In this document: positions 1-64,000 of the stretch, piece by piece
Numbering within the stretch: position 1 is the stretch's first letter
Layout: the number at the start of each line of letters is the position of its first letter
Origin: Escherichia coli phage AZ21
Length of the DNA stretch: 64,000 nucleotides
Direction: 5' to 3' (one strand)
Sequence record: LC788708.1
Notes under the pieces: model-generated
Told to the model about the DNA's origin: nothing
Databases searched by the model: none
The model's input: the letters and a program-made list of their open reading frames with translations, nothing else
Made by a program: the position numbers and the translations under genes

Positions 1-15
1 ATTGGAGGTACACAT

Positions 16-273
16 ATGGGACTCTTTAGAAAGAAAGTTTATTTAACAGAAGAGCAAGAACACAAACTTCTTACTCTATCAGAATACTATCATTTACCAT
101 ATGATTATTTTGTAGATAGAGCAATAGAGGAATTCTTAGATAGAGAATTAGAGGCTATAAAACCTAAGCCTCCTGAGCCGTCTTTAGCATCAAAGGGTCA
201 CCAAAGAGAATCCCCAAGAGTTCCGCCAATGCCCCCAATTCCACCAAAAACTAGAGTTGTAACAGAGTTGTAA
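16..273 (+). CDS. hypothetical protein, Pro-rich C-terminus
   Basis: Complete ORF 85 aa directly upstream of RNase H gene; no recognisable motif. Confidence 0.4.
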   Translation: MGLFRKKVYLTEEQEHKLLTLSEYYHLPYDYFVDRAIEEFLDRELEAIKPKPPEPSLASKGHQRESPRVPPMPPIPPKTRVVTEL

Positions 274-289
274 TAGAAGGTAAAAAATA

Positions 290-769
290 ATGTCGGTTTT
301 CCACATTTACACAGATGGTGCTTGTAAGTCTAACCCAGGTCCAGGTGCTTGGGGTTTTATTGTCTATAATGATAACGACGATCGTTTAGGTTCTAAATCT
401 GGTTATAATCCTAAAACTACAAATAATGAGATGGAACTCACAGCTATTGTAGAAGCTCTACGTTGGTCTGTTAAAAAAGATAATAGACCAATTGCTATCT
501 ATACTGACTCTGCTTATTGCAAAAATGGCATGGAAAGCTGGATGTTTTCTTGGCAAAGGAAAGGCTGGAAGAAAGCAGATGGTGAAGTTCCTCTTAATCT
601 AGAACTTTGGCAGGAAGCATTTAAATTAACACAGCAGTATATCAACTTTCATAATACTAATCCTACCTTTATTAAGGTTAAAGGACATTCTGGTATTAGT
701 GGTAATGAAGCTGTAGACGCCTTATGTAATACAGTTATTACTGAAGCTGAAATGGCTGAGATGTTATAA
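290..769 (+). CDS. rnh: ribonuclease H (RNase HI-like)
   Basis: 159 aa; YTDGACKSNPGPGAWG, MELTAIVEAL, YTDSAY, KGHSGISGNEAVDAL match RNase HI catalytic DEDD/His layout; RBS AAGGT before ATG. Confidence 0.8.
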   Translation: MSVFHIYTDGACKSNPGPGAWGFIVYNDNDDRLGSKSGYNPKTTNNEMELTAIVEALRWSVKKDNRPIAIYTDSAYCKNGMESWMFSWQRKGWKKADGEVPLNLELWQEAFKLTQQYINFHNTNPTFIKVKGHSGISGNEAVDALCNTVITEAEMAEML

Positions 770-786
770 ATAAATTAAAAATTTTC

Positions 787-815
787 TTGCTTAAAGCCCT
801 CTAATTTAGTATAAT
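787..815 (+). promoter_or_regulatory. T5-type early sigma70 promoter
   Basis: TTGCTT-17 bp-TATAAT with AT-rich upstream tract. Confidence 0.6.
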
Positions 816-842
816 ATTCGTATTGAAAGTGAGGAGGGATTT

Positions 843-1121
843 ATGCGAATTTATAACTCAAATTCATTAGGATTTAAACCATTGAGAAAACGTGCACAAT
901 CACCTCGTCAAATAAGAAAGGCTAATATTGGTGAGCCAGAGACACGCCTTCCACCTCCTCCAGAACAACGTTTAGTTTATCTGGACGAAGAATTAGCTGA
1001 ACGCGAAAGAAAAGCTCAAGAAGAGATTGAGCGTAAGAAAATGTGTACTGCTCCAGCGTATAATAAAGGGGCGTATCAATACGTCTCAGATGCCGAACAA
1101 GCTAAGATGGTTGGTAGATAA
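843..1121 (+). CDS. hypothetical protein
   Basis: 92 aa ORF 8 nt after GAGGAGGG RBS and T5-type promoter. Confidence 0.45.
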   Translation: MRIYNSNSLGFKPLRKRAQSPRQIRKANIGEPETRLPPPPEQRLVYLDEELAERERKAQEEIERKKMCTAPAYNKGAYQYVSDAEQAKMVGR

Positions 1122-1137
1122 TTTTTAAAAAATTCAT

Positions 1138-1166
1138 TTGCTAAACGCTTCAAATTCTCGTATAAT
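1138..1166 (+). promoter_or_regulatory. T5-type early sigma70 promoter
   Basis: TTGCTA-17-TATAAT then conserved TTCATAAATTGA leader. Confidence 0.65.
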
Positions 1167-1204
1167 ATACTTCATAAATTGATAAACAAAAAGGAAAACA
1201 AATA

Positions 1205-1720
1205 ATGGCTAAGCAGAAAAACGCAAAAACTCAAGCAGCTCCGGCAGTTAAAACTTTCCCGAAGACTGAGGCTAATCGCAAAGCTCGGCTGGAACGTCAC
1301 CTGCGTAAGCATCCTACAGATGCTCAGGCTGCGCAAGCACTGAATAATCCGGCTCCGATTCGTCAGAAGCCTAAAGCTAAAAATGCCACCCGTAAATCCT
1401 ACAAAATGGTTATGTATGTAGAAAATTACGGCCACAAATCTGTCCCAGTTTCCCTGAGCTTTAACGCTGGGGCTGAATTGTTCTCTCGTAATGGTATGTC
1501 TATGAAAGACTATGAGAAGGCAGTTAACCAGAAGCGTAAACCAACAGCAGATGTATTGCGCGATACTCGTGGACAGTTTGGTTCTGTTAAGCCAAGTATC
1601 TTTGGCGTAGAGTATAGTAAAGATAATGTTCGTGCTCTGTGTTACGGTGTAGGTATTAAGTTCACGGGTGATTCTGCTCGTAAATCTGCTAAACCAGCTC
1701 GCAAGCGTAAAGCGAAGTAA
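1205..1720 (+). CDS. hypothetical basic protein
   Basis: 171 aa, Lys/Arg-rich termini; promoter and RBS AAAGGAAAACAAATAATG; followed by GGGGCGAAAGCCCC hairpin. Confidence 0.5.
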   Translation: MAKQKNAKTQAAPAVKTFPKTEANRKARLERHLRKHPTDAQAAQALNNPAPIRQKPKAKNATRKSYKMVMYVENYGHKSVPVSLSFNAGAELFSRNGMSMKDYEKAVNQKRKPTADVLRDTRGQFGSVKPSIFGVEYSKDNVRALCYGVGIKFTGDSARKSAKPARKRKAK

Positions 1721-1784
1721 TAGATAAATAGGGGCGAAAGCCCCTACAATCGACTAATTCTCTAACTAATCAAGGATATTTTTT

Positions 1785-2000
1785 ATGTTCTCTAAGAAAC
1801 CACGTTCTGTTACTGAAATCGTTGCTTCCTTTACCACTATCACTGATGAGCTTCAAGCTCGTATTGAGGCTGATCAAAAAATCGCTGCTGATATTCAGAA
1901 ACAGCAGGAAGAACTCGCTTTAAAGTTGGCTGAAACCAACAAGAGTGAAAAATCTGCCCAAACTATTATGGAAAATATCCTTAAACTGCTGGGCAAGTGA
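1785..2000 (+). CDS. hypothetical protein (coiled-coil)
   Basis: 71 aa ORF between two GGGGCGAAAGCCCC hairpins. Confidence 0.45.
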   Translation: MFSKKPRSVTEIVASFTTITDELQARIEADQKIAADIQKQQEELALKLAETNKSEKSAQTIMENILKLLGK

Positions 2001-2009
2001 TTTAAATCA

Positions 2010-2034
2010 GGGGGGGGCGAAAGCCCCTCTTATT
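2010..2034 (+). terminator. hairpin terminator
   Basis: GGGGGGGCGAAAGCCCCTC stem-loop then TTATTT; same GGGGCGAAAGCCCC hairpin at 1731-1744. Confidence 0.5.
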
Positions 2035-2044
2035 TGGAGAAACT

Positions 2045-2281
2045 ATGCGTAATTTTGTAGCAAAGAATGATTTTAACCGTGCTAGCACTCATAAGTCCGC
2101 TAGAGATTATACACGACTTTCTAGTCATGAGGTAATGGATACCTGTTATGAAGAGCTGGAAGGTAGCTGGAATGAGTGTCCCGACTTCTCTATGGAAGAG
2201 AACTGGGATGTCAGTGAGGATATGCTTCCTGGTTTTAAAGACCCCAAGAAGTGGGAGTCTATTAAAGAGACAGCTCTTTAA
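2045..2281 (+). CDS. hypothetical acidic protein
   Basis: 78 aa ORF, RBS GGAGAAACTATG. Confidence 0.4.
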   Translation: MRNFVAKNDFNRASTHKSARDYTRLSSHEVMDTCYEELEGSWNECPDFSMEENWDVSEDMLPGFKDPKKWESIKETAL

Positions 2282-2309
2282 TAGTTTTCTACACAATAAA
2301 GGATAAGTT

Positions 2310-3011
2310 ATGAAAGTAAAACCATTTGGTATGCTAGATATTGAATCTCTAGGAACTCCAGGAGATTGTGGTACTACCCATATCGCAATGCCTTCATTCG
2401 CTTTTGTGGCTATGCATGGAATTGATAAAGACCCTGATCTAGTATTTGTTACTTTAGATGTACAAGATCAACTTAATTCTGGTGCCAAAGTTACAGCATC
2501 TACTCTAGCATTCTGGATGGATCAGGCTAAACATAGCCCGTCTGCTATCCACATTATGGAAGCTATGAATGAGCGTAATCCAAAACTGGTTGCCTTCCAA
2601 AATGGTAAACATCATTGCACTAATAAACTTGGCTCTAACCATGCTGCCTTCTCTATGGCTCAAAATATTATGGAGTTGGCTCTAGGCGAAAATGCTTTGT
2701 ATTATGGCAATGGCCCAGAGTTTGATATGACTATCTACTCTGCAAACACTTTCCATGCTGGAACCAATGAAGAAATAGTTCCGTGGAAATTCTGGAACTT
2801 GGGTAATGTTAGATCTCTTCGTAATCTCTGGATGCAAACTGGCTATAGTTATAAAGCTCTAGAAACCGAAGGTATTAGCTGGGCAATAGCTAAAATGGAG
2901 AAGATGGACACCATTCGTTATGGGATCTATCCGGTTAAGCACGACCCAGCATTCGATGCCCTAGTTGAGAGCTATTGTGTTGCAGCTATGATCGAAAAAA
3001 TGAAAATTTGA
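2310..3011 (+). CDS. DEDDh-type 3'-5' exonuclease-like protein
   Basis: 233 aa; MLDIESLG (Exo I D-x-E), YGNGPEFDMTIY (Exo II), KHDPAFDALVESY (Exo III H-x4-D) by eye. Confidence 0.55.
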   Translation: MKVKPFGMLDIESLGTPGDCGTTHIAMPSFAFVAMHGIDKDPDLVFVTLDVQDQLNSGAKVTASTLAFWMDQAKHSPSAIHIMEAMNERNPKLVAFQNGKHHCTNKLGSNHAAFSMAQNIMELALGENALYYGNGPEFDMTIYSANTFHAGTNEEIVPWKFWNLGNVRSLRNLWMQTGYSYKALETEGISWAIAKMEKMDTIRYGIYPVKHDPAFDALVESYCVAAMIEKMKI

Positions 3012-3012
3012 T

Positions 3013-3041
3013 TTGCTTCCGGCTCCAAAATTCTGTATAAT
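3013..3041 (+). promoter_or_regulatory. T5-type early sigma70 promoter
   Basis: TTGCTT-17-TATAAT, leader ATATTCATAAATTTGAGA as in T5 PN25-class promoters. Confidence 0.65.
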
Positions 3042-3081
3042 ATATTCATAAATTTGAGAAAACAATAAAAGGAAAACAAAT

Positions 3082-3264
3082 ATGCCAGTATCTAAAAATG
3101 TTCGTAAAAATGGTAAGAAAGCTACTCGTAATCTGGGTATCCGTCGTATGGCTGAACGTCAATCAGGTATCCAGAAAATCTTTGATCTGCTAAATCGTGC
3201 TAATCCTAAAATTGATAACAGTAACGATACTGTTCTGCGCACCCTGCTGGCAATTGGTCTGTAA
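3082..3264 (+). CDS. hypothetical basic protein
   Basis: 60 aa ORF behind T5-type promoter and RBS AAAGGAAAACAAATATG. Confidence 0.4.
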   Translation: MPVSKNVRKNGKKATRNLGIRRMAERQSGIQKIFDLLNRANPKIDNSNDTVLRTLLAIGL

Positions 3265-3317
3265 TAGACCAAATTTAAACAAATTCAAATCTCAAACTTC
3301 ATATAAGGAAGCAAATA

Positions 3318-3956
3318 ATGACTACTCGTATCTCTAAAACTCGCGCTCTGGCAACTATCAAATCTCTGGAAGCTAAAATCCGTAAAGCTACTGAACAACA
3401 GCTTCTGATCGCTGTTGGTGAAGGTAAGGATAAAAACCAGGTTGTAGTTGGCGCTGCAATCGAAGTAGATGCCCTGTCTACTCGTATTAAAACTGATTTC
3501 CAATCTCTGCTGGATATGATGTCTCAGCGTGATCGTATTAAATCTGCTCTGATTAAGAGCAATGCAGAAACAATCGTTGAGATTGGTTCTCGTAAGATGA
3601 CTGTTGCGGAAGCAATTGAAGCTAAGCGTTCTATGGAGCTTAAAGCTCAGCTGCTGGCTAACATGCGTAAGCAGTTCCATGCCGCTACGATTAAGTTTAA
3701 TACGCAGAAAGCACAGTTTGATGCTAAATATGAGCGTTTGCAGGATAGCATGGCTACCCGCGATAAGAAAACTTCCGAAGATGAAGTTAAAATGCAGCTC
3801 AATCTGCTGGAACTCAAGAATACTCCATTCTTGATTGATCCGCTGGAACTGGAGAAGCTGATTAAGCAGCATGACGAGGAATACCAGGACTTTGCAACAA
3901 ATGTTGACTTTGTTCTATCCGAGTCTAACGCCTCTACCTTCATTGAAGTAGAGTAA
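3318..3956 (+). CDS. hypothetical protein (coiled-coil)
   Basis: 212 aa ORF, RBS AAGGAAGCAAATAATG. Confidence 0.5.
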   Translation: MTTRISKTRALATIKSLEAKIRKATEQQLLIAVGEGKDKNQVVVGAAIEVDALSTRIKTDFQSLLDMMSQRDRIKSALIKSNAETIVEIGSRKMTVAEAIEAKRSMELKAQLLANMRKQFHAATIKFNTQKAQFDAKYERLQDSMATRDKKTSEDEVKMQLNLLELKNTPFLIDPLELEKLIKQHDEEYQDFATNVDFVLSESNASTFIEVE

Positions 3957-4339
3957 TAATTTAAAAGCTAGTAAATCGGTAGACGAAAGCCCAAGCATCT
4001 TACCTCGCAGCAGCGGTTGAAATACGAGGTTAAATAAGACCGCTGACCATACTATAAAGTATAATCTATTGGAGATTATGTTTATTACACCAGCCTCTTA
4101 AGCTGACACGTAAGAACAAAGCGTCGTTGATATTACCGACACAACTTCAAAGATCAACATTTAAGTATGAAAGCTGAAAAGTTTAAAGAACTCAAACTTC
4201 TAAACTTCTAAAGCTAAAAGATGCAAAGTATTCGTTGATGATTCAAACCCTAGATCAAAGGTACATGGCTCATAAGATATGGCCTGTGGCGCCTCTAGGC
4301 TGTTTATCGGTTTACTAGTTTCACAATTTAAAAATGTAT

Positions 4340-4368
4340 TTGCTAATTTACTAAGTTATCTGTATAAT
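4340..4368 (+). promoter_or_regulatory. T5-type early sigma70 promoter
   Basis: TTGCTA-17-TATAAT. Confidence 0.65.
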
Positions 4369-4398
4369 ATATTTTTAAATTGATGAAACGAGGCTATT

Positions 4399-4716
4399 AT
4401 GACTTTTCATATTTTGATTGATGATGTGCGTAATCTTCACGGAATGGACATTATCATTCGAACCCCAGAAGCCGCTGTAGAGTTTCTGAATAAAACTGAT
4501 ACCACAGGCCACTTCGTTTATATGGATAATGACTTGGCTGTAGATGGTATGGAAGGTTATCAAATTCTTCGTTTACTCTTAGAATTTGGGCAGAGACCAA
4601 AGAAAGTGGTACTAGTAACCTCAAACCCAGTAGCTAAGCAAAATATGCGTAATGATTTGCTTGACTTAGGGTATAAAGAAAATCCCAATCGTGTTGAATA
4701 TGATTGGCAGGAGTAA
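4399..4716 (+). CDS. hypothetical protein, CheY-like receiver-domain pattern
   Basis: 105 aa; HILIDDV (acidic pair), FVYMDNDL (Asp), KVVLVTSN (Thr/Ser) spaced like receiver-domain strands; tentative. Confidence 0.4.
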   Translation: MTFHILIDDVRNLHGMDIIIRTPEAAVEFLNKTDTTGHFVYMDNDLAVDGMEGYQILRLLLEFGQRPKKVVLVTSNPVAKQNMRNDLLDLGYKENPNRVEYDWQE

Positions 4717-4721
4717 AAAGA

Positions 4722-5171
4722 ATGAAGGCAGCTTTGCTTTTAGTAGCTGCCCTTACCTTCAGCTTTAGTAGTCAGGCATCGCACGATGCAAAAGAAATAG
4801 ATTGCATTGCTAAAAATATCTATTTCGAGAGTCGCGGTGAGGGCATAAAGGGAATGACGGCGGTTGCACATGTTACTAAAAACCGTGTAAACTCCGGTAA
4901 ATTCCCAGATTCCTACTGTAAAGTAGTATATCAGTCTAACCAGTTCTCTTGGGTATCTAAGAGACCAAAAGTTGATAAAACTGATGAGGCTTGGCAAACC
5001 GCTAAGAATTTAGCTAGAGTGATATACTACGTTGATTTACCACAAGATCCTACGTATGGAGCACTATACTTCCATAGTGGTAAAGATAAACCTTACTGGA
5101 CAAAGAAGTTTAAGAAAACAACTAAGATTAAGGGACATACGTTTTATAAACCTGTTGTCACTAAAACTTAA
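4722..5171 (+). CDS. secreted SleB-like cell-wall hydrolase (Hydrolase_2-like)
   Basis: N-terminal signal peptide MKAALLLVAALTFSFSSQA; IAKNIYFESRGEG...AHVTKNRV...YCKVVYQSNQFSW motif; AGGAG RBS; start moved from TTG 4704 to ATG 4722. Confidence 0.6.
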   Translation: MKAALLLVAALTFSFSSQASHDAKEIDCIAKNIYFESRGEGIKGMTAVAHVTKNRVNSGKFPDSYCKVVYQSNQFSWVSKRPKVDKTDEAWQTAKNLARVIYYVDLPQDPTYGALYFHSGKDKPYWTKKFKKTTKIKGHTFYKPVVTKT

Positions 5172-5179
5172 AAATTTAC

Positions 5180-5208
5180 TTGCTTAGCTACTTAAATTTC
5201 TGTATAAT
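5180..5208 (+). promoter_or_regulatory. T5-type early sigma70 promoter
   Basis: TTGCTT-17-TATAAT, leader TTTCATAAATTAATGAGAGG. Confidence 0.65.
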
Positions 5209-5239
5209 ACTTTCATAAATTAATGAGAGGAAGCGAAAT

Positions 5240-5410
5240 ATGAAATCAGTTGTAATTATTGGTGTTAACACTCGCGGTATTCGTACTACGAAAACTGTTA
5301 AAACTTCTAACGTTGCTGAAATCACTACGAACCCTAAAAAGTTTGATTTCGCCAAAGTCTCAGCAGTTATGACAGAACAATCTTTTAACCAAGCATTGGG
5401 GATGAAATAA
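5240..5410 (+). CDS. small hypothetical protein (56 aa)
   Basis: Short ORF directly behind promoter and GAGAGGAAGCGAAATATG RBS; stop overlaps next start (TAATG). Confidence 0.3.
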   Translation: MKSVVIIGVNTRGIRTTKTVKTSNVAEITTNPKKFDFAKVSAVMTEQSFNQALGMK

Positions 5411-5844
5411 TGGGTGAAAATATTCTAATGACCCTTCGTGGACTGCTTAGTCTAGCACGTACCCACGGTGATAAGGAGAGGGCACTTAATCTTCAGACCA
5501 TGATTGGTGATCTGCAACGTATTGATAAAGACATTGTTACTCGAACCGAGTTCGTAGCCTATCTGAAAGCTCAGATTAAGGCTCTAGAAAATGCAAAACA
5601 ACGCGCTATTAAAGTTGGTACGGAAGTTCCTACTGATGTAGACTATGAGCAACTGCTTTATTCCATGCTGCAAGAGTATCAGCCAAGTCAACTGACTGAA
5701 GTTCAGATTCGTGAGTATTTTGCAGAACTGGTTAAATTAAACCCAGGTATTACCAAAGCTCTATTAATGAAAACTATTAAGGCAGAATTTCCTGGACGTT
5801 ATGACGGTAAAACAACTGCTTTGATTGCTAGTGAATTTTTCTAA
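5410..5844 (+). CDS. hypothetical protein
   Basis: 144 aa ORF translationally coupled to upstream small ORF. Confidence 0.5.
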   Translation: MGENILMTLRGLLSLARTHGDKERALNLQTMIGDLQRIDKDIVTRTEFVAYLKAQIKALENAKQRAIKVGTEVPTDVDYEQLLYSMLQEYQPSQLTEVQIREYFAELVKLNPGITKALLMKTIKAEFPGRYDGKTTALIASEFF

Positions 5845-5852
5845 AAATTCAC

Positions 5853-5881
5853 TTGCTAAATGCTTATAAATTCTATATAAT
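5853..5881 (+). promoter_or_regulatory. T5-type promoter driving tRNA island
   Basis: TTGCTA-17-TATAAT about 80 nt upstream of first tRNA-like element. Confidence 0.6.
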
Positions 5882-5958
5882 ATATTCATAAATTAGATGA
5901 TAATTAGGCATCTAATTTATAAATAGTGGGGTGTGGAAATCACTTATGTAGTAACACT

Positions 5959-6030
5959 GCCGTCCTAGTATAATTGGTATTATCAAGCCGTAACTGGTGG
6001 AAGATGTAGGTTCGAATCCTACGGTCGGTA
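5959..6030 (+). tRNA. tRNA-like element (anticodon arm not resolved)
   Basis: GTAGG-TTCGAAT-CCTAC T-arm and 7-bp acceptor pairing (one mismatch) 70 nt downstream of promoter; no clean anticodon stem found by eye. Confidence 0.35.
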
Positions 6031-6532
6031 AGAACTGGATAACTGATGCTTTTAACGTAAAAGCTTCCGAGGTTAGTTGCGCACTGCCTAAACCACGCGG
6101 TAGTTGGTTCCAGACTAACCAACCAGTCTGCTGAATAGTTTTATTACGATTTAACTATGTCCAGGCTAAAGAAGAACTTTAGAAGGTATTCTAGGATAGT
6201 GAAGTTCTTTCTCCACATCGGAGTAGTTTTTCAAGCTATCCACAAAGTGGGAAATGCTGACATGAGAGATGTCACTAATGGTGCACAATAGCACAGGTAA
6301 TTCGCGATAATTCCTGTTGAGTAGCAGCAAAAGGCGGGAAGTCATGACCCCAAGCCTAACCGAGTCCTCAATATACCGCAGGGCATAACCACTAAGTCAC
6401 CCTGACTTAAACTGGAAAATAATAGACGTTACTGTATTTTGTCTTGAAATACTTAATGAGTGAGACTTATGACTCTCCCGGTATCGTCTGTATTTTTAAG
6501 AGTTTTTACGAGAGTTCTTAAAAATACTTAAA

Positions 6533-6607
6533 CGGGGTGTAGTCTAAGGGAGAGGCAGGAGTCTTCTAAATTCCTTTATGCAGGTTCGAATCCTGTCACC
6601 TCGGCCA
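6533..6607 (+). tRNA. tRNA-Arg (anticodon UCU)
   Basis: Acceptor CGGGGTG/CACCTCG, D-stem GTCT/AGGC, anticodon stem GGAGT/ATTCC with loop CTTCTAA, T-arm GCAGG-TTCGAAT-CCTGT, encoded CCA. Confidence 0.75.
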
Positions 6608-6641
6608 ATTTTATTAACTGTAACTAAAACAAAGGAAACAT

Positions 6642-7589
6642 ATGTTTAATACTAAAAATATGAAAGAATTGACTTCTGAGCAGAAAGTAATTCGTACTAT
6701 TAAACGTTGGGGTATTGGTGCTGTAGTTGGTTTAGCAGGTTTAATCCTAGCTTTTAATTCGTATACCATTGTTTCTGATGGTACGGTTAAAACCCAAACA
6801 TTCCTGGGTAAAGTAGACCCTAATCCAGTATTACCTGGTTTCCATCTTGTAAACCCGTTTGCATCTTTCGATACTTTTAGTACGAAAGATATTTCTATGA
6901 AACTGGATAAACTTCAGGTTCCTAGCCAGGATAAGTTTAAGTCTACAGTTGACATTACCGTTATGTTGCAGTTTGATGGTGCTAAAGCTCCTATTAACCG
7001 TGTTAACGCAGGTACTCAGGATCAAGCTCTGAACAAGTACGTTGAAGAGAAGATGCTGTCTACGATTCGTGAGTTTGGTAAGTCTGTACCAAAAGCACAA
7101 GATCTGTTCGACGCTAAGATTCAGGCTCAACTGCAAACCGCTATTCAGCAAGAAGTAGAAGAGTATGCGCGTCCTTATGGCTACACCGTTAAGCAAGTAT
7201 TCCTTCAGGATATTACTCTGCCACCGGTAATCATGGAACAGGTACAAAACACCAAAGTTCGTGAAGAACAAGTTAACGCTGCAAAAGCTGAACTAGCTCG
7301 TGTTGAACAAGAAGCACAGCAGAAAGTTAAGCAAGCTGAGGCTGATCGTTCTGCTCGTGAAAATATGGCAGTAGCTAACGAACGTGACGCAGATGCTAAA
7401 CTGTATGCGGCTAAGAAAGAAGCTGAAGCTAACACCGCTCTGCAGCGTACCATCACTCCAGAGATGATTCGCTGGAAACAGCTGGAAGTTGATATGAAAC
7501 GCGCTGAAAAATATCAGGGTGGCGTTCCTCAGACTGTTGTAGGTACTGGTTATGATGGCCAGATGATTATGGATATGCGTAATAAGTAA
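6642..7589 (+). CDS. SPFH/band-7 (prohibitin/HflC-like) membrane protein
   Basis: 315 aa; N-terminal TM helix then TQTFLGKV...PGFHLVNPF...TVDITVM SPFH-like core and long Ala/Glu/Lys coiled coil; followed by strong terminator. Confidence 0.65.
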   Translation: MFNTKNMKELTSEQKVIRTIKRWGIGAVVGLAGLILAFNSYTIVSDGTVKTQTFLGKVDPNPVLPGFHLVNPFASFDTFSTKDISMKLDKLQVPSQDKFKSTVDITVMLQFDGAKAPINRVNAGTQDQALNKYVEEKMLSTIREFGKSVPKAQDLFDAKIQAQLQTAIQQEVEEYARPYGYTVKQVFLQDITLPPVIMEQVQNTKVREEQVNAAKAELARVEQEAQQKVKQAEADRSARENMAVANERDADAKLYAAKKEAEANTALQRTITPEMIRWKQLEVDMKRAEKYQGGVPQTVVGTGYDGQMIMDMRNK

Positions 7590-7612
7590 TAGTTACACGT
7601 AATCTTCGAAAC

Positions 7613-7647
7613 AAGCCCGCGTTTCCTCCGAGAGCGCGGGCTTTTCT
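7613..7647 (+). terminator. rho-independent terminator
   Basis: AAGCCCGCG-loop-CGCGGGCTT followed by TTTTCT. Confidence 0.75.
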
Positions 7648-7792
7648 GTATTTAAGGCAAAAGAAAAGCCCATAAGTTATTCAACTAAGGTCTTTAGTAC
7701 TTAATTCTTTAGAATCATATACTATTATTGCAGCAACAACGTGCTACCACTAAATGCCCTACGATTTTCCTCTAAAAAGTTAAAAAATTCGA

Positions 7793-7821
7793 TTGCTTGA
7801 ATGCTAAATTCTCTGTATAAT
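7793..7821 (+). promoter_or_regulatory. T5-type early sigma70 promoter
   Basis: TTGCTT-17-TATAAT, leader TTTATAAATTTGAGAGAGG. Confidence 0.65.
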
Positions 7822-7851
7822 ATATTTATAAATTTGAGAGAGGAATCAAAT

Positions 7852-8148
7852 ATGAAACGCATTGTACTTGCATTGACTCTAGTATCTACTTCTGTATTTG
7901 CTGCTCCACAACAGGAACTTTGTCAAGTTCAAGTTTGTAATAAGCTAGAACGATTTACTTTGGATATTTGGTCACACATTAAAGATAATATGGGTGAGCA
8001 ATGTTTTGATATTGTTCTGCCAAAAGAACAAGCTGTTCCTGGTGCTGTTCTCAGCTCAGAATCACGTTGGTGGCAAGGTTCTTCTATCAATCCAACTAAG
8101 AAGTCAGTGACACGTATCAAACAAGTGTATCAGTGCAGTGTTCAGTAA
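7852..8148 (+). CDS. small secreted protein
   Basis: Signal peptide MKRIVLALTLVSTSVFAAP; RBS GAGAGAGGAATCAAATATG; upstream in-frame extension overlaps promoter so start set at 7852. Confidence 0.5.
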   Translation: MKRIVLALTLVSTSVFAAPQQELCQVQVCNKLERFTLDIWSHIKDNMGEQCFDIVLPKEQAVPGAVLSSESRWWQGSSINPTKKSVTRIKQVYQCSVQ

Positions 8149-8156
8149 AATTTCAC

Positions 8157-8185
8157 TTGCTTAATGCCGAAATTTTCTATATAAT
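8157..8185 (+). promoter_or_regulatory. T5-type early sigma70 promoter
   Basis: TTGCTT-17-TATAAT. Confidence 0.65.
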
Positions 8186-8216
8186 ATATTCTATAAATTA
8201 TAGATAGGAGTCATAT

Positions 8217-8735
8217 ATGACTGTTGACGAGTTAAAACAACATCTTTTATCTAGGGGCTTTGATAGTGATAAGTATCACTGTTGGCTCTCTCCACATGGA
8301 TGGTTAACAGTTCCACTGTATGATTTCTCTGGCATGTTACGTGGATATCAAACATATAACCCTAGTGCAGCTAAAGGTCATGGAAAATGTCCTTCTGAAG
8401 CTAAATATTTTACGCATTCTTCTACTCAATGTCTATGGGGTTTAGAAACTCTTACAGGTAATGAAGACCTAGTATTAGTTGCAGAATCTGTATTTAAAGC
8501 TGTGGCACTACACAACGCGGGATATCCCGCACTAGCAATGCTAGGATCTTCCCCTAGCAAAGCACTGCTAAAGCAGCTAAAATTACAACCTTTTAAAGTA
8601 GTAGCCGTAGGCGATAATGATTCTGCTGGTGAGAAGTTTGCTAAAAAACTAAATGGGTTTACTTCCCTCATGGATTTAGATGAAATGAATACAGAAAACT
8701 TGAAAAATTTTCTTGCCATGAAGCTAAATTTCTAA
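8217..8735 (+). CDS. Toprim-domain (DnaG-like) protein
   Basis: 172 aa; VLVAESVFKAVALHNAGYPALAMLGS...VVAVGDNDSAGEKFAKKL resembles primase Toprim E...DxD motif; no zinc-ribbon or polymerase domain. Confidence 0.45.
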   Translation: MTVDELKQHLLSRGFDSDKYHCWLSPHGWLTVPLYDFSGMLRGYQTYNPSAAKGHGKCPSEAKYFTHSSTQCLWGLETLTGNEDLVLVAESVFKAVALHNAGYPALAMLGSSPSKALLKQLKLQPFKVVAVGDNDSAGEKFAKKLNGFTSLMDLDEMNTENLKNFLAMKLNF

Positions 8736-8741
8736 TATAAT
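8713..8741 (+). promoter_or_regulatory. promoter embedded in 3' end of Toprim gene, driving tRNA-Ser/Met
   Basis: TTGCCA-17-TATAAT then TTCATAAATTTGG immediately before tRNA-Ser. Confidence 0.55.
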
Positions 8742-8755
8742 ATATTCATAAATTT

Positions 8756-8849
8756 GGAAGATTAACCCTAAAGGTAAGGGAGCTGTTTGCTAAACAGCCA
8801 GTAGCTGTGGAGACACGGTGTGCCAGTTCGAATCTGGCATCTTCCTCCA
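8756..8849 (+). tRNA. tRNA-Ser (anticodon GCU), type II
   Basis: Acceptor GGAAGAT/ATCTTCC, anticodon stem GCTGT/ACAGC with loop TTGCTAA, long variable arm CTGTG-GAGA-CACGG, T-arm GCCAG-TTCGAAT-CTGGC, CCA. Confidence 0.75.
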
Positions 8850-8854
8850 AATTT

Positions 8855-8932
8855 GGTTCTCAAGCTCATTTGGTATGAGCCGTCGCCTCATAAGCGAAAG
8901 GTAGGCAGGTTCGAATCCTCCGGGAGCCACCA
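8855..8932 (+). tRNA. tRNA-Met/Ile-type (anticodon CAU)
   Basis: Acceptor GGTTCTC/GGGAGCC (G-U pairs), D-stem GCTC/GAGC, anticodon loop CTCATAA, T-loop TTCGAAT, CCA. Confidence 0.65.
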
Positions 8933-8951
8933 AATTAAATAAGGACAACTA

Positions 8952-9140
8952 ATGGAATTATTCATAGTTTCTATTAAATTTGCACAAGATAGAGAACATT
9001 CGGACGAGTTTAAACAAGGGTACAGACTAGTAAAGGCTACATCTGAACTACATGCTATGGACAAAGTAGTAGACTATATGTATAAAGTAGAAGACGTTTA
9101 CTACGTCAATGCTTTAGAAGCCTCAAAAGTAATTAACTAG
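8952..9140 (+). CDS. hypothetical protein
   Basis: 62 aa ORF immediately after tRNA pair, RBS AAGGACAACTAATG. Confidence 0.4.
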   Translation: MELFIVSIKFAQDREHSDEFKQGYRLVKATSELHAMDKVVDYMYKVEDVYYVNALEASKVIN

Positions 9141-9148
9141 GAGACTAT

Positions 9149-9334
9149 ATGTCCAAATTTCAAGAACTCAAGCAAGAGCTAGAAGAGTGTGCCTGCCCAA
9201 AATGCTTCGGAGTAGGTGAGTGGAACGATGCTGAACCCGGTGATACACGGTATAATACATACGTTTGTACATATTGTAATGGTTCTGGTATTAATCCTGA
9301 ATGTGGTATTTCTCTAGACATTGAGCGAGGTTAA
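9149..9334 (+). CDS. small zinc-finger protein (DnaJ-type CxxCxGxG repeats)
   Basis: 61 aa; CPKCFGVGE and CTYCNGSGI motifs; RBS AGGAGACTATATG. Confidence 0.45.
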   Translation: MSKFQELKQELEECACPKCFGVGEWNDAEPGDTRYNTYVCTYCNGSGINPECGISLDIERG

Positions 9335-9674
9335 GATGGATATTTTTACTACTCCGGCAATAAACCTTTTAGGTGTTGGCTTGTTCCAAGCTACGGTGTA
9401 TCGTACTGATGATTCTACTGATGTGGTAACGTTCATCGTACCTGAGTTCTTCCTAGAAAAGTTCTTTGAAGAGTTTGAGCAGTTCCGTGAAGAACACAAT
9501 GCTCATTCCGATATGGAAGATCTAGCAGCTATGTTCCCTGCGGTTTACGGCTATATCTTTGAAGGTAATGGCCTAGATCTTAATAAATCTGAACTCGTTG
9601 AACTTAACTGGGGCATCAATTTTGAAGTTGGCTCTCCATTCCCTCGATATTTCCAGGGTTTAGAGATTCGCTAA
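9321..9674 (+). CDS. hypothetical acidic protein
   Basis: 117 aa ORF overlapping stop of upstream gene. Confidence 0.45.
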   Translation: MSEVKMDIFTTPAINLLGVGLFQATVYRTDDSTDVVTFIVPEFFLEKFFEEFEQFREEHNAHSDMEDLAAMFPAVYGYIFEGNGLDLNKSELVELNWGINFEVGSPFPRYFQGLEIR

Positions 9675-9682
9675 GATTACAT

Positions 9683-9759
9683 GGGGGTGTAATCGAATTG
9701 GCATAGGTACTGGACTTAAAATTCAGGTTTTGTGGGTTCGAATCCCACCACCCCTACCA
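9683..9759 (+). tRNA. tRNA, anticodon read as UAA (Leu-type) on short-variable-arm scaffold
   Basis: Acceptor GGGGGTG/CACCCCT, anticodon stem CTGGA/TTCAG with loop CTTAAAA, T-arm GTGGG-TTCGAAT-CCCAC, CCA; isotype uncertain. Confidence 0.6.
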
Positions 9760-9774
9760 AATTAAGGAAATAAA

Positions 9775-9897
9775 ATGAAAGCTATTAAGAAAGCACTGCG
9801 TAAATTTATGTATTGTCGTTTTCATAGCATCAAGGCTTCAACTAATGGTACTACTTACGATCGCTATGATCCTAAGTTTGGCTTACATTCTAAATAA
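9775..9897 (+). CDS. small hypothetical protein (40 aa)
   Basis: Short ORF with RBS AAGGAAATAAAATG right after tRNA. Confidence 0.3.
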   Translation: MKAIKKALRKFMYCRFHSIKASTNGTTYDRYDPKFGLHSK

Positions 9898-9910
9898 CTG
9901 GAGAAAACAA

Positions 9911-10117
9911 ATGGCTAATCCTGAAATTACGGCACAACGCTTTATGCTGAAAGGAATTATTGCTGAAGCAGGCATGACAGAAGAAGTTGCAGATTTTCAA
10001 AAGCAATTCCTCAATATTCTCACTCAAGCCAAAGAGCTAGGAGAGAAAGAACATGGCGCGGCTATTATGGCAATCACATTGGTTGGGCTTGATCTGGCTG
10101 AAGAATCAGGAGTTTAA
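9911..10117 (+). CDS. hypothetical protein
   Basis: 68 aa from ATG with RBS GGAGAAAACAAATG; in-frame upstream extension lacks RBS. Confidence 0.4.
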   Translation: MANPEITAQRFMLKGIIAEAGMTEEVADFQKQFLNILTQAKELGEKEHGAAIMAITLVGLDLAEESGV

Positions 10118-10206
10118 CTCCTCCAAGCAGAAATTTTAAAAATGTACTTGCTTTTTGCTTAAGATTTCTGCTATAATAGTTATATAAGTTGATGAGAGGA
10201 ATCAGA

Positions 10207-10482
10207 ATGTTAAAACGTTTTGCAGCAACTGGTATTGAAAGCTCAGTATGTAAATCCTGGGGTGGTTGGGAAGGTGAGATCGAGTGGCTTCAGTTCTACA
10301 ATGTAGAACTTCTTCCAGAGATCAAAGCTCAATGTATTGAGGCTGGTATGGCTCCTGATGCTACGGCTGATGTTGAAATCAGCATGAATAAGCTAGAGGG
10401 TCGAGTAGTCACTGTTACTGATGAAGGTGAAGAGGTATTCGAACTTCCATTCACTTTGAAAGTCACTCCTTCATTTGATTAA
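10207..10482 (+). CDS. hypothetical protein
   Basis: 92 aa; promoter and RBS GAGAGGAATCAGAATG. Confidence 0.45.
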   Translation: MLKRFAATGIESSVCKSWGGWEGEIEWLQFYNVELLPEIKAQCIEAGMAPDATADVEISMNKLEGRVVTVTDEGEEVFELPFTLKVTPSFD

Positions 10483-10518
10483 CTGATACAGCACTGAGCA
10501 AGTTCTTTAAAATTTGAC

Positions 10519-10547
10519 TTGCTCAGTGCCTTAAAACTTGATATAAT
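10519..10547 (+). promoter_or_regulatory. promoter upstream of tRNA-Tyr
   Basis: TTGCTC-17-TATAAT. Confidence 0.55.
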
Positions 10548-10612
10548 ATTTATCTAATTTGGAAACATATTTAAAAGTGTTTAAATGAGAATTTTTGAAT
10601 ACTTCTAAATAT

Positions 10613-10700
10613 GGGCGTTTATTCCGTAAGTGGTAGCGGAGGGGATTGTAAATCCCTGGTCATTGCGACTCGAGTGGTTCGACTCCATTAACGCCCACCA
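10613..10700 (+). tRNA. tRNA-Tyr (anticodon GUA), type II
   Basis: Acceptor GGGCGTT/AACGCCC, anticodon stem GGGGA/TCCCT with loop TTGTAAA, long variable arm, T-loop TTCGACT, CCA. Confidence 0.7.
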
Positions 10701-10717
10701 AATTAAAGGTAAAGGAT

Positions 10718-10909
10718 ATGTATATTGATCGGATAATTCAAGAAGCTGCAAATAGGGGTATTATACAGTTGGGTTCACCCGCTGATATAAATAAAGATCT
10801 AATATTAGAAAGCCTCACATTTGGTACAGCTAACTTTGGTCGCGATAGTAATCGTCGATATAGCTTGAAGTTATCTGCACTATCTTTTATCAAGTATAAC
10901 AAATTATAG
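10718..10909 (+). CDS. hypothetical protein
   Basis: 63 aa ORF between two tRNAs, RBS AAAGGTAAAGGATATG. Confidence 0.3.
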   Translation: MYIDRIIQEAANRGIIQLGSPADINKDLILESLTFGTANFGRDSNRRYSLKLSALSFIKYNKL

Positions 10910-10983
10910 TTAGTTGGCAGAGTGGTTATGCACCTCCTTCATACGGAGCGACTACAGTGGTTCAACTCCACTACTAACTACCA
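10908..10983 (+). tRNA. tRNA-Met/Ile-type (anticodon CAU)
   Basis: Acceptor AGTTAGT/ACTAACT, anticodon stem CTCC/GGAG with loop TTCATAC, T-arm AGTGG-TTCAACT-CCACT, CCA. Confidence 0.65.
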
Positions 10984-11166
10984 AAGATAAGATCAGGCCT
11001 TTGTGCCAGATCTCTGTGTTTATTAAACTGAATGGGACTATCAATCCACAAGCCGGACTACGAGCGATTATCGGGTATTCACTTAATAAACAGCCTGCCT
11101 CCCAGTTTTTATCTTGCTTCTGGGTTAACAAAAAGCTGAGCCAAATTCTAACATCAGGGAGATCTA

Positions 11167-11535
11167 ATGAAAGCATATCAAAGTCTTAAGTCTGGCGTAA
11201 TTAACCTTGTTCATGATAACCAGATCATTCAGCTATATTCTAAAGATGGTGAACTTAAACAAAAGGTTCTAGTTGAAGATCTAGAGGGTATCACACCTCA
11301 TTTTGACCCTGAGGCCTTCCGCATTGTAGATGTAGAAGTGGTTCCTCAAGTCGAGGGTGGTCAGCACCTAAATGTCAATGTGTTAAGCCGTGATCAGCTT
11401 TTGGATGCACAGAAACATCCTGAAAAATATCCTCAGTTGACCATCCGTGTCTCTGGCTATGCTGTTCGATTTAACGCATTGACGCGTGAACAACAGAACG
11501 ACGTTATTAGTCGTACATTTACTCAGGCGATATAA
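11167..11535 (+). CDS. grcA: GrcA-like autonomous glycyl-radical cofactor protein
   Basis: 122 aa; C-terminus [12 protein letters not shown]...[36 protein letters not shown] closely matches the E. coli GrcA/PFL glycyl-radical domain incl. RVSGY glycine site. Confidence 0.8.
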
Positions 11536-11616
11536 TGGGGTTTGGATACGATTTCTCCCAACTACGCAAGGTAGTCGAGCAAACTCCATTTATCTCCCAA
11601 GTTTTAGGAGAAATGT

Positions 11617-11916
11617 GTGGATCGAGCATTAAGACGCCATCACCGGCAACGTGTGAAAAACAATCGCAAGAAGTATTGGACAGTCTTCCCACATGAAGAA
11701 AGCCCTAAGAGGTTAGGCATTATCACTACCACTCCTTGCATCTGTTCTTGTTGGATGTGTGGGAATCCTCGCAAATACTATAAGAATAGTAAAGCAGGCA
11801 TGAAAATTTCGGAGATTAAAAAGATGGATGCAATGATTATGGGCATCACCTTTACAGGTGGTATCTCTGATGAATTCGACGGTTTTGTAACTCAGGATAT
11901 TGTCGAAATTATCTAA
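11617..11916 (+). CDS. hypothetical Cys-rich basic protein
   Basis: 99 aa; TPCICSCWMCGNPRKYY cluster; followed by terminator. Confidence 0.45.
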   Translation: MDRALRRHHRQRVKNNRKKYWTVFPHEESPKRLGIITTTPCICSCWMCGNPRKYYKNSKAGMKISEIKKMDAMIMGITFTGGISDEFDGFVTQDIVEII

Positions 11917-11925
11917 TTAATAATA

Positions 11926-11962
11926 AACCCCAGCTATTGAATACGTAGTCTGGGGTTTTCTT
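11926..11962 (+). terminator. rho-independent terminator
   Basis: AACCCCAG-loop-CTGGGGTT followed by TTCTT. Confidence 0.65.
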
Positions 11963-11980
11963 GTATATAGGATTTTCGAA

Positions 11981-12166
11981 ATGAAAATTTTTAAAGTGAA
12001 CTATAGCGGCCTGTGGTTAGGTGGTACAGCTATTGTTGTTGCGGAAACTGCGGAAGAAGCAATCGAACTGGCTAGAAATCATAGAAGTTCTATAGAATTC
12101 GAGAATGTGACAGCAGAAGAACTCCCTAGCAGTGGGGTAGTATACAACGATAACGGAGACTACTAA
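11981..12166 (+). CDS. hypothetical protein
   Basis: 61 aa ORF after terminator. Confidence 0.4.
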   Translation: MKIFKVNYSGLWLGGTAIVVAETAEEAIELARNHRSSIEFENVTAEELPSSGVVYNDNGDY

Positions 12167-12225
12167 ATGTTATATTTTGAAGTTAGACCACATTAAGTTA
12201 CTTTAACAGACTTAATGGAGGTATT

Positions 12226-12579
12226 ATGAGCCGTACATATCGTAAACAATCGGGGAATCGTCACTGGCGTGATGCACATCGTTCTAAATTCAACTTTACT
12301 CTTGGGTACAATCGTCGTTTCTTTGCTTTGAAGGAGCCAGCAGTCCCGTATACTAGAGAAGAAGTTGAAAAGGAATTACAAGACGATATCATTAAATATG
12401 AGAAGAAGGATGGTTATAACTGGAATTCCATTAGTAAGAATGTTAAGTGGCACTCTAATAAAATGGTTCGTCAAGGGAATCGTCAAGAACTTCACCGCGT
12501 GATGAAAGATCCAGAAAATTACGACTATAATCGCGATCATGACATGCGTAAGCGTGGGTTATGGTGGTGCTATGACTAA
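12226..12579 (+). CDS. hypothetical protein
   Basis: 117 aa ORF, RBS GGAGGTATTATG. Confidence 0.5.
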   Translation: MSRTYRKQSGNRHWRDAHRSKFNFTLGYNRRFFALKEPAVPYTREEVEKELQDDIIKYEKKDGYNWNSISKNVKWHSNKMVRQGNRQELHRVMKDPENYDYNRDHDMRKRGLWWCYD

Positions 12580-12596
12580 ATTCTGAAATAATTCAT

Positions 12597-12625
12597 TTGC
12601 TAAACCTCTCTTTTCTTGCTATAAT
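12597..12625 (+). promoter_or_regulatory. T5-type early sigma70 promoter
   Basis: TTGCTA-17-TATAAT, leader TTTATAAATTGATGAGAGAGG. Confidence 0.65.
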
Positions 12626-12655
12626 ATGTTTATAAATTGATGAGAGAGGTTTGAA

Positions 12656-12937
12656 ATGAAAACTCGTCTAGACTGTGCTGTTCATGTTCTTGAGCATGAT
12701 GTTGCGGGAACCTGTATGTCCTACCATGAAGCAGGTCGTTTAATTAAAGAACGTGTGGCAGATGTGTGCGGATTGAAGATTACTGCTGAGGAAGCTGATG
12801 ATCTTTTAGGTCAAGCACTGGAGAAAACCGAAATGTTCCTCTGCGATTCTTGTTCTTGGTGGTGTGAAGCTCACGAACGTTCTTTCAACGATTATGATGT
12901 ATGTCGTGATTGTAGTGGGGAGGATGAAGATGAATAA
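12656..12937 (+). CDS. hypothetical Cys-rich protein
   Basis: 93 aa; CDSCSWWC and CRDCSGEDEDE C-terminus; promoter and RBS upstream. Confidence 0.5.
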   Translation: MKTRLDCAVHVLEHDVAGTCMSYHEAGRLIKERVADVCGLKITAEEADDLLGQALEKTEMFLCDSCSWWCEAHERSFNDYDVCRDCSGEDEDE

Positions 12938-13229
12938 GTTTATTATTGCACTGATGATCTCCGCAGTTAGTTTCGGTTCTCTGGCGTCTACCAAAGTTTC
13001 TATGAAAAATGGTAATGTTAAAGTCCAACAGAACGGTATTATTACCGAGTATGGTAAAGTTCGCGATGTTAAAGAACGTAATGGTAAAGTAGAAATCTAT
13101 ACTAATAAAAACTTCTCTACTCCAGCCGTTACTATTGGCAAACGTGGTGAAATAACCACTCAACGTACTAATAGTTCCAGCTCTTTTACTTGTCGTTATG
13201 ATTGCGACTTTGAAGGTGAAGATGAATAA
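12930..13229 (+). CDS. small secreted protein
   Basis: Signal peptide MNKFIIALMISAVSFGSLAS; start overlaps upstream stop; ends CDFEGEDE. Confidence 0.5.
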   Translation: MNKFIIALMISAVSFGSLASTKVSMKNGNVKVQQNGIITEYGKVRDVKERNGKVEIYTNKNFSTPAVTIGKRGEITTQRTNSSSSFTCRYDCDFEGEDE

Positions 13230-13617
13230 TTTAGACCCTAGAATTAAATTTGCAATTACAGAAATCCAAGATCAAATTGATGAGGACTTCACTGTTTGGT
13301 CAAGGTCTGGTAATGGGGAATATTGCCAGCTTTATAGCATGAAAATGGGTATCTCAATTGAGCTTAATATCAACTCTGAAGGCAGAGTAGAAGCCCAACC
13401 CATGTTCAGTGTTCCAGGCTTCTCTGGATTTGTTGCAGGTATAAAATTGTGTCTACCAAATAACCATCTTCATCGAATTATTTGTCAGCTAGAGACTATT
13501 AAGCATTTCTTGCCAGAAGATAACATTAATGACTACTACCACGAAGTTGTAGCAGCTCATATGATGAAAGAATCTAAACGTCGGAGAGAAGAACGTGAAA
13601 AGACTAAACATCAATAG
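13222..13617 (+). CDS. hypothetical protein
   Basis: 131 aa, start overlaps upstream stop in same GAAGATGAATAA junction. Confidence 0.45.
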   Translation: MNNLDPRIKFAITEIQDQIDEDFTVWSRSGNGEYCQLYSMKMGISIELNINSEGRVEAQPMFSVPGFSGFVAGIKLCLPNNHLHRIICQLETIKHFLPEDNINDYYHEVVAAHMMKESKRRREEREKTKHQ

Positions 13618-13891
13618 CACAGTGCAGATTCCAGCAACTAAGGATGTTTTAACATTCCTACGGAGTGAAAACGCTCAGTTTTGGCATGATCATGTTGTAA
13701 AGAACGGTAGTATTCCAGATGTAGTTGCCTTTGCCAAAAAACGTATTGAAGAATATAAAGATCCAGAGATTAAAGATGGGATGATCACTATACAATTGTG
13801 GGTAGCCATGAATACGTTTGGGCCTACTATGAGTCTAGGAGTTACTCCACTGTTTACTAATATTCTAATTAAGGAAAAGGATCTGAAATGA
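13595..13891 (+). CDS. hypothetical protein
   Basis: 98 aa ORF in overlapping operon arrangement. Confidence 0.45.
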   Translation: MKRLNINSTVQIPATKDVLTFLRSENAQFWHDHVVKNGSIPDVVAFAKKRIEEYKDPEIKDGMITIQLWVAMNTFGPTMSLGVTPLFTNILIKEKDLK

Positions 13892-14172
13892 TTATCTCTC
13901 CATTTGCTCTTTGGTTCGTCATTGGATCTATAGTAGCTATTTACAGCTTGGTTGATGATCTGTATATTTCTAAGAATAAAGATGTAATATTATACGTTAT
14001 ACATAAAACTCGACCGTTAGATCTGCCTCCTCTTGATGATAAAACATTACTCAGATGTGCTAGATCTATGATATTTGTTGTGGATATTCTTCTAGGCCCA
14101 ACATCTGTGTTTTTCTTTTATAGAAAGACTCGTAATATGAAAAAATTTAAAGCTGAAATGCAGAATACCTAA
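13888..14172 (+). CDS. hypothetical membrane protein
   Basis: 94 aa, two hydrophobic segments; ATGA overlap with upstream gene. Confidence 0.45.
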   Translation: MIISPFALWFVIGSIVAIYSLVDDLYISKNKDVILYVIHKTRPLDLPPLDDKTLLRCARSMIFVVDILLGPTSVFFFYRKTRNMKKFKAEMQNT

Positions 14173-14282
14173 AGAACTCGCGTAGGACCGAGTTGCGTCA
14201 CCTGCAACTGTTACGGATAAGGGAGTCGTGCCCCTTAGTGCGGTAAGTGGTGAGGTGGCTGCTAGCCATAACTGGAGATAAT

Positions 14283-14627
14283 ATGACTATATTACTAATT
14301 CTTGTTACAACTTGGTTTTTAATAGGTGCTGGATACGCAATAGCTATTATTAGACATTTGGACGAATACTCTGCTGAATGGTTTGTTAAATATCTACGTA
14401 TTGATGATCAAGAACAGAAGTTTAAAGATGAAAAGCAGAAAAAAGCAGTAAATAATATGACAGCCAAAGAATGCTTGTTCTACATGCGTATTGTAGGGTT
14501 CTTTGGACTATTAGTTGCTGGCCCAATTGGTTCTACCATTGCTCCCTATAAAGAAACAGTTGCTGACATCAAATTGTGGAGAAATGCAGGGGTACTACGC
14601 AAAGCTAGAGAAACTAATATTACATAA
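14283..14627 (+). CDS. hypothetical membrane protein
   Basis: MTILLILVTTWFLIGAGYAIAII TM helix; RBS GGAGATAATATG; start moved inward from track ORF. Confidence 0.45.
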   Translation: MTILLILVTTWFLIGAGYAIAIIRHLDEYSAEWFVKYLRIDDQEQKFKDEKQKKAVNNMTAKECLFYMRIVGFFGLLVAGPIGSTIAPYKETVADIKLWRNAGVLRKARETNIT

Positions 14628-14781
14628 GATTGATACTAAATCAACTTACTAGCAAAAGCAAATAATGACAAAGTCCAGCCTGCACTTTTGCGACTGGGCT
14701 ATTTTTATAATAAAATTTTAGTTGCTTAGATGCCCAAACTTTTGTATAATATGTTTATAGATTGAGGCAAGAGGATTAAAT

Positions 14782-15480
14782 ATGAGGATTATTTCTAAGT
14801 TCGCCGATGTGTATGATTTGCAGAACAGTTTGTTCGACCCAGATCGTGTTTGGGAACGTAAAACTGAAGAGTTGCTGGTTAAAGTAACCGATGATGCAGA
14901 AAAGAACATTGTGCATACTCGCCAGGTATTTCGTGATGGTTCGCTATCTTTCCGTGGTGATTTCGAATATTTTGTAAACCCACTATTTGTTGCAGGTGAA
15001 GTTTACTGGTTACACGAGCTGTACTGCTGGCATCCAGCATTTAGCTTCAAAACGTTTAATCTCGACACTATGTTCGATAAAATGGAAGAGATGGGATTAC
15101 ATGCTCGCTCTTACTTAATGGATAAGAGTCGTGGAGATGTTCGTGAAACAGTACGTGATTTGCTCTCTGAAGCAAAACCTAAAGCAGAACGTATCTTATC
15201 CGAACTGCGTGTACCGATTGCATATGTGAAAGGTATTAAGAAGAACGATAACGATGATGTTCGTAACTTCGTGATTCAGACTAACATTCGTTTCCATCAG
15301 TCAGGTATTCCGTGGCAGGAAATTGAAAGTAACTTATACCGTTTACACCAAGTTCTCGAACAGTATATCTTCGGTGTACTAGGAACTGGTGAGCCTGATA
15401 TGATTAAAGTATCAGATAAAGACAGGTTAGCAGCGCATGGATTTGATACAAAAACTTCTTTCAGGAATATGGCACGGTAA
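14782..15480 (+). CDS. hypothetical protein
   Basis: 232 aa ORF behind T5-type promoter, RBS AAGAGGATTAAATATG. Confidence 0.5.
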   Translation: MRIISKFADVYDLQNSLFDPDRVWERKTEELLVKVTDDAEKNIVHTRQVFRDGSLSFRGDFEYFVNPLFVAGEVYWLHELYCWHPAFSFKTFNLDTMFDKMEEMGLHARSYLMDKSRGDVRETVRDLLSEAKPKAERILSELRVPIAYVKGIKKNDNDDVRNFVIQTNIRFHQSGIPWQEIESNLYRLHQVLEQYIFGVLGTGEPDMIKVSDKDRLAAHGFDTKTSFRNMAR

Positions 15481-15886
15481 GTGGTATATCCTGGGAGCAG
15501 GTCTAGCGATAGGCATCGGGTTCGGTGCTTATCACTTAGTAGATAAAGTGGAGACTTTAGCAGGAGATCTTGCGGTAGCTACTAAAAAGATTTCTTCTCT
15601 AGAAACTTCCCTTAATAAGGTGAAAGCTGAAAGTGAACTTCGGGAGACTCGGATGAATCAGTATTTCACGATGAATAATACTTCTCAAGCAGATCTAGAC
15701 AAAAAGATTAAGCAGTTAGATAAAGCTCTTAGTCGACAAGATATTATAGCTGCAAAGCCTGGATTGGTAACATTAATTGCTAAAAAGCAGAGTAAAGAGT
15801 TCGAGGAAAGATTAGCGTGTTTAACTGGAAACTTGGAATACTGCTCGCAGCCGCAATCACAATCACAGGCTGTGCAGAAGAAATAA
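15437..15886 (+). CDS. membrane-anchored coiled-coil protein (i-spanin-like)
   Basis: 149 aa; N-terminal TM (YILGAGLAIGIGFGAY) then coiled coil; 3' end overlaps lipoprotein gene. Confidence 0.4.
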   Translation: MDLIQKLLSGIWHGKWYILGAGLAIGIGFGAYHLVDKVETLAGDLAVATKKISSLETSLNKVKAESELRETRMNQYFTMNNTSQADLDKKIKQLDKALSRQDIIAAKPGLVTLIAKKQSKEFEERLACLTGNLEYCSQPQSQSQAVQKK

Positions 15887-16170
15887 AACCAGAGCCATCT
15901 CATGAGTTAAAGCAAGCTCATGTAGACTGGCCTAAAGGACTTCAACCTTGTAGCTTTGACTTTAAGTTTGAAAAGAAATTAGCTACAAATGGAGAAGATG
16001 GCGTAGTAGTTGTTGTACCATACAAAGATTGGAATGCAAAAGCAAAATGTGAGGAAGCAGTTTACTCTTACATTTCACGACTGACTGGTATGGTTTGCTT
16101 CTATCGCCAAGATTTACAAGAAAAACGTTGCTTAGTTTACTATCCACCAATTAACAATAGGAAAGATTAA
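15817..16170 (+). CDS. lipoprotein (o-spanin-like)
   Basis: 117 aa; signal peptide with lipobox AITITGC; start embedded in upstream gene, Rz/Rz1-like layout. Confidence 0.4.
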   Translation: MFNWKLGILLAAAITITGCAEEIKPEPSHELKQAHVDWPKGLQPCSFDFKFEKKLATNGEDGVVVVVPYKDWNAKAKCEEAVYSYISRLTGMVCFYRQDLQEKRCLVYYPPINNRKD

Positions 16171-16922
16171 TGTCAGTATTAGTCGGTTTACATGGTGAAG
16201 CTGGTTCGGGAAAAGATACCGTTGCAAAATTAATTATCGATTGGTGTAATGACACGTATCCAACGTGTTTATCCCGTCGTTATAGTTTTGCTAAGCCCGT
16301 TTATGAACTTGCATCCGTAATCCTCGGTGTAACTCCGGAGTTTCTAGGAGAGCGCAGGGGAAAAGAGATTGACCAATGGTTTACTGTCACACAATCTCAA
16401 TTGGAGCGAGCCAGAGATGTGTGGTTTAAGTACGGTATCGATAAGTTTGAAGACTTCTCGTACATTTGGCCTATTTTTGAGGAAAAGTATCTTAATCCTC
16501 AACAACTTATCTCAGAGAATAAAGAAGACGGATTTTATAGTTTATTTATTTCTCCGAGAAAAATGTTACAGCTCGTAGGGACAGAGCTAGGAAGGCAGCT
16601 GGTGCATGAACGCATTTGGCTCATAATTCTGGAGCAATCCATCGCTAAAGACGACCCAGATGTCGCCGTAATAACAGATGTTAGATTCCCCAATGAAGGA
16701 GAGTTACTCAGAGAAACAAACCATTTAGATATGGATTCTTTGATAGTAAATGTAGTACCCGCTGAGCAGAAGTTCACTATTAAATCAGATCATCCATCTG
16801 AAAGTGGTATTCCTGCAAAATATATTACTCACGAATTAGTTAATAAATTCGATGGTATCAATAACCTTAAACTAGAAGTTTATAACTTCTGTGACTTAGA
16901 GCTAGAACCACTAGTTGGATAA
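16170..16922 (+). CDS. dnk: deoxynucleoside monophosphate kinase
   Basis: 250 aa; P-loop GLHGEAGSGKDT and VITDVRFPNEGE motif typical of phage dNMP kinases. Confidence 0.7.
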   Translation: MSVLVGLHGEAGSGKDTVAKLIIDWCNDTYPTCLSRRYSFAKPVYELASVILGVTPEFLGERRGKEIDQWFTVTQSQLERARDVWFKYGIDKFEDFSYIWPIFEEKYLNPQQLISENKEDGFYSLFISPRKMLQLVGTELGRQLVHERIWLIILEQSIAKDDPDVAVITDVRFPNEGELLRETNHLDMDSLIVNVVPAEQKFTIKSDHPSESGIPAKYITHELVNKFDGINNLKLEVYNFCDLELEPLVG

Positions 16923-16934
16923 TCAAGGATCGCT

Positions 16935-17534
16935 ATGACTAATAAAAAAGAAGAAAAGACTAACCTGTTTCACTCCATTCGCCAATCTAACGAGTATACC
17001 TTTTTCTTTGATGAAGAATTAGGCCCGCCTGATGAATACCGTGATTTATCAATGGTACTTATGCAGGCAAATGAGGACGACGAAATTAATCTGATGATTA
17101 ATGGCCCAGGTGGTTATGTTGATACTGCTGCACAGTTAGCTAACTTAATTGCTAATTGCCGTGGAACAGTTATAGGGCATCTGATTGGTCCTAGTGCTTC
17201 TGCTTACTGCACAATTTTCCTATCCTGTCATGGATGGGTAGTACATCCACATGCTACGTTAATGGGACACACGTTCTCTGGCGGATTCTGTGAGAAAGGT
17301 CAGGAAATCAAGAAAGCCTATGAATCTTACAACAAGTTTGTAGAAGATATGATGCTAGATGTCTACTATCCCTTTTTCTCAATAGATGAAATCGACGAGA
17401 TGGTAAAAGACAACAAAAATATCTATCTAGATAGCAAGGAAATCCATAAGCGTATTGAAATCTTGGCGAAATATCGATCTGAGCAATATAATAAAGCCCA
17501 GTTACCTCAATCCGAGGAGTACAACGAAGAGTAA
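16935..17534 (+). CDS. ClpP-like serine protease family protein
   Basis: 199 aa; INGPGGYVDTAAQLANLI...GPSASAYCTIF resembles ClpP nucleophile region; followed by strong terminator. Confidence 0.5.
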   Translation: MTNKKEEKTNLFHSIRQSNEYTFFFDEELGPPDEYRDLSMVLMQANEDDEINLMINGPGGYVDTAAQLANLIANCRGTVIGHLIGPSASAYCTIFLSCHGWVVHPHATLMGHTFSGGFCEKGQEIKKAYESYNKFVEDMMLDVYYPFFSIDEIDEMVKDNKNIYLDSKEIHKRIEILAKYRSEQYNKAQLPQSEEYNEE

Positions 17535-17544
17535 GTAATTTTAA

Positions 17545-17575
17545 GCCAGGGTTTAACGACCCTGGCTTTTCTTTT
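17545..17575 (+). terminator. rho-independent terminator
   Basis: AGCCAGGGT-loop-ACCCTGGCT followed by TTTTCTTTT. Confidence 0.75.
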
Positions 17576-17637
17576 ATCTAAAATTCTTCTTGACAACGAC
17601 AAAATTTTGTGCTCCAAAGAAAATCTTTAAAAACACA

Positions 17638-17666
17638 TTGTAATTTTCCTCCAAAATTAGTATAAT
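17638..17666 (+). promoter_or_regulatory. promoter for holin-endolysin operon
   Basis: TTGTAA-17-TATAAT followed by GAGGAGG RBS. Confidence 0.5.
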
Positions 17667-17690
17667 GGTACTGGTTAGAGGAGGTTACAA

Positions 17691-18347
17691 TTGGAAAAGT
17701 TCTTACAATTATTAACGGTACTGCTCCAAGAAGCGAAAGATCCAGCATCGCTTCTTAAACGTCTGCTAACTATCTTAGTTGCTGTCATTATTTTCTTATT
17801 TGTTAGTAATACTAGCGAGGTGATGTCATTCTTAAAGACTTTCTCCACGTCTGCGGTTCTACAGGATGTTCAAACTCAAAGGATAGATAACTTTCCTAAT
17901 GTAGCTAGAGAAAAGAGCATGGTACTCTTTTCTCAAACGGGTGCGGATGCTGTTTTTGTAGTCAAGTATAAACCCGATGCCATTAATGATTATTCTAACA
18001 TTATTGCATGGGAAAGCAATGCGCAATTAGATAGGGCTGACTTGGCCGATAAAGCAGTAAATAAAACGTCTGAGCTATACAGACGTCACTTAGAGGGCTT
18101 TAACTACGCATCGGATTTAAGTGTAAGAGTAAATAAATATACGGGGTTAAATATACCTGCGTTTAAGAACGTTACTTTTAATTACATATACACTTGTCCA
18201 TATTTCAATCTAAACAATATCTATGCTGGATATATTGGTATTGCTTGGAAAGATAATCCTGTAGATGCAGCCGATTCTGAGAGATTTAAGGAATATTTAA
18301 CAAAGCTCTGTTCTCCACAACAGAGATCTTTAGGTAGATCAATATGA
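17691..18347 (+). CDS. putative holin
   Basis: 218 aa, single N-terminal TM helix, immediately upstream of and overlapping endolysin; TTG start behind GAGGAGG RBS. Confidence 0.55.
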   Translation: MEKFLQLLTVLLQEAKDPASLLKRLLTILVAVIIFLFVSNTSEVMSFLKTFSTSAVLQDVQTQRIDNFPNVAREKSMVLFSQTGADAVFVVKYKPDAINDYSNIIAWESNAQLDRADLADKAVNKTSELYRRHLEGFNYASDLSVRVNKYTGLNIPAFKNVTFNYIYTCPYFNLNNIYAGYIGIAWKDNPVDAADSERFKEYLTKLCSPQQRSLGRSI

Positions 18348-18757
18348 GTTTTAAATTTGGTAAAAATAGCGAAAAACAATTAGCTACCGTTAAGCCAGAG
18401 CTACAAAAAGTAGCTCGTAGAGCGTTAGAATTATCCCCATATGATTTCACAATCGTACAGGGTATTCGTACAGTAGCACAAAGTGCCCAGAATATTGCTA
18501 ATGGTACTTCATTTTTAAAAGATCCTAGTAAAAGCAAGCATATTACTGGGGATGCGCTTGATTTTGCTCCATATATTAATGGCAAAATTGATTGGAATGA
18601 CTTAGAAGCATTTTGGGCGGTTAAAAAGGCTTTTGAACAAGCGGGTAAAGAACTAGGTATTAAACTTCGTTTTGGTGCTGATTGGAATAATTCTGGAGAC
18701 TATCACGATGAAATAAAACGTGGTACCTATGATGGCGGTCATGTCGAACTAGTTTAA
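18344..18757 (+). CDS. lys: endolysin, L-alanoyl-D-glutamate peptidase (T5 type)
   Basis: 137 aa; peptidase M15-like HITGDALDF...DGGHVE zinc-site pattern; length equals T5 endolysin; followed by terminator. Confidence 0.85.
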   Translation: MSFKFGKNSEKQLATVKPELQKVARRALELSPYDFTIVQGIRTVAQSAQNIANGTSFLKDPSKSKHITGDALDFAPYINGKIDWNDLEAFWAVKKAFEQAGKELGIKLRFGADWNNSGDYHDEIKRGTYDGGHVELV

Positions 18758-18768
18758 TTAATAATTGA

Positions 18769-18791
18769 GGCGGGAATATTCCCGCCTTTTT
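18769..18791 (+). terminator. rho-independent terminator
   Basis: GGCGGGA-ATATT-CCCGCC followed by TTTTT, after endolysin. Confidence 0.75.
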
Positions 18792-18834
18792 AGGCAAAGG
18801 GGGCTTTAATAATTTTTGAAGATAGGAGAAAGCC

Positions 18835-19251
18835 ATGTTTGCAGAACTATTCACTATGATGCTGCTAAGTATCTGGAAAATAAGTCTAGTAGTATTCGTT
18901 TTAATGATAGTCTTTACTATCCTTGCATTAACTACCCGAAATAGCTTATTAATAAAGGTTATTCACGGACTAGAGTATATAATTATGGGTTCATTCGGCG
19001 TTTGTAAATGCAATTGCCATAGAGATACGAAATATTGTTGGTTATGGATGGAACTAGAGAATCCTATATCCATAGCTTTGGCTGTTTCATTCGGCATGAT
19101 TCTTATGGCCCTTACTCTAGCATTAATACCTTTGATGTTAGCTGGGGGAGTTACAGCGTATTTCACCCTTTTCTCCCCGATACTTATGTACTCAATTTAC
19201 CCGATAACTATGTATCTAGTTAGGAAAAGATTTATCCATGCAGTAGATTAA
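18835..19251 (+). CDS. polytopic membrane protein
   Basis: 138 aa with about 4 hydrophobic helices; RBS AGGAGAAAGCCATG. Confidence 0.45.
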   Translation: MFAELFTMMLLSIWKISLVVFVLMIVFTILALTTRNSLLIKVIHGLEYIIMGSFGVCKCNCHRDTKYCWLWMELENPISIALAVSFGMILMALTLALIPLMLAGGVTAYFTLFSPILMYSIYPITMYLVRKRFIHAVD

Positions 19252-19264
19252 GATAAAAAAGTAG

Positions 19265-19293
19265 TTGACTTTTAGCCCTACTTATTATATAAT
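19265..19293 (+). promoter_or_regulatory. T5-type early sigma70 promoter
   Basis: TTGACT-17-TATAAT. Confidence 0.6.
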
Positions 19294-19328
19294 ATATACA
19301 TAAATTAGTTAAGAGAGGTATATATATT

Positions 19329-19757
19329 ATGTCTGATCGTTTCTATACTCAAATGGCGGAACATTTTCGTATACCACATTACGAGCTAAACATTGCACTC
19401 CGTGATCATGACTCTCCTGAGTACAAAAAGCTCGAAAAGAAAGCGGAAAAATCTATTGATACAAAGGTAGGTGCATCTATGTCTAAGGGCAAAAAGTTAA
19501 CTCGTCTTGATCTTAATAAAATTTTAACTGAACTTTTGGGTACTGATATTGAAGGTGCTAAATTACCGCTTCTTGTACTAGAGACTATGATTAAAAAGGT
19601 CAAAAATAAAGAATATAAGAAGGTAGAAGTCCCGGAAGGCAGATTAAAAGCTCCTTATCAGGAAGCATTAACCGAGTGTTTGGGTGTAAATCTTGATCTG
19701 AGCACCGCAACCGTAAAAACTATGAAAAACTTCTTAGAGGCCATTAATAAATTGTGA
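19329..19757 (+). CDS. hypothetical protein
   Basis: 142 aa ORF behind promoter, RBS AGAGAGG. Confidence 0.45.
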   Translation: MSDRFYTQMAEHFRIPHYELNIALRDHDSPEYKKLEKKAEKSIDTKVGASMSKGKKLTRLDLNKILTELLGTDIEGAKLPLLVLETMIKKVKNKEYKKVEVPEGRLKAPYQEALTECLGVNLDLSTATVKTMKNFLEAINKL

Positions 19758-20260
19758 TTACTAGGGAAAGATTATTAGAGGTACTAGAGTATCACGAAGA
19801 TGGTACTCTAACCTGGAAACCTAGACCAGAAGGTACAAGAGGTTGGAATACCAGCCTTAACAATATGCCTGCTGGGTCTATTAATGCTGATGGCTATCTA
19901 ATGCTCTCTATTGATAGAGAACGAATACTTGCGCATAGGGCAATCTTCTTTATGCACAAAGGCTATTTACCTGATATAGTAGATCATGATGATACCAATA
20001 CTCTAGATAATCGTATTGGTAACTTAAGAGAAGCTACAAAAGCTCAAAATGCTTTTAATAGGAAATCGGCTAATAAAAATAACCTATTGGGATTAAAAAA
20101 TATATCTCAAAGAGGGAAGTCTTTTAGAGTAAAAATCTCTAGGGCAGGAATCAATTATATGAAAACGTGCAGTTCTTTGGAAGAAGCAATTGCATGGAGA
20201 GATGAAAAACTAGAAGAACTCCACGGTGAGTTTGCCAGCAAAGGAAATAAAAATGTCTAA
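19754..20260 (+). CDS. HNH homing endonuclease with AP2-like DNA-binding domain
   Basis: 168 aa; LAHRAIFFMHKGYLPDIVDHDDTNTLDNRIGNLREAT HNH core plus LKNISQRGKSFRVKISRAGINYMKTCSSLEEAIAWRDEK AP2-type tail. Confidence 0.7.
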   Translation: MITRERLLEVLEYHEDGTLTWKPRPEGTRGWNTSLNNMPAGSINADGYLMLSIDRERILAHRAIFFMHKGYLPDIVDHDDTNTLDNRIGNLREATKAQNAFNRKSANKNNLLGLKNISQRGKSFRVKISRAGINYMKTCSSLEEAIAWRDEKLEELHGEFASKGNKNV

Positions 20261-20543
20261 ATTAGTCTATCTATTAAAAGGTTCCACCTGTAACCCGTGT
20301 AAACTTTTCGAGCCAGTATTTGATAAAGTAGTCAGTGACTATAATTTGGAAATCCATAAAGAGACTGATAATACAGAATTAATGCAGAAATTTGGTGTGC
20401 GCCAAGTTCCTGTAGTAGTTCTGGCGGATCGCTTACCTAATGGTCGAGTAGAAGCTAATCATATTCTGATTGGACGTCAGCTTCGTAAAGAAACTATGCA
20501 CGAAGCTATTAAAAATTTCCTGGATGATAATCCAGAGGACTAA
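20253..20543 (+). CDS. thioredoxin/glutaredoxin-like protein
   Basis: CNPC redox motif near N-terminus (GSTCNPCK); RBS AAAGGAAATAAAAATG; terminator downstream. Confidence 0.55.
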   Translation: MSKLVYLLKGSTCNPCKLFEPVFDKVVSDYNLEIHKETDNTELMQKFGVRQVPVVVLADRLPNGRVEANHILIGRQLRKETMHEAIKNFLDDNPED

Positions 20544-20549
20544 TAAACA

Positions 20550-20582
20550 AAGCCTGATTTTAGCTGATCAGGCTTTTATTTT
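20550..20582 (+). terminator. rho-independent terminator
   Basis: AAGCCTGAT-loop-ATCAGGCTT followed by TTATTTT. Confidence 0.7.
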
Positions 20583-20584
20583 AC

Positions 20585-20613
20585 TTGCTTTTTGCTAAAA
20601 ATTTTGGTATAAT
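20585..20613 (+). promoter_or_regulatory. T5-type early sigma70 promoter
   Basis: TTGCTT-17-TATAAT. Confidence 0.6.
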
Positions 20614-20640
20614 ACTTATATAAATTGATTGGAGGATTAA

Positions 20641-20886
20641 ATGTTAGCGGAACAAGCAAAACGTTTAGCTAGAATAAATAGAGCTGCACTCCTTAAGAGC
20701 AAGAAGAAAACGTATAAGTATGTTAAAAAGAGAATAGTTTCTTCTGTAGGGATTGGAAGTTCTTTTGTACAGTTTAATCGTGATGAAATTAGTTATGAAG
20801 TTATAAAAGCCCTCTATAAAGAGGGTTATACTCTCCAACTATCTAATGATTATGGCACAACTATTTTAACTGTTATTTGGGAATAA
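20641..20886 (+). CDS. hypothetical basic protein
   Basis: 81 aa ORF behind promoter, RBS GGAGGATTAAATG. Confidence 0.4.
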   Translation: MLAEQAKRLARINRAALLKSKKKTYKYVKKRIVSSVGIGSSFVQFNRDEISYEVIKALYKEGYTLQLSNDYGTTILTVIWE

Positions 20887-20888
20887 TT

Positions 20889-21752
20889 ATGAAAAAAGAA
20901 TTTAATGTACATAAAACTCTAGTAGTGCCTGATGATGCCAACTTGTTTTTCGTTGGTGATATTCATGGATGCAATGATTTGCTAGAAGATGCGTTGAAGT
21001 TAGCTGGGTATAATAGCAAAAAAGATTGCGTAGTATGTGTCGGAGACTTAATAGACCGAGGCACACAAAACCTACAAGTTTTAGCCAAATTCCTGTATAA
21101 TCCACGTTTTATCAGTGTACGTGGTAATCATGACCAATTTATGATTGTAGGAGATTGGGCTAATTGGATGTATAATGGTGGTATGTGGGCTATGAATGAA
21201 CTAGATGCAGACACCATTAAAAATATTGCCGAAGATATGGCTGAAAAAATGCCAGTATTCCTAACTGTTAGACATCGTGGTAAGAAGTTTGGTGTTGTTC
21301 ATGGTGGTGTACCTTTTACGTACAAAGAATGTGGTAATGAAGTAGAAACCCCAGTATGGGATAATCTTATTGCACAAATAGAAGCAGCTAAGGAAAACCC
21401 ACATGACCATCCTGAATACCATATTGAACCATATTTATGGGATCGAGATGTAATCCAAGAAATAGGCTTCTACTTGTCCAAAAATGGTGAGGAACACCCG
21501 TATTTCCAGCGTTATGCAGGATTTAAAGAAAAATACATGGTAGAAGTGCCAGAAGTTAAAGGTGTAGATTTCGTGTTTCACGGACATACTGGAGTTCCTT
21601 ACCCACTTCTTTATAAGAACCGTGTTTATCTTGATACTGGCGGTGTTTTCAACGGGCAGTTGACGGTTGCGCAAGTTAACGATGAAACTGGCAAAATCAC
21701 CACATTTACCACAGATAAAAATAATAGCTGCGGTGTACAGAGGATTCTTTAA
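20889..21752 (+). CDS. Ser/Thr protein phosphatase (calcineurin-like, lambda PPase type)
   Basis: FFVGDIHGC, VCVGDLIDRG, VRGNHD metallophosphatase motifs in canonical order. Confidence 0.8.
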   Translation: MKKEFNVHKTLVVPDDANLFFVGDIHGCNDLLEDALKLAGYNSKKDCVVCVGDLIDRGTQNLQVLAKFLYNPRFISVRGNHDQFMIVGDWANWMYNGGMWAMNELDADTIKNIAEDMAEKMPVFLTVRHRGKKFGVVHGGVPFTYKECGNEVETPVWDNLIAQIEAAKENPHDHPEYHIEPYLWDRDVIQEIGFYLSKNGEEHPYFQRYAGFKEKYMVEVPEVKGVDFVFHGHTGVPYPLLYKNRVYLDTGGVFNGQLTVAQVNDETGKITTFTTDKNNSCGVQRIL

Positions 21753-22273
21753 TGAAAGTTCGCTTTTGGAGTGATCTCCACTTGGGGCATGCAAATATTA
21801 CTAAATTCAGACCAATCTTCTCTACTATGGAAGAGCATGATGAATTTATTATGGATACTATTACATCTATGAAAGATAAGCGTACAGTATTCTATATTTT
21901 AGGAGACGCATTTGTATCTAGAAATGGTTTGGAGAAGTTCGAAAAACTCTTTGGCAATGTTAGAACTACGTTAGTTTTGGGAAACCACGACTTAGAACGA
22001 GAAGGATTATCTTTCAAAGACTTAATAGGGGTTGTAGATAATGTACAATCACTAGTTAAATATAAAAACTTCTGGCTTTCCCATGCTCCAGTGCACCCTG
22101 GGGAGCTGAGGGGTAAAAAGAACCTACATGGACATACTCACTTTGAGTTAATGGGAGACCCTCGTTATATTAACGTTTGTATCGAGTATGCAAAATCTCC
22201 AGTACGCCTGGAAGACATCATGAGTGGTAAGTACACTTCACATGATAAAACTAGCTGGATGTTAAATGTCTGA
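21752..22273 (+). CDS. calcineurin-like metallophosphoesterase
   Basis: 173 aa; WSDLHLGH, ILGDAF, LGNHD motifs; ATGA overlap with upstream phosphatase. Confidence 0.65.
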   Translation: MKVRFWSDLHLGHANITKFRPIFSTMEEHDEFIMDTITSMKDKRTVFYILGDAFVSRNGLEKFEKLFGNVRTTLVLGNHDLEREGLSFKDLIGVVDNVQSLVKYKNFWLSHAPVHPGELRGKKNLHGHTHFELMGDPRYINVCIEYAKSPVRLEDIMSGKYTSHDKTSWMLNV

Positions 22274-22381
22274 GTATATAGCTGAGGGTATTATTAAACG
22301 AATCATACAAGCGATAGCAATACTTATAATCATTTGTATTGCTATTGGTGCGGGATTAGGCATTTTAATTAAAAGTTTTAT

Positions 22382-22410
22382 TTGCTAAAATGCTTAAGTT
22401 TCTGTATAAT
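22382..22410 (+). promoter_or_regulatory. T5-type early sigma70 promoter
   Basis: TTGCTA-17-TATAAT. Confidence 0.65.
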
Positions 22411-22440
22411 TACTTTATAAATTGATGAGAAGGAATCAAA

Positions 22441-22869
22441 ATGAACAAAGTTGATAAAGCTCTAGTTTTCGCAGCAGCAGATAAGTTTGAACAAGTTAAG
22501 GCAACTTTCCGAACCTTGTTCCAGTCTTACGTTCAAGATAAGTCTAATCCTATCTCTGAACGTTTGATGGTCTGGGAATGCTACGCAACTGATGCCCTAT
22601 TAATGGCATATTACAGGGGTGAGGCAGACGAAGAGATCGAAGAACTTTTTACTGAAGATACTCCACGTTATCAGGCAGTTTATTTCCAAGACCTAGCTGA
22701 GCGCATCATTCCTGATGATCTTTGGAATAAATACTACGGTGATCCTGAAGATGAAGGAATGACTCCAGAAGCCTGTATTGAGCTGATCTGCAAAGATCAT
22801 CCTGAAATTGCAGAGAAATTTGAAAAAGTTTTTGCTTCTGAGTTCTCCGGCGTTGTTAACGATTGGTAA
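22441..22869 (+). CDS. hypothetical acidic protein
   Basis: 142 aa behind promoter, RBS GAGAAGGAATCAAAATG. Confidence 0.5.
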   Translation: MNKVDKALVFAAADKFEQVKATFRTLFQSYVQDKSNPISERLMVWECYATDALLMAYYRGEADEEIEELFTEDTPRYQAVYFQDLAERIIPDDLWNKYYGDPEDEGMTPEACIELICKDHPEIAEKFEKVFASEFSGVVNDW

Positions 22870-22886
22870 GTAATTAAAAAATTCAG

Positions 22887-22915
22887 TTGCTTTAAGCCTT
22901 AAAATTCTGTATAAT
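22887..22915 (+). promoter_or_regulatory. T5-type early sigma70 promoter
   Basis: TTGCTT-17-TATAAT, leader TTCATAAATTAATGAGAGAGG. Confidence 0.65.
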
Positions 22916-22947
22916 AAGTTCATAAATTAATGAGAGAGGAAATTCTA

Positions 22948-23226
22948 ATGAAAAACATGACTAAAGACTTCGACGCCTCTAACCTTACCAAGACTGAAAT
23001 GGCCAATGTATTAGCAATTCTCCTCGACATGCAAGGATTTGAGGGGCAACTGATGAAAATGTCTATTCCAGCGATGAAGAAGATGTACGATTCCCTTAAC
23101 AAGAACGCTATGGCCTTTAACTTAGCAAAACAAGAGGCGCGCTTTGCTAAGGAGCATCAAGCAGTGGCAGAACGCCGAGCAGCTAGCTTTGAGCGTGAAG
23201 TTAAGCAACTGAAAGGTAAGAAATAA
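22948..23226 (+). CDS. hypothetical protein
   Basis: 92 aa; promoter and RBS GAGAGAGGAAATTCTAATG. Confidence 0.45.
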   Translation: MKNMTKDFDASNLTKTEMANVLAILLDMQGFEGQLMKMSIPAMKKMYDSLNKNAMAFNLAKQEARFAKEHQAVAERRAASFEREVKQLKGKK

Positions 23227-23248
23227 GGACTAAGGGAGTATATAATTA

Positions 23249-23530
23249 ATGTTAATTGAAATTCTCATTGGATTGCTAGTGCTTATGACACTAGCAGCGA
23301 TTGGTGGGGTTATTGGTATTGTAAGCATACGAAAAAACATGGAGAGTATGCTTATTACTAATAGTGGACTTCACTGCCGCTTAATAGAACAAGAACAAGA
23401 TATTGAACTAGCACAAAGACGCTCGGATATTCTAAAAGAAAAATTAAACAATATTGAAGCAATAGCTGGGAATACAAAACTACCTAATAAAGTAATGCGT
23501 GCTCAGATAATTACGGAGATTAAAAAATGA
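23249..23530 (+). CDS. membrane protein
   Basis: 93 aa, N-terminal TM helix; RBS AAGGGAGTATATAATTAATG. Confidence 0.4.
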   Translation: MLIEILIGLLVLMTLAAIGGVIGIVSIRKNMESMLITNSGLHCRLIEQEQDIELAQRRSDILKEKLNNIEAIAGNTKLPNKVMRAQIITEIKK

Positions 23531-23772
23531 TGATGTTTATTCTAGCGTTTTATCTAATTGTGGTTGGTGTACTGGTTACTAAATATCACACATGGACGCC
23601 AAAGAATGTTGTTAAGGTAGCCTTATTTGTTATTCCAGTTCCACTTATTATCTTTTCTATGTTACTAGTGATGTTAGTTGGTAAAGTAACAAAAACCGAT
23701 ATTAAACGAATTGCGGATGAATTGCAACAGTCTTGTGATATGGTAGAGGATATTCTTAAAGATGAAGCTTAA
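23527..23772 (+). CDS. membrane protein
   Basis: 81 aa with two TM helices; ATGA overlap. Confidence 0.4.
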   Translation: MMMFILAFYLIVVGVLVTKYHTWTPKNVVKVALFVIPVPLIIFSMLLVMLVGKVTKTDIKRIADELQQSCDMVEDILKDEA

Positions 23773-24088
23773 TTTTAATGAATTAAATACCTTACATGAG
23801 ATATTACAGTTTGTGAATAACAATATTAGTATTCCGGACGATACACTAGAAGTTCTCAGGATAATTGAGAAAAAGGTAGGAATTGAAATTGAGGACTCTT
23901 GGAAACCACTTTCTGTATTAACACCACTTAATATGAAAGTGATAGTTAAAAATATCAATACTGGTGAAGAGTGTGAAATGATTCGTAAAGAACTAGCTGA
24001 TAGCTATTCACCAAAGTCTGTAGTAATGTACCATGATGATACTGCTAAGACTCTACAGACAGCTAATTACGTATGGCGTCTCCCATGA
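23762..24088 (+). CDS. hypothetical protein
   Basis: 108 aa ORF in overlapping array. Confidence 0.4.
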   Translation: MKLNFNELNTLHEILQFVNNNISIPDDTLEVLRIIEKKVGIEIEDSWKPLSVLTPLNMKVIVKNINTGEECEMIRKELADSYSPKSVVMYHDDTAKTLQTANYVWRLP

Positions 24089-24187
24089 TTGATTTAGTAC
24101 CAATTACTGCTGGGCTAATAGCACTATTAGTGCTTGCAGTTTTTATTATTGTGGAGCAGGCCAAAGTAATAAGGAGACTTAAAAACA

Positions 24188-24388
24188 ATGATAAAACGTC
24201 TTGTTTATCAGGCACCAAAGATTGTAACTGAGTATTTTGTATTACTGCCTCAGATTGTATTTCTAACAGCATTATTTAATATACTTTTTCGGCATCTAGG
24301 AATAACGGAAAATATCTTCTACACTTCTGAACTACTTCCTTTTATGTACGAAGGCATCATCGTGGCAATTAACGGAGTTCGTAAATGA
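24188..24388 (+). CDS. hypothetical small protein
   Basis: 66 aa ORF, RBS AAGGAGACTTAAAAACAATG. Confidence 0.3.
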   Translation: MIKRLVYQAPKIVTEYFVLLPQIVFLTALFNILFRHLGITENIFYTSELLPFMYEGIIVAINGVRK

Positions 24389-24846
24389 CAGCACTACAAC
24401 AACTACAGAATTACTGGTTTGATAACCAATTTAACGATCTCTTCATCCAGTTGTTTGTCGAAACGAACGGACGCTTCAACTACCGATTCTTTAATAAGTT
24501 TCACGAAACAAAATTCTCGCATACAGAAATTAATGCAGCGATCCAAGACCTAACTGGTTCTAAAGTAATTCAGTATCGTGAAGTAGACTTTACACCAGAT
24601 TGTTTTGGGTTTGAATTGTTTAAGAAAGCATATAAATTTGGTAAGTTTGAGGATGCTCGTCAATGGGTTCATGATTTCTGGTACAACACTGATATTGTTC
24701 CTAGTCGTGTGCTGATTCTTAACTGGATTGCTAAACAACATCCACCTAAAGCTCAATCGTCCTTCTTACCAACTGACACAGGAAACCTTTACCATGACAG
24801 AAAAGAAAAATCCATTGCTGGAGCAGATGAAGGAATGGGAGAGTAA
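24385..24846 (+). CDS. hypothetical protein
   Basis: 153 aa ORF, ATGA overlap with upstream ORF. Confidence 0.45.
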   Translation: MTALQQLQNYWFDNQFNDLFIQLFVETNGRFNYRFFNKFHETKFSHTEINAAIQDLTGSKVIQYREVDFTPDCFGFELFKKAYKFGKFEDARQWVHDFWYNTDIVPSRVLILNWIAKQHPPKAQSSFLPTDTGNLYHDRKEKSIAGADEGMGE

Positions 24847-25165
24847 TATTGAATCTGGTCTGGTAGACGGAGAAGATATTGTTAACTCTATGCTAGAAGT
24901 AACAATAGATAATATAAATCCTATTTTGGCCAGTGAAACCTCAGATCTTATAGGACTTTCTAGTACTTTCGATTCTTTGGCTAAATTAGCCTTAGATGAC
25001 AAAGAGATAACCAAAGAAGATCTCGCCTCAGCTATGAATATGGCTATTAACGCTTACATTGGCAAACGTACCGATGAACTCGACAAACAAATCAAAAAGC
25101 GTGATACAACACTAAATCTTATGGAAACGGCCACTATTTTAAGAAGTGGTAAACAACTTCATTAA
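24794..25165 (+). CDS. hypothetical acidic protein
   Basis: ORF overlapping upstream gene end; start uncertain (24794 or 24827); hairpin terminator downstream. Confidence 0.4.
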   Translation: MTEKKNPLLEQMKEWESNIESGLVDGEDIVNSMLEVTIDNINPILASETSDLIGLSSTFDSLAKLALDDKEITKEDLASAMNMAINAYIGKRTDELDKQIKKRDTTLNLMETATILRSGKQLH

Positions 25166-25171
25166 TTCTAG

Positions 25172-25201
25172 AGGCCGGGACTTGATTGTTCTGGCCTTTT
25201 G
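25172..25201 (+). terminator. hairpin terminator
   Basis: AGGCCGG-loop-CTGGCCT followed by TTTT. Confidence 0.5.
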
Positions 25202-25219
25202 TGTTTCAAGGAATATAAT

Positions 25220-25417
25220 ATGAAAGCACTAGATAATTACTTAAAGGCTAAATATAGTCCTATAGAAGATCAATCTGCTGTAACTTGTGAAATAAGTCGA
25301 AATAATACAGTACGATTAGCTCAAAAAGGCGGAGGAACATCTGCTAATATTATTTGGCTATCCGAAGAACAAGCAAAAGACTTGTACCATAAACTAGACA
25401 AGTTATTTAATAAGTAG
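25220..25417 (+). CDS. hypothetical protein
   Basis: 65 aa, RBS AAGGAATATAATATG. Confidence 0.4.
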   Translation: MKALDNYLKAKYSPIEDQSAVTCEISRNNTVRLAQKGGGTSANIIWLSEEQAKDLYHKLDKLFNK

Positions 25418-25418
25418 T

Positions 25419-25859
25419 ATGAGAGAAAAAGTAAATGAATTACTAATCGAGGAAGCTAACAACTTTCCAATAAATAGGTTTGTCAAATCTGATGGATCTA
25501 TTAATAGAACTAAGATTAAGCAGCTACATCCCGACTTTCAACAAGAAGCACTAAACCTTATATTTATCAAGAAAGCTGTTGCAGTTCATGGGGCTTTCTT
25601 TGGGTATGAGCGTGTAAATTACAAAACAATGCAACAGCAAGTCGAGATCTACTGTCCAGATCATGAAGGGTATTATTGGCAAACTGCTAGATCTCATTTA
25701 GAAGGGCATGGTTGTCGACTGTGTGCACACAAGGTTGTGCAGCGTGTCACGGATTATGGAACTTATACCGTACCAGCATGTTATCATAAATTTGTAGTTG
25801 ACGATAATCATATAGTTTGGTATAATAAGTTTTCAAAGTTAAGAATGGAGATAAAATAA
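25419..25859 (+). CDS. hypothetical protein, possible zinc-binding
   Basis: 146 aa; CPDHEGYYW...HGCRLCAHK Cys/His cluster. Confidence 0.45.
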   Translation: MREKVNELLIEEANNFPINRFVKSDGSINRTKIKQLHPDFQQEALNLIFIKKAVAVHGAFFGYERVNYKTMQQQVEIYCPDHEGYYWQTARSHLEGHGCRLCAHKVVQRVTDYGTYTVPACYHKFVVDDNHIVWYNKFSKLRMEIK

Positions 25860-26044
25860 TGGAAACTCTTTTTCTTTTAATGCTCGTAGGTTCTCTGTTA
25901 CTAATACTAGCACTTCTACTAATCTGCAATATTCTTAACAACAAGAATCTAGAGCTAAAGTGTGAGAACCAAATCCTTAATCGTGAACTTAAACAATATA
26001 ACATCGCAGCCCATAAACTGTTAGACAAACTGGAGAATAAATAA
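25859..26044 (+). CDS. small membrane protein
   Basis: 61 aa; TM helix LMLVGSLLLILALLLI; ATGG overlap. Confidence 0.4.
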   Translation: METLFLLMLVGSLLLILALLLICNILNNKNLELKCENQILNRELKQYNIAAHKLLDKLENK

Positions 26045-26649
26045 TGACTTTTAATACACAACAATCTATTCAAGTAGTGCCAGATCATGAACTGAACACA
26101 TGGGATTATAGCTTTAAAGATTTAACTGCTACTATACAATTTAAATCTATGAAGCTAACATTTGCACACACTGATCTTAGAGCCTGTAAAGATCTTGAGG
26201 ATAAGCTCGAAGATGCTCGTAAGATTTTTGGCAAGGCTCGCATCCCGGCTGATAATCTAATTAACGCATTAATCGATGTAGGATACAAACTCGTGAAGAC
26301 TGAGGTGAACCGCCCTAGTACTCCAGTGACTGTTAGAGATCCGTGGCAGCCAGGGACAATCTCAATGCTAAATAAATCATCGGATATACACAATGTTCCA
26401 TGCGGTGGTGTGGTAAGTAGTACGCAGTCATACAAGTTTGGTGAAGATTACGGCCCTTCTGTGCAGTTGAAACATACTCAAGAAGCTTTTGAATCTGATA
26501 TGCGAAGCGTAGCACCTGTGGATGCTGGAGTTTCTAGGAGTTCTGTTTGTACTATTCATTTTAATAATCCTAGTAAACATGGAAGTTTAGAGGATGCTAT
26601 CCTTGAAGCGTTGGGAGCTGCTATTAATGAAGATAAAAGAGGTAGTTAA
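26044..26649 (+). CDS. hypothetical protein
   Basis: 201 aa ORF in overlapping array. Confidence 0.5.
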   Translation: MTFNTQQSIQVVPDHELNTWDYSFKDLTATIQFKSMKLTFAHTDLRACKDLEDKLEDARKIFGKARIPADNLINALIDVGYKLVKTEVNRPSTPVTVRDPWQPGTISMLNKSSDIHNVPCGGVVSSTQSYKFGEDYGPSVQLKHTQEAFESDMRSVAPVDAGVSRSSVCTIHFNNPSKHGSLEDAILEALGAAINEDKRGS

Positions 26650-27539
26650 TGGGATTTTATAGTAATAGAAAACCAAAAGGTGTAACTGGTAAATTCGCAG
26701 TTGAAGAAAGACCTTTTCCACCGGTCGATGTAGAGAAACTACGTGAACTTCTAGAAATGCTAGAAGGTTGCCATGAACGTTGTTATTCTGAACTCTCTTT
26801 AAATGAGAAACGTGTTGTTGAGATGTTCTGTATTCGTTCAGCTAGAACAGCTAAAGGTACTTCTCCAAAAGATGAAGTAAAAGAGTACAGAGTTCTAGTG
26901 ATGCATGCTTGGGCACAACGTTTTGCAGTTCATTCGCTTCAGGAATGGTTTAATCTTCCAGCCTATAAAGATTTTCATGTTTACGAAGATGAGGTTATGA
27001 ATTATAATGAGTTGTATGGTTTGTCCTTCAAAAAGACAGGCTCACCGATGCATGATGCACTCAATTCATTCCCTGATCATTACCTTCCAGTTCGTGAATA
27101 TAGAGATCGTGAAGGAAATAAACCCTGCTTCACTATTTGGAATAAGTCTAAGACGATATCTGATCTAGATAATTATTGGTTTCGCACAAAAGAAGGATTC
27201 CTAGGAACAGAACCTTTACCTAAGGATCTCAAACCTATCCTTCCGCCTGCGAAACCTAAACATGAAGTAACGATTGCTATTAATAGAATAATTCTAGGAG
27301 CAGATGATCTTACTAAACAAATCGCCGCAGTTATCGCAGTTCTGTTTGACGGTACAAATTCTTCTGCACGTTATGAGAAGCTAACGGATAACAAATTGCA
27401 GATACCTAACGAGTTGTATGAGAGTTCGTGCAAGATCTATGATAACTTTAGTAAAGTAGATTACCCCGTGAGATCCATTAAAGAACTCATGGAGTATGCG
27501 GAGATGGGGATGAAAGGAAATCTCATGTTCGATGAATAA
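26649..27539 (+). CDS. hypothetical protein
   Basis: 296 aa ORF, last gene before the repeat-rich gap. Confidence 0.5.
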   Translation: MGFYSNRKPKGVTGKFAVEERPFPPVDVEKLRELLEMLEGCHERCYSELSLNEKRVVEMFCIRSARTAKGTSPKDEVKEYRVLVMHAWAQRFAVHSLQEWFNLPAYKDFHVYEDEVMNYNELYGLSFKKTGSPMHDALNSFPDHYLPVREYRDREGNKPCFTIWNKSKTISDLDNYWFRTKEGFLGTEPLPKDLKPILPPAKPKHEVTIAINRIILGADDLTKQIAAVIAVLFDGTNSSARYEKLTDNKLQIPNELYESSCKIYDNFSKVDYPVRSIKELMEYAEMGMKGNLMFDE

Positions 27540-27546
27540 ACTCTAC

Positions 27547-27575
27547 TTGACGTTATGATTTCTGCATGTTATAAT
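27547..27575 (+). promoter_or_regulatory. sigma70 promoter firing into the non-coding repeat region
   Basis: TTGACG-17-TATAAT with no ORF downstream for about 1.8 kb. Confidence 0.55.
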
Positions 27576-27903
27576 AACTCTATGAAATAACATAGAATAA
27601 AGAGATCCACCCGGATACGGATGGTGGATGGGAAACTTCTATTTCCCCCGTAGCTTGTCGGAGGGCTAGGGAAATCTTAAGAAGTTTTGTACCATCTCAC
27701 GCAATTCGTATCCCAGGGGTGGAGCATCTCTTCCAATCTTTGGGGATCTTATACTTAAATTAAAGGTAAAACTTTTGGTCACATAATTTACATTCAAGAT
27801 GATACACTGGTTGCCGCCATTCTTCCTAGGATGGCACAACACTTTCTTCTAGACTCCTAAGTTTCTAGGAATACTAACTCTAGAGTTTACACTAAACTTT
27901 GAA

Positions 27904-28641
27904 TCGGATTCGCACATGCTCTAGGGCAGTTTTTCATCTACTATAAATATCCTAGGCCGGTTTTCCTATACAGGGCGGTTATGGGGAGGGCGGTTATTTC
28001 TAGACAATAAAATTTACTCTTGTCAGTCCAGAAATTACTGTCGGATTTGCACATTGTGTTTCTAGAAATTTATGGTCGGATTTGCACAATTGCCTAAGTT
28101 TTTAGGAACATATAATCTCCTGAAAATGGCAGCATTATTTCGGGCCGAAGGCCCATGATTGCCTGAGTTTTTTTAGAGACACAGAAATTTTCACTTGTCA
28201 AGCTATTTTGCCCCATTTTGCTAATAAAATTTTACTTTATCTCCCCTAATCTCAAATTAACCCAAATCTTCTCAACTCTTCTCCAAAATCCCCGCAAATC
28301 AGGTGCTCCGCACCAAACATGCGCCCCTCCCGTAGTTCCCCCAAGTTTCTCTCGATCTCTCAACTTCTCCCCAAACTCATACAATCACACACCCTCCAAT
28401 CGAAGTCACAAAAATCTTGTCGGATTCGCACAAATAAACCCATGTCGGATTTGCACATATTCTAGTTAATTCCACAGGATTGATGCGCAGCATCGGATTG
28501 CTGGAGTTTTTGGGAGAATTCATTGTCGGATTCGCACACTATAAAAATTTTTCGGGTCGGATTTGCACACTACCAAAAATTGTCGGATTCGCACATACAC
28601 GCCCACGCGTAATCCATGGGGGCAAATGTCGGATTTGCACA
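27904..28641 (+). repeat. array of 9 direct copies of GTCGGAT(T/C)(T/C)GCACA
   Basis: Copies at about 27904, 28040, 28075, 28419, 28444, 28525, 28557, 28582, 28628, same orientation, irregular spacing, non-coding. Confidence 0.8.
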
Positions 28642-28647
28642 AAAGCG

Positions 28648-28663
28648 CAGGGCAATTGCCCTG
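28648..28663. repeat. perfect 16-bp palindrome CAGGGCAATTGCCCTG
   Basis: Exact reverse-complement symmetry. Confidence 0.8.
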
Positions 28664-28705
28664 CTTGCCTGAATGCGAATGATAATGAGAATCATTTGCA
28701 TTTAA

Positions 28706-28858
28706 AAAGCGGAATGAGAATGATAATAATTCGCATTTAAGAATGGAAGTGAGAATTATTCAGGAAGTGAAACGATTCTCATTTAAAAAGTGAAACGATT
28801 CTCATTTAGAAAGTGAAACGCGAATGATAATGATTCGTATTTAAGAATGGAAGTGAGA
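28706..28858 (+). repeat. two about 42-bp direct repeats flanking a 23-bp tandem repeat
   Basis: ATGATAAT.ATTCG.ATTTAAGAATGGAAGTGAGAA at about 28706 and 28817; GTGAAACGATTCTCATTTA(A/G)AAA x2.5 at 28767-28822. Confidence 0.75.
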
Positions 28859-28874
28859 AACACTATTATTTAAG

Positions 28875-28964
28875 TTATCCACAGACTTATCAACAGCACG
28901 ATTTGACTTGACAGAATCCTAGCCATTTTGAGGCGTTATCAACAGACTTATCAACAGCTTATCC
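28875..28964. promoter_or_regulatory. DnaA-box cluster
   Basis: TTATCCACA at 28875-28883 plus three TTATCAACA variants within 90 bp. Confidence 0.55.
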
Positions 28965-28984
28965 TACTGTATAAATATACAGTA
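28965..28984. promoter_or_regulatory. LexA (SOS) box, near-consensus
   Basis: TACTGTATAAATATACAGTA, i.e. CTGT-N8(AT-rich)-ACAG, one spacer difference from the E. coli consensus. Confidence 0.6.
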
Positions 28985-29177
28985 TTCCTATGCAGTGAAT
29001 AATTCTAATATACAGCTAAAACGCTCTCAAACGCATTCTAACGCGTTTAATTTTGGTGGGGATACTAAAACAAGGGCAAAATTGGAGGAGGCTTGAAAAT
29101 TAGTTAGCTCGCTAATGATCACACACGGCGACACGTAACACCCTAACCATTAGCAGGCTAACCATCGCGGGCGTGGT

Positions 29178-29200
29178 CAAATGAGAATGATTCTCATTTG
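29178..29200. repeat. perfect inverted repeat CAAATGAGAAT-G-ATTCTCATTTG
   Basis: 11-bp arms around a single central base. Confidence 0.8.
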
Positions 29201-29350
29201 TGGATTGGGGGCGCTTCCTGATAGTTGCGCCCCGTGATTATTATAGTAGGGGGCAACCGTTACGCTTTGCCCACTCCCGCCACTCATCTTGGTGCCTAGA
29301 CTTGCGACGGCGTACTAAAAACCGCTTGTACCAGTGATTAAACCATCGTT

Positions 29351-29554
29351 TCATAAATCCTCCTCCGGTAGTCGATGCGTGATCTTTTCCTCCTCCCCAT
29401 AGGAATCCACCAAATACTGATAATAACCATCGTGATCATAAATCACTTTATCATATTCCCCACGCTCGACCGCTTGCCGATTTTCCAACGTATCAGGCAC
29501 AAAGAAAGTATCAACGGTAACAGTAGTTTTAGTTACAACAATTTTATCACTCAT
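29351..29554 (-). CDS. hypothetical small acidic protein
   Basis: 67 aa; last gene of tightly packed minus-strand operon; start overlaps upstream tiny ORF. Confidence 0.45.
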   Translation of the reverse strand: MSDKIVVTKTTVTVDTFFVPDTLENRQAVERGEYDKVIYDHDGYYQYLVDSYGEEEKITHRLPEEDL

Positions 29555-29680
29555 AATGCCATCGCCCCTAGAATGAGAATGATTATCAATATCATTGTGA
29601 AGCCATTACCAAATCGTAAACGCTGGGAATGTTTCCCAGCGGTATTATTAGACTTATGGCTTTGTGTTTTTCGCCACCAG

Positions 29681-29881
29681 CTATTCACGGTAGACGCTCC
29701 ATCCGTCTAGCTTCCATTCTTCCCCCTTGCGAATATTGAAAAACCAATCATTAAAATTGTAACCATCTTCTGACATGATCACGCCGTTTTCTTTCATGTA
29801 CAAAAATTCATCACTAGTAAAATATTGATTACTAACTTTAAAACCTTGTTTCATTTTTTCTAGTGCTTCATCTTTAGTCAT
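29681..29881 (-). CDS. hypothetical small acidic protein
   Basis: 66 aa; ATGA-type overlap with upstream gene. Confidence 0.45.
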   Translation of the reverse strand: MTKDEALEKMKQGFKVSNQYFTSDEFLYMKENGVIMSEDGYNFNDWFFNIRKGEEWKLDGWSVYRE

Positions 29882-30222
29882 TGCGCCACCTTTCGAAACG
29901 CTGTTTCAATACTATCCGCAGTGGATTGAATATATGCGCCTTTGAGTATCAGCCGCTCGGTGCATATCTTGCGAAAAATATTAATAAAATCGTCCTCATT
30001 TTCTGCGATTAATGCCTCACCCATAACCTGAACGTCGCAAGATGCAAAGGTCAAAAATTGAAACGCTAGTTCACGGGCAACGACCGCATTGATTTTATAA
30101 TGCGCCTTGCCTTCATAGATATTAATAACGCCCTTATAAGCTGGCGAAAGCTGATTTAAGTAGTTTGCTAATAATGCCGGACGGCAATTAGCAACAAAAC
30201 GATTGCCCTCATAAATAACCAT
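29878..30222 (-). CDS. hypothetical protein
   Basis: 114 aa, minus-strand operon member. Confidence 0.5.
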   Translation of the reverse strand: MVIYEGNRFVANCRPALLANYLNQLSPAYKGVINIYEGKAHYKINAVVARELAFQFLTFASCDVQVMGEALIAENEDDFINIFRKICTERLILKGAYIQSTADSIETAFRKVAQ

Positions 30223-30349
30223 TTGATAGTCTCCCGATTAGATAGCCAGATAATAACATAAAGATCCCCAATAAAAGAGGATCATTCTTAAATAAGGTGG
30301 CGGTAAAACCGCCAACCATTGCAAGGAGAATAACAATAATGCTTTTCAT
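30209..30349 (-). CDS. small membrane protein (46 aa)
   Basis: MKSIIVILLAMVGGFTATLF hydrophobic ORF; ATG overlaps stop of upstream gene (ATGA) and its stop overlaps next start. Confidence 0.3.
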   Translation of the reverse strand: MKSIIVILLAMVGGFTATLFKNDPLLLGIFMLLSGYLIGRLSNGYL

Positions 30350-30558
30350 AGTACCCCACGAAACGCAGCGTAAAAGGTGGCAAAGTGTTTAACTGTTTCA
30401 GCAATCACGTTGCCGCGCTTATCAAATTTCTTTTCTGTAACACGAAAGGCATTTTTATTACGTGCTACATATTCGATTTTACAATCTTCCCGCTCGAACG
30501 TGTTAACATCCACCAGCTTAAAGCCTTTCGAACGTGCAAGAGAAACGTTGCGGATCAT
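30346..30558 (-). CDS. hypothetical basic protein
   Basis: 70 aa ORF in minus operon. Confidence 0.45.
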   Translation of the reverse strand: MIRNVSLARSKGFKLVDVNTFEREDCKIEYVARNKNAFRVTEKKFDKRGNVIAETVKHFATFYAAFRGVL

Positions 30559-30560
30559 TT

Positions 30561-30743
30561 TTATTCCCCTTTACTAGTCATGCAGCCCAGCAGATAAGAA
30601 AATACAGCGATGCCAGCACCAATAGTAACCATTGGTTTTATATTTACTAAACCGCAATAGGAATCCTGAATACCATAAGCGGTGGCGAAAAGAGTCAAAA
30701 TAGCGCCCAAGATACCCGCTAAAATAGCTCGAAAAATAACCAT
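30561..30743 (-). CDS. small membrane protein
   Basis: 60 aa with two hydrophobic helices; preceded by GGGGCG-loop-CGCCCC hairpin. Confidence 0.45.
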   Translation of the reverse strand: MVIFRAILAGILGAILTLFATAYGIQDSYCGLVNIKPMVTIGAGIAVFSYLLGCMTSKGE

Positions 30744-30792
30744 TTGTAATACTCCTCTAGTTAGTGGGGCGAAAGTAACGCCCCGTTATTAA

Positions 30793-31023
30793 TTACATTA
30801 AAATAATTTTTGCCGCTTGTTTTTTGGTACAGTGTTCCGCTTTCAGGGTGTCCAGCAAAAAGCCCGCCGTTTGCTGATCGATTTTATCGGCATTATATAG
30901 TTCTTGGATGGTGTTATAAGTTTTAGCAATGCCGTATTCTTGTACCATTTCTTGAATAATCCAGCGATTTGATACCCAGCCTTTACCAGTGAAAAGAGCG
31001 TCAGAAGAAGAGTAAGCAACCAT
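30793..31023 (-). CDS. hypothetical protein
   Basis: 76 aa from ATG with RBS GGAGGCTTAAAATG (minus strand); longer track ORF lacks RBS. Confidence 0.45.
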   Translation of the reverse strand: MVAYSSSDALFTGKGWVSNRWIIQEMVQEYGIAKTYNTIQELYNADKIDQQTAGFLLDTLKAEHCTKKQAAKIILM

Positions 31024-31086
31024 TTTAAGCCTCCAAATTTTTGGGAAAATTTTCAACCGTCCTCAAACGGTGTAAAGGCATTATAA

Positions 31087-31115
31087 CAAAAAAGGCCGCC
31101 ATAAAAGGCGACCTT
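31087..31115 (-). terminator. rho-independent terminator (minus strand)
   Basis: AGGTCGCC-loop-GGCGGCCT hairpin followed by TTTTTT on minus strand, right after the stop of 31130-31624. Confidence 0.5.
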
Positions 31116-31129
31116 TACAAAACTTTACA

Positions 31130-31624
31130 TTAAACTACTTGTAAGGATTCAATATTGAAACATCGTTTCAGTTCGTCATGCAAAACGGCATATTCATCCC
31201 ATCGGGTACTATCAGGAATATAAACAAGCTGTTTTAATCGGTTTGCATATATTACCGCTTTGTTATCAATTATCTCGACGCCACCATATTTAATAATTAA
31301 TTTCATGACGGAATTAATAGGATCGCCGCCGTTTACATATGCGCCGGATTTACTTAATTGATAATGATAAAGGCTTGCATATACGTTTTCATTTTCATAC
31401 CATTCGCCAGTCTCTTCGTCTTCATAGCCATCGCTACCAAAACGAGAAGCATTATCAACAGCCATTTCATGAGCAAAAGCGTCCAGATCCGTACCAGCAG
31501 GAACAAAATATTCCTCGGTATTCCCTTCCCCGCAATAGCCAGTATGACAATCGACTAAAATGATCATATCATGTTTAGCCTTGCTCACTTCCCCTAGCGA
31601 GAAGCCGTATTTTTCTTCTAACAT
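31130..31624 (-). CDS. hypothetical acidic protein
   Basis: 164 aa from ATG with RBS GGAGAC; acidic run DGYEDEETGEWYENENVY. Confidence 0.5.
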   Translation of the reverse strand: MLEEKYGFSLGEVSKAKHDMIILVDCHTGYCGEGNTEEYFVPAGTDLDAFAHEMAVDNASRFGSDGYEDEETGEWYENENVYASLYHYQLSKSGAYVNGGDPINSVMKLIIKYGGVEIIDNKAVIYANRLKQLVYIPDSTRWDEYAVLHDELKRCFNIESLQVV

Positions 31625-31688
31625 AATTAGTCTCCTATTAATTAACAAGGAAATAGTAAAGCGGGGAAATAATCCCCGCTAGATATTA

Positions 31689-31922
31689 TTACTCGTTTTC
31701 GGTGTTAGTGGTAAAAGTAGAGATATCGATACCTTTTACCATTTCATCGATCATCTCAGCGATGTTAAAACTTTGCACCATTTCTAACATTGCCGCTTCC
31801 ATAGCCGCCCCTGCTACCGCTTTCGCTTTCTGATTAGTCGGGGCGTACTGGTCAACCGCTACACTCAGCAGGTTAGCGATCACTACACGACCAATCGGCG
31901 TATCAATATAGCCTTTGATCAT
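31689..31922 (-). CDS. hypothetical protein, possibly C-terminal part of a frameshifted gene
   Basis: 77 aa ORF overlapping end of 31903-32694 by 20 nt; reachable by +1 shift at an A7 run. Confidence 0.4.
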   Translation of the reverse strand: MIKGYIDTPIGRVVIANLLSVAVDQYAPTNQKAKAVAGAAMEAAMLEMVQSFNIAEMIDEMVKGIDISTFTTNTENE

Positions 31923-32694
31923 AAACGGTGCTTTTTTTAGCCGCTACTTTCGTGATTTGAGTTAGTGCAATTTTACCAGCTTCCAGTTTTGCAGCGTTTA
32001 CAACAGCGGATTTATTAGCGGCAACGATATTAGCGATCTTGGTCATGGTATTTTTTCCTTTGTTTTCAGTAGTTTGAGTATTAACGCTTTGAGTGTTAGA
32101 GCTTACAACCTGTTTTTCAATATTGTCAACTGGTTTTAGTGTAAATCCAGCATTTGCAACGTTTGATTCATTCCCATACTCTAAATAATCACTAGGGATC
32201 AACATGTTGCCACTAGCGCGTTCAAAACATAACACGCCAGTTGTAGAAATTACATTACTATCAGCACTTTTGTAATTAGCTGATAGTTCACGCCAAATGC
32301 TAGTTAATAACGATCCGACACTATCAGTCCTGATATTACTTACTTTTGTTGCTGTTACTTGCTCTTTTTCTTGCACGTTATATAATCGCGCAATGTAACC
32401 ACTATTAGATTCACTATAACCAACAATGATAAAATCAATATCTCTTCCACGTTGATTGCGGAAAATGTGATAATCACGGTTGAAAATTACTAGCGCCCTT
32501 TTCTGGTCTAGTAATTGTGTGAAATCTTCAACTGAATAATGAGTACCCTCATCGTCTAAAATTCTATCATGAATCTTTTCGATAATAGTAGCGGTATGCT
32601 GTACGCTTGCCGCGCTACTACCCTCTAACAGATTGCGCAAACTGCCTTTAATAATAGTGGCGTTTGCTGGTACTGCAATTCTTACAGTAGACAT
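31903..32694 (-). CDS. hypothetical protein (first gene of minus-strand operon)
   Basis: 263 aa ORF, Ser/Thr/Asn-rich middle, Ala/Lys-rich C-terminus; ends just after A7 homopolymer. Confidence 0.5.
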   Translation of the reverse strand: MSTVRIAVPANATIIKGSLRNLLEGSSAASVQHTATIIEKIHDRILDDEGTHYSVEDFTQLLDQKRALVIFNRDYHIFRNQRGRDIDFIIVGYSESNSGYIARLYNVQEKEQVTATKVSNIRTDSVGSLLTSIWRELSANYKSADSNVISTTGVLCFERASGNMLIPSDYLEYGNESNVANAGFTLKPVDNIEKQVVSSNTQSVNTQTTENKGKNTMTKIANIVAANKSAVVNAAKLEAGKIALTQITKVAAKKSTVYDQRLY

Positions 32695-32960
32695 TTTATT
32701 TTGTCTCCCTCGTTAATCGGTGAGTGAATGATAAGGGTAATTTTCTAGCATAGGCAAATATTATTTTACTTTTTTATTTTCCTTGCCTAGCGTCTAATTT
32801 TATGCTAACCGCGCAGCGGTGCAATAAAGAGCAAACCACGGCGAAGCCACCAGCCCGACGCATTGAGGCTTTACTTTAATATTACCTTACAGCGTTTAGC
32901 TCGTTAGAATGCGTTTTGGGCCACTTAAAATTGATTGCAGTTGTTAACACTACCTTTCTA

Positions 32961-32980
32961 CCCTGTATATTTATACAGTG
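32961..32980. promoter_or_regulatory. LexA (SOS) box
   Basis: CCCTGTATATTTATACAGTG with perfect CTGT-N8-ACAG core, about 270 bp upstream of the first minus-strand gene. Confidence 0.55.
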
Positions 32981-32988
32981 GAATAACC

Positions 32989-33397
32989 TGTGGATAAGTC
33001 TGTGCAAAAGTCCTTATATCACCGCCTATCGTGTCAAGTTATTTTGTGCTGTGGAAAACATTGTGGATAACTTAAATGATAGTGCTTCTCACTTAGGCTA
33101 ATGATTTCTTATAGTTATTATTTCTCATTAATTTATAAGTATATTATATATTATCAAATAGTTAGTTGGCTAATGAGATTTTCCGTGATTAATAGTCTGC
33201 TAATAATTCAGGTCGTTACAATCCACCAGCATGATTATCATTCTAGCAATTATTAGTCTGCTATCTTTCCGATACATACTAACAAATAAAAGTCAATTAA
33301 TTTATTTCATAAAATAAGTAGTTATCCACTGGAAAATAAAAGTCAAGTGGATAACTAGGAAAATTTCATTTTTGCTTTTGGGGATAAGTTATCAACA
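32989..33397. promoter_or_regulatory. DnaA-box cluster
   Basis: TGTGGATAA at 32989 and 33062, TTATCCAC at 33322, GTGGATAA at 33347, TTATCAACA at 33389. Confidence 0.55.
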
Positions 33398-33799
33398 AGG
33401 CTAGAATGCGCCTAAAACGCTCCAGAACGCGATGAAGTTTTTAGCCACCCCATCATAAGGGGATAGGCCGTTTATCGCTGCCACGAGCTTTTTAGATTTT
33501 GTCAAGTAGGGGAAAGCAAATATAAATGAAAAAATTACTTGCCTATTTGCTTTATTTTGTGGTATTCGCGCCCGTTTCTTTTAATTTTAGGCCGTCGCCG
33601 GACGTGGTGCGGTGAATTTTGTCTTTACGTTTCTTTACAAAAATAAGGTTGCGCCATTTTCGGGAATCCCCTATTATTTATCACGTAGGGCGGCAATGAC
33701 GAACTACACGGCGGGAAGTTTACCGCCACGCTCTTTAAAAATTGGGTACATCTTAAAGCCTATCGGCGGTAAACTTATTTATTATAAGGAATCGACGAT

Positions 33800-34012
33800 A
33801 TGAAACAAACTTTATTGATCACTGGCAAGCCTATTAAGGCACTAGATAGCAAAACAAAAAATTTGTTGACAGTAGCGCAAAGATCGGTAAAATACCGATT
33901 CACGCAGTACAAGAAAGACCGCCAGCAAGGTTTAGAAATGATCTGGCGAAACATTATGATTGACTTGAAAGAAAATCATAAAAAACTGCAAAAAAATTAT
34001 TTGACAACCTAG
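33800..34012 (+). CDS. hypothetical ORF (doubtful)
   Basis: 70 aa ORF but contains internal TTGACA-17-TAAAAT promoter-like sites; may be non-coding. Confidence 0.2.
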   Translation: MKQTLLITGKPIKALDSKTKNLLTVAQRSVKYRFTQYKKDRQQGLEMIWRNIMIDLKENHKKLQKNYLTT

Positions 34013-34233
34013 CCGATAGGTTTTAAGATGTACCCAGTTCGATAAGAGCGATAACTTGATAAAATTTGACGGTCGGTGCTTACCATAATGCGCCCCGCCC
34101 CCTAACGGGATATAGCGGCCTACGTGGAGTTCTTTAAATTGATTATAGCGGCGAGAGGATTGTTACTTATTACCTGCTAGTATTTTCTAGTAGGTAATAA
34201 GTAACAATCCATCAAATAACTGGAGTTTATATT

Positions 34234-34485
34234 ATGCAAAACGTTATTACCGCGCCTAAAATTGGTCAATCCGTCTTTATTCCTTTCGTTACTAAAACGG
34301 ATGAATTAACCGGAAAGGCCGAACGTATTAAAGGTGCGGCGCTTATGCCGTTCGATACAATCGACGCGGTATATGCTGAAAATGAACGCAGTAACAACGG
34401 CAAGCCCGTTTTTAGCGTTCGCGTTAAATCCGGCGATGTTGTAAAGGTTGTTCAACGCAACGAAAAATGGGAAGCTGTGTTGTAA
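34234..34485 (+). CDS. pre-early hypothetical protein
   Basis: 83 aa, RBS AACTGGAGTTTATATTATG; followed by perfect 9-bp hairpin. Confidence 0.5.
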   Translation: MQNVITAPKIGQSVFIPFVTKTDELTGKAERIKGAALMPFDTIDAVYAENERSNNGKPVFSVRVKSGDVVKVVQRNEKWEAVL

Positions 34486-34583
34486 TTTAGTGTTAACTTT
34501 ATATCCCCCTTATTTCAGGGGGATATAACGATTAACATTAAGTTAATCTAATCCCTTAAATTAAACTAATAGGAGTTTTTACC

Positions 34584-34991
34584 ATGACTAACGCAAAAAC
34601 CGCAAAATTCGCATGGAATGAAGAAAACACTCAGAAAGCTGTTACCATGTACCAGCAGTTAATCAACGAAAACGGTTTAGATTTTGCAAATAGCGACGGC
34701 CTGAAAGAGATTGCAAAAGCAGTAGGCGCGGCCTCCCCCGTATCCGTTCGGTCAAAATTGACCAGTGCAAAAGCCTATCAAAAAAGCGATAAGCCGCGTA
34801 AAGTTGGCGGCGGTAGCTCTGTGCGTAAAGCTCACTATGTGCGAGTAATTGCAAAACACGCTATCGATTCCGGTATTATCAAAGACGCCGATGATCTGGC
34901 AAGCCTTGAAAGTGCTAAACTGGAAACGCTGGACGCGGTGGCGCAACTGTTAGGCGTTGCCGATGAAGTAAAACAAGCCGTAGGTGAATAA
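34584..34991 (+). CDS. pre-early hypothetical protein
   Basis: 135 aa, RBS AGGAG; followed by GCCCCCT-loop-AGGGGGC hairpin. Confidence 0.5.
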   Translation: MTNAKTAKFAWNEENTQKAVTMYQQLINENGLDFANSDGLKEIAKAVGAASPVSVRSKLTSAKAYQKSDKPRKVGGGSSVRKAHYVRVIAKHAIDSGIIKDADDLASLESAKLETLDAVAQLLGVADEVKQAVGE

Positions 34992-35081
34992 TAGTTATAC
35001 CTTGCCCCCTTCTAGTGAGGGGGCACTAATATAACTGTTTAGCGATAGTTATTTTCTTCCCTTAAATCAGGAGTTTTAAAA

Positions 35082-35279
35082 ATGGTTTTCTTCCCTACTG
35101 AATCTTTGATTCTAGGCTTGTTTATTATGGCGGCCTCATTATTGTTCGCTTATTTTCAGAATGATTTAGATTCGTATTATTTTAAACGTAAATCTAAATT
35201 AGCAAAACGTTTGGGCTTGCTTTGTTTTATCGCTGCCGTTGCCTGTGGTGTTAGTTCGAGTCTAGTACCATTAAATTAA
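35082..35279 (+). CDS. small membrane protein
   Basis: 65 aa with two hydrophobic helices; RBS AGGAG. Confidence 0.4.
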   Translation: MVFFPTESLILGLFIMAASLLFAYFQNDLDSYYFKRKSKLAKRLGLLCFIAAVACGVSSSLVPLN

Positions 35280-35366
35280 TGTTGCAAATTATAACGCCTA
35301 TTATTCGAGGCGTTATATTTGGCAATATTGCCATTATTAACCTAATCCCTTTAATGGAGTTTTATT

Positions 35367-37037
35367 ATGATTATTTCCGCAGAAAAACAAACCGTTATCC
35401 TGAAAATGGCCGCTGATTTCAATTTCTACGGTAAACGCCTGCGCGCCACTAAACTGGAGGTCTGCGACGATATTTCAAAAGCGGTCTACGATACAACGAA
35501 ACACTCCACCGCTATCTGCGACTGGCTGGAAGCAAATAAACCAGCGAAACCAAAAGCGGCAAAAGTAGCAAAAGCCATTAAAAACGGTGAGCGCCCCGAA
35601 GCGGCTGGGATTGTTTCTAGTACCGTGGAGCAGTGGGAAGTAAAACAAGGTAAACGCTTTATTATTACATCGATTCAGAATAATACTTTCCCGCATAAAA
35701 ACTTTTTAGCCTCACTGGAGCAATTTGCTAAATATATCGGGGCTGATTTGCTCGTTTCTAAGTATATTTATAATAAAAACGGTTTTCAAAATGGGGAAGG
35801 TGCTGACGGAATCAAATATGATTCCGCGTTTGATAAATATATTTGCAGCAAAAACGTGTTTTTGAATAACCGCCGCTTTGCTTTCATGGCTGAAATTAAT
35901 GTTTTGCCTACCGCAGATTATCCGCTTTCTGGATTCGCAGAAACTGCAACGGCTTTAAATATTGAAGGTCTGGCAATTGGTCACGCTAAAATTACCGCTG
36001 AAAGCGTACCAGCTTTAAAAGGTGAAGTAGTGCGCCGTATGTACTCAACCGGAACGGCAACGCTCAAAAACTACATTCAGCAGAAAGCAGGACAAAAGGC
36101 CGAGGCGCTGCATAACTTCGGTGCGCTTATTGTTGAGTTCGACGAGGACGGGGAATTTTTTGTACGCCAGCTTGAAACGATGGACGAAAGCGGGGTATTT
36201 TATGATCTGAATGTGTGTGCTACTCCTGCCGGATGCTATGAAACATCGGGGCATGTTTTAGGCTTGCAGTATGGCGATATTCACGCCGAAAAATTAGATG
36301 AGGAGTGCGCCGCCGCGTCATGGGGGCATGGTGATACTTATGGGCTAGTAGATATTCTTAAACCAAAATATCAGTTTGTGCATGACGTGCATGATTTTAC
36401 ATCGCGCAATCATCATAACCGCGCATCGGGTGTATTCCTAGCAAAACAGTACGCCGCCGGACGTGATAAGGTTATTGATGATCTTATCGATACGGGGCGC
36501 GTGCTGGAATCAATGGAGCGTGATTTTTCTCAAACAATCATTGTTGAATCGAATCACGATTTGGCGTTATCCCGTTGGCTTGATGATCGTAATGCTAACA
36601 TCAAAGACGATCCAGCAAACGCAGAACTGTATCACCGCCTGAATGCTGCAATTTACGAGGCAATCGGTGAACATGACGAAACGTTCAACGTGCTAGATTA
36701 TGCGCTGCGCAAGGTTGCAGGTTGTGAGTTTAACGCCATTTTCCTGACCACTGACCAATCTTTCAAGATTGCAGGCATTGAATGCGGCGTACACGGTCAC
36801 AACGGCATTAATGGCAGTCGTGGCAATCCCAAACAATTTAAGAAATTGGGCAAGTTAAACACTGGTCATACTCATACGGCAAGCATTTACGGCGGGGTAT
36901 ATACCGCTGGCGTAGCTGGTAGTCTGGATATGGGTTACAACGTTGGCGCGTCAAGCTGGACGCAAACTCATTTAATTACCTATGCAAACGGTCAGCGCAC
37001 TTTGATTGACTTTAAGAACGGTAAATTTTTTGCGTAA
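35367..37037 (+). CDS. A1: A1-like pre-early protein, calcineurin-like metallophosphatase (Mre11/SbcD-type nuclease fold)
   Basis: 556 aa (size of the T5 A1 product as I recall it); GDIH, ESNHD, HGHNG, GHTHT metallophosphatase motifs in order; sits with dmp-like gene. Confidence 0.7.
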   Translation: MIISAEKQTVILKMAADFNFYGKRLRATKLEVCDDISKAVYDTTKHSTAICDWLEANKPAKPKAAKVAKAIKNGERPEAAGIVSSTVEQWEVKQGKRFIITSIQNNTFPHKNFLASLEQFAKYIGADLLVSKYIYNKNGFQNGEGADGIKYDSAFDKYICSKNVFLNNRRFAFMAEINVLPTADYPLSGFAETATALNIEGLAIGHAKITAESVPALKGEVVRRMYSTGTATLKNYIQQKAGQKAEALHNFGALIVEFDEDGEFFVRQLETMDESGVFYDLNVCATPAGCYETSGHVLGLQYGDIHAEKLDEECAAASWGHGDTYGLVDILKPKYQFVHDVHDFTSRNHHNRASGVFLAKQYAAGRDKVIDDLIDTGRVLESMERDFSQTIIVESNHDLALSRWLDDRNANIKDDPANAELYHRLNAAIYEAIGEHDETFNVLDYALRKVAGCEFNAIFLTTDQSFKIAGIECGVHGHNGINGSRGNPKQFKKLGKLNTGHTHTASIYGGVYTAGVAGSLDMGYNVGASSWTQTHLITYANGQRTLIDFKNGKFFA

Positions 37038-37093
37038 TTAAATTATTTCCCTAGCGGCTTGAAATACAGCCGCTATTACAGGAGCTAAATTAA

Positions 37094-37372
37094 ATGGCTA
37101 TTAAAATTAATCTTCCCAATATTAAAAACACCGCTGATATATGGTCGATTGATACTATATTGCGTGGCACTGTATACCGTAATTTAAAAGATAATAATTG
37201 TTATATTTATCAAAATGAATTAAACGGCCATATTTACATAATCGAGTCCGATGGTTTTTGTTCTTTTGAGACTGATTATGAAGCGCAAGATCATATACAG
37301 GCAAATGATATTCCTGACGTATGGAAAGAAACAAACCTTGCTTTTGTTGTAAGTCTTGAAGCTAACAAATAA
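37094..37372 (+). CDS. pre-early hypothetical protein
   Basis: 92 aa ORF downstream of A1-like gene, RBS AGGAGCTAAATTAAATG. Confidence 0.45.
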   Translation: MAIKINLPNIKNTADIWSIDTILRGTVYRNLKDNNCYIYQNELNGHIYIIESDGFCSFETDYEAQDHIQANDIPDVWKETNLAFVVSLEANK

Positions 37373-37410
37373 ATTAAATATCTTATTAAATTAATTGGAG
37401 TTTTACAAAT

Positions 37411-37803
37411 ATGAAAAAGCAAAATATTCCATTCGATCGCGCTCAGTCTTCTATTGTTCTGGTTTATTCTAATGGTGAGCGTTACCACGTCGAGGCGGGG
37501 CACGTTATTGATGAATTATTAGATTTCAATGACGCTTTACAGGTTACTACCTTTGCCTACACGCAAGGCCGCGCAAGTAGTTACATTAAGGCCGCAGGCG
37601 TTTATGTTGACACGGTGAAACAAGAAACGATTATCATCGACGCAGTAAAATCCGGTCTAGCCTTTGCAGTTGTCGCGCCTTGCCCCTCTTGTCTTGATGA
37701 TCAGCTAACGAGTGCGAAAGTATACACCTGCGCGGGCATTCGTTCCCATGTATCAGGAGAGGATATTAGTTTTATCGCTGATGCGTTGGCTTATGGTCTT
37801 TAA
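37411..37803 (+). CDS. pre-early hypothetical protein (possible A2 equivalent)
   Basis: 130 aa ORF downstream of A1-like gene; assignment by position only. Confidence 0.4.
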   Translation: MKKQNIPFDRAQSSIVLVYSNGERYHVEAGHVIDELLDFNDALQVTTFAYTQGRASSYIKAAGVYVDTVKQETIIIDAVKSGLAFAVVAPCPSCLDDQLTSAKVYTCAGIRSHVSGEDISFIADALAYGL

Positions 37804-37883
37804 TAGTTGATTTATTATTGCCCGCTGATAGATAGCGGGCAATGCTGGATAAACTACATCCCTTTAATGGAGAACGTAACAAA

Positions 37884-38618
37884 ATGAATCAAGTTAAAAC
37901 GAATATTTCCCGTAACTTCCCGCATATTTCCCGCGTCATGATCTGGGATCTTGATGGCACTATCGTTAATTCATTCCATCGTGTAGCGCCTTGCTTTGAT
38001 AGTGAGGGTAATCTAGATTTAAATAAGTATAAGAATGAGGCTTGCAAACATGATTTAATAATGCAGGATACTTTATTGCCTTTGGTGGAATATATGCGCC
38101 AATGCATGAATGACGCAAATACTTTAAACATTATTTGTACCGCTCGATTAATGAGCAAATCGGATTATTATTATTTGCGCAAACAAGGCTTGCGAGGGCG
38201 TGGGGATAGCAATATCCGCGTGTTTTCCCGCGACACGCTGCATAAATATTTTGAAGCTGATAAGGTTAGCGAGATATACCACAGTAAAGACGCAGTTTAT
38301 AAATCGTATTACTTTGAATTATTTAAACAGCTATATCCGAACGCTGATTTCACAATGATTGATGATCATAAAGGTGTATTATCAGCGGCGGCGTCATACG
38401 GATTTAAAACGCTAGACGCGCAAGCCGTTAACGATATTCTATCAATCGGCGTGGCATTGATAGGCGGAACCTTTATTGATGAATCTCTCGATGATGATAA
38501 TGATTATCAGTTCCTAGCCGATCGATTGAAATTATGTTGGGAAAGTATGACCGAAGAAGAACGCGCAGAATATAGTTGCAGCCCGCAACAATATATTGAG
38601 AAATTAAAAGTTGCGTAA
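37884..38618 (+). CDS. dmp: HAD-family 5'-deoxyribonucleotidase (dmp-like)
   Basis: VMIWDLDGTIVNS (HAD motif I DxDGT); RBS GGAGAACGTAACAAAATG; pre-early context. Confidence 0.65.
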   Translation: MNQVKTNISRNFPHISRVMIWDLDGTIVNSFHRVAPCFDSEGNLDLNKYKNEACKHDLIMQDTLLPLVEYMRQCMNDANTLNIICTARLMSKSDYYYLRKQGLRGRGDSNIRVFSRDTLHKYFEADKVSEIYHSKDAVYKSYYFELFKQLYPNADFTMIDDHKGVLSAAASYGFKTLDAQAVNDILSIGVALIGGTFIDESLDDDNDYQFLADRLKLCWESMTEEERAEYSCSPQQYIEKLKVA

Positions 38619-38782
38619 TAATTAAAGTTGAAATAGTTTCATCCTGCAATTAAAATGGTTGCGGGATGAAACAATTACCCTGCTAATAGTAACGGGGGTG
38701 GCGGTTAGCAGACTAAGTATTCTCCCCCAACCCACTGGACACACCTCCATGTGTAATCCTATGAAATTTGGCAAAAGTCAAA

Positions 38783-39028
38783 TTAGCGCATAGAAGGGTC
38801 ATCAAACCTGTGCTCTGGTCTGAACTCACGGAATCTCTTCCACGACGCCCGAGATCCATCAGACCACTCCCGCTCAAACTCCGCACGTTTCTCGTCAAAC
38901 TTCCGCTCCCTTTCCGCAATCTCTCGCGTCACCCCCGCGATATATTCCCGATGCTTGTTAATTGCCGCAGTTGTCCCGAAAACTCCCGCGAGTATCCCGA
39001 TAATAAAAGCAATTACAATACTAAACAT
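38783..39028 (-). CDS. small membrane protein
   Basis: 81 aa, N-terminal TM helix then charged tail. Confidence 0.4.
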   Translation of the reverse strand: MFSIVIAFIIGILAGVFGTTAAINKHREYIAGVTREIAERERKFDEKRAEFEREWSDGSRASWKRFREFRPEHRFDDPSMR

Positions 39029-39215
39029 CTAATTCCCTCTCAATTTGCAGAATACGGGTACTATCACAACGTTGCAGTAGTGCTAGCTTTTCTAGAGTAA
39101 CTTGTTGTTGTTTTACCTGAGCTTCTAGAGTTTTTAGGCGGAGATACACGATACGAGAGACAATGAGGATTACCCAGACTAATATTACCATTAGTGTAAT
39201 TGCCGCTTCCATCAT
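39021..39215 (-). CDS. small membrane protein
   Basis: 64 aa, TM helix then coiled coil. Confidence 0.4.
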   Translation of the reverse strand: MMEAAITLMVILVWVILIVSRIVYLRLKTLEAQVKQQQVTLEKLALLQRCDSTRILQIERELDV

Positions 39216-39318
39216 TTACGTTTCTCCAATAATAAGGTTTCAATTCTAGCTAAATGATTATCTAAAATACATTGTCCAATAATCACAATCCCTAGTAGTG
39301 CAATAATTACCCATTCCA

Positions 39319-39510
39319 TTAAATCCACCCCGCCATAGCTGCTAACCAAAAACCTACGAAGATTAGGAATAATACAAAACCAAATCCGTAAATATTAATC
39401 CACGCTTCATATACTTCTCCGCGTCTGTTCTTTCTTTTATTTGACATATCTTTCATGCTCCAATAAATGTGGTATCTGGAATATTTTACAGTTTGTGCAC
39501 AACCAACCAT
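39319..39510 (-). CDS. small membrane protein
   Basis: 63 aa, C-terminal TM helix. Confidence 0.4.
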   Translation of the reverse strand: MVGCAQTVKYSRYHIYWSMKDMSNKRKNRRGEVYEAWINIYGFGFVLFLIFVGFWLAAMAGWI

Positions 39511-39623
39511 GCTTGTGACTTCCTAGAAGGACTTCTCATTTTCTTGCATAGTGGTTTCTGCCAATATACCATCCAAAAAATAAAAAATTTAGTTTACTTG
39601 GATGTCGTTTTGCTTTATACTAA

Positions 39624-39890
39624 TTACAGGTAGTTAGATTGCTCTAGTTTAAATTTACAATCACCGTATTTAAGATCAAACTGACTGAGATCCCACCACC
39701 CAAACTTAGTACGGAGCTGTACTACTGGGAAGCGATCTCCCTTAATACGAACTTTTTGAACTTTGAGGCCATAATGTTCTTCTCCTGCACCTCCAAAAGA
39801 TTTTACAAATCCCGTACAAAATGGTTTGGGAGCAGGTGCACAACCAGATAACATAACTGCGGCAACTAGTGCAATCACAAACTTTTTCAT
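39624..39890 (-). CDS. llp: lipoprotein, Llp-like superinfection-exclusion (receptor-blocking) candidate
   Basis: 88 aa; signal peptide with lipobox LSGC; divergently placed immediately upstream of receptor-binding protein gene as in T5. Confidence 0.6.
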   Translation of the reverse strand: MKKFVIALVAAVMLSGCAPAPKPFCTGFVKSFGGAGEEHYGLKVQKVRIKGDRFPVVQLRTKFGWWDLSQFDLKYGDCKFKLEQSNYL

Positions 39891-39975
39891 ATTTATCTCT
39901 CCATTTCTAATTTATGAATCTATTATAGCAAAATAGAGGGATGAAAGCAAATACATTTTTATAATAGGAGATTAT

Positions 39976-41733
39976 ATGGGTTTTTTCGCTGGTAAGTATA
40001 GCGATGGTAAGACCGTACTATCTTTAAATACTGAATCTGGTGGTGACATTAATCGTCACTATAGTCCAAATGCCAATAGTATTTTTCATAGTGATATGCC
40101 ATTTGTCCTAGTTGATGGTACTTATGAGTCTGGGTTAGGTGATGCCGGTAATGGGTTTTTTGTATGTCAGATGCCCTCTGACATAATAAATATTAAATCT
40201 AACGATCCTGGTAGAGTTATACTAACTGCTATTGAAATTAATGGTACTCACAGAGCTTTTCTTAACGGTACTCAGAGTAAAGTAGGTCAAACTATAGCTG
40301 CCACTCAAGCAGATCCTTTTAGATCTTTTGCTAGTGTTTCCCAGACTAGTGGATTTGCATTTGGTAATAGCCTGGCATCTGGTACATATAACTATAATCC
40401 ATCTATAGGGCATGAAGAATCTATTTCTAGAAATGGTACTGGTGGAACCACCCTACATAGTACGTATCATGGTATAGTTAGGCCAGGTGCAGGAGCTCCA
40501 GTAGGGGTTACTGTTGCAGAAGCTTTTGCACAGTTGGGTTTTCCTACTAATAGTAGTACAGTACCTATAGATGGTAATAATCAATATTACTGGGACCCAG
40601 GATGGATGTCTCCTTTAGGATCAGCACACAGAGGGCACGATTGGTTTTATGTTTGTAACTCTAACATACGTGGGTATGGTGGGGTAAGACAAGGTCTTCC
40701 TGGTAGTGTAAATACTATGTATCATGATGGTGGCAACAGATTTGTTTGTAGGGGTTCTACAACTAATTTAGCTAATCAATCTAGTGATTCTACAATACTA
40801 CAAGATTGGTATAACATAACTCCTACTAAGGTTATTTGGTACGTCTTGAATTTAAGATATTCTGGCGGCAATATGAGTATCTCTGGTAATCCTTTTACTG
40901 GTTCAGATATTCTTATATCTCCTTCTAATTTCATAATTAAAGGGGTTAGTCTTCCCAATACTGGATACAAGTTTATTAACCAGAACGCTTTCGGTAACTT
41001 AGGTTATAGACCAGATATGGAATATATTGGAAATAATGCAGCGTACACTGGGGCCTTCGGAGATACTACTGCAAGGTGTGAACTTGTAGGTTCTAGTAAT
41101 GGGGGTTTATGGTCTCCTGTGGACTATGGAGGGGCTAAGTCTCAAATTAGTATTTACAAATTCGGAGCTGGTAAGCAATGGTACGTAAACTCTAATGATA
41201 ATACTATCGGTAATGAACACGGGGTTGTTTGGGGGCCTTCAGCAGTTCCACTACGACTTTTTAGCGGAAATGTTGGTAGTTCTTACATGGGGGATGATAT
41301 TACTCCCAGCTATCCAGGAACTGGAGATAGATACGTTGGTTTATCAACTATTGGGCTAGGTATACCGGGTGGCAATGCTACCGTAATTCTTACCACTGAA
41401 GTTATATCAGGTAATCTTAACTGCGCGGGTGTTCCCGCTAATACATGGAATAACGGTGTATTTCAGGTTCAAGGAAGAAGAGCATATAGTTATAGTAATG
41501 GGGATGCAATATTTCATCAGATTTTAACATTACCAGTAGGGTATTTAGTACCTTTTCATACTACATCTGCTTTTAGATACACACCTAACAATGCCCTAAG
41601 TAGAAATAGTTTTATATACACTGCTAAAAATCTGGGGAATGGAAATGTAGAGCTAGGGGTAGTTATGCACGTAAGTTTAGGTAGTGCAGTTTTCCTACCT
41701 AGATTAAGAGTAACAGTTCAACGCCTAACCTAA
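39976..41733 (+). CDS. oad: receptor-binding tail protein (pb5-like)
   Basis: 585 aa; position next to llp-like gene; N-terminus (MGFFAGK...IFHSDM) and C-terminus (VQRLT) resemble what I recall of T5 pb5, with a diverged central region. Confidence 0.6.
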
Positions 41734-41743
41734 AGGAGGATAT

Positions 41744-42226
41744 ATGGCAAATGATGTATTAGTTCCCGATCTCATGTCTCCCGAAGGCATGGATGTTATT
41801 GAAGCCTATTTACAGTGCGGTAGTGATGTTCCTGCCGCCGCTCGTAGTCTTGGAATGTCCGAGATTGCATTTCGTGATATAATGAATCGTGGGGAAGTTA
41901 AAAACTATCTCAACGATATCTTTATGGAAAGCGGCTTCCGTAATCGTGACCGCTTATTCGGAGTTCTTGATGAAGTTATCAAACGCAAGTTGGAAGAACT
42001 CGAAGAAACTGGCATGGGTTCTGACCAGGATATCATGGATATTCTCTGGAAGGCGCACAAGATGAAGATGGAAGAAATGAAAATGATGGTAGAACTGGAG
42101 AAAGTGAAGGCAGCAGCCCGTACTCCGGCTAACCAGACTAATATTCAGAATAATATTATTGCTGGAAGTGGTGACGAAAACTATATGAATCTTATTACCG
42201 CTCTAGCAGGAGGAGGTAAGAGATAA
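41744..42226 (+). CDS. terminase small subunit (putative)
   Basis: 160 aa, HTH-like [15 protein letters not shown], immediately upstream of and overlapping terminase large subunit. Confidence 0.5.
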
Positions 42227-43542
42227 TGAAAGTCTCTAGAGATTATATTAACACCACAGATGTTATTGACTTTGGTATTGACAAACGATTTTTTCGTCTG
42301 CCAGTCTCTAGCATTCTAGCTCAAGAGGGGATTACACCTAACGCCCCTCAGGTTGCAATTATTAATGCGTTAGAAGATCCTAGACACCGTTTCGTAACTG
42401 CGTGTGTATCACGTCGTGTAGGTAAGTCATTCATCGCATATACACTTGGGTTCCTAAAACTTCTGGAACCCAATGTGAAGGTGCTGGTAGTTGCACCTAA
42501 CTACTCACTGGCTAACATAGGTTGGTCACAGATTCGTGGTCTTATTAAGAAGTATGGATTACAGACTGAACGTGAGAACGCAAAAGATAAAGAGATTGAA
42601 CTAGCGAATGGTTCTCTCTTTAAGCTGGCTTCTGCGGCGCAGGCTGACTCCGCGGTTGGTCGTTCATATGACTTCATCATTTTTGACGAAGCAGCGATTT
42701 CCGACGTTGGTGGTGCAGCTTTCGATATTCAGTTACGTCCTACTCTAGATAAGCCAAACTCTAAAGCTCTGTTTATTTCCACACCTCGTGGTGGTAACTG
42801 GTTTAAAGAGTTCTATGAGAAAGGATTTAACGAAACTCTACCTAACTGGGTATCTATTCATGGTACATATCGTGATAACCCACGTGCTGATCTGAACGAT
42901 ATCGAAGAAGCGCGTCGTACTGTTAGTAAAAACTACTTCCGTCAAGAATATGAGGCTGACTTCTCTGTATTCGAAGGTCAGATCTTTGACACCTTCAATG
43001 CTATCGAACATGTTAAAGACCTCAAAGGTATGCGCCACTTCTTTAAAGATGATGAGGCTTTCGAAACATTACTTGGTATCGACGTTGGTTATCGTGACCC
43101 TACAGCAGTTCTTACTATCAAGTATCACTATGATACTGATGTTTATTACGTACTGGAAGAATATCAGCAAGCTGAAAAGACTACAGCTCAACACGCTGCT
43201 TATATCCAACACTGCATAGATCGTTATAATGTTGATCGTATATTTGTAGACTCCGCCGCTGCTCAGTTCCGTCAGGACTTAGCATATGAACATGAAATCG
43301 CTTCTGCTCCTGCTAAGAAATCTGTCCTAGATGGTCTGGCATGCCTACAAGCACTGTTCCAGCAAGGTAAGATCATCGTAGATGCTTCATGTACCTCATT
43401 GATCCACGCCCTAGCGAACTACAGGTGGGACTTCCAGGAGGGCGAAGAGAAATTATCACGTGAAAAACCACGTCATGATGCGAACTCTCACCTTTGTGAC
43501 GCACTGCGTTATGGAATTTACTCAATTTCCCGTGGGAAATAA
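42226..43542 (+). CDS. terL: terminase large subunit
   Basis: 438 aa; Walker A CVSRRVGKSF, Walker B YDFIIFDEAA, C-terminal nuclease-like acidic motifs. Confidence 0.85.
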   Translation: MKVSRDYINTTDVIDFGIDKRFFRLPVSSILAQEGITPNAPQVAIINALEDPRHRFVTACVSRRVGKSFIAYTLGFLKLLEPNVKVLVVAPNYSLANIGWSQIRGLIKKYGLQTERENAKDKEIELANGSLFKLASAAQADSAVGRSYDFIIFDEAAISDVGGAAFDIQLRPTLDKPNSKALFISTPRGGNWFKEFYEKGFNETLPNWVSIHGTYRDNPRADLNDIEEARRTVSKNYFRQEYEADFSVFEGQIFDTFNAIEHVKDLKGMRHFFKDDEAFETLLGIDVGYRDPTAVLTIKYHYDTDVYYVLEEYQQAEKTTAQHAAYIQHCIDRYNVDRIFVDSAAAQFRQDLAYEHEIASAPAKKSVLDGLACLQALFQQGKIIVDASCTSLIHALANYRWDFQEGEEKLSREKPRHDANSHLCDALRYGIYSISRGK

Positions 43543-43713
43543 ATAAGTATAGGATGGGATACTACTCAGTTGGTATCCCATTCCTGCATTTTAAAATCCC
43601 CTTTACAAATTCGACATGATTATGTATACTATATTCATTGATCGGGAGAACTTCTCCCCTAATAGAACGTAAACAAGAAAAATTAGTGCTCTATACGGAG
43701 TGTAGGAGATTCT

Positions 43714-44388
43714 ATGGGTCGACAAAAGCTAACAATAAAAGATATAAATACTAGATTAGCTGATCGTGGAATCCAAATTGTCGGTGAATATGTAAACCAA
43801 CGTACAAAAACAGTATTTAAGTGCCAAAGAGCACACGTTTGGGAAGCAACGCCACATTCTATACTCCATATTAAGAGGGGTTGCCCACACTGCGCACCTA
43901 ATACTATATTGCTAGATGAAGTTAATAACAGGATATCCAGTATAGGGTATACACTGTTAAATAACTATACTAATGCAAAAACAAAACTACATCTACGCTG
44001 TAATAATGGTCATGAATGCGATATTACCTTAGATGGGTTGACGCAAGGTAGAAGATGTCCTTATTGCTCCCTTAAATGGGATAATGGTGGATTTCTCTAT
44101 ATCATGTCCTCTTCTAGGGGTACTAAAGTAGGTATAGGTTTATACCCCGAGAAGCGATTGAACGAGGTTAAAAGAGAGTCTGGATTTTCAGATCTATACT
44201 TATTTACCACGTATCACTTACCTGATAGAGAAACTGCTCTAGATTTAGAAAAAGAAGTCCATAGAGAATATTATAATAAAAACTGTGGGTTTTCAAAATT
44301 TACAGGAAGCACAGAATTTTTTAATGTTGCTCCAGAGGATATAGTAGTCTTTCTAAGTAACTTTGGATTGGAGGAATATGGCCACTAA
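43714..44388 (+). CDS. GIY-YIG-like (T5orf172-type) nuclease with N-terminal zinc ribbons
   Basis: 224 aa; CPHC/CPYC zinc-ribbon pairs then GFLYIMSSSRGTKVGIG...R...E pattern resembling GIY-YIG. Confidence 0.5.
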   Translation: MGRQKLTIKDINTRLADRGIQIVGEYVNQRTKTVFKCQRAHVWEATPHSILHIKRGCPHCAPNTILLDEVNNRISSIGYTLLNNYTNAKTKLHLRCNNGHECDITLDGLTQGRRCPYCSLKWDNGGFLYIMSSSRGTKVGIGLYPEKRLNEVKRESGFSDLYLFTTYHLPDRETALDLEKEVHREYYNKNCGFSKFTGSTEFFNVAPEDIVVFLSNFGLEEYGH

Positions 44389-44815
44389 TACTAAGTACAA
44401 ACGTGATGCCATTTCCATAATGAGGGATGGTATAAAATCTAGGTATAGTAAGGATGGTTGCTGTGCTATATGCGGTAGTGATGAAGCCCTAGAACTTCAT
44501 CACTATCATACTATATCTCAACTAATTAAAAATTTTGCTAAAGAACTCCAGCTGGATTTCACTGATGAGAATATCGTCCTTTCAAATAGGGAAGCATTCT
44601 ATAAGAAATATGAGCATGAATTAGTTAGAGACGTAGTAACATTATGCCAGCATCATCACCAATTATTACATAAGGTTTACACAAAAGAACCTCCTTTATT
44701 TTCTGCTAATAAGCAAAAAGTGTGGGTTCAAAAGCAGAAAGACAAATTACAGAATCCTCAAGAAAAGACACAAGTCAAGACTGAAACAAAATCAGGATTC
44801 GCAAGGTTCTTATAA
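44378..44815 (+). CDS. HNH endonuclease
   Basis: CAICGSDEALELHHYH...N...LCQHHHQLLH HNH motif; RBS GGAGGAATATG. Confidence 0.7.
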   Translation: MATNTKYKRDAISIMRDGIKSRYSKDGCCAICGSDEALELHHYHTISQLIKNFAKELQLDFTDENIVLSNREAFYKKYEHELVRDVVTLCQHHHQLLHKVYTKEPPLFSANKQKVWVQKQKDKLQNPQEKTQVKTETKSGFARFL

Positions 44816-46032
44816 TGGGTTTTAAAAGCTGGATTACTGAAAAGCTAAATCCGGGTCAACGTATTATAAGAGACATGGAACCAGTTAGTCATCGCACTAA
44901 CCGTAAGCCTTTTACCACTGGACAAGCCTACAGTAAAATTGAGATTCTCAATAGAACTGCTAATATGGTTATAGATAGTGCGGCGGAGTGTTCTTATACT
45001 GTCGGAGATAAATATAATATTGTCACGTATGCCAATGGCATCAAGGCAAAGACTCTAGACACTCTCTTAAATGTACGACCTAATCCATTCATGGATATAA
45101 GCACATTCCGTAGACTTGTAGTCACTGACCTACTTTTTGAAGGTTGTGCATACATCTATTGGGATGGCACAGCACTTTACCATGTCCCTGCTGCACTAAT
45201 GCAAGTAGAGGCAGATGCCAATAAGTTTATCAAAAAATTTATATTTAATAACCAGATAGACTATCGCGTAGATGAGATTATCTTTATAAAGGATAACAGT
45301 TACGTGTGTGGCACAAATTCTCAAATTTCTGGACAATCTCGTGTTGCTACTGTTATTGATTCTCTTGAGAAGCGTTCTAAGATGCTTAACTTTAAAGAGA
45401 AGTTCCTAGATAACGGAACCGTGATTGGTCTTATTCTTGAGACGGATGAAATCCTGAACAAGAAATTGCGTGAGCGTAAACAAGAAGAATTACAACTAGA
45501 TTATAATCCTAGTACTGGTCAGTCCTCTGTCCTGATTCTAGATGGTGGTATGAAAGCTAAACCGTACTCCCAAATATCCTCTTTTAAAGATCTAGACTTT
45601 AAGGAAGACATTGAAGGATTTAATAAATCTATCTGTCTAGCCTTTGGTGTTCCGCAAGTGCTACTTGATGGTGGTAATAATGCGAACATTAGACCAAATA
45701 TCGAACTGTTCTATTATATGACTATCATCCCTATGCTGAACAAGCTGACTAGTTCTCTTACTTTCTTTTTTGGTTATAAGATTACTCCTAATACTAAGGA
45801 AGTAGCTGCATTAACACCAGATAAAGAATCTGAGGCTAAACATTTAACCTCATTGGTTAATAATGGTATTATAACTGGTAATGAAGCTCGCTTAGAGCTG
45901 AACCTTGAACCTTTAGATGATGAGCAGATGAATAAGATTCGTATTCCTGCTAACGTTGCTGGTTCTGCAACAGGTGTATCCGGTCAAGAAGGTGGTAGAC
46001 CTCAAGGTTCCACCGAGGGAGATAAAGAATGA
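44815..46032 (+). CDS. portal protein
   Basis: 405 aa, located between terminase/HNH and prohead protease; ATGG overlap with upstream gene. Confidence 0.65.
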   Translation: MGFKSWITEKLNPGQRIIRDMEPVSHRTNRKPFTTGQAYSKIEILNRTANMVIDSAAECSYTVGDKYNIVTYANGIKAKTLDTLLNVRPNPFMDISTFRRLVVTDLLFEGCAYIYWDGTALYHVPAALMQVEADANKFIKKFIFNNQIDYRVDEIIFIKDNSYVCGTNSQISGQSRVATVIDSLEKRSKMLNFKEKFLDNGTVIGLILETDEILNKKLRERKQEELQLDYNPSTGQSSVLILDGGMKAKPYSQISSFKDLDFKEDIEGFNKSICLAFGVPQVLLDGGNNANIRPNIELFYYMTIIPMLNKLTSSLTFFFGYKITPNTKEVAALTPDKESEAKHLTSLVNNGIITGNEARLELNLEPLDDEQMNKIRIPANVAGSATGVSGQEGGRPQGSTEGDKE

Positions 46033-46517
46033 TTGATTATAGTGGTCTAAAGACCATTTTTGGAGAAAAACTGCCAGAATCTCATATCTTCTTTGCTACG
46101 GTTGCTGCGCATAAATATGTTCCTAGCTATGCTTTTCTGCGTAGAGAACTAGGACTTTCATCTGCGCATACTAACCGTAAAGTATGGAAGAAATTTGTAG
46201 AGGCTTATGGTAAGGCTGGTCCAGTAGACGTTGTCCCTGGAGCCCCTACGTTGCAGGTAACTCCGGGTGAAAATTCAGTAACTTATATAATTACTGAGGG
46301 TACTAATACCGACTCACCAATCACCCAGTATAAAGTATACTATACTGATGGGGTTACTGCGAAAACCTATAACTCTGGATCTTCTAAAACAGGTACTATT
46401 CCTACCTTAGAAGCAAAAGAGTATACTTTCCAGGCAGTAGCTGTTAATGGGGCGGGAGAATCTCCTAAGTCTACAGCAGTAAAAGCTACCCCAACTGCAC
46501 CTGGTGTTGGAGGCTAA
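46029..46517 (+). CDS. capsid decoration protein with C-terminal Ig/FN3-like domain (pb10-like)
   Basis: 162 aa; C-terminal TPGENSVTYII...YKVYYTDG...YTFQAVAVNGAGES beta-sandwich pattern. Confidence 0.5.
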   Translation: MIDYSGLKTIFGEKLPESHIFFATVAAHKYVPSYAFLRRELGLSSAHTNRKVWKKFVEAYGKAGPVDVVPGAPTLQVTPGENSVTYIITEGTNTDSPITQYKVYYTDGVTAKTYNSGSSKTGTIPTLEAKEYTFQAVAVNGAGESPKSTAVKATPTAPGVGG

Positions 46518-46520
46518 TAA

Positions 46521-47153
46521 ATGACACAAGCTGCTATTGACTATAACAAGTTAAAATCAGCACCGGTTCATTTAGATGCTTATATTAAATCTATTGATAG
46601 CGAATCCAAAGAGGGTGTTGTAAAAATCCGTGGATTCGCTAATACAATTAGTAAAGATCGCGCTGGTGATGTAATTCCTGCTTCGGCATGGAAAACATCT
46701 AATGCACTTGCTAACTACATGAAAAACCCGATTATTCTTTTCGGACATGACCATCGTCGTCCAATCGGCAAGTGTATTGATCTTAACCCTACTGAAATGG
46801 GTCTCGAAATCGAATGCGAGATCTATGAAAGTTCTGATCCGGCTATCTTTTCACTAATTAAAAACGGTGTACTGAAAACTTTTAGTATCGGATTCCGCTG
46901 CCTAGATGCAGAGTGGGATGAAGCTACTGATATATTTATTATTAAAGATTTAGAACTATACGAAGTTTCGGTAGTTTCTGTACCTTGTAATCAGGACTCA
47001 ACATTCAACCTCGCTAAGAGTATGAATGGTCATGATTATACTGAATGGCGTAAATCTTTTACTGCAATAAGTTCTAAAGCTGTCCCAGCTCAAGAACGTA
47101 ATCTTTCTGAACTAGAAAAACTTGCGATAGCTTTAGGCTACGTTAAAGAATAA
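46521..47153 (+). CDS. prohead protease (HK97 family)
   Basis: 210 aa; ILFGHD His motif; directly upstream of major capsid gene. Confidence 0.7.
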   Translation: MTQAAIDYNKLKSAPVHLDAYIKSIDSESKEGVVKIRGFANTISKDRAGDVIPASAWKTSNALANYMKNPIILFGHDHRRPIGKCIDLNPTEMGLEIECEIYESSDPAIFSLIKNGVLKTFSIGFRCLDAEWDEATDIFIIKDLELYEVSVVSVPCNQDSTFNLAKSMNGHDYTEWRKSFTAISSKAVPAQERNLSELEKLAIALGYVKE

Positions 47154-47170
47154 CGGAGAATTATTTAAAA

Positions 47171-48547
47171 ATGACTATTGATATTAATAAGCTGAAAGAA
47201 GAACTTGGTCTGGGTGATCTGGCTAAATCTCTGGAAGGTCTGACCGCTGCTCAGAAAGCTGCTGAAGCTGAACGTATGCGTAAAGAGCAGGAAGAAAAAG
47301 AACTGGCTCGTATGAATGATCTGGTTTCTAAAGCAGTTGGCGAAGATCGTCAGAAGCTAGAAGAAGCTCTGGAACTGGTTAAATCCCTGGATGAAAAATC
47401 TAAGAAGAGCGCAGAACTGTTTGCACAGACTGTAGAAAAACAGCAGGAAACTATTGTTGGTCTTCAGGACGAAATCAAATCTCTGCTAGCAGCTCGTGAA
47501 GGTCGTTCCTTCGTCGGTGATAGCGTAGCTAAAGCACTGTATGGTACTCAAGAAAACTTTGAAGACGAAGTGGAGAAACTGGTTCTTCTGTCCTACGTGA
47601 TGGAAAAAGGTGTATTTGATACCGAACATGGCCAGAGACACCTGAAAGCTGTAAACCAGTCCTCTTTAGTAGAAGTTTCTAGTGAAAGCTATGAAACTAT
47701 TTTCTCCCAGCGTATTATTCGTGATCTGCAGAAAGAACTGGTAGTTGGTGCACTGTTCGAAGAATTGCCGATGTCCAGCAAATTGCTGACTATGCTGGTT
47801 GAACCAGAAGCTGGTAAAGCTACTTGGGTAGATGCTAGTGCATATGGTACTGATGCTACTACTGGTGACGAAGTTAAAGGTGCTCTGACTGAAATTCAGT
47901 TCAAAACCTATAAACTGGCTGCTAAGTCCTTCATTACTGATGAAACTGAAGAAGATGCAATCTTCTCCCTGCTACCGTTGCTGCGTAAGCGTCTGATTGA
48001 AGCACACGCTGTTTCTATCGAAGAAGCATTTATGACTGGTGACGGTACTGGTAAGCCTAAGGGTCTGCTGAAACTGGCTGAAGGCGATAAGGCTAAAGTT
48101 ATTACTGAAGCTAAAGCTGATGGTTCTGTTCTGGTAACTGCTAAAACTATCTCTAAACTGCGTCGTAAACTGGGCCGTCATGGTCTGAAACTGAGCAAAC
48201 TGGTACTGATCGTATCTATGGATGCTTATTACGATCTGCTGGAAGATGAAGAATGGCAGGATGTTGCCCAGGTTGGTAACGATGCTGTTAAACTGCAAGG
48301 TCAGGTTGGTCGTATTTACGGTCTGCCGGTTGTAGTTTCTGAGTTCTTCCCGGCTAAAGCTAACTCTGCAGAGTTCGCAGTTATTGTTTATAAAGATAAC
48401 TTCGTAATGCCGCGTCAGCGTGCTGTTACTGTTGAACGTGAGCGCCAAGCTGGTAAACAACGTGATGCGTACTACGTTACTCAGCGTGTTAACCTGCAAC
48501 GTTACTTCGAAAACGGCGTTGTATCCGGTACTTACGCTGCATCTTAA
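47171..48547 (+). CDS. major capsid protein precursor with N-terminal scaffolding domain
   Basis: 458 aa; about 150-aa N-terminal coiled-coil domain; synteny after protease; strong terminator downstream. Confidence 0.8.
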   Translation: MTIDINKLKEELGLGDLAKSLEGLTAAQKAAEAERMRKEQEEKELARMNDLVSKAVGEDRQKLEEALELVKSLDEKSKKSAELFAQTVEKQQETIVGLQDEIKSLLAAREGRSFVGDSVAKALYGTQENFEDEVEKLVLLSYVMEKGVFDTEHGQRHLKAVNQSSLVEVSSESYETIFSQRIIRDLQKELVVGALFEELPMSSKLLTMLVEPEAGKATWVDASAYGTDATTGDEVKGALTEIQFKTYKLAAKSFITDETEEDAIFSLLPLLRKRLIEAHAVSIEEAFMTGDGTGKPKGLLKLAEGDKAKVITEAKADGSVLVTAKTISKLRRKLGRHGLKLSKLVLIVSMDAYYDLLEDEEWQDVAQVGNDAVKLQGQVGRIYGLPVVVSEFFPAKANSAEFAVIVYKDNFVMPRQRAVTVERERQAGKQRDAYYVTQRVNLQRYFENGVVSGTYAAS

Positions 48548-48567
48548 TACAGGCTTTTCAGCCGATA

Positions 48568-48594
48568 AGGAGAGCTTCGGCTCTCCTTTTTTAT
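48568..48594 (+). terminator. rho-independent terminator after major capsid gene
   Basis: AAGGAGAGC-TTCG-GCTCTCCTT followed by TTTTTT. Confidence 0.75.
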
Positions 48595-48606
48595 TGGGAA
48601 AAATAA

Positions 48607-49119
48607 ATGCAAATCATCACAGCCGAAGATTATAGATTATATGGTGGTTTAAAACGACCTGAATTAGAATCTGGTGTAGAAATGATGATTACTGCTGCCA
48701 ATGCGCTGATTACGAGCCTTCTAGGCATGGATGATGCTGATGCGGTAGACCAGTTAATCAATACAAAACCTACACGTAGGAAATATTTTCTGAGCTCACC
48801 ATCTGCTACCTCCGTAACTAAAGTGACGATTAACGATAATGAGATTGACCCAGAGCAGTATAAGCTATACTCTGATGGTATTATCCTTCTCAAATTTAAT
48901 CCTCCAGAAGGTTATATGGATGTAGCATATACACAAGGTGGATTCAATCCAATACCTGAAGATCTCAAACTTGCAGCATGTATGTTAGTAGATCATTGGC
49001 ACAAACAAGATTACCGCCAAGCTAAAACAATTGGTGGTGAAACAGTAACCTTCAATAGCACTAAGTCTGGTATCCCAGAGCATATTCGTACTATTATTGA
49101 AGTGTATAGGAGAGTATAA
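48607..49119 (+). CDS. head-tail connector/head completion protein (putative)
   Basis: 170 aa ORF right after capsid gene terminator. Confidence 0.45.
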   Translation: MQIITAEDYRLYGGLKRPELESGVEMMITAANALITSLLGMDDADAVDQLINTKPTRRKYFLSSPSATSVTKVTINDNEIDPEQYKLYSDGIILLKFNPPEGYMDVAYTQGGFNPIPEDLKLAACMLVDHWHKQDYRQAKTIGGETVTFNSTKSGIPEHIRTIIEVYRRV

Positions 49120-49886
49120 TGTCTCTTTCCGATCTAGCTAAACAAATTATTAAAGAGCAGCTAGATACTGCAGGACGATCTGAAAATAATAAGAATACTG
49201 TTGTGTATTCTGTTGAGACAGGGTTAAAAGATCCTACCAGAGATGGTACTGTTGCTCAAGTATCTTTTAAGTTTTCAAAACCCGTATCACAAGATCTTCT
49301 TGATGTTAGAACAGCCTCTATACTAAAAGCAGTATCCTCTAGTTTAGATCTTTCGGGGGATTTAGGTGCTCTAGAGAACTTAATACAAGCAACCGCGGGT
49401 AAAAAATCCTCTGTAGGTAAAAAACGTTCTACAGGCAGAGTACAGGTAAACTTTGGGGATCCTAGAGACGTAGAGGATGGATACTCAGGTGCAATAACAG
49501 GTGCTTCCGGACGTTTTGTATCAAATAGCAATATGAAGGTTATATTAGAGATAGTTGCTAAAGAGTACTTAATAAAGGATATGAAAAAGACAGGAGCGCC
49601 ATTAAAATTTAGAACTGGCAGGTTTGCAAATTCTCTGAAAATTAAGGATGTTATGCTTAGAGATGCAGAGACTAGTAAAGGTGCTCCTGAATTAAACGTG
49701 ACGTATAATTATATGGTACGTCCATATTCTGTATTTAATCCAGCAGTATCTACATATCGAAGATTATCTCTACGACCTTACCCAGGCGCTAGAAACCCCC
49801 AAAAACTTATTGGTGAGGCTATAGCAAAAGCTGCAAGAGACCTGATTCACTCTAGATATAAAATCAAGGTTAATCAAGGAACCTAA
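49119..49886 (+). CDS. head-tail joining protein (putative)
   Basis: 255 aa, ATGA overlap, structural module synteny. Confidence 0.45.
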   Translation: MSLSDLAKQIIKEQLDTAGRSENNKNTVVYSVETGLKDPTRDGTVAQVSFKFSKPVSQDLLDVRTASILKAVSSSLDLSGDLGALENLIQATAGKKSSVGKKRSTGRVQVNFGDPRDVEDGYSGAITGASGRFVSNSNMKVILEIVAKEYLIKDMKKTGAPLKFRTGRFANSLKIKDVMLRDAETSKGAPELNVTYNYMVRPYSVFNPAVSTYRRLSLRPYPGARNPQKLIGEAIAKAARDLIHSRYKIKVNQGT

Positions 49887-49889
49887 TAA

Positions 49890-50375
49890 ATGGATTATAG
49901 AACAAGTATTGCACAAGCTCTGGTTGACCGTATATCTAAACAGTTGGATGGTTCTCAACCTGACGAATATTTTAATAACCTATATGGAAACGTTTCTCGT
50001 CAAACTTATAAATTTGAGGAAATACGAGAGTTTCCTTATGTGGCAGTTCATATCGGAACTGAAACTGGGCAGTATCTTCCTTCGGGCCAACAGTGGATGT
50101 TTTTAGAACTTCCAATCCTGGTGTACGATAAAGAGAAAACAGACATTCAAGAGCAACTTGAAAAACTCGTAGCGGATATAAAAACCGTTATTGACACAGG
50201 TGGAAATTTAGAATATACTGTTAGTAAACCTAATGGATCGACCTTCCCATGTGAGGCAACTGATATGATCATTACATCAGTTAATACAGATGAGGGTCTA
50301 CTGGCCCCATATGGTTTAGCAGAAATAAATGTAACAGTGAGGTATCAGCCTCCACGTAGGTCACTTCGCAGATAA
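49890..50375 (+). CDS. tail terminator/completion protein (putative)
   Basis: 161 aa, immediately upstream of tail tube gene. Confidence 0.45.
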   Translation: MDYRTSIAQALVDRISKQLDGSQPDEYFNNLYGNVSRQTYKFEEIREFPYVAVHIGTETGQYLPSGQQWMFLELPILVYDKEKTDIQEQLEKLVADIKTVIDTGGNLEYTVSKPNGSTFPCEATDMIITSVNTDEGLLAPYGLAEINVTVRYQPPRRSLRR

Positions 50376-50401
50376 GTTACAGATTAGGAGAAAATAATTA
50401 A

Positions 50402-51796
50402 ATGTCTTTACAACTATTACGTAATACTCGAATCTTCGTGTCTACGGTTAAGACTGGTCATAATAAGACCAACACGCAAGAGATTCTAGTTCAGGATGAT
50501 ATTTCTTGGGGTCAGGACAGTAACTCAACAGATATTACTGTTAATGAAGCTGGTCCGCGTCCAACTCGTGGTTCTAAACGTTTTAACGACTCTTTAAACG
50601 CGGCTGAGTGGAGTTTCTCTACTTACATCCTGCCCTATATCAATAAAGATGATCAGAAGCAAATCGTTCCTGACTATATGTTATGGCATGCACTTTCTAG
50701 TGGTAAAGCTATTAACTTAGAAGGTAATACAGGGGCACACAATAACGAGGCTAACTTCATGGTTAACTTCAAAGATAACTCCTATCATGAGTTAGCAATG
50801 TTACATATTTATATTCTGACTGATAAAGCATGGAGTTATATCGATTCCTGTCAGATTAATCAGGCAGAAGTTAACGTTGATATCGAAGATATTGGCCGTG
50901 TAACTTGGTCCGGTAATGGTAATCAGCTTATTCCTCTGGATGAGCAACCATTTGACCCAGATGAGTTAGGTATTGATGATGAAACTTATATGACTATCCA
51001 GGGTTCTTATATTAAGAACAAACTAACGATCTTGAAGATCAAGGATATGGATACCAATAAGTCTTATGACATACCTATTACTGGTGGTACTTTCACCATT
51101 AATAATAACATCACGTATCTAACCCCGAATATTATGTCCCGTGTAAATATTCCGATCGGTTCATTTACTGGCGCATTTGAACTAACTGGTTCATTAACTG
51201 CTTATCTGAATGATAAATCTCTTGGTTCTATGGAGCTGTATAAAGATCTTATCAAAACTCTGAAGGTAGTTAACCGCTTCGAAATTGCTCTAGTACTTGG
51301 TGGTGAATACGATGAAGAACGTCCTGCGGCTATTTTGGTAGCTAAACAAGCACACGTTAATATTCCTACTATTGAAACTGATGATGTACTTGGTACTTCA
51401 GTAGAGTTTAAAGCTATTCCATCTGATCTGGATGCTGGTGATGAAGGTTACTTAGGCTTCTCTAGTAAATATACCAAAACAACTATTAATAACTTGATTG
51501 TTAATGGTGATGGTGCTACTAATGCTGTAACCGCAATTACTGTTAAATCTGCTGGTGATGTTACTACAGTAAATAACTCGGCTACTCTTCAAATGAGTGT
51601 TGAAATTACTCCTTCTTCCGCAAAGAATAAAGAAGTTACTTGGGCTATCACTGCTGGTGATGCAGCTACTATCAATGCAGCAGGACTATTAACAGCCCAT
51701 GCTAGTAAAACAGGTGCGGTAACTGTTGAAGCTACAGCTAAGGATGGTTCTGGAGTTAAAGGTACTAAACAGATTACTGTAACAGCAGGTGGTTAA
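50402..51796 (+). CDS. major tail tube protein with C-terminal Ig-like (Big_2) domain (pb6-like)
   Basis: 464 aa; C-terminal ITVKSAGDVTTV...VTVEATAKDGSGVKGTKQITVTAGG Ig-like pattern. Confidence 0.75.
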   Translation: MSLQLLRNTRIFVSTVKTGHNKTNTQEILVQDDISWGQDSNSTDITVNEAGPRPTRGSKRFNDSLNAAEWSFSTYILPYINKDDQKQIVPDYMLWHALSSGKAINLEGNTGAHNNEANFMVNFKDNSYHELAMLHIYILTDKAWSYIDSCQINQAEVNVDIEDIGRVTWSGNGNQLIPLDEQPFDPDELGIDDETYMTIQGSYIKNKLTILKIKDMDTNKSYDIPITGGTFTINNNITYLTPNIMSRVNIPIGSFTGAFELTGSLTAYLNDKSLGSMELYKDLIKTLKVVNRFEIALVLGGEYDEERPAAILVAKQAHVNIPTIETDDVLGTSVEFKAIPSDLDAGDEGYLGFSSKYTKTTINNLIVNGDGATNAVTAITVKSAGDVTTVNNSATLQMSVEITPSSAKNKEVTWAITAGDAATINAAGLLTAHASKTGAVTVEATAKDGSGVKGTKQITVTAGG

Positions 51797-51800
51797 TTAA

Positions 51801-52700
51801 ATGTACTACTCTCTAATGAGAGAGTCAAAAGTTATAGTTGAGTATGATGGTAGGGCATTTCATTTTGATGCCCTATCAAACTATGATATACAGACTTCCT
51901 ACGAGGAATTCAAGACTCTTCGTAGGACTGTTCATCGTAGAACTAACTATGCAGACTCTATTATAAATGCTCAAACTCCCTCTTCTATCTCTCTAGCCGT
52001 AAATTTCAGTAATACTCTTACGGAGGCTAACTTCTTTGAATGGTTAGGTTTTGATAGAAAAGGTAATACTTTCTTACTCCCACTATATAGTAGTAATATT
52101 GAACCTATTATGTTCAATATCTATATAGTAAACAAAGATAGTAACTGTGTATATTTTGAAAACTGTTATGTATCTACGGTAGATTTTTCTTTAGATAAGA
52201 ACATACCAATTCTTAATGTTGGTATTGAGTCTGGGAAATTCTCAGAAGTATCTACCTATAGAGAAGCAGCTTCTATTATACAGGGTGAAGTAATGTCTTA
52301 CAGCCCAGTAATAGCTTCTACTAATGGCAGCATCTTACCAGGTCTTATTTCTGCCTCTTTATCTTTCCAACAGCAGTGTTCCTGGAGAGAGGATAAGAGT
52401 GTTTTTGATATAAATAAAATTTATAATAATAAAAGAGCCTATGTAACTGAAATGAATGCTTCGGCAACCATTTCTCTATACTACTTAAAACGTTTTGCAG
52501 GAGATATGGTTTATAATATAGAACCGGAGATAGATATACCTTTAACAATAAGAAATAATAATATTTCTATAGATTTTCCTTCAGCACGTATTACAAAACG
52601 CCTAGATTTCTCAGATGTGTATAGAGTTGAGTGGGATATTATACCTACTGCTTCTTCAGACCCAGTGAGAATAGATTTCTTTGGAGAAATTAAAAAATGA
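51801..52700 (+). CDS. tail protein (p140-like)
   Basis: 299 aa, between tube gene and chaperone genes. Confidence 0.45.
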   Translation: MYYSLMRESKVIVEYDGRAFHFDALSNYDIQTSYEEFKTLRRTVHRRTNYADSIINAQTPSSISLAVNFSNTLTEANFFEWLGFDRKGNTFLLPLYSSNIEPIMFNIYIVNKDSNCVYFENCYVSTVDFSLDKNIPILNVGIESGKFSEVSTYREAASIIQGEVMSYSPVIASTNGSILPGLISASLSFQQQCSWREDKSVFDINKIYNNKRAYVTEMNASATISLYYLKRFAGDMVYNIEPEIDIPLTIRNNNISIDFPSARITKRLDFSDVYRVEWDIIPTASSDPVRIDFFGEIKK

Positions 52701-53101
52701 TTAATTTAAAAGATATTACTCTTGATACTCGTACTATTACTCTTTCCTACCCAGGTATGCCGAACTTTAAACTAGAACTTAACTATATGTCTCGTGCTAC
52801 CTCTAAACGTGTTATTTCTTCTGCTAAACGCGATGAATGGGTTAACGGTACTTTGGTTCAGGTACAGGATGATGATAAGTTCATTGAAGCCTTTGTTGAC
52901 GCAGCTATTAAAGGTTGGACTGGTTTGACTGTAGGTGACGTTGAAAAACTAATGCTGATTGAAACAGATGCTGATCCTGCTACTGAAGTTCCTTTTAGCC
53001 GCGATAATGCTGTAATGCTTATGCAGAACTCTGCTGCGTTTGATTCTTGGATCAACCAGACAGTGTTCCACTTAGACACTTTTCGTAGCCCAAAAGCGTA
53101 A
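52697..53101 (+). CDS. tail assembly chaperone (putative)
   Basis: 134 aa upstream of tape measure, ATGA overlap. Confidence 0.4.
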   Translation: MINLKDITLDTRTITLSYPGMPNFKLELNYMSRATSKRVISSAKRDEWVNGTLVQVQDDDKFIEAFVDAAIKGWTGLTVGDVEKLMLIETDADPATEVPFSRDNAVMLMQNSAAFDSWINQTVFHLDTFRSPKA

Positions 53102-53162
53102 AGAACTTCTGGATGCTGTTGCTGATTTTGCAGATAAATGTATTAAGAGCTCAGCATCTAAA

Positions 53163-53531
53163 ATGACCAAACAACAATATTTAATACTTTGCGAGTCAAT
53201 GGGTATAGAGCCTGATCCTAAGGCTATGCCCGTTGAACTTGAGGATTTTCCACCTATTGTATCTATTAGTATGAATATTTATAACAGTCTGATTGACTGT
53301 TTCATACCGGGTGACTTTCCTATTTTTATAGGTAAGGATAAAGCTGCATTAGGTGTTTTATTTGATATTTATGGGATTACTGATCCTATAGAAAAAGAAT
53401 TTGTTCTACACATTATCAATATATTTGATGCTAAAGCTGTAGACGCTGCACGTAAACATGCTGAGAAGCATAAACCGCAAAACGGGAGGATCCCTAACGT
53501 TAAGCCACATGCTAGATCTCGTGCACGGTAA
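53163..53531 (+). CDS. tail assembly chaperone (putative)
   Basis: 122 aa directly upstream of tape measure gene. Confidence 0.4.
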   Translation: MTKQQYLILCESMGIEPDPKAMPVELEDFPPIVSISMNIYNSLIDCFIPGDFPIFIGKDKAALGVLFDIYGITDPIEKEFVLHIINIFDAKAVDAARKHAEKHKPQNGRIPNVKPHARSRAR

Positions 53532-53565
53532 AAGTTTCCTCCAATGGGCGTTCCACGATGAGGCT

Positions 53566-53597
53566 TGGCTCTGGGTGATTTGCCCAGAGCCTTTTTT
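53566..53597 (+). terminator. rho-independent terminator before tape measure gene
   Basis: GGCTCTGGG-loop-CCCAGAGCC followed by TTTTTT. Confidence 0.75.
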
Positions 53598-53614
53598 ATT
53601 GGGAAAAATAAAAC

Positions 53615-56600
53615 ATGACTGATAAGCTAATACGAGAATTACTAATAGACGTTAAACAGAAGGGGGCAACTCGTACTGCAAAGTCTATTGAAAACGTATC
53701 TGATGCGTTGGAAAATGCTGCTGCTGCTTCCGAACTGACAAATGAGCAGTTAGGTAAAATGCCCAGAACTCTTTATTCCATTGAGAGGGCAGCAGACAGA
53801 GCAGCGAAAAGTCTTACTAAAATGCAAGCTAGTAGGGGTATGGCTGGTATCACTAAATCCATTGATGGTATTGGTGATAAGCTAGATTACCTGGCTATCC
53901 AACTTATTGAAGTAACAGATAAACTAGAAATTGGATTTGATGGAGTTTCTAGATCTGTTAAAACAATGGGTAATGATGTTGCAGCTGCAACAGAAAAAGT
54001 CCAGGATAGATTATATGATACTAATAGAGCATTAGGTGGTACAGCTAGAGGTTTTAACGACACTGCTGGTGCCGCTGGTAGAGCTTCTAGAGCTATTGGT
54101 AATACTTCTGGTTCAGCACGTGGTGCAACTCGTGATTTTGCGGCAATGGCTAAGATCGGTGGTAGTCTACCTATTATGTACGCAGCTCTTGCTTCCAACA
54201 TCTTCGTTTTGCAATCAGCATTTGAACAACTTAAACTAGGTGATCAGCTAAATCGTCTAGAAAAATTTGGTGTTATAGTAGGTACTCAGACAGGTACTCC
54301 TGTTCAGACCCTTGCTAGATCACTACAAGAAGCTGCTGGATATGCTATTTCTTTTGAGGAAGCAATGAGACAGGCATCTTCAGCATCTGCTTATGGATTT
54401 GATGCTGAACAGCTTAATAAATTTGGTTTAGTAGCTCGTCGTGCGGCTGCTGTTCTTGGCGTTGATATGACTGATGCACTTAACCGTGTAATTAAGGGCG
54501 TATCTAAACAAGAAATCGAACTTCTGGATGAACTTGGTGTCACCATCCGTCTTAATGACGCATACGCTGATTATGTTAAACAGTTAAATGCTGCAAACAC
54601 AGGTATAACATATAATGTTAATAGTCTTACCACTTTCCAGAAGCAACAAGCATACGCTAATGCGGTAATTGCTGAATCTACTAAGCGTTTCGGCTACCTA
54701 GATGAAGTACTACGTGCAACTCCATGGGAGCAGTTTGCTGCTAATGCAGATGCTGCACTAAGAAAAATACAACAAGCTGCTGCTAAGTATTTAGGGCCAG
54801 TAATTGATGCTATCAACACAGTATTTTATACGTCTCAGGCTTCTATATCTGCTGAGGCAGCTAGGGCTCAAGAAAAAACTAATAGACAGATAGACCCTAC
54901 CAACGTTGGTGCTGTTGCTTTAAGTTTAGCTGCTTCTGAAGAAGGCTATAATAAAGCTCTAGATATGTATAAGGAATCTCTTGATAAGCGTAATAAGCTA
55001 AAATCTGAGTTTGATAAACGAATGGAACAAGCAGATTTCTATACAAAATTAGCTATACGTCAAGTTGGTGAAGGTATTCCTATTGGTATTGCAGCAGCAG
55101 GTGCTTCGGAGGCCAATAAGCAATTTGTAGCAGAAACTGCAGCTATGGGTCTACAAGTAACTAGACTTGGTAAGGAAGTAGAGGATTCTACAGAGAATCT
55201 CAATGCTTGGAAATCAGCGTATCAAGCTGCTGGGGCTGCTGCTGCAAATGCTAGTCCAGAGTTTCAGAAGCAAATTAATCTCCAGAGAGATACTACTGAT
55301 CCTGATGCTGTATACGATTTTAACTCTACTGTATTAAAAGGACTAACTGAGCAGCAGAAAGCGTACAATCAGACTAAGAAAACTGCTAGTGACTTAGCTA
55401 ATGACTTTCAAAATATAGCTAGTAGCACAGATACTGCTGCTAAAACCAGTGCAACTTTTGAAGAGGTAATTAAAAACATATCGTCTCTATCCGCAGGAAC
55501 TGGTAAGAGTGCTGATGATTATGTTAAAAGCCTCAACTTAGGGTTTAACACTCTGTCTGAAATGAAAACTGCGTCTCAGGCCTTATCTGAGTACGTTAAA
55601 CTAACGGGTAATGAGACTAAGAACCAGTTAGCAGTTCAACAGAAGATAGCGGATGTATATAACCAAACTAAGGATAAAGAAAAAGCACAGGAAGCTGGTA
55701 GACGTTTAGAGTTGCAACAGTTAGAAGAGCAAGAAACTGCTTTACACCGTGTTCTTCAAACAAACCAGGGAAATAAAGCTGTTGAAAAAGAAATTGAAAA
55801 AATTCAGCTGGAGAAACTTAAACTTACTAATCAGGGTATGGAGGCTCAGAAGAAGGTTAAGGATTACACAGATAAAATTCTGGGTGTAGATCGTGAGATA
55901 GCCCTCTTAAATAACCGTACTATGACAGATACTCAGTATCGTCTAGCACAGTTAAATCTTGAATTGACCGTTGAAAAAGAGAAGTACGAATGGTACACAA
56001 AACAAGCTGATAAACAGAAAGAGGCAGAACAGTCTAGACGTGCTCAAGCTCAAATTGAACGTGAAATCTGGAAATTCCGCCAAGATCAGATTGCTTCAAT
56101 GGCTGCTGGTAGAGAGGAAGAACAGCAAAGACAATTTACTGCTAAACCATTAATGGGAAATGCGGAGCGCCTACAGGAACAGCTAAAATTATATGAAGAC
56201 TTAAAGCAGAAAACATTAGGTAATGCTGCGGCACAAGCGGAATATAATAAAAAGATAGCTGAAACTAGGGCACAACTAGCAGGTTTAAGGGCACAGAGAA
56301 ATGCGGAGATGCAAGCTTCTGTTGGATCTTCTTTAGGTGCTGTGTACACCCCTACAACTGGACTATCTGGAGAAGATAAAGATTTTGCTGATATGGGAAA
56401 TAGGATGGCTTCTTATGACCAGGCAATATCTAAACTATCCGAGCTAAACTCTGAAGCAACCGCTGTAGCTCAAAGCATGGGTAACCTAACCAATGCTATG
56501 ATTCAGTTCTCTATGGGGTCTTTAGACACGACTTCCACGATCGCAGTAGGTATGCAAGCTGTATCCTCTATGATTCAATATAGTACTAGTCAACAGGTTA

Positions 56601-57295
56601 GTGCAATTGATCAGGCTATCGCAGCAGAGCAGAAACGTGATGGTAAATCAGAAGCATCTAAAGCTAAGTTGAAGAAGTTGGAAGCTGAAAAGCTGAAGAT
56701 TCAACAAGACGCAGCTAAGAAGCAGATTATCATCCAAACTGCGGTAGCAGTAATGCAAGCGGCAACAGCTGTACCGTACCCGTTCTCTATTCCTTTGATG
56801 GTGGCGGCAGGTTTGGCAGGTGCCTTAGCTCTTGCTCAAGCATCTTCTGCATCTGGCATGTCTTCTATTGCAGATTCTGGGGCGGATACAACTAGTTATT
56901 TAACCTTAGGAGAACGTCAGAAGAATATAGATGTGTCCATGTCTGCTAATGCTGGTGAATTATCTTATATTCGTGGCGATAAAGGCATAGGTGGTGCTAA
57001 CTCTTTCGTTCCCCGTGCTGAGGGTGGTAATATGTACCCTGGGGTTAGCTATCAAATGGGTGAGCATGGTACAGAAGTAGTTACCCCTATGGTTCCTATG
57101 AAAGCTACACCTAATGATGAGCTAAAAATCTCATCTAACTCAACTTCAGGAAGACCTATCATCTTGAATATTAGTGCTATGGATGCTGCAAGTTTTAGAG
57201 AGTTTGCTTCTAGTAATAGTAGTGCTCTAAGAGACGCAGTAGAATTAGCTCTGAATGAGAACGGTGCTAGTCTGAAAACATTAGGAAATTCTTAA
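53615..57295 (+). CDS. tail tape measure protein (pb2-like)
   Basis: 1226 aa; Ala/Gln/Lys-rich coiled coils, hydrophobic segment IIIQTAVAVMQAATAVPYPFSIPLMVAAGLAGALALA near C-terminus. Confidence 0.85.
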   Translation: MTDKLIRELLIDVKQKGATRTAKSIENVSDALENAAAASELTNEQLGKMPRTLYSIERAADRAAKSLTKMQASRGMAGITKSIDGIGDKLDYLAIQLIEVTDKLEIGFDGVSRSVKTMGNDVAAATEKVQDRLYDTNRALGGTARGFNDTAGAAGRASRAIGNTSGSARGATRDFAAMAKIGGSLPIMYAALASNIFVLQSAFEQLKLGDQLNRLEKFGVIVGTQTGTPVQTLARSLQEAAGYAISFEEAMRQASSASAYGFDAEQLNKFGLVARRAAAVLGVDMTDALNRVIKGVSKQEIELLDELGVTIRLNDAYADYVKQLNAANTGITYNVNSLTTFQKQQAYANAVIAESTKRFGYLDEVLRATPWEQFAANADAALRKIQQAAAKYLGPVIDAINTVFYTSQASISAEAARAQEKTNRQIDPTNVGAVALSLAASEEGYNKALDMYKESLDKRNKLKSEFDKRMEQADFYTKLAIRQVGEGIPIGIAAAGASEANKQFVAETAAMGLQVTRLGKEVEDSTENLNAWKSAYQAAGAAAANASPEFQKQINLQRDTTDPDAVYDFNSTVLKGLTEQQKAYNQTKKTASDLANDFQNIASSTDTAAKTSATFEEVIKNISSLSAGTGKSADDYVKSLNLGFNTLSEMKTASQALSEYVKLTGNETKNQLAVQQKIADVYNQTKDKEKAQEAGRRLELQQLEEQETALHRVLQTNQGNKAVEKEIEKIQLEKLKLTNQGMEAQKKVKDYTDKILGVDREIALLNNRTMTDTQYRLAQLNLELTVEKEKYEWYTKQADKQKEAEQSRRAQAQIEREIWKFRQDQIASMAAGREEEQQRQFTAKPLMGNAERLQEQLKLYEDLKQKTLGNAAAQAEYNKKIAETRAQLAGLRAQRNAEMQASVGSSLGAVYTPTTGLSGEDKDFADMGNRMASYDQAISKLSELNSEATAVAQSMGNLTNAMIQFSMGSLDTTSTIAVGMQAVSSMIQYSTSQQVSAIDQAIAAEQKRDGKSEASKAKLKKLEAEKLKIQQDAAKKQIIIQTAVAVMQAATAVPYPFSIPLMVAAGLAGALALAQASSASGMSSIADSGADTTSYLTLGERQKNIDVSMSANAGELSYIRGDKGIGGANSFVPRAEGGNMYPGVSYQMGEHGTEVVTPMVPMKATPNDELKISSNSTSGRPIILNISAMDAASFREFASSNSSALRDAVELALNENGASLKTLGNS

Positions 57296-57302
57296 AACTG
57301 GA

Positions 57303-57326
57303 GGAGGACTTTGAGTCCTCCTTTTC
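57303..57326 (+). terminator. rho-independent terminator after tape measure gene
   Basis: GGAGGACT-TTG-AGTCCTCC followed by TTTTC. Confidence 0.7.
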
Positions 57327-57348
57327 TTTATGGAAAAATAAAAATTTC

Positions 57349-57377
57349 TTGATAAAATTTTCTAATACTATTATAAT
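57349..57377 (+). promoter_or_regulatory. sigma70-like promoter between tape measure and distal tail protein genes
   Basis: TTGATA-17-TATAAT right after a hairpin terminator. Confidence 0.45.
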
Positions 57378-57404
57378 ATTGTTATTAAAGAGGAGAAATT
57401 AACT

Positions 57405-58019
57405 ATGAGATTACCAGACCCATACACGAATCCAGAACTTTCAGGCTTAGGATTCGAAAGTGTTAACCTGATTGATAATGACCCAGTAATTCGTGATGAG
57501 TTACCAAATGGTAAAGTTAACGAAGTTAAGGTATCTGCTCAATACTGGGGTATAAATATTTCTTATCCAGAATTATTTCCAGATGAATATAGTGTTCTAG
57601 ATGCTTTTATTCTAGAATACAAAAGGACTGGTGGTTATATAGATGTTATATTACCCCAATACGAAGCTTTCAGAGTTAGAGGTAATACTAGTCTAGTAAA
57701 TATACCTGCTGGACAGAAGGGTTCTAATATAACTATGGATACAAAAGGACTTCTTACAGGTACTCCAAAACCTGGGGATCTATTTAAGCTGTCTAGCCAC
57801 CCAAAAGTATATAAAATAACATCATTTAACAAATCAGGTAATACATGGTCTATAAACTTATACCCTGATTTATTTATAACTACTACTGGAGCGGATAAGC
57901 CAGTATTCAATGGAATACTATTTAGAACAAAACTCATGAATGGTGATGCTTTCGGATCTACATTAAATAATAACGGAACATATTCCGGCATCTCATTAAA
58001 TTTACGGGAAAGTTTATGA
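57405..58019 (+). CDS. distal tail protein (pb9-like)
   Basis: 204 aa, first gene after tape measure. Confidence 0.65.
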   Translation: MRLPDPYTNPELSGLGFESVNLIDNDPVIRDELPNGKVNEVKVSAQYWGINISYPELFPDEYSVLDAFILEYKRTGGYIDVILPQYEAFRVRGNTSLVNIPAGQKGSNITMDTKGLLTGTPKPGDLFKLSSHPKVYKITSFNKSGNTWSINLYPDLFITTTGADKPVFNGILFRTKLMNGDAFGSTLNNNGTYSGISLNLRESL

Positions 58020-60865
58020 AGAAAATACTAGATAGTGCTAGAAACTACTTAAAAAATAATAGCAGAATAAAAACTGCTAGTCTAATTTCCCTAGAATTAC
58101 CCGGCTCTACTGGTACTAGTACTGCTTTTATTTACTTAACTGACTATTTTAGAGATGTACTATATAATGGTATTTTGTACCAGGCCGGTAAAGTTAAGTC
58201 TATTAGCACACATAAACAAAATAGAGATTTATCTATTGGCAGCCTATCTTTTACTATTACAGGTACAGCACAGGATGAAGTACTGAAATTAGTGCAGAAT
58301 GGTGTATCCTTTTTAGATAGACTAGTATCAATCCACCAAGCAATTATTACAGAGGATGGTTCTATTTTACCTGTAGACCCAGACACAAATGGGCCTTTAT
58401 TATACTTTAGAGGGAGAATTACTGGTGGAGGTATTAAGGACAATATTAGTACTTCTGGGGTTGGAACCTCTACAATTACTTGGAATTGTTCTAACCAATT
58501 CTATGATTTTGATAGGGTTAACGGTAGATTTACTGATGATGCTTCTCATAGAGGGCTTGAGGTTGTAGCAGGACAATTAGTTCCATCTAACGGGGCTAAA
58601 AGACTTGAGTACCAGGAAGATTATGGGTTCTTTCATGCCAATAAAAGTATCTCTATTCTAGCAAAATATCAGGTACAGGAAGAAAGATACAAGCTAAAGT
58701 CTAAGAAAAAACTATTTGGCCTATCTAGAAGCTATAGTCTTAAAAAGTACTATGAGACTGTTACTAAAGAAGTAGATATAGATTTTAACCTTGCTGCTAA
58801 GTATATACCAGTAGTTTATGGTGTACAGAAAATACCGGGAATACCTATTTTTGCGGATACGGAATTACACAATCCTAATATAGTTTATGTAGTATATGCT
58901 TTTGCTGAAGGAGAGATAGACGGTTTTCTTGACTTTTCCTTTGGTGATAATCCCATGATTTGTATGGATTCTAATGATAGCTCTGCTAGAACCTGCTTCG
59001 GTGTTAAAAAAGTAGCAGGAGACACCATGCAAAGAATAGCATCAGGAATATCTTCTAGTAGTCCTTCTGTGCACGGTCAGGAATACAAGTATAATGATGG
59101 TAATGGTGATATAAGGATTTGGACCTATCATGGAAAAGCTGATCAAACGGCTTCTGAAGTATTAGTAAATATAGCGAAGGAACGTGGGTTCTATCTCCAA
59201 AATATGAACGGTAATGGGCCTGAATACTGGGATGCTAGATATAAACTATTAGATACTGCATACGCGATAGTACGCTTTACTATTAATGAAAATAGAACTG
59301 AGATTCCAGAAGTTAGTGCTGAGATTCAGGGTAAGAAGATAAAAATCTATCATTCTGATGGTAGAGTAACTGCTAATAGCACTAGTTTAAATGGTATCTG
59401 GCAAACACTTGACTACTTAACTTCAGATAGGTATGGTGCAAACATTGGTATTGATCAGTTCCCTCTCCAACAATTGGTACAAGAAGCTGCTATCTTAGAT
59501 ATTATAGATGAATCTTACCAAGTATCCTGGCAGCCATACTGGAGATATGTTGGGTGGACTGATCCATTAGCAGAAAATAGACAAATAGTACAAATGAATA
59601 CTATTCTAGATACATCTGAATCAGTATTTAAAAATGTGCAAGGTTTACTAGAATCCTACGGCGGGGCTATTAACAACTTATCTGGTCAATATAGGATTAC
59701 TGTAGAAAAATATTCTAATACTCCATTAGAAATTAATTTTCTGGATACTTATGGTGATTTAGAGCTATCAGATACTACTGGTAGAAATAAATTCAACTCA
59801 GTTCAAGCATCCATCGTAGACCCAGCTCTTAGCTGGAAAACTAACTCTATTACCTTTTACAACTCTAAATATAAAGAGCAAGATAAAAATTTAGACAAAA
59901 AATTACAATTATCTTTTGCAAATATAACTAACTACTATACTGCCAGAAGTTTTGCAGACAGAGAACTTAAGAAATCTAGGTATTCTAGAACCCTCTCATT
60001 TTCTTTACCATATCAATTCATTGGTATTGAGCCTAACGATGCTATTACATTTACATACGACCGTTACGGATGGGATAAGAAGTACTTTTTAGTAGATGAA
60101 GTCGAAAACTCTAGGGAAGGAAAGATAAATGTTACTCTGCAGGAATATGGGGAAGATGTATTTATCAACTCTGATCAGGTAGATAATAGTGGTAATGATA
60201 TACCAGATATTAGTAACAACGTTCTCTCTCCTAGAGATTTTAAATATACTCCTACACCCGGTGGTTTAGTTGGTTCTATAGGAAAAAATGGTGAGTTATC
60301 TTGGCTTCCAAGCTTAACTAATAACGTAGTTTATTACTCTATCGTGCATTCCGGTCATGCTGAGCCTTATATTGTGCAGCAACTAGAAACAAATCCTAAT
60401 GAACGCATGATCCAAGAGATAATTGGAGAGCCAGCAGGTTTAGCAATATTTGAAATAAGGGCTGTGGATATAAACGGTAGAAGAAGTTCTCCAGTAACAT
60501 TATCTATAGAACTTAACTCTGCTAAAAACCTAAGCGTAGTATCTAATTTTAGGGTAACTAATACGGCTTCTGGGGATATAACTGAGTTTGTAGGCCCAGA
60601 TGTAAAACTAGCTTGGGATAGGATACCAGAAGAAGATATAATAGAAAGTATATTCTATACTCTAGAGATCTATGATTCTCAGAATAGAATGCTAAGAAGT
60701 GTACATATTGAAAATCAGTATACTTATGACTATTTATTAATATATAATAAGGCAGATTTTGCTCTCCATAACAGTGGTGCTCTAGGGATCAATAGAAAAC
60801 TATATTTTCGTATTAGAGCAGAAGGAGATGATGGAGAACAGTCTGTGGAGTGGGCATCCATTTAA
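58016..60865 (+). CDS. baseplate hub protein (pb3-like)
   Basis: 949 aa, second gene after tape measure, ATGA overlap. Confidence 0.7.
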   Translation: MKKILDSARNYLKNNSRIKTASLISLELPGSTGTSTAFIYLTDYFRDVLYNGILYQAGKVKSISTHKQNRDLSIGSLSFTITGTAQDEVLKLVQNGVSFLDRLVSIHQAIITEDGSILPVDPDTNGPLLYFRGRITGGGIKDNISTSGVGTSTITWNCSNQFYDFDRVNGRFTDDASHRGLEVVAGQLVPSNGAKRLEYQEDYGFFHANKSISILAKYQVQEERYKLKSKKKLFGLSRSYSLKKYYETVTKEVDIDFNLAAKYIPVVYGVQKIPGIPIFADTELHNPNIVYVVYAFAEGEIDGFLDFSFGDNPMICMDSNDSSARTCFGVKKVAGDTMQRIASGISSSSPSVHGQEYKYNDGNGDIRIWTYHGKADQTASEVLVNIAKERGFYLQNMNGNGPEYWDARYKLLDTAYAIVRFTINENRTEIPEVSAEIQGKKIKIYHSDGRVTANSTSLNGIWQTLDYLTSDRYGANIGIDQFPLQQLVQEAAILDIIDESYQVSWQPYWRYVGWTDPLAENRQIVQMNTILDTSESVFKNVQGLLESYGGAINNLSGQYRITVEKYSNTPLEINFLDTYGDLELSDTTGRNKFNSVQASIVDPALSWKTNSITFYNSKYKEQDKNLDKKLQLSFANITNYYTARSFADRELKKSRYSRTLSFSLPYQFIGIEPNDAITFTYDRYGWDKKYFLVDEVENSREGKINVTLQEYGEDVFINSDQVDNSGNDIPDISNNVLSPRDFKYTPTPGGLVGSIGKNGELSWLPSLTNNVVYYSIVHSGHAEPYIVQQLETNPNERMIQEIIGEPAGLAIFEIRAVDINGRRSSPVTLSIELNSAKNLSVVSNFRVTNTASGDITEFVGPDVKLAWDRIPEEDIIESIFYTLEIYDSQNRMLRSVHIENQYTYDYLLIYNKADFALHNSGALGINRKLYFRIRAEGDDGEQSVEWASI

Positions 60866-62922
60866 TGATTTCGAATAATGCACCAGCCAAAATGGTCTTA
60901 AATAGTATAATGACTGGATATACAATGGCGTATGTCCAGCACTCTATATATACTGACTATGATGTTATTGGTAGATCTTTTTGGTTAAAGATAGGAGAAA
61001 GTATAGATAGACGTGATTATACTGGTATAGATACTTTCTTTGTAATGATTAATAACCTGACCCCTTCAACCTCTTACGAGATTCAAGGGGCTTTCTACGA
61101 CTCTATTATTGATTCAGAGCTACTAGAGGCTAAAATTGGTATAAACTTATCCAATAAAACTACCTTTAATACTAAGAGAAAACCTACTATTACTGCCGCT
61201 AGATCAGAAGCTGATCCAGTAGATGTGGGTATAGGTGCCCCTATAGTAGTTATAGAGACTACAGGAGAAGCTAGTTATTGTACTATTGAGTTAAAAAGTA
61301 CTCAACCTTCAAATAGCCCGTGGGTAAAGTATTATATAGGCCCACTATCTCCGACTATTAGATTTGGTGGTGTTCCTATTGGGGATTATAAAGTACGTAT
61401 ATCAGGGCAAGTTACTATGCCTGATGGTGTAACTGTAGACTCCTCTGGATACTTTGAGTTTTCTAAAGTTCTTACTGTAGAGTATAACTTTGTACCTCCC
61501 ACTGCTCCTAGCAATATTACCTTCAAGGCTGCAAGAATTGCAGATGGTAAAGAACGTTATGATTTACGTGTGCAATGGGATTGGAATAGGGGGTCTGGAG
61601 CCAATGTTCGTGAATTTGTTGTTTCTTATATAGACTCCGCAGAATTTGCAAGAACTGGATGGACTAAGGCCCAAAAAATTAACGTAGGTGCTGCACAAGC
61701 GGCAACTATTATATCGTTTCCGTGGAAAATTGAGCATAAATTTAAAGTCTCCTCTATAGCGTGGGGGCCAGATGCTAAAGATGTAACAGATTCTGCAGTA
61801 CAGACTTTTATACTAAATGAGGATACTCCTCTTGATAATAGTTTTGTTAATGAAACTGGTATCGAAGTAAACTATGCGTATATTAAAGGTAAGATTAAAG
61901 ATGGCTCTACGTGGAAGCAAACATTTTTAATTGATGCCTCTACTGGTGCTATTAATATAGGTCTTCTGGATGCAGAAGGAAAAGCACCAATATCTTTCGA
62001 TCCTATTAAAAAGATAGTTAACGTTGATGGTAGTGTTATAACCAAAACTATCAATGCTGCTAATTTTGTAATGACTAATCTAACTGGCCAAGATAATCCG
62101 GCAATCTATACTCAAGGTAAAACTTGGGGAGATACAAAATCTGGTATCTGGATGGGAATGGATAACACTTCTGCTAAACCAAAGTTAGATATAGGTAATG
62201 CTACTCAATGGATACGTTATGATGGTGATACTCTTCGTATTTCTAGCGGGGTTGTTATTGGGACTCCTAATGGTGACGTAGATATTGGTACTGGGATGCA
62301 GGGTAAACAAACAGTATTTGTTTATAAACTTGGTAAAAGCTTGCCAGCAAAACCATTGGAGCAAGATTACCCACCTCCTGGTTGGTCTAAAACCCCACCT
62401 AATCGCACAGATATGACTCAAAATATCTATGCGACTACAGGTACACTTGATCCAGTAACTAATAAGCTACTTGCAGGTACTAGCTGGTCTGATGTAGTTC
62501 AATGGAGTGGTACTGAAGGTACTATCGGTGCAGATGGGCAAAGAGGTCCTGGCATGTATTCCTTGGGTATTCCAGGTCTTGGTGGTTGGGATGATGGGCA
62601 AGCTAACACCTTCTTCCAGAATAACTTTGGCTCTCCACCAGTTAGATATGATATATTGACTGAGTTTAATAGTAATGCTCCTCAATCTGCGTTTACTCGT
62701 CAATGGAATGGTTCCAGTTGGGTTAGCCCAGCAATGGTATTGCACGGCGATATGATAGTTAATGGCACAGTAACCGCTAGTAAGATTGTAGCAAATAATG
62801 CTTTCTTATCTCAGATCGGTGTTAACGTTATTTATGATAGTAACGCCGCATTATCTGATAATCCGGAAGCCTATTACAGAATGAAGATAGACCTGCAAAA
62901 CGGGTACATCCATATAAGGTAA
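60850..62922 (+). CDS. central tail fibre protein (pb4-like)
   Basis: About 690 aa; start may be ATG 60865 (TAATG overlap with pb3 stop). Confidence 0.65.
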   Translation: MGIHLMISNNAPAKMVLNSIMTGYTMAYVQHSIYTDYDVIGRSFWLKIGESIDRRDYTGIDTFFVMINNLTPSTSYEIQGAFYDSIIDSELLEAKIGINLSNKTTFNTKRKPTITAARSEADPVDVGIGAPIVVIETTGEASYCTIELKSTQPSNSPWVKYYIGPLSPTIRFGGVPIGDYKVRISGQVTMPDGVTVDSSGYFEFSKVLTVEYNFVPPTAPSNITFKAARIADGKERYDLRVQWDWNRGSGANVREFVVSYIDSAEFARTGWTKAQKINVGAAQAATIISFPWKIEHKFKVSSIAWGPDAKDVTDSAVQTFILNEDTPLDNSFVNETGIEVNYAYIKGKIKDGSTWKQTFLIDASTGAINIGLLDAEGKAPISFDPIKKIVNVDGSVITKTINAANFVMTNLTGQDNPAIYTQGKTWGDTKSGIWMGMDNTSAKPKLDIGNATQWIRYDGDTLRISSGVVIGTPNGDVDIGTGMQGKQTVFVYKLGKSLPAKPLEQDYPPPGWSKTPPNRTDMTQNIYATTGTLDPVTNKLLAGTSWSDVVQWSGTEGTIGADGQRGPGMYSLGIPGLGGWDDGQANTFFQNNFGSPPVRYDILTEFNSNAPQSAFTRQWNGSSWVSPAMVLHGDMIVNGTVTASKIVANNAFLSQIGVNVIYDSNAALSDNPEAYYRMKIDLQNGYIHIR

Positions 62923-62925
62923 ATA

Positions 62926-63348
62926 ATGAGTACTGAAAATAGAGTTATAGATTTAGTAATAGACGAAAATGTACCATATGGTTTAATGATGCAGTTCTTA
63001 GACGTTGATGATAGTACTTATCCACCTACAAATACCCCAGTTAACTTAACTGGATACTCTCTGAGAGGTACTGTAAAAAATAGTCTAGATGAGAATGCAG
63101 AGATATTAGCATCCTTTACTACTAAAATTATTGATGCTGCTCAAGGGGCTATAGCTATAAGTTTGCCAGTAGAATCTGTGGAAAATATAGGAGCTAAAGC
63201 ATCTAAAGATAGAGATAAATATAACCCCCGACAGCGATTCGCAGGATACTATGATATAATTATGACTAGAGATGTTATAGGATCTGCAATTAGCTCCTTT
63301 CGTATAATGGAGGGTAAAGTATTTATCAGTGATGGGGTAACTAAATAA
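62926..63348 (+). CDS. tail collar protein (p132-like)
   Basis: 140 aa, between pb4-like and L-shaped fibre genes. Confidence 0.5.
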
Positions 63349-64000
63349 TGGCAGTAACTACTAAAATTATTGTACAACAAATATTAAATATTGATGATAC
63401 TAAAGCTACTGCTAGTAAGTTTCCTAGATATACAGTAACTCTAGGTAATTCTATTAGCTCTATTACTGCAAGTGAATTAGTATCTTCTATTGAGGCAGCA
63501 GCTAAGTCTGCTGCAGCTGCAAAAGATTCTGAGATAGCTGCTAAGACTTCAGAACTTAATGCTAAGAACTCTGAACAGGAAGCTGCTATTTCTGCTGGAG
63601 CTTCTGAAGCCTCTGCCGCTCAGTCCGCTACATCTGCTACTCAATCTGCTGCATCAGCGGATAGATCTGCAAAATCAGCCGCAGCAGCTAAAGTATCTGA
63701 GACTAATGCAAAAGCTAGTGAAACTAAGGCTAAAACCTCAGAGACTAATGCAAAAGTATCAGAAACCAAGGCAAAGTCTAGTGAAACCAAAGCTAAAGCC
63801 TCCGAAACTAATGTTAAGACTAGCGAAACTAATGCATTAGCAAGTAAAAATGCTGCAGCAGCTTCACAAATAGCAGCAAAAACTTCTGAGACTAATGCTA
63901 AGACTTCTGAAACTAATGCTAAAGCTTCCAAATTAGCGGCAGCTACTTCGGCTACGAATGCTGCTACTAGCGAAACTAATGCATTAGCAAGTAAAAATGC
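63348..64000 (+). CDS. ltf: L-shaped tail fibre protein, N-terminal part (partial at window edge)
   Basis: Open frame from ATG (TAATG overlap) to window end; Ala/Ser-rich with SETNAK/SETKAK repeats. Confidence 0.65.
   Translation, partial: MAVTTKIIVQQILNIDDTKATASKFPRYTVTLGNSISSITASELVSSIEAAAKSAAAAKDSEIAAKTSELNAKNSEQEAAISAGASEASAAQSATSATQSAASADRSAKSAAAAKVSETNAKASETKAKTSETNAKVSETKAKSSETKAKASETNVKTSETNALASKNAAAASQIAAKTSETNAKTSETNAKASKLAAATSATNAATSETNALASKN

What the first reader, a model, noticed from the sequence alone, without database searches (positions are those of the whole stretch)
28875..33397. Two DnaA-box clusters flanking the minus-strand block
Clusters of TTATCCACA/TTATCAACA-type sites occur at 28875-28964 and 32989-33397, several in inverted pairs. 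That density suggests DnaA titration, an origin-like element, or use of DnaA as an architectural factor during the injection pause.
Basis: partly seen in the sequence, partly recalled or inferred. Interest (0 to 1): 0.55.

Follow-up and report, generated by a model that had tools for sequence, protein, structure and literature searches.

The report
Known T5 DnaA-box inverted repeats
The two clusters of DnaA-type sites are real and far above chance, but they are the already published inverted-repeat arms of the first-injected DNA of T5-like phages, whose role in pausing genome injection has been proposed and never tested.

Summary
The window is a T5-like coliphage (100% identical to phage AZ23 over 28400-33800), reversed relative to the T5 map. 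The finding lies in the terminal repeat, which is the first-step-transfer DNA.

The boxes are real. Four lie at 28875-28956 (+), four at 32989-33070 (-), and four weaker ones at 33322-33397. No shuffle of 300 reached four boxes in 100 bp. All three perfect TTATCCACA sites in about 102 kb fall in the two main clusters.

Those two clusters are the arms of one 132-nt inverted repeat (28851-28982 / 32963-33094). They match T5 IRD'-spacer-IRC' and IRC-spacer-IRD, whose eight DnaA boxes were first noted in 1987, according to Davison (2020), who proposed them as the injection stop signal. So the feature is already known, and DnaA binding remains untested.

- Each arm ends in a near-consensus LexA-type palindrome at a fixed distance from the boxes. 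It is conserved as far as a Vibrio phage.
- Fur-box-like palindromes are enriched in the terminal repeat.
- Proximal arms keep consensus boxes, while distal arms keep TTATCAACA-type variants.
- The flanked gene block is inverted in Klebsiella and Pectobacterium relatives.
- Primer mapping shows a viable published T5 mutant lacks the proximal arm.

Origin and titration readings are not supported.

The parts
28851..28984 (+). Distal arm of the inverted repeat (homologue of T5 IRD'-spacer-IRC', the injection-stop-signal candidate). Order: conserved outer flank AAGTGAGAAACACT, box pair, spacer with TTGACA, box pair, LexA-type palindrome.
   Evidence: Inverted repeats I1 and I2, 83% complementary. 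Aligned with T5 9310-9480. Box offsets 0/12/61/73 are identical to T5.
28875..28883 (+). Distal box 1, TTATCCACA (with its flanks, GTTATCCACAG, the same 11-mer as oriC R1 and R4).
   Evidence: TTATCCACA in 20 of 28 distinct distal arms.
28887..28895 (+). Distal box 2, TTATCAACA (C6 to A, outside the TTWTNCACA consensus).
28936..28944 (+). Distal box 3, TTATCAACA.
28948..28956 (+). Distal box 4, TTATCAACA, followed by a degenerate third unit TTATCCTAC (28959-28967).
28965..28984 (.). LexA-type (SOS-box) palindrome TACTGTATAAATATACAGTA, 19 of 20 identical to the consensus TACTGTATATATATACAGTA. Equivalent to T5 'palindrome D'.
   Evidence: The core starts 19 nt after the start of box 4 in every phage examined.
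32961..33094 (-). Proximal arm of the inverted repeat (homologue of T5 IRC-spacer-IRD), lying between the two divergent pre-early transcription units.
32961..32980 (.). LexA-type palindrome of the proximal arm (core CTGTATATTTATACAG, 32963-32978).
32989..32997 (-). Proximal box 4, TTATCCACA.
33001..33009 (-). Proximal box 3, TTTTGCACA (fits TTWTNCACA).
33050..33058 (-). Proximal box 2, TTTTCCACA.
33062..33070 (-). Proximal box 1, TTATCCACA.
33319..33397 (.). Separate, lineage-restricted sub-cluster B2. It holds the inverted pair TAGTTATCCACTGGA / TCAAGTGGATAACTA, then back-to-back TTATCCCCA(-) and TTATCAACA(+).
   Evidence: (I22). Partly kept in EPS7 and Klebsiella Kpn2-P1; absent from T5, SPC35 and Gostya9.
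29351..32694 (-). Variable block of small pre-early genes enclosed by the arms. It includes a split DUF7566 gene, a homologue of the Ung-dependent nickase family (phrog_4227), and unknowns.
   Evidence: The block is inverted in Klebsiella and Pectobacterium relatives.
32728..32757 (-). Promoter-like site (TTGCCT-18-TATCAT) with an A-rich upstream region, placed before the first gene of the block. It lies inside the arms, not in them.
   Evidence: Its position matches the annotated T5P4 promoter upstream of T5 ORF011.
28675..28734 (.). Fur-box-like palindromes within direct repeats, just outside the distal arm (T5 palindromes G and I, next to the 7.9% nick and shear point).
28419..28641 (+). 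Six copies of GTCGGATTYGCACA (T5 'direct repeat D'), part of the same non-coding injection-stop region.
   Evidence: (D5).

Best explanation
The clusters are the two arms of the conserved ~132-nt inverted repeat of the first-step-transfer DNA of T5-like phages (T5 IRD'-spacer-IRC' and IRC-spacer-IRD).

Each arm has a fixed layout: outer flank, a head-to-tail pair of DnaA-type boxes, a spacer, a second pair, and a LexA-type palindrome.

The most likely working is that the arms are landing pads for host DNA-binding proteins that already exist in the cell. DnaA is the main candidate, and probably LexA on the adjoining palindrome. These proteins would load as soon as this DNA enters, with no need for phage protein synthesis.

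The distal arm lies just inside the point where injection pauses. There the resulting protein-DNA complex would organise or hold the end of the injected segment, so it is part of the injection stop signal. The proximal arm is an accessory copy.

Shown here: identity with the T5 arms, non-random clustering, family-wide conservation, fixed geometry, and dispensability of the proximal arm. Inferred: that DnaA (and LexA) actually bind, and that binding contributes to the pause.
For: - Identity and position. The window is 100% identical to Tequintavirus AZ23 over 28400-33800. The region maps to the annotated left terminal repeat of relatives.
- Match to T5. The arms align with T5 9310-9480 and 6005-6175 at 80% mean column identity, with identical box spacing.
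- Non-randomness.
- Box quality. Box 1 with its flanks equals the 11-mer of the two highest-affinity oriC boxes, R1 and R4. My recalled oriC sequence was verified at 100% identity against E. coli genomes.
- Conservation. The arm is found in 541 phage records.
- Conservation with an independent anchor. When arms were located by their outer flank alone, boxes 1 and 4 fit the DnaA consensus in 29 and 27 of 33 distinct arms, and the palindrome was present in 31 of 33.
- Distant relative. A Vibrio phage keeps TTATCCACA-nnn-TTATCCACAG plus CTGTATAAATAAACAG, although its A2 and A1 proteins are only 41% and 32% identical. That fits constraint by a highly conserved host protein.
- No rival identity. 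There is no host homologue of the arm, no RNA family, and no excess of promoter-like sites.
- Geometry. T5 annotation and Davison place the shear point (about 9618) and the 7.9% nick (9661-9668) 150-200 bp beyond the arm. The arm has therefore just entered the cell when transfer stops.
- Literature. The same proposal has been published.
Against: - No experiment has tested DnaA binding or function here. Papers from 2023 and 2026 say so explicitly or still describe the mechanism as poorly understood.
- The distal arm, the one next to the pause, carries mostly non-consensus boxes (TTATCAACA / TTATTAACA, C6 to A). These variants are themselves conserved, which may point to a different binding partner.
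- Conserved columns extend well beyond the boxes: the outer flank AAGTGAGAANCACT and the spacer TTGACA.
- A T5 mutant whose deletion (about 5393-9081 by my primer mapping) removes the whole proximal arm is viable. Any mechanism that needs both arms is therefore not essential.
- A protein bound to DNA already inside the cell does not by itself explain why further entry stops. An anchoring step has to be assumed.
Confidence: 0.5

Rival explanations
1. The repeated motif is bound by phage proteins rather than by DnaA. A2 is the DNA-binding protein needed, with A1, to resume transfer. The likeness to DnaA boxes would then be incidental or mimicry, and the arms would be the sites where A1/A2 release the pause or shut off pre-early transcription.
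For: - The conserved unit is longer than a DnaA box (CAGACTTATCNACAG plus the flanks) and tolerates C6 to A.
- A1 and A2 co-occur with the arms in every relative examined, including the Vibrio phage.
Against: - The commonest box is exactly the host consensus TTATCCACA.
- The sites stay the same while A2 drifts to 41% identity.
- The pause itself occurs without protein synthesis (Davison section 4.1.1). Phage proteins therefore cannot set it up, although they could act at release.
- A2 shows no similarity to DnaA domain IV.
Confidence: 0.2
2. The arms are transcription control or insulator elements. Host DnaA and LexA bound at the borders of the variable block would repress or block RNA polymerase, keeping the strong pre-early transcription units apart and away from DNA still in the tail.
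For: - The arms bracket the block exactly, whatever its orientation.
- Weak promoter-like matches overlap the boxes and the palindrome, for example TTGATA-17-AATAAT at 28893-28865 and TTAACA-16-TATATT at 32944-32971.
- DnaA boxes and LexA operators are classical repressor sites (established knowledge).
Against: - Promoter-like sites are not enriched (26 found against 19.2 +/- 4.8 expected).
- The promoter-like site before the block's first gene lies about 200 bp away from the palindrome, at the position annotated as a promoter in T5.
- Terminator-like hairpins already lie within the block and just beyond the distal arm.
Confidence: 0.15
3. The arms matter mainly as homology: conserved borders that let the accessory pre-early block be swapped or flipped by recombination between co-infecting phages. 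The boxes would be passengers.
For: - The block is inverted, with gene order kept, in Klebsiella Kpn2-P1 and Pectobacterium My1 relative to AZ23, T5 and EPS7.
- Block content and length vary greatly between phages while the arms stay put.
Against: - Homology alone does not explain why specific 9-mers, their spacing and the palindrome are kept at proteins-at-32%-identity distances.
- It also does not explain why the two arms differ in a conserved way.
Confidence: 0.07
4. The region is a DnaA-dependent replication origin or a DnaA sink.
For: Eight boxes (B1 plus B2) flank a 250-bp stretch of 70-74% A+T.
Against: - The distal arm has no such stretch.
- T5 origins map elsewhere, and T5 replication genes arrive only with the second transfer step.
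- A mutant lacking the proximal arm is viable.
- The number of sites is small compared with the host chromosome.
Confidence: 0.03

Closest known systems
T5 inverted repeats IRD'-spacer-IRC' (9332-9462) and IRC-spacer-IRD (6022-6152) with their eight DnaA/DnaA* boxes (annotated in GenBank AY587007; boxes first noted in 1987 according to Davison 2020, bioRxiv 10.1101/866236)
   Same: - Same place in the terminal repeat and same ~131-nt arms.
- Same two pairs of boxes 3 bp apart, with identical offsets (0/12/61/73).
- Same palindrome D at the inner end.
- 80% mean column identity in a four-way alignment.
   Different: - AZ23 has all eight boxes, where T5 has seven.
- AZ23 lacks the HNH-endonuclease insertion next to the proximal arm.
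- AZ23 carries an extra sub-cluster (33319-33397) that T5 lacks.
High-affinity DnaA boxes R1 and R4 of E. coli oriC and their neighbouring low-affinity arrays
   Same: The 11-mer GTTATCCACAG is identical. A strong box is followed head-to-tail by weaker variants, as in the oriC arrays (established knowledge).
   Different: - The period is 12 bp here, against 2-bp gaps in the oriC arrays (from memory, not tested).
- There are no 13-mer unwinding repeats next to the distal arm.
- The arm has no homology to any E. coli locus.
- No replication role is expected.
datA / DARS-type chromosomal DnaA-regulatory clusters, and plasmid origins with flanking DnaA boxes (P1 oriR)
   Same: A handful of DnaA boxes clustered in non-coding DNA; in P1 oriR, two sets at either end of the element (from memory).
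   Different: The element is on a virulent phage. No iterons with a Rep gene were seen, no IHF site was shown, and there is no evidence of an effect on the DnaA nucleotide state.
LexA operators (SOS boxes) of Gammaproteobacteria, CTGT-N8-ACAG
   Same: 28965-28984 matches the 20-nt consensus at 19 positions. Variants seen in relatives (CTGG, CCAG, central A/T changes) are those found in natural operators (the operator knowledge is from memory).
   Different: The palindrome does not overlap a convincing promoter. It sits in a virulent phage with no known SOS link, and binding is untested.

Membership tests
T5-type IRD'-spacer-IRC' / IRC-spacer-IRD arms | A pair of ~131-nt inverted repeats inside the terminal repeat. 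| tested here: met
   Arms 28851-28982 and 32963-33094, 83% complementary. The region lies in the annotated LTR of relatives.
T5-type IRD'-spacer-IRC' / IRC-spacer-IRD arms | One arm in the large non-coding region at the inner end of the repeat, the other between the two divergent pre-early gene groups. | tested here: met
   Gene maps of AZ23, MM-1 and T5.
T5-type IRD'-spacer-IRC' / IRC-spacer-IRD arms | Two pairs of DnaA or DnaA-like boxes per arm, 3 bp apart within a pair, with a constant spacer between pairs. | tested here: met
   Offsets 0/12/61/73 in both AZ23 arms and in T5.
T5-type IRD'-spacer-IRC' / IRC-spacer-IRD arms | Sequence homology to the T5 arms. | tested here: met
   Four-way alignment at 80% mean column identity. 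The arm was found in 541 phage records.
Functional DnaA binding site | Match to TTWTNCACA. | tested here: met
   Five of the eight arm boxes fit (all four proximal, one distal). The other three are TTATCAACA.
Functional DnaA binding site | DnaA protein binds the site. | not testable with these tools
   Needs a footprint, gel shift or ChIP. The literature says this has not been done.
DnaA-dependent replication origin | An AT-rich unwinding element adjoining the boxes. | tested here: inconclusive
   GC is 0.26-0.30 at 33000-33350, next to the proximal arm only. The distal arm has none.
DnaA-dependent replication origin | The element is needed for replication or viability. | tested here: not met
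   The published viable T5 mutant lacks the proximal arm, by primer mapping. This applies to the proximal arm only.
LexA operator (SOS box) | A CTGT-N8-ACAG palindrome with an A/T-rich centre. | tested here: met
   28967-28982 and 32963-32978. These are two of only four CTGT-N8-ACAG matches in about 102 kb, and the only two with an A/T-only centre.
LexA operator (SOS box) | The site overlaps a promoter that it represses. | tested here: inconclusive
   Only weak promoter-like matches overlap it.
LexA operator (SOS box) | LexA binds the site. | not testable with these tools
   Needs a footprint or ChIP.
Fur box | Match to GATAATGATAATCATTATC. | tested here: met
   Four loci with at most 4 mismatches in the terminal repeat, against 0.07 expected. 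Binding is untested.

The most novel reading that the evidence does not exclude
The non-coding arms and neighbouring repeats of the first-injected DNA may be a composite landing pad for three host regulators: DnaA (the box quartets), LexA (a near-consensus operator fixed 19 nt from the last box) and Fur (palindromes in and around the injection-stop region).

Under this reading, the pause and resumption of genome entry, or the pre-early programme, would be wired to the host's replication, DNA-damage and iron status.

I found no mention of the LexA-type or Fur-type sites in the searchable literature. The older subscription papers could not be read.
Probability: 0.2. Interest if true: 0.65.

Novelty: already known. 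Interest (0 to 1): 0.3.

Why it matters
How T5 stops after injecting 8% of its genome and then restarts has been open since the 1960s. These arms are the leading cis-acting candidate.

The DnaA boxes themselves add nothing new. The additional observations do sharpen the experiments:
- A host LexA-type operator is built into each arm.
- Fur-like palindromes sit at the shear point.
- The two arms differ in a conserved way.
- An existing viable mutant already lacks the proximal arm. Mutating the distal arm in that background is now a clean test of the DnaA model.

Tried and rejected
- RNA family search of 27500-34500 at a permissive threshold found nothing.
- Search for a host homologue of the arm in 5,426 E. 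coli genomes found nothing, so the arm is not a copied host locus.
- Promoter scan: promoter-like sites are not enriched (26 against 19.2 +/- 4.8). The conserved TTGACA in the spacer has no -10 partner at a workable distance, so 'the arm is a promoter' was dropped (and inspection).
Only one of these had T5-like genes or arm context, so it was useless for sampling arms. I replaced it with two T5-specific anchors.
- The idea that A2 mimics DnaA domain IV was rejected. The profile comparison gave 0.8% probability, and the fold search gave GcrA/Myb-like hits instead.
- A2 against solved structures by sequence found nothing.
- Accession NC_019919 (Yersinia phiR2-01) is not in the collection.
- Davison 2015 could not be read by DOI or PMC id. 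Heusterspreute 1987 was not attempted. I therefore cannot exclude that the LexA-type or Fur-type sites were mentioned there.
- A long-range RNA duplex between the arms (an RNase III target) was considered. It was set aside because the promoter-like site before the block lies inside the arms and a strong terminator-like hairpin sits at 31116-31091.

Full report
**What the window is.** Bases 28400-33800 are 100% identical to Escherichia coli phage AZ23 (LC788707.1, Tequintavirus). They are 84-93% identical to the other listed T5-like phages of Escherichia and Salmonella. In well-annotated relatives the region lies inside the left terminal repeat. The window is reversed relative to the standard T5 map. 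The genes for A2 (34584-34991), A1 (35367-37037) and dmp (37842-38618) run rightwards. The 'minus-strand block' (29351-32694) corresponds to T5 genes 011-017. By collinearity with phage MM-1, the terminal repeat spans roughly 28180-38730; this is an inference. The finding therefore sits in the first-step-transfer DNA, the 8% of the genome that enters the cell before injection pauses.

**Checking the observation.**
- Cluster A has four boxes on the + strand at 28875, 28887, 28936 and 28948: one TTATCCACA and three TTATCAACA.
B1 has four boxes on the - strand at 32989, 33001, 33050 and 33062, all fitting TTWTNCACA. B2 (33322-33397) has two inverted TTATCCACT sites plus back-to-back TTATCCCCA and TTATCAACA.
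- Four boxes within 100 bp occurs twice in the window and in none of 300 dinucleotide-preserving shuffles. Eight within 600 bp compares with a shuffle maximum of four.
- I joined the window to the rest of the AZ23 record to approximate the genome at about 102 kb. The join is approximate, because the window and the record are not perfectly collinear. In it, the only three perfect TTATCCACA sites lie in the arms. Box density is 32.9 per kb in the arms plus B2 against 0.39 per kb elsewhere.

**What the clusters are.** A and B1 are the two arms of one inverted repeat: 28851-28982 and 32963-33094, 83% complementary. They align with T5 9310-9480 and 6005-6175 at 80% mean column identity. GenBank AY587007 annotates those T5 regions as inverted repeats D'/C' and C/D. 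Box offsets within an arm (0, 12, 61, 73) are the same in AZ23 and T5.

Davison's preprint 'Phage T5 two-step injection' (bioRxiv 10.1101/866236) describes exactly this: eight DnaA or DnaA-like boxes, in pairs 3 bp apart, two pairs per arm, in 25 T5-like phages. It credits the first sighting to a 1987 paper. It proposes that membrane-bound DnaA holds the incoming DNA at these boxes, so that they form the injection stop signal. A 2023 paper on phage BF23 states that experimental studies of these sites are lacking, and a 2026 paper still calls the mechanism poorly understood. The finding is therefore a rediscovery of a known feature with an untested function.

**How conserved the module is.**
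- The 146-nt arm is found in 541 phage records, usually twice per record, or four times where both terminal repeats are given. These include Klebsiella phages at 74-79% identity and part of a Vibrio phage.
- In eight phages from five genera, each arm shows the same order: box pair, spacer, box pair, palindrome.
- A composite motif taken from the inner end of the arm occurs in 47 stretches of the 2.9 million viral contigs. All are from 96-123 kb T5-like genomes.
- To avoid circularity I re-sampled arms with an anchor in the outer flank only. Among 33 distinct arms, boxes 1 and 4 fit the DnaA consensus in 29 and 27. Boxes 2 and 3 are variable. The palindrome is present at the expected offset in 31.
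- The Vibrio phage keeps TTATCCACA-nnn-TTATCCACAG followed by CTGTATAAATAAACAG, although its A2 and A1 proteins are only 41% and 32% identical to those of AZ23.
- Box 1 with its flanks (GTTATCCACAG) is the same 11-mer as oriC boxes R1 and R4. I wrote the oriC sequence from memory and confirmed it at 100% identity in E. coli genomes.

**Things the published description does not mention, as far as I could check.**

First, the inner end of each arm is a LexA-type operator. 28965-28984 reads TACTGTATAAATATACAGTA, 19 of 20 identical to the consensus. The second copy has the core CTGTATATTTATACAG at 32963-32978. These are two of only four CTGT-N8-ACAG matches in about 102 kb. The core always begins 19 nt after the start of box 4. 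T5 annotates the distal copy only as 'palindrome D'. The words LexA and SOS do not occur in Davison's preprint. No paper in the searchable library links LexA or Fur boxes with T5-like phages. Davison 2015 could not be read, and I did not try to obtain the 1987 paper.

Second, palindromes of the type GAGAATGATwATCATTCTC, two to four mismatches from the Fur box, occur at 28681, 28716, 29575 and 38490. That is four loci against 0.07 expected in shuffles of the terminal repeat. Similar palindromes occur near the distal arm in the seven other phages scanned. In T5 they are palindromes G and I, beside the estimated shear point and the 7.9% nick.

Third, the arms differ in a conserved way. Proximal arms carry consensus boxes at about 80% of positions. 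Distal arms keep TTATCCACA mainly at box 1 and, in half of them, at box 4. At boxes 2 and 3 they hold TTATCAACA or TTATTAACA. Variation falls mostly on box positions 5 and 6.

Fourth, the block enclosed by the arms is inverted, with gene order kept, in Klebsiella Kpn2-P1 and Pectobacterium My1 relative to AZ23, T5, SPC35 and EPS7. That is what recombination between the arms would produce.

Fifth, a 2026 preprint describes a viable T5 mutant deleted 'from hegG to 017'. Its primers map to 5360-5392 and 9082-9107 of AY587007. The deletion therefore removes the whole proximal arm (6022-6152) and leaves the distal arm. The proximal quartet is thus dispensable under laboratory conditions, and a mechanism that needs both arms cannot be essential.

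**Mechanism.** I commit to the host-factor reading. The arms are landing pads for proteins already present in the cell, DnaA and probably LexA. The distal arm is part of the injection stop signal.

The arguments for this:
- The commonest box exactly matches the strongest natural DnaA sites.
- The sites are preserved while the phage's own DNA-binding protein diverges.
- The pause does not require protein synthesis.
- The distal arm lies 150-200 bp inside the shear point.

The arguments against:
- There are no binding data.
- The non-consensus boxes in the distal arm are themselves conserved.
- Conserved sequence in the arm goes well beyond the boxes.
- An anchoring step must be assumed to explain why entry stops.

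I put this at 0.5.

**Verdict.** Novelty is 'already known'. Interest is 0.3 for the finding as given. The most novel reading not excluded is a composite DnaA/LexA/Fur landing pad that ties genome entry to host state. I give it a probability of about 0.2 and an interest of about 0.65 if true.

Noticed in passing
window 28965-28984 and 32961-32980: Each arm ends in a near-consensus LexA-type SOS box (19 of 20 and 16 of 20 matches to TACTGTATATATATACAGTA). It sits at a fixed 19 nt from the last DnaA box and is conserved in T5, SPC35, Gostya9, EPS7, Klebsiella, Pectobacterium and Vibrio relatives. T5 annotates the distal copy only as 'palindrome D'. I found no mention of LexA in the accessible literature.
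   Followed up: yes
window 28681-28699, 28716-28734, 29575-29593, 38490-38508 (also 29180-29198): Fur-box-like palindromes (GAGAATGATwATCATTCTC type, 2-4 mismatches to the Fur consensus) are confined to the terminal repeat: four loci against 0.07 expected. Similar palindromes occur near the distal arm in the seven other phages scanned. In T5 they lie beside the shear point and the 7.9% nick. The one at 29575 lies 21-39 nt upstream of the start of ORF 29351-29554.
   Followed up: partly
window 29351-32694; loci L124 7777-10237 and L129: The gene block between the arms is inverted, with gene order preserved, in Klebsiella phage Kpn2-P1 and Pectobacterium phage My1 relative to AZ23, T5 and EPS7. 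This is as expected from recombination between the inverted arms.
   Followed up: yes
L003 (T5 AY587007) 5393-9081: Primers of a published viable T5 multi-deletion mutant map so that the deletion removes the entire proximal arm (6022-6152) and keeps the distal arm. The accessible text of that paper does not mention these repeats.
   Followed up: yes
window 31689-32694 (- strand), overlap at 31903-31922: Two overlapping ORFs (263 and 77 aa) together cover one Pfam family (DUF7566, profile positions 1-257 and 260-336). The break is at a run of seven A on the coding strand. The gene is fused in SPC35, EPS7 and Kpn2-P1 and split in T5. This could be a frameshift, slippage or a sequencing artefact.
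   Followed up: partly
window 28419-28641: Six copies of GTCGGATTYGCACA (T5 'direct repeat D') lie between the Fur-like repeats and the end of the terminal repeat. Their binding partner is unknown.
   Followed up: no
window 33100-33270; L127 (Gostya9) about 9000-9150: The AT-rich stretch beside the proximal arm holds three copies of AGTYKGCTAAT. It also holds a 15-nt unit (TATAGTTATTATTTC) that is single in AZ23 but tandemly expanded (about eight copies) in Gostya9.
   Followed up: no
loci L004-L123 (IMG/VR): Head-to-tail pairs TTATCCACAG-NN-TTATCCACAG, often in longer arrays, occur in more than 120 viral contigs. Only one of them had T5-like genes or arm context. Tandem DnaA-type boxes at a 12-bp period therefore appear to be common in phage DNA generally.
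   Followed up: partly
[not shown]
   Followed up: partly
window 29681-29881 (- strand): A 66-aa ORF gives a sub-threshold match to the Thoeris anti-defence Tad2-like domain (E 0.005, 17.8 bits against a cut-off of 25).
   Followed up: no
window 1 and 63818: The window is not perfectly collinear with LC788707.1. The offset between window and record differs by about 1.8 kb between window position 1 and position 28400. The start of the record is found at window 63818, so the window runs across the ends of that linear record.
   Followed up: no

What the first reader, a model, noticed from the sequence alone, without database searches (positions are those of the whole stretch)
28965..28984. Near-consensus LexA box in a lytic phage
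TACTGTATAAATATACAGTA differs from the E. coli SOS-box consensus by a single spacer base. It lies immediately next to DnaA-box-like sites and just downstream of the repeat array. A virulent phage has no obvious need for SOS control, so host LexA may be used as a timing or dosage sensor, or the palindrome may bind a phage protein.
Basis: partly seen in the sequence, partly recalled or inferred. Interest (0 to 1): 0.65.

Follow-up and report, generated by a model that had tools for sequence, protein, structure and literature searches.

The report
Conserved LexA box in T5-type phages
A near-perfect binding site for the host DNA-damage repressor LexA sits beside DnaA boxes in the DNA that T5-like phages inject first, and it recurs across the whole phage family, which gives a testable host-protein lead on the unexplained two-step injection pause.

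Summary
TACTGTATAAATATACAGTA lies at 28965-28984. It scores 25.1 bits on a LexA matrix, above recA, lexA and umuDC; 64-kb shuffles averaged 13.1.

The window is Tequintavirus AZ23, a virulent T5-like phage. The site lies in the non-coding "injection stop signal" region of the terminal repeat, about 800 bp inside its inner boundary. It is 8 bp from a pair of DnaA-type boxes. A second copy at 32961-32980 ends the partner arm of a long inverted repeat.

The unit of DnaA boxes plus LexA box occurs in about 540 phage records. LexA boxes next to DnaA boxes also occur in Sugarlandvirus, Pectobacterium, Proteus, Vibrio and Aeromonas relatives, where the A1 protein is only 34-42% identical and the flanks no longer align. 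CTGTAT-N6-ATACAG stays fixed.

No conserved promoter overlaps either box. No pre-early protein has a LexA-like domain. Papers I could search describe the DnaA boxes but never mention LexA.

Best reading: host LexA binds beside DnaA on the last DNA to enter in the first step, forming a boundary or holding complex for the pause. An SOS-timed release and binding by phage protein A2 remain live rivals. This is a new variant of a known kind; interest 0.6.

The parts
28965..28984 (.). LexA box 1 (the finding): TACTGTATAAATATACAGTA. It forms the inner end of the inverted-repeat arm that Davison calls IRD', in Repeat Region 3 (the injection-stop region) of the terminal repeat.
   Evidence: Scores 25.06 bits. 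A box of at least 23 bits sits at the equivalent place in every T5-like locus with enough upstream DNA, and CTG/CAG are never altered.
32961..32980 (.). LexA box 2: CCCTGTATATTTATACAGTG. It is the partner copy in the other arm (IRD, Repeat Region 2), in the non-coding gap between the two divergent pre-early gene blocks.
   Evidence: 21.5 bits. The 17-nt core ACTGTATAAATATACAG is identical between the two arms while the outer flanks differ. In some phages it has decayed (CAG to CAA, 16-17 bits).
28936..28956 (+). Pair of DnaA-type boxes (TTATCAACA gac TTATCAACA) 8 bp from LexA box 1. A third degenerate box, TTATCCTAC (28959-28967), overlaps the first 3 nt of the LexA box.
   Evidence: The offset from DnaA pair to LexA box is the same in all T5-like contexts. 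These are the paired boxes described by Davison.
28875..28895 (+). Second DnaA box pair (TTATCCACA gac TTATCAACA) of the same arm (IRC' side).
   Evidence: family D11.
32989..33009 (-). DnaA box pair next to LexA box 2 (TGTGGATAA at 32989-32997, TGTGCAAAA at 33001-33009), 8 bp from the box.
33050..33070 (-). Second DnaA box pair of the partner arm (TGTGGAAAA at 33050-33058, TGTGGATAA at 33062-33070).
28851..28984 (.). Inverted-repeat arm (IRD'-spacer-IRC'). Its partner arm is 32961-33094. About 83% complementary, with about 4 kb between the arms.
   Evidence: pairs I1, I2.
32961..33094 (.). Partner inverted-repeat arm (IRC-spacer-IRD).
   Evidence: pairs I1, I2.
29016..29045 (.). Motif CTAAAACGCTCTCAAACGCATTCTAACGCG, 30-60 nt beyond LexA box 1 on the side away from the DnaA boxes. 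It recurs, with variation, beside the LexA boxes of distant family members. Part of it (AAACGCATTCTAACG) is also present beside box 2, within the repeat arm 32895-32916.
   Evidence: pair I8. It matches no host-factor consensus that I recognise, so it is a candidate site for a phage protein.
28150..28175 (.). Estimated inner boundary of the terminal repeat. LexA box 1 lies about 790-815 bp inside it.
   Evidence: In records that carry both terminal repeats, the record end lies 778-949 bp beyond the box in most copies and 583 bp in one (L007, L008, L010, L011, L012, L015, L018, L024, L027, L033). Davison's description agrees. This is an inference, not a mapped end.
29351..32694 (-). Block of pre-early ORFs transcribed toward LexA box 1 and bracketed by the two LexA/DnaA units, with the LexA boxes on the inner sides.

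Best explanation
The palindrome is a genuine, very high-affinity operator for the host SOS repressor LexA. T5-type phages keep it as one element of a fixed unit of host-protein sites: two to three DnaA boxes, then the LexA box 6-9 bp further on.

The unit lies in the last few hundred base pairs of DNA to enter the cell in the first injection step. A second copy lies in inverted orientation about 4 kb further in.

Proposed mechanism. As this DNA emerges into the cytoplasm, a LexA dimer and DnaA load side by side, roughly two helical turns apart centre to centre. Together they form a stable protein-DNA boundary at the mouth of the injection channel. This boundary helps define and hold the pause between the two injection steps. 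It could block RNA polymerase arriving from the adjacent pre-early gene block from reaching, and pulling on, DNA still threaded through the envelope. It could also anchor that DNA. The phage proteins A1 and A2 later override it.

On this view LexA is used mainly as an always-present architectural or roadblock protein, not as a sensitive SOS switch.

What is shown: the sequence, its position, its score, the partner copy, and family-wide conservation of the box and of its pairing with DnaA boxes. What is inferred: LexA occupancy (my estimate about 0.75) and the boundary or holding role (about 0.35).
For: 1. The box scores 25.1 bits, above recA, lexA and umuDC boxes checked in MG1655 DNA.

2. It is present at the same place in all 39 A1-anchored T5-like loci that hold enough upstream DNA (the 40th, L029, has only 2.7 kb upstream and shows no site). 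Variation falls only at positions that real LexA sites tolerate, and CTG/CAG of box 1 are never hit.

3. An ascertainment independent of the LexA box, anchored on the DnaA pair, finds the box at a fixed offset in every T5-like context. Unrelated contigs with similar DnaA arrays lack it.

4. About 540 phage records hold the 60-bp unit, against about 531 records with A1 of at least 60% identity. They typically hold 2 or 4 copies, as expected for one or two terminal repeats.

5. In Pectobacterium phages (A1 65-67% identical) the only block still aligned is DnaA-DnaA-TTATCC-LexA.

6. Klebsiella, Proteus, five Vibrio phages (three of them assigned to two genera, two unclassified) and Aeromonas relatives all carry LexA boxes of 17.7-25.1 bits upstream of A1/A2, although A1 is only 34-42% identical in the Proteus, Vibrio and Aeromonas phages. 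The 99th percentile of shuffles was 15.5-19.3. Nearly all these boxes lie within 6-20 bp of a consensus DnaA box.

7. The box nearest the injection stop is the universal one. The inner copy is degenerate in some phages. It probably lies inside the hegG-017 deletion of a viable T5 mutant. Davison reports that it is absent from 'Type 4' phages.

8. From Davison's coordinates, the box is about 270-290 bp inside the calculated first-step shear point (plus my offset calculation).

9. All hosts concerned are Gammaproteobacteria, which share the CTGT-N8-ACAG LexA motif (established knowledge).
Against: No binding data exist. Everything beyond the sequence is inference.

Proteins that bind DNA already inside the cell do not obviously stop DNA that is being pushed in from the capsid.

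The roadblock idea explains box 1 better than box 2.

The phage boxes conserve TAT/ATA (positions 6-8 and 13-15) more strictly than chromosomal LexA sites do: 1.5 bits against 0.5-0.8 (partly an ascertainment effect). This could mean selection for maximal affinity, or a different ligand.

A2, an essential pre-early protein annotated as DNA-binding in the databases and described as a predicted DNA-binding protein, is also conserved family-wide at 34-46% identity. Conservation alone therefore does not separate a host ligand from a phage ligand.

The older primary papers on this region (1987, 2005, 2015) could not be read here.
Confidence: 0.4

Rival explanations
1. SOS timer or sensor. LexA bound at the boxes represses a promoter, or locks the DNA, until it is cleaved. 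Cleavage follows RecA activation caused by A1-driven breakdown of the host chromosome. Second-step transfer or pre-early shut-off is thereby coupled to host DNA destruction, or to the SOS state of the cell at infection.
For: The site is a near-consensus LexA operator. T5 degrades host DNA within minutes of the first step (papers read), which is a plausible source of an SOS signal. The LexA consensus itself contains -10-like hexamers (TATAAA / TATATT), and a weak TTAACA-16-TATATT match overlaps box 2 in this phage.
Against: The -35 elements next to both boxes are not conserved, even in T5 itself or in the distant genera. The best promoter candidates lie 130 bp or more from box 2 and do not overlap box 1. 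No ORF or Rfam RNA lies downstream of box 1 on the relevant strand. A box stronger than any chromosomal one would be vacated last. T1/T5-type phages are notorious on recA1 laboratory strains (my own knowledge, not checked here), so RecA-dependent LexA cleavage cannot be essential.
Confidence: 0.2
2. The palindrome is primarily the binding site of a phage pre-early protein. The most likely candidate is the essential DNA-binding protein A2, possibly acting with A1. Its match to the LexA box would be either mimicry, to compete with LexA, or coincidence.
For: A2 is essential and annotated or predicted as DNA-binding. It is encoded next to A1 in every family member examined. It keeps a conserved N-terminal helical region. 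A palindrome suits a dimeric protein. The phage boxes are more stringent at TAT/ATA than LexA requires. Davison proposed that A1/A2 act on palindromes in this region.
Against: A 19-of-20 match to the host consensus, kept for as long as A1 took to diverge to 34% identity, and always beside consensus sites for another host protein (DnaA), is most simply explained by a host ligand. No LexA-like or other DNA-binding Pfam domain was found in 17 pre-early ORFs. The A2 model (pLDDT 84) is all-helical with no significant PDB fold match; LexA ranked 25th at E = 5. Another family-wide motif, CTAAAACGCTCT...TTCTAAGCG, is available as a phage-protein site.
Confidence: 0.2
3. There is no specific ligand. 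The palindrome is conserved only as part of the long inverted repeat, which would be needed for DNA structure, recombination or circle formation. Its likeness to a LexA box is incidental.
For: It sits at the end of a roughly 130-bp inverted repeat. The two copies in one genome evolve in concert: the same unusual centre occurs in both Aeromonas boxes and in two of the Vibrio D308 boxes.
Against: In distant genera the rest of the repeat has diverged beyond alignment, yet CTGTAT-N6-ATACAG and the DnaA boxes persist. Scores of 18-25 bits are far outside the shuffle distributions in each of 12 genomes.
Confidence: 0.05

Closest known systems
E. coli SOS boxes (LexA operators of recA, lexA, umuDC, sulA and others)
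   Same: Same 20-bp dyad, TACTG(TA)5CAGTA. The phage site scores above recA, lexA and umuDC on the same matrix. The positions that vary among phages are the ones that vary among chromosomal sites.
   Different: It does not overlap a conserved promoter. It lies in a 1.8-kb non-coding region of a virulent phage. It is always paired with DnaA boxes. It occurs as an inverted pair about 4 kb apart, and four times per virion genome where both terminal repeats are present.
T5 injection-stop region: Repeat Region 3 with IRD'-spacer-IRC', palindromes palC/palD and paired DnaA boxes (Heusterspreute 1987; Wang 2005; Davison, bioRxiv 10.1101/866236)
   Same: This is physically that region. Shared features: non-coding DNA in the left terminal repeat, an inverted-repeat partner in Repeat Region 2, DnaA boxes in pairs 3 bp apart, and nine DRD repeats. 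By position, the box is probably the palindrome catalogued as palD at the edge of IRD'. That identification is an inference, because the figures are not held.
   Different: The preprint never mentions LexA or SOS (0 occurrences). It treats the palindromes as possible cleavage sites for A1/A2. Conservation of a LexA-consensus box beside the DnaA boxes in Vibrio, Aeromonas and Proteus relatives is not described there.
LexA co-opted by mobile elements (CTX-phi rstA promoter; Bacillus phage GIL01 with gp7, PMC6182141; integron integrase promoters, PMC3108266; colicin operons; anti-repressors of phage 186 and Gifsy prophages)
   Same: A host LexA site carried and conserved by a mobile genetic element.
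   Different: Those are temperate or resident elements. Their box overlaps a promoter and ties induction to DNA damage. Here the element is strictly virulent, no promoter overlap is evident, and the site sits at a DNA-entry boundary.
Clusters of high-affinity DnaA boxes outside origins (datA, the oriC R boxes)
   Same: Closely spaced consensus TTATCCACA-type boxes that would bind DnaA tightly. Similar tandem arrays occur in unrelated viral contigs.
   Different: None of those is coupled to a LexA box at a fixed distance. T5 replication origins map elsewhere, according to Davison.

Membership tests
LexA operator (gammaproteobacterial SOS box) | A 16-20 bp dyad CTGT-N8-ACAG whose matrix score falls within the range of validated sites | tested here: met
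   25.06 bits for box 1 and 21.5 for box 2. The training sites score 12.4-23.3. recA, lexA and umuDC were checked in MG1655 DNA.
LexA operator (gammaproteobacterial SOS box) | More than chance would give | tested here: met
   0 of 100 dinucleotide-preserving shuffles matched within 3 mismatches. In 100 base-composition shuffles the maximum score averaged 13.1 and peaked at 20.2. Per-genome shuffles were run for 12 genomes.
LexA operator (gammaproteobacterial SOS box) | Conserved at orthologous positions, with the CTG/CAG triplets protected | tested here: met
   CTGTAT-N6-ATACAG is kept from Tequintavirus to the Vibrio and Aeromonas phages.
LexA operator (gammaproteobacterial SOS box) | Overlaps or lies just downstream of a promoter that it represses | tested here: inconclusive
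   Only weak consensus matches lie nearby: TTAACA-16-TATATT at 32944-32971 (plus strand), and TTGAGA-17-TAGAAT on the minus strand at 29030-29002, read toward the box. Their -35 elements are not conserved in T5 or in distant genera. No mapping of transcription starts was available.
LexA operator (gammaproteobacterial SOS box) | Bound by LexA in vitro or in vivo, with expression changed in lexA mutants | not testable with these tools
   This needs EMSA or footprinting, ChIP, and lexA(Def) / lexA(Ind-) hosts.
LexA operator (gammaproteobacterial SOS box) | The host has a LexA protein that recognises this motif | not tested
   The hosts named in the records are E. coli, Salmonella, Klebsiella, Pectobacterium, Proteus, Vibrio and Aeromonas. 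That these share the CTGT-N8-ACAG motif is established knowledge and was not computed here.
T5 injection-stop region (Repeat Region 3, IRD'-spacer-IRC') | Large non-coding stretch at the inner end of the terminal repeat, downstream of the rightward pre-early genes | tested here: met
   No annotated CDS between 27540 and 29350. The match to AKFV33 falls at 7.2-10.8 kb of that genome. Terminal-repeat boundary estimate.
T5 injection-stop region (Repeat Region 3, IRD'-spacer-IRC') | Inverted-repeat partner (IRC-spacer-IRD) a few kb further in, and DnaA boxes in pairs 3 bp apart | tested here: met
   compared with the description read.
T5 injection-stop region (Repeat Region 3, IRD'-spacer-IRC') | Acts in cis to halt DNA transfer at about 8% of the genome | not testable with these tools
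   This has never been shown genetically, even for T5 itself (introduction of the preprint).
Phage-encoded LexA-like repressor system (for example GIL01 gp6/gp7) | The phage encodes a LexA homologue or a LexA-binding co-factor | tested here: not met
   No LexA_DNA_bind, peptidase S24 or any HTH Pfam hit in the 17 pre-early ORFs. The A2 fold search gave no significant match. A small co-factor without a Pfam family cannot be excluded.

The most novel reading that the evidence does not exclude
The long-sought injection stop signal of T5-type phages is not a DNA structure. It is a plug or clamp built from host proteins: LexA and DnaA load onto their adjacent consensus sites as the DNA emerges. The phage's own A1-driven destruction of the host chromosome then removes LexA, either by RecA-stimulated cleavage or by direct A1/A2 action at the protein-bound palindrome. 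In this way second-step transfer is licensed only once the host genome is being dismantled.
Probability: 0.12. Interest if true: 0.85.

Novelty: new variant of a known kind. Interest (0 to 1): 0.6.

Why it matters
Two-step DNA injection by T5 has lacked a molecular explanation for more than fifty years. The cis-acting stop region has been described only as a thicket of repeats and palindromes, with DnaA boxes as the one host-factor clue.

One of those palindromes turns out to be a LexA operator stronger than any chromosomal one. It is locked to the DnaA boxes at a fixed distance and is kept across the family, from coliphages to Vibrio and Aeromonas phages. That turns a descriptive map into specific experiments with existing tools: lexA and dnaA host alleles, box mutations made with the published T5 engineering methods, and LexA/DnaA footprints and ChIP during the pause.

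It would also extend the known uses of LexA by mobile elements. So far these are prophage induction, colicins and integrons. This would add a strictly virulent phage and, possibly, a non-transcriptional, architectural role.

If LexA turns out not to bind, the family-wide CTGTAT-N6-ATACAG motif is still a defined candidate site for the essential A1/A2 proteins.

Tried and rejected
1. A promoter/operator reading. The consensus scan and a relaxed regular-expression scan found only weak matches at the boxes, with -35 elements that are not conserved. The best candidate for the minus-strand pre-early block is 32824-32797, about 140 bp from box 2.

2. The textbook T5 promoter PN25, recalled from memory, was searched for as a landmark. 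It is absent from the window and from the T5 terminal repeat.

3. A small RNA downstream of the boxes. No Rfam match was found. The hairpin-like AAACGC...GCGTTT at 29029-29048 is not kept as a hairpin in the partner arm or in other genera.

4. A phage LexA homologue. None was found by Pfam. The A2 structure model gave no significant fold hit.

5. A motif-switch test in A1-carrying phages of hosts with other LexA motifs. Rhizobium phage RHph_X3_9 proved to be an Autographiviridae with A1 in its replication module and no comparable region, so the test was uninformative. The 17 metagenomic loci with A1 at 37-49% identity have no LexA or DnaA cluster, but their hosts are unknown.

6. A paper reporting a phage protein bound at the recA and lexA promoters (JSS1_004, PMC12345140). 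By its kinase and shutoff domains it looks like a T7 0.7-type protein (my inference). Its binding was broad and described as non-specific, and I found no link to T5 pre-early proteins.

7. The moderate LexA-like site at 44916-44935 (15.9 bits) lies inside a 405-codon ORF. I take it to be conserved for coding reasons.

8. Davison's 2015 review could not be fetched. The 1987 and 2005 primary papers were not looked up, as I assumed they are not in the open library.
Full report
**1. Observation.**
The 20-mer TACTGTATAAATATACAGTA is at window 28965-28984, as stated. It differs from TACTG(TA)5CAGTA at position 10 only. Nothing within three mismatches appeared in 100 dinucleotide-preserving shuffles.

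I built a position weight matrix from 29 E. coli LexA sites recalled from the literature and symmetrised it. The site scores 25.06 of a possible 26.5 bits, above all training sites. The best score in shuffled 64-kb sequence averaged 13.1, with a maximum of 20.2 in 100 shuffles. To check the recalled sites, I fetched MG1655 DNA upstream of recA, lexA and umuD. The expected boxes are there and score 21.3, 19.4, 19.7 and 23.3 bits.

The scan also found a second strong site at 32961-32980 (CCCTGTATATTTATACAGTG, 21.5 bits). No other site in the window scores above 16 bits.

**2. What the window is.**
Window 27000-31000 is 100% identical to Escherichia coli phage AZ23 (LC788707.1; Demerecviridae, Tequintavirus). 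It is about 85-92% identical to many T5-like phages, and in AKFV33 the match lies at 7.2-10.8 kb of the genome. The phage is virulent.

The site lies in a 1.8-kb stretch with no annotated gene (27540-29350). On one side are plus-strand early genes. On the other is a block of minus-strand small ORFs (29351-32694) that run toward the site. Further right are A2 (34584-34991), A1 (35367-37037) and a 258-codon ORF at 37842-38618 that I take to be dmp, from its position after A1 and the dmp annotation at that place in related phages.

This is the first-step-transfer (FST) DNA of a T5-type phage. The non-coding stretch is its 'injection stop signal' region, Repeat Region 3 of Davison (bioRxiv 10.1101/866236). 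In records that carry both terminal repeats, the record end lies 778-949 bp beyond the box in most copies and 583 bp in one. I therefore place the inner boundary of the repeat at about window 28150-28175.

Davison's calculated shear point for the first step (9618) is about 270-290 bp beyond the box. I inferred this from an 80-bp offset between two T5 sequence records. The box is therefore among the last DNA to enter before the pause.

**3. Local anatomy.**
The box forms the end of a long inverted repeat: 28851-28984 pairs with 32961-33094, about 83% complementary. The second LexA box is the equivalent end of the partner arm. Within the arms, the 17-nt core ACTGTATAAATATACAG is identical in both copies, including its asymmetric centre. 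The sequence immediately outside the core diverges.

Each arm carries two pairs of DnaA-type boxes with 3-bp spacers:
- 28875-28895 and 28936-28956 in the first arm;
- 32989-33009 and 33050-33070 in the partner arm.

The nearest DnaA box ends 8 bp from the LexA box in both arms. Centre to centre that is about 22 bp, roughly two helical turns. A degenerate third box, TTATCCTAC, overlaps the first three bases of LexA box 1.

The two units bracket the minus-strand pre-early block, with the LexA boxes on the inner sides.

**4. Conservation among T5-like phages.**
I anchored on A1, which is independent of the site, and fetched 57 loci from IMG/VR. Forty of them have A1 at least 65% identical. All 39 that hold enough upstream DNA have two LexA boxes; the 40th, L029, holds only 2.7 kb upstream and shows none. 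One box lies 4.1-8.9 kb upstream of A1 and one lies 2.4-4.4 kb upstream.

- Box 1 always scores at least 23 bits. Its variants change only positions 1, 6, 8, 10/11, 13 and 14. These are all positions that vary in genuine LexA sites. CTG and CAG are never changed.
- Box 2 is less protected. In several phages CAG has become CAA, and the score falls to 16-17 bits.

A second ascertainment anchored on the DnaA pair (ACAGACTTATNNNCAGNTTAT). It found the LexA box at the same offset in every T5-like context. Unrelated viral contigs with similar DnaA arrays lack it.

A BLAST search with the 60-bp unit finds it in 540 phage records, typically as 2 or 4 copies. That compares with about 531 records whose A1 is at least 60% identical. 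In the 30 records listed, no annotation mentions LexA.

Across 30 distinct T5-like sequences, the box is the most conserved 20-mer around site 1 (0.96 mean column identity) and the joint second most conserved around site 2 (0.92). The whole arm is well conserved, however, at about 0.9. In the Pectobacterium phages My1 and DU_PP_V (A1 65-67%), almost only GTTATCAACAGACTTATCAACAGGTTATCC plus the LexA box still aligns.

**5. Conservation across the family.**
I fetched the A1 neighbourhoods of distant Demerecviridae:

| Phage | Genus or group | A1 identity |
|---|---|---|
| Klebsiella K7PH164C4 | Sugarlandvirus | 74% |
| Proteus phage 1 | Novosibvirus | 42% |
| Vibrio D260 | unclassified | 34.5% |
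| Vibrio D308 | unclassified | 34.3% |
| Vibrio Chester | Thalassavirus | 33.7% |
| Vibrio Brizo | Thalassavirus | 32.4% |
| Vibrio VPG01 | Vipunavirus | 31.1% |
| Aeromonas AhSzw-1 | Shenzhenvirus | 33.6% |

Every one has one to three LexA boxes of 17.7-25.1 bits upstream of A2/A1. Nearly all lie 6-20 bp from a consensus TTATCCACA box. The 99th percentile of the best score in shuffles of each locus was 15.5-19.3.

The flanks cannot be aligned at this distance, yet CTGTAT-N6-ATACAG is kept. The centre and the outer two bases vary.

Copies within one genome share unusual centres. Both Aeromonas boxes read TATGGATATA or its complement, and two Vibrio D308 boxes share ATATCCATAC. The copies therefore evolve in concert while the LexA-critical bases stay fixed.

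In the Thalassavirus and Vipunavirus phages, the strong box plus a degenerate neighbour lies only at the end of the region next to the repeat boundary. Davison also reports that 'Type 4' T5-like phages lack the inner arm. The box nearest the stop, which is the one in the finding, is therefore the universal one.

The information profile of the phage boxes parallels that of E. coli sites (r = 0.77 over the half-site). It is stricter at TAT/ATA. Because the sites were selected by score, this is only a weak argument.

**6. Is it an operator at a promoter?**
The consensus scan gives TTAACA-16-TATATT overlapping box 2. It also gives TTGAGA-17-TAGAAT on the minus strand, reading toward box 1. The -35 parts of both are not conserved in T5 itself or in distant genera.

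Better promoter candidates lie elsewhere, for example 32824-32797 for the minus-strand block. No ORF follows box 1 on the strand leading away from the DnaA boxes. No Rfam family matches the region.

The T5 literature I could read places the three characterised pre-early promoters at hdi and upstream of gene 011, without sequence detail. I conclude that a classical promoter-operator arrangement is not supported. It is also not excluded.

**7. Could a phage protein be the ligand?**
None of the 17 pre-early ORFs has a LexA-like, S24 peptidase or HTH Pfam domain. A2 is annotated as DNA-binding in the databases and described as a predicted DNA-binding protein in the 2026 T5 preprint. It has no sequence relative in the PDB.

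An AlphaFold model built from 16 homologues (pLDDT 84) is all-helical, with an N-terminal four-helix domain. The fold search gave no hit with E below about 1, and LexA ranked 25th at E = 5.

A2 is nevertheless conserved across the family at 34-46% identity. Conservation of the palindrome cannot by itself separate a host ligand from a phage ligand.

Two things favour the host. First, the match is to the full 20-bp host consensus. Second, the box is always coupled to consensus sites for another host protein, DnaA.

There is also a further family-wide motif just beyond the LexA box: CTA(A/G)AACGCTCT ... GC(A/G)TTCTAA(C/G)CG, at window 29016-45. It matches no host consensus that I know and could be the phage protein's site.

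**8. Literature.**
- Davison's preprint compares 25 T5-like phages and proposes that membrane-bound DnaA on the paired boxes stops injection. It contains no occurrence of 'LexA' or 'SOS'.
- Full-text searches pairing LexA or SOS box with T5, T5-like, Tequintavirus, pre-early or injection stop signal returned nothing relevant.
- A 2026 preprint reports a viable, small-plaque T5 mutant with hegG to 017 deleted. By Davison's coordinates, that deletion should remove Repeat Region 2 with box 2. This is my inference, since no deletion end-points are given in the text.
- Davison's 2015 review could not be fetched, and I did not look up the 1987 and 2005 primary papers. An earlier mention of LexA cannot be excluded.

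**9. Mechanism.**
What is shown:
- a top-scoring LexA consensus site;
- its fixed coupling to DnaA boxes;
- its position at the inner end of the first-step DNA;
- its inverted partner copy;
- family-wide conservation of all of this.

What follows from established knowledge: an uninfected cell holds about a thousand LexA molecules, and consensus operators are bound at nanomolar affinity. The box should therefore be occupied within seconds of entry. This is inference; I rate it about 0.75.

For function I commit to an architectural or roadblock role. LexA and DnaA bind side by side on the last-entering DNA and mark and stabilise the first-step boundary. They would stop RNA polymerase arriving from the adjacent pre-early block from reaching, and pulling on, DNA still in the channel. 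They might also anchor the DNA until A1/A2 act. I rate this about 0.35-0.4.

Reasons for this choice:
- The box is stronger than any chromosomal box, so it would stay occupied even at low LexA levels.
- No conserved promoter overlaps it.
- The copy nearest the stop is the universal one.

Weaknesses:
- Cytoplasmic binding does not obviously resist DNA pushed in from the capsid.
- Box 2 is not explained by a roadblock.

Rivals:
- An SOS-timed release (0.2). This is weakened by the missing promoter and by the ability of T1/T5-type phages to grow on recA1 strains, which is my own knowledge.
- A2 or A1/A2 as the true ligand (0.2).
- An incidental palindrome (0.05).

**10. Novelty and verdict.**
LexA boxes on mobile elements are well known, and this palindrome has been catalogued before as a palindrome. 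What seems new is threefold. It is a top-strength LexA operator. It is locked to DnaA boxes. The pairing is conserved from coliphages to Vibrio and Aeromonas phages, in a virulent family, at a DNA-entry boundary rather than at a promoter.

I class it as a new variant of a known kind, with interest 0.6. It gives the old injection-stop question specific, cheap experiments.

Noticed in passing
window 28675-28737, 28816-28841, 29180-29198, 29569-29593, 38490-38514: Fur-box-like 19-mers are enriched and clustered in the first-step DNA. There are 28 matches with 5 or fewer mismatches to GATAATGATAATCATTATC, against 5.2 on average in shuffles. They include the perfect palindrome AATGAGAATGATTCTCATT at 29180-29198 and 2-mismatch sites at 29575 and 38490. 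Together with the DnaA and LexA sites, the region looks like an array of host-regulator sites. T5's receptor FhuA is itself Fur-regulated (my own knowledge).
   Followed up: partly
window 27904-28642: Nine copies of TCGGATT(T/C)GCACA (Davison's DRD repeats) at irregular spacings of 25-344 bp, straddling the estimated terminal-repeat boundary. They are iteron-like, and their ligand is unknown.
   Followed up: no
window 29016-29045 and 32895-32916; L139, L143, L145, L149 beside their LexA boxes: A further family-wide non-coding motif, CTA(A/G)AACGCTCT...GC(A/G)TTCTAA(C/G)CG, lies 25-60 nt beyond the LexA box on the side away from the DnaA boxes. It matches no host-factor consensus that I recognise and is a candidate phage-protein site.
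   Followed up: partly
window 31689-31922 and 31903-32694 (minus strand): Two overlapping ORFs together cover one Pfam family, DUF7566: profile positions 1-257 in the 263-aa ORF and 260-336 in the 77-aa ORF. This is a split, frameshifted or recoded pre-early gene.
   Followed up: no
window 29681-29881 (minus strand): A 66-aa pre-early ORF has a weak, sub-threshold match to the Thoeris anti-defence Tad2-like domain (E = 0.005, 17.8 bits against a cut-off of 25).
   Followed up: no
window 27547-27575 (plus strand): A near-consensus promoter, TTGACG-17-TATAAT with an extended -10 TG, lies just after the last early gene. It points into the 1.8-kb non-coding region toward the repeats and LexA box 1. 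Similar TTGAC-N-TGTTATAAT elements lie about 1.36-1.47 kb from box 1 in 6 of 16 related loci checked. Its transcript and purpose are unknown.
   Followed up: partly
L037 5820-5839 (Pectobacterium phage DU_PP_V); L037 and L040 about 150 bp from box 1: The Pectobacterium phages carry extra LexA-like palindromes (for example TACTGTATGCCTATACAGGT, 18.4 bits) directly abutting the other DnaA pair of the arm. In these phages, each DnaA pair of that arm therefore has its own LexA-type dyad.
   Followed up: partly
window 44916-44935: CACTGGACAAGCCTACAGTA scores 15.9 bits on the LexA matrix. It recurs at a fixed place in many T5-like loci but lies inside a 405-codon ORF (44815-46032), so it is probably conserved for coding reasons.
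   Followed up: yes
L109, L120, L128 (IMG/VR contigs unrelated to T5): Tandem arrays of GTTATCCACAGACTTATCCACAGGTTAT-type DnaA boxes occur in other viral contigs without any LexA box. The DnaA-pair syntax is therefore not unique to Demerecviridae.
   Followed up: no
window about 38620-39980: The assembly holds a single copy of the terminal repeat. The dmp end of the repeat runs straight into minus-strand small ORFs and a 585-aa ORF at 39976-41733, which by size may be the receptor-binding protein (my guess, not tested). The physical genome ends are therefore not represented in the record.
   Followed up: no

What the first reader, a model, noticed from the sequence alone, without database searches (positions are those of the whole stretch)
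29351..32694. Compact minus-strand operon of about 10 unrecognisable small genes inside the pre-early region, bracketed by LexA/DnaA-box clusters
This is my best candidate for an undescribed system. It is the only sizeable block transcribed opposite to everything around it. The genes are packed with ATGA and stop/start overlaps, so they are likely co-translated. None of the products shows a motif I can assign: several are strongly acidic (e.g. DGYEDEETGEWYENENVY in 31130-31624), and two are tiny membrane proteins. In T5-type phages the first DNA to enter the cell carries host-takeover and anti-restriction functions, so these are plausible DNA-mimic or anti-defence effectors. The block also sits between two near-consensus LexA boxes and clusters of DnaA boxes, suggesting host-factor-dependent regulation.
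Basis: partly seen in the sequence, partly recalled or inferred. Interest (0 to 1): 0.8.

Follow-up and report, generated by a model that had tools for sequence, protein, structure and literature searches.

The report
Known T5-type pre-early accessory operon
This block is the already described opposite-strand set of small "pre-early" genes (T5 genes 011-017) that T5-like phages express from the first DNA to enter the cell; it is not an undescribed system, though one gene has the fold of a known anti-immunity sponge and the flanking repeats carry an invariant SOS-box-like site.

The parts
32963..33094 (.). Right arm of the ~132-nt inverted repeat (Davison's IRC-spacer-IRD, 'Repeat Region 2'). 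It holds a LexA-like box at 32963-32978 and two DnaA-box pairs at 32989-33009 and 33050-33070.
   Evidence: The two arms are 83% complementary. Boxes. Conservation across phages. Description in the literature.
32728..32757 (-). Sigma-70 promoter of the block (TTGCCT, 18-nt spacer, TATCAT) with an A/T-rich upstream stretch. It is the orthologue of the promoter annotated upstream of T5.011.
   Evidence: Promoter scan. Near-identity to T5 6411-6489, annotated as a promoter. The promoter upstream of 011 is stated to be experimentally characterised.
31903..32694 (-). g1: the N-terminal 263 aa of a DUF7566 / T5.011-type protein, the first part of a split gene.
   Evidence: Pfam PF24450, profile positions 1-257 of 336, E 1e-84. 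82% identical to EPS7 AGC_0007 and 48% to T5.011. T5 011 is toxic and perturbs the nucleoid.
31932..31938 (-). A7 homopolymer run where T5 and EPS7 have A6. This +1 insertion splits the 011 orthologue.
   Evidence: DNA alignment. AZ23 is the only one of 123 records at 99% identity or more over this 81-nt stretch, and every other listed record aligns over 80 nt.
31689..31922 (-). g2: the C-terminal 77 aa of the same DUF7566 / T5.011 protein, read in the shifted frame.
   Evidence: Pfam PF24450, profile positions 260-336. 96% identical to the C-terminus of T5.011.
31130..31624 (-). g3: acidic 164-aa protein (net charge -16, pI 4.5). It is a cassette shared with EPS7-type phages and absent from T5.
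   Evidence: phrog_6741. 80% identical to EPS7 AGC_0009, with no T5 hit. Homologues found only as 17 clusters; the named members are T5-like Salmonella/Escherichia phages. AF2 model pLDDT 88, with no PDB fold match (TM 0.23 or less).
31091..31116 (-). Intrinsic terminator (10-bp stem followed by a T-run), orthologous to the terminator annotated after T5.011. A TGTTATAAT extended -10 element follows at 31080-31088.
   Evidence: Terminator scan. The intergenic region aligns almost perfectly with T5 7517-7623, which contains the annotated terminator. The extended -10 element was read by eye and is an inference.
30793..31023 (-). g4: orthologue of T5.012 (76 aa).
   Evidence: 91% identity; phrog_5145.
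30561..30743 (-). g5: orthologue of T5.013, a 60-aa membrane protein with two TM segments.
   Evidence: 93% identity. Two hydrophobic segments. T5 013 is toxic and lytic when expressed alone.
30346..30558 (-). g6: 70-aa basic protein, identical to T5.014. RefSeq and PHROG label this family as the Ung-dependent AP endonuclease.
   Evidence: 100% identity. phrog_4227. The conflicting source names appear.
30209..30349 (-). g6b: 46-aa ORF with two TM segments. It is not annotated in AZ23 and is absent from T5.
   Evidence: phrog_19184, E 2e-28. ATGA overlap with g6 and a 14-nt overlap with g7.
29878..30222 (-). g7: orthologue of T5.015 (114 aa). By locus tag and by UniProt naming this is the Ung-dependent AP-site nickase.
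   Evidence: 92% identity. UniRef name 'DNA-(apurinic or apyrimidinic site) endonuclease'. Function described in Mahata 2021 and Annor 2026.
29681..29881 (-). g8: 66-aa protein with the Tad2/AcrIIA7 (DUF2829-like) fold. It is a cassette shared with EPS7-type phages, and T5 has the unrelated T5.016 in this slot.
29351..29554 (-). g9: orthologue of T5.017 (67 aa, acidic, net charge -9).
   Evidence: 82% identity; phrog_6973; charge.
28851..28982 (.). Left arm of the inverted repeat (Davison's IRD'-spacer-IRC', part of the injection stop signal region). It holds DnaA-box pairs at 28875-28895 and 28936-28956 and a LexA-like box at 28967-28982; with its flanks (28965-28984) this reads TACTGTATAAATATACAGTA.
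   Evidence: Conservation. Literature. T5 annotates iss at the matching position.
27895..28641 (+). Nine copies of a GTCGGATT(T/C)GCACA-containing direct repeat. These match the nine 'DRD' repeats of the T5 iss / Repeat Region 3.
   Evidence: Repeat family D1. Davison lists nine DRD copies.

Best explanation
The block is the second, divergently oriented pre-early gene set of the first-step-transfer (terminal-repeat) DNA of a T5-like phage. It is orthologous to T5 genes 011-017.

Shown here:
- Six T5 genes have orthologues of 48-100% identity (011, 012, 013, 014, 015, 017); 011 is represented by two ORFs, g1 and g2.
- The block lies between the two arms of the conserved inverted repeat of the FST DNA.
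- It faces away from the hdi-007-A2-A1-dmp operon.
- It starts at a sigma-70 promoter nearly identical to the one annotated upstream of T5.011.

Inferred mechanism: host RNA polymerase transcribes the block as soon as the first ~8% of the genome has entered. The 011 orthologue and g3 are read up to a T5-type intrinsic terminator. g4-g9 are read by read-through or from an extended -10 element just after that terminator. The genes from g5 to g8 (g5, g6, g6b, g7, g8) are probably translationally coupled.

The products act as separate, individually dispensable host-takeover or counter-defence proteins, not as parts of one machine:
- 011: a toxic protein that perturbs the nucleoid. In AZ23 it is broken by a +1 frameshift.
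- 013: a toxic two-TM protein.
- 015: an Ung-dependent AP-site nickase.
- g8: a Tad2/AcrIIA7-fold protein, which I infer is an anti-defence factor. It may be a small-molecule immune-signal sponge.
- g3, 012, 014, g6b and 017: no assignable activity.

Gene content is mosaic. Cassettes such as g3, g6b and g8 are exchanged between T5-like lineages, probably by recombination within the conserved flanks. The flanking DnaA-pair and LexA-like modules are cis elements of the FST DNA itself (the iss and inverted-repeat structure). They are not operators of this operon.
For: Identity and orthology:
- The block is 100% identical to AZ23, and similar DNA occurs in 440 phage records, almost all from Salmonella and Escherichia phages.
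- The left operon (009, hdi, 007, A2, 005, A1, 003, 002, dmp) lies on the + strand at 33696-38618.

Cis elements:
- The promoter is conserved with T5, and so is the internal terminator.
- The inverted-repeat arms and nine DRD repeats match Davison's description.

Literature:
- The T5 region 6209-9194 is 'highly divergent... transcribed from the opposite strand'.
- 011 and 015 are toxic, and 015 is an Ung-dependent nickase.
- 011, 013 and 015 are toxic, and a hegG-017 deletion mutant is viable.

Mosaic content:
- A presence/absence matrix over 15 loci shows variable gene content.
- Vibrio phage PG07 has the same architecture with eight unrelated small genes, and Klebsiella phage B01 has only three.

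g8:
- Its family is spread over 442 phage records from many virulent enterobacterial phage groups, all annotated as hypothetical, and over 584 representative clusters.
Against: - There are no expression data for AZ23 itself. The transcription units are inferred from sequence and from T5.
- Most products still have no demonstrated function, so 'independent accessory proteins' rests on mosaicism and on T5 genetics.
- The anti-defence reading of g8 rests on fold alone:
  - The Pfam score is below threshold.
  - A broad family profile loses the PDB Tad2 hit.
  - hhalign probability to SPO1 Tad2 is only 10%.
  - The beta2-beta3 loop with helix alpha2, which Tad2 uses to dimerise, is missing. Only the aromatic at the W25 position aligns in the N-terminal half that could be aligned, and the C-terminal pocket residues could not be mapped.
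- Public sources disagree on whether the nickase is the 70-aa or the 114-aa protein.
Confidence: 0.9

Rival explanations
1. The block is a single, previously undescribed multi-gene anti-defence or DNA-mimic system whose roughly ten co-translated products work together.
For: Central genes overlap or nearly abut (ATGA at two junctions). Several products are acidic. The block lies in the first DNA to enter the cell. One product has an anti-defence fold.
Against: - The block is orthologous to the published T5 genes 011-017.
- Its composition differs gene by gene between close relatives, and is entirely different in Vibrio and Klebsiella relatives.
- A conserved terminator splits it.
- The known functions are unrelated to one another: a nickase, a membrane toxin and a nucleoid-perturbing protein.
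- There are no PADLOC, Pfam Ocr or ArdA hits, and the acidic g3 matches no PDB fold.
- The acidic loop of g3 is replaced by a Cys-rich insertion in some homologues.
Confidence: 0.04
2. The operon is controlled by the host factors LexA and DnaA. The flanking boxes act as operators, so that expression responds to the SOS or replication state of the host.
For: - The box with its flanks, TACTGTATAAATATACAGTA, matches 19 of 20 positions of the E. coli SOS-box consensus TACTG(TA)5CAGTA. The consensus is taken from my own knowledge.
- The CTGTAT...TA.ACAG core is invariant in all 10 aligned arms from E. coli, Salmonella, Klebsiella and Vibrio phages.
- Paired DnaA boxes lie next to it.
Against: - The upstream box is centred ~240 bp from the -10 element of the block's promoter, and the other lies ~370 bp beyond the last stop codon.
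- The arms are conserved whatever genes lie between them. Davison reports phages that keep only the iss arm.
- The modules sit in the region assigned to the injection stop signal.
- T5 pre-early promoters are strong constitutive sigma-70 promoters. This point is from my own knowledge.
Confidence: 0.08
3. The segment between the two inverted-repeat arms is a mobile or invertible cassette, and the repeats serve as its recombination sites.
For: ~132-nt inverted repeats flank a ~4-kb segment whose gene content varies. The arms are more widely conserved (536 records) than the genes between them (440 records).
Against: - In all five homology-selected loci examined (AZ23, EPS7, T5, Vibrio PG07, Klebsiella B01), the small-gene block next to the iss arm (L005 6261-6684 in B01) is oriented opposite to A1/A2 or the + strand operon, with no inverted isolate.
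- No recombinase or transposase gene is present.
- Ordinary homologous recombination in the conserved flanks is enough to explain the mosaicism.
Confidence: 0.05

Closest known systems
Bacteriophage T5 pre-early genes 011-017 (the right-hand transcription unit of the FST / terminal-repeat DNA, NC_005859 6495-9157)
   Same: It occupies the same position between the two inverted-repeat regions and has the same divergent orientation relative to A1/A2. The promoter and the internal terminator are the same. Orthologues of 011, 012, 013, 014, 015 and 017 are present at 48-100% identity.
   Different: AZ23 lacks T5.016 and carries three ORFs absent from T5: g3 (164 aa), g6b (46 aa) and the Tad2-fold g8 (66 aa). 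g3 and g8 are shared with EPS7-type phages (80% and 100%); g6b has only a partial match there (52% over 25 aa). The 011 orthologue is frameshifted, and there is no hegG homing endonuclease next to the block.
Tad2 (Thoeris anti-defence 2) / AcrIIA7, Pfam PF11195 'Tad2-like' (DUF2829)
   Different: g8 is 66 aa against 86-104 aa for the solved relatives. The Pfam score is below the gathering cut-off. It lacks the beta2-beta3 loop and helix alpha2 that Tad2 uses to dimerise. The ligand-contact residues N26 is not conserved in g8; the C-terminal contacts W73 and D79 could not be mapped. No ligand or oligomer data exist.
T5 injection stop signal region and the IRC-spacer-IRD / IRD'-spacer-IRC' inverted repeats with paired DnaA boxes (Davison, bioRxiv 10.1101/866236)
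   Same: The two bracketing 'box clusters' are these arms. Each arm has two DnaA-box pairs 3 bp apart, the nine DRD repeats lie beyond the left arm, and the repeats flank the variable coding region.
   Different: That paper never mentions LexA or SOS. The invariant LexA-box-like palindrome next to the inner DnaA pair of each arm appears not to have been pointed out in the literature I could search.
Early accessory or host-takeover gene clusters of other virulent phages, such as T7 class I genes and T4 immediate-early ORFs (comparison from my own knowledge)
   Same: These are also small, mostly dispensable genes of variable content. They are expressed first by the host RNA polymerase, and mix host-shutoff toxins with anti-defence proteins.
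   Different: Here the cluster sits in a terminal repeat that enters the cell as a separate first step. It is also framed by conserved inverted repeats carrying host-protein binding motifs.

Membership tests
T5-type pre-early right-hand gene block (T5 011-017) | Lies in the terminal-repeat / FST DNA between the two inverted-repeat regions, next to the iss | tested here: met
   Inverted-repeat arms at 28851-28982 and 32963-33094, with the DRD repeats at 27895-28641. T5 annotates iss at the matching place.
T5-type pre-early right-hand gene block (T5 011-017) | Orthology of the encoded proteins to T5.011-T5.017 | tested here: met
   Six of the seven T5 genes have orthologues (011, 012, 013, 014, 015, 017) at 48-100% identity; 016 is absent.
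T5-type pre-early right-hand gene block (T5 011-017) | Divergent orientation relative to the hdi-A2-A1-dmp operon, with the conserved promoter upstream of 011 | tested here: met
   The left operon is on the + strand at 33696-38618. The promoter is near-identical to the annotated T5 promoter.
T5-type pre-early right-hand gene block (T5 011-017) | Transcribed before second-step transfer (pre-early kinetics) | not testable with these tools
   This needs RNA-seq or labelling in the first minutes of infection. It is known for T5 only from the literature.
Tad2 / DUF2829 (PF11195) immune-signal sponge, for g8 | Sequence match to the Pfam model above the gathering threshold | tested here: not met
   17.8 bits against a cut-off of 25. 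Only 19 of 90 family members hit PF11195 at E < 0.01. hhalign probability is 10%.
Tad2 / DUF2829 (PF11195) immune-signal sponge, for g8 | Tad2 fold (helix alpha1 plus an antiparallel beta-sheet) | tested here: met
Tad2 / DUF2829 (PF11195) immune-signal sponge, for g8 | Ligand-pocket residues (SPO1 Tad2 W25, N26, W73, D79 and others) | tested here: inconclusive
   Only the N-terminal half aligns. An aromatic (Y20 or F21) sits at the W25 position and N26 is not kept. The C-terminal contacts could not be mapped without a structural alignment printout.
Tad2 / DUF2829 (PF11195) immune-signal sponge, for g8 | Homotetramer built from V-shaped dimers through helix alpha2 and strand beta2 | tested here: inconclusive
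   The model has only a 5-residue loop where Tad2 has the beta2-beta3 loop and alpha2.
Tad2 / DUF2829 (PF11195) immune-signal sponge, for g8 | Binds and sequesters gcADPR, His-ADPR or cyclic nucleotides, and rescues phage from Thoeris, Pycsar or CBASS | not testable with these tools
   This needs biochemistry and plating assays.
LexA (SOS)-regulated operon | Sequence match to the E. coli SOS box | tested here: met
   TACTGTATAAATATACAGTA at 28965-28984 and CTGTATATTTATACAG at 32963-32978. The core is invariant in 10 arms.
LexA (SOS)-regulated operon | The box overlaps or abuts the promoter it controls | tested here: not met
   The boxes lie ~240 bp upstream of the -10 element of the block's promoter and ~370 bp beyond the last gene.
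LexA (SOS)-regulated operon | LexA binding and SOS-dependent expression | not testable with these tools
   This needs EMSA or ChIP, and reporters in lexA mutants.
DNA-mimic anti-restriction proteins (Ocr, ArdA type), for g3 and g9 | Homology or fold match to a known DNA mimic | tested here: not met
   No Pfam, NCBIfam or PADLOC hit. No PDB sequence hit. The g3 model has no Foldseek match with TM above 0.23. g9 was not modelled.
DNA-mimic anti-restriction proteins (Ocr, ArdA type), for g3 and g9 | A conserved, strongly negative surface that imitates the DNA backbone | tested here: inconclusive
   Net charge is -16 over 164 aa for g3 and -9 over 67 aa for g9. The most acidic loop of g3 is not conserved, and three homologues have a Cys-rich insertion there instead.
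Ung-dependent AP-site nickase (Mahata et al. 'T5.015') | Orthology to the characterised T5 protein | tested here: met
   Both candidate proteins are present. g7 is 92% identical to locus tag T5.015 (114 aa), which UniProt names the AP endonuclease. g6 is 100% identical to T5.014 (70 aa), which RefSeq and PHROG label as the endonuclease. Which of the two is the enzyme is not settled by the accessible text.

The most novel reading that the evidence does not exclude
The invariant module found at both ends of the block consists of two DnaA boxes 3 bp apart, a TTATCC spacer and a near-consensus SOS box. On this reading it is a docking site where host LexA binds the incoming first-step-transfer DNA alongside DnaA. 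The SOS repressor would then be part of the nucleoprotein complex that halts, anchors or protects T5-type DNA during two-step injection. The variable genes framed by these sites, including the Tad2-fold g8, would be a pre-early counter-defence island.
Probability: 0.2. Interest if true: 0.65.

Novelty: already known. Interest (0 to 1): 0.3.

Why it matters
As first framed, the finding does not stand, because this block and its flanking repeats are a described feature of T5-like phages. Two by-products could still matter.

First, some T5-like phages natively carry a minimal Tad2/AcrIIA7-fold protein in the earliest-expressed DNA. T5 itself lacks it, and others have had to engineer a Tad2 gene beside A1 so that T5 could escape Pycsar. 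This offers a natural and easily tested anti-defence candidate. It also supports viewing the variable 011-017 slot as a counter-defence island.

Second, a near-consensus SOS box is conserved beside the DnaA-box pairs in both repeat arms of all eight phages examined, from E. coli to Vibrio hosts. This adds a concrete and testable host factor to the long-unsolved question of how T5 stops and restarts DNA injection.

Tried and rejected
- **DNA-mimic idea for the acidic g3.** Pfam, PADLOC, NCBIfam and PDB sequence searches found nothing. A confident AF2 model had no Foldseek match in the PDB. The acidic loop is not conserved. The idea is unsupported but not excluded.
- **Strengthening the g8-Tad2 link by sequence.**
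  - A 13-sequence profile kept SPO1 Tad2 as the top PDB hit, but only at E 0.06.
  - A 90-sequence profile lost it.
  - hhalign against SPO1 Tad2 gave 10% probability.
  - Only the fold comparison is strong.
- **Searches that returned nothing.** PADLOC on all ten products gave nothing. NCBIfam gave only noise. Rfam at E 0.1 or less over 27000-35000 found nothing. PDB sequence searches for g4, g6, g7, g9 and full-length 011 found nothing meaningful.
- **An SOS-triggered restart of injection.** I considered that A1-driven DNA damage might lead to LexA cleavage, release of the iss and then second-step transfer. I rejected this because T5 plates on recA1 cloning strains and A2 mutants degrade host DNA yet do not complete transfer.
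- **An invertible or mobile cassette.** I considered and rejected this because the orientation is constant in the five homology-selected loci and no recombinase is present.
- **Literature on LexA boxes in T5.** Searches found nothing.
- **Which protein is the Mahata nickase.** I could not settle from the accessible text whether it is the 70-aa or the 114-aa protein.

Full report
**Source and orientation.** Over bases 29351-32694 the window is 100% identical to Escherichia coli phage AZ23 (LC788707.1, Tequintavirus). Similar DNA occurs in 440 phage records, almost all from Salmonella and Escherichia phages. The window runs in reverse of the T5 convention. On its + strand, to the right of the block, lie the orthologues of T5.009, hdi (008), 007, A2, 005, A1, 003, 002 and dmp, at 33696-38618 and 82-98% identity.

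**Check of the observation.** The minus-strand ORFs are present at exactly the stated limits. Nine are annotated CDS in AZ23.
- Among ORFs of at least 90 aa this is the only internal minus-strand run in the window; the other is a single ORF at the right edge, 63641-63931. GC skew is negative across it.
- All genes start with ATG behind a Shine-Dalgarno-like motif.
- Overlaps exist only in the centre: g6/g6b share ATGA, g6b/g7 overlap by 14 nt, g7/g8 share ATGA, and g5/g6 are 2 nt apart. Elsewhere the gaps are 49-126 nt.
- Two products are strongly acidic, g3 (net -16) and g9 (net -9). Two are tiny two-TM proteins, g5 and the unannotated 46-aa g6b.

**The LexA and DnaA boxes.** Both LexA-type boxes are real. 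CTGT-N8-ACAG occurs three times in the window against 0.84 expected by chance. Two of the three have all-A/T spacers and sit at 28967-28982 and 32963-32978. Strict DnaA boxes are not enriched across the window (11 against 7.6 expected). However, five of the eleven fall within 264 nt flanking the block, and variant TTATCAACA boxes add to them.

**What the block is.** Gene-by-gene comparison with the annotated T5 and EPS7 records gives the following map:

| Window gene | Length | Counterpart |
|---|---|---|
| g1 + g2 | 263 + 77 aa | T5.011 |
| g3 | 164 aa | EPS7 AGC_0009 (80%); no T5 counterpart |
| g4 | 76 aa | T5.012 (91%) |
| g5 | 60 aa | T5.013 (93%, two TM) |
| g6 | 70 aa | T5.014 (100%) |
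| g6b | 46 aa | PHROG 19184; absent from T5 |
| g7 | 114 aa | T5.015 (92%) |
| g8 | 66 aa | EPS7 AGC_0014 (100%); T5 has the unrelated T5.016 in this slot |
| g9 | 67 aa | T5.017 (82%) |

- The promoter upstream of g1 (32728-32757) is almost base-for-base the promoter annotated upstream of T5.011. That promoter is described as experimentally characterised.
- The g3-g4 intergenic region is the T5 011-012 intergenic region, including its annotated rho-independent terminator (31091-31116). A TGTTATAAT element follows directly.
- g3 is therefore an insertion between 011 and its terminator. The 'operon' is more likely two units: 011 with g3, and then g4-g9.

**The flanks.** The two box clusters are the arms of a ~132-nt inverted repeat, at 28851-28982 and 32963-33094, 83% complementary.
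- Each arm has two pairs of DnaA boxes 3 bp apart. Nine 'DRD' repeats lie beyond the left arm at 27895-28641.
- The same paper already notes that the coding region between these repeats is 'highly divergent... transcribed from the opposite strand'.

**What is already known about the genes.**
- Mahata et al. cloned T5.011-T5.017 individually. They found 011 and 015 toxic, and showed that 015 binds Ung and nicks the abasic sites it creates.
- Annor et al. (2026 preprint) found 011, 013 and 015 toxic. 011 disorganises the nucleoid, 013 causes membrane damage and lysis, and 015 is the nickase.
- They also built a viable T5 mutant lacking hegG-017. They concluded that 011-017 are dispensable in the laboratory but might matter in hosts with defence systems.

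**Not one machine.** Gene content changes gene by gene among relatives. Vibrio phage PG07 keeps the architecture of iss arm, then eight small minus-strand genes, then a gap, then A2 and A1. None of those eight genes has an AZ23 homologue. Klebsiella phage B01 has three small genes in this position. The repeat arm is found in more records (536) than the genes are (440). I infer that the conserved flanks act as recombination anchors for cassette exchange.

**New detail 1: a split 011 gene.** g1 matches positions 1-257 of the DUF7566 model and g2 matches positions 260-336. AZ23 has A7 where T5 and EPS7 have A6. Of 123 records matching this stretch, AZ23 alone has the extra base. This is either a private loss-of-function mutation in a toxic gene or a homopolymer sequencing error.

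**New detail 2: g8 has the Tad2/AcrIIA7 fold.**
- Pfam gives a sub-threshold Tad2-like hit at 17.8 bits against a cut-off of 25.
- The best PDB sequence hit is SPO1 Tad2, at E 0.02.
- The AF2 model is confident, with pLDDT 93.9.
- Foldseek ranks three SPO1 Tad2 entries first, with probability 0.92-0.95 and TM 0.61-0.65.
- The family is large, with 584 representative clusters. It is scattered over 442 phage records, including rV5-like, T4-like Klebsiella, SUSP1-like and Erwinia phages, all annotated as 'hypothetical'.

There are caveats:
- Broader profiles lose the Tad2 signal.
- g8 is 20-40 residues shorter than the solved relatives.
- It lacks the beta2-beta3 loop and helix alpha2 that form the Tad2 dimer.
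- Only the aromatic at the W25 position aligns in the N-terminal half that could be aligned, and the C-terminal pocket residues could not be mapped.

I therefore file g8 as sharing the fold and probably a distant ancestry. An anti-defence role is plausible, and sponge activity is unproven. A recent study had to engineer MoTad2 next to A1 so that T5 could escape Pycsar. That shows such a protein is effective when expressed from this region.

**New detail 3: the acidic g3.** Its homologues form only 17 clusters, and the named members are T5-like Salmonella/Escherichia phages. The model is confident at pLDDT 88 but resembles nothing in the PDB, with TM 0.23 or less. In three homologues the DGYEDEETGEW stretch is replaced by a CPEC...DC insertion. 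The DNA-mimic idea gains no support.

**New detail 4: the LexA-like box.**
- With its flanks the left copy reads TACTGTATAAATATACAGTA. That matches 19 of 20 positions of the E. coli consensus TACTG(TA)5CAGTA, which I take from my own knowledge.
- Each copy lies 10 bp from the inner DnaA pair, at the end of the arm that faces the block.
- In an alignment of ten arms the core ACTGTAT..TA.ACAG is invariant. It is the best-conserved stretch of the arm. The ten arms come from AZ23, T5, EPS7, HK6, three Klebsiella phages and Vibrio PG07, and three of them were chosen without reference to the motif.
- The composite DnaA-DnaA-LexA pattern occurs in IMG/VR only on ~110-123-kb contigs (sizes typical of T5-like phages).
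- Davison's paper never mentions LexA or SOS, and two literature searches found no report.
- The boxes are badly placed to be operators of the block. One lies ~240 bp upstream of the -10 element and the other ~370 bp past the last stop codon. I read them as cis elements of the FST DNA.
- Whether LexA really binds them, and what it would do there, remains open.

**Annotation conflict.** RefSeq and PHROG 4227 attach 'endonuclease nicking abasic sites generated by host Ung' to the 70-aa T5.014 family. This protein is called ORF015 in another T5 record. UniProt attaches 'DNA-(apurinic or apyrimidinic site) endonuclease' to the 114-aa locus tag T5.015. Both papers use locus-tag numbering in which 013 is the two-TM protein. 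That points to the 114-aa protein, g7, but the accessible text does not settle the question. Both genes are present in the block.

**Verdict.** The central claim of an undescribed system regulated by LexA and DnaA is not supported. The block as a whole is already known. The Tad2-fold cassette and the invariant SOS-box module are modest new leads that can be tested.

Noticed in passing
window 31932-31938 (minus strand A-run), affecting ORFs 31903-32694 and 31689-31922: The T5.011/DUF7566 orthologue is split into 263-aa and 77-aa ORFs by one extra A (A7 against A6). AZ23 is the only one of 123 matching phage records with this extra base. It is either a private frameshift in a host-toxic gene or a homopolymer sequencing error.
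   Followed up: yes
window 30346-30558 (70 aa) and 29878-30222 (114 aa): Public annotation conflicts on the Ung-dependent AP-site nickase. RefSeq and PHROG 4227 label the 70-aa T5.014 family (called 'ORF015' in another T5 record). UniProt labels the 114-aa locus tag T5.015. One of the two labels has probably been propagated by an off-by-one error in numbering.
   Followed up: partly
window 28965-28984 and 32963-32978; also L003 6213 and 9411, L004 2242, L005 6123 and 9853, L017-L019: A near-consensus SOS (LexA) box sits beside the inner DnaA-box pair of each inverted-repeat arm. Its core is invariant in ten arms from eight phages of E. coli, Salmonella, Klebsiella and Vibrio. It is not mentioned in the Davison iss paper or in the literature I could search.
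   Followed up: partly
window 30209-30349 (minus strand): A 46-aa ORF with two TM segments matches PHROG 19184 (E 2e-28) and overlaps both neighbours. It is not annotated in the AZ23 record and is absent from T5.
   Followed up: partly
window 31080-31088 (minus strand): A TGTTATAAT element (extended -10 type) follows directly after the conserved terminator between g3 and g4, and is also present in T5. It may be an internal promoter for g4-g9.
   Followed up: no
alignment A4 (g3 homologues P0274, P0275, P0277); L005 8908-9276: Some homologues of the acidic g3 carry a CPEC...DC Cys-rich (zinc-ribbon-like) insertion in place of the acidic loop. In Klebsiella phage B01 the g3 homologue lies on the + strand (L005 8908-9276), opposite in orientation to the 3-gene block at L005 6261-6684, which suggests genes shuffle between the two pre-early units.
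   Followed up: no
window 38783-39890 (minus strand) and 39976-41733 (+): A second small minus-strand block holds four ORFs of 63-88 aa with membrane or signal sequences. One has a lipoprotein signal (MKKFVIALVAAVMLSGC). The block abuts a 585-aa ORF. From my own knowledge this looks like the T5 llp (receptor-blocking lipoprotein) and receptor-binding-protein arrangement.
   Followed up: no
window 33729-33767 / 34012-34050 and 34157-34210: A 39-nt inverted repeat (85% complementary) frames the hdi (T5.008) orthologue. A near-perfect 24+24-nt palindrome lies just upstream of the T5.007 orthologue. Both probably belong to Davison's Repeat Region 1.
   Followed up: no
whole window against LC788707.1: With the offset found for the block (record coordinate = window coordinate + 40147), window base 64000 would map to record position 104147. 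That is 72 nt beyond the 104075-bp record. The window therefore either wraps around the record or comes from a slightly different assembly.
   Followed up: no
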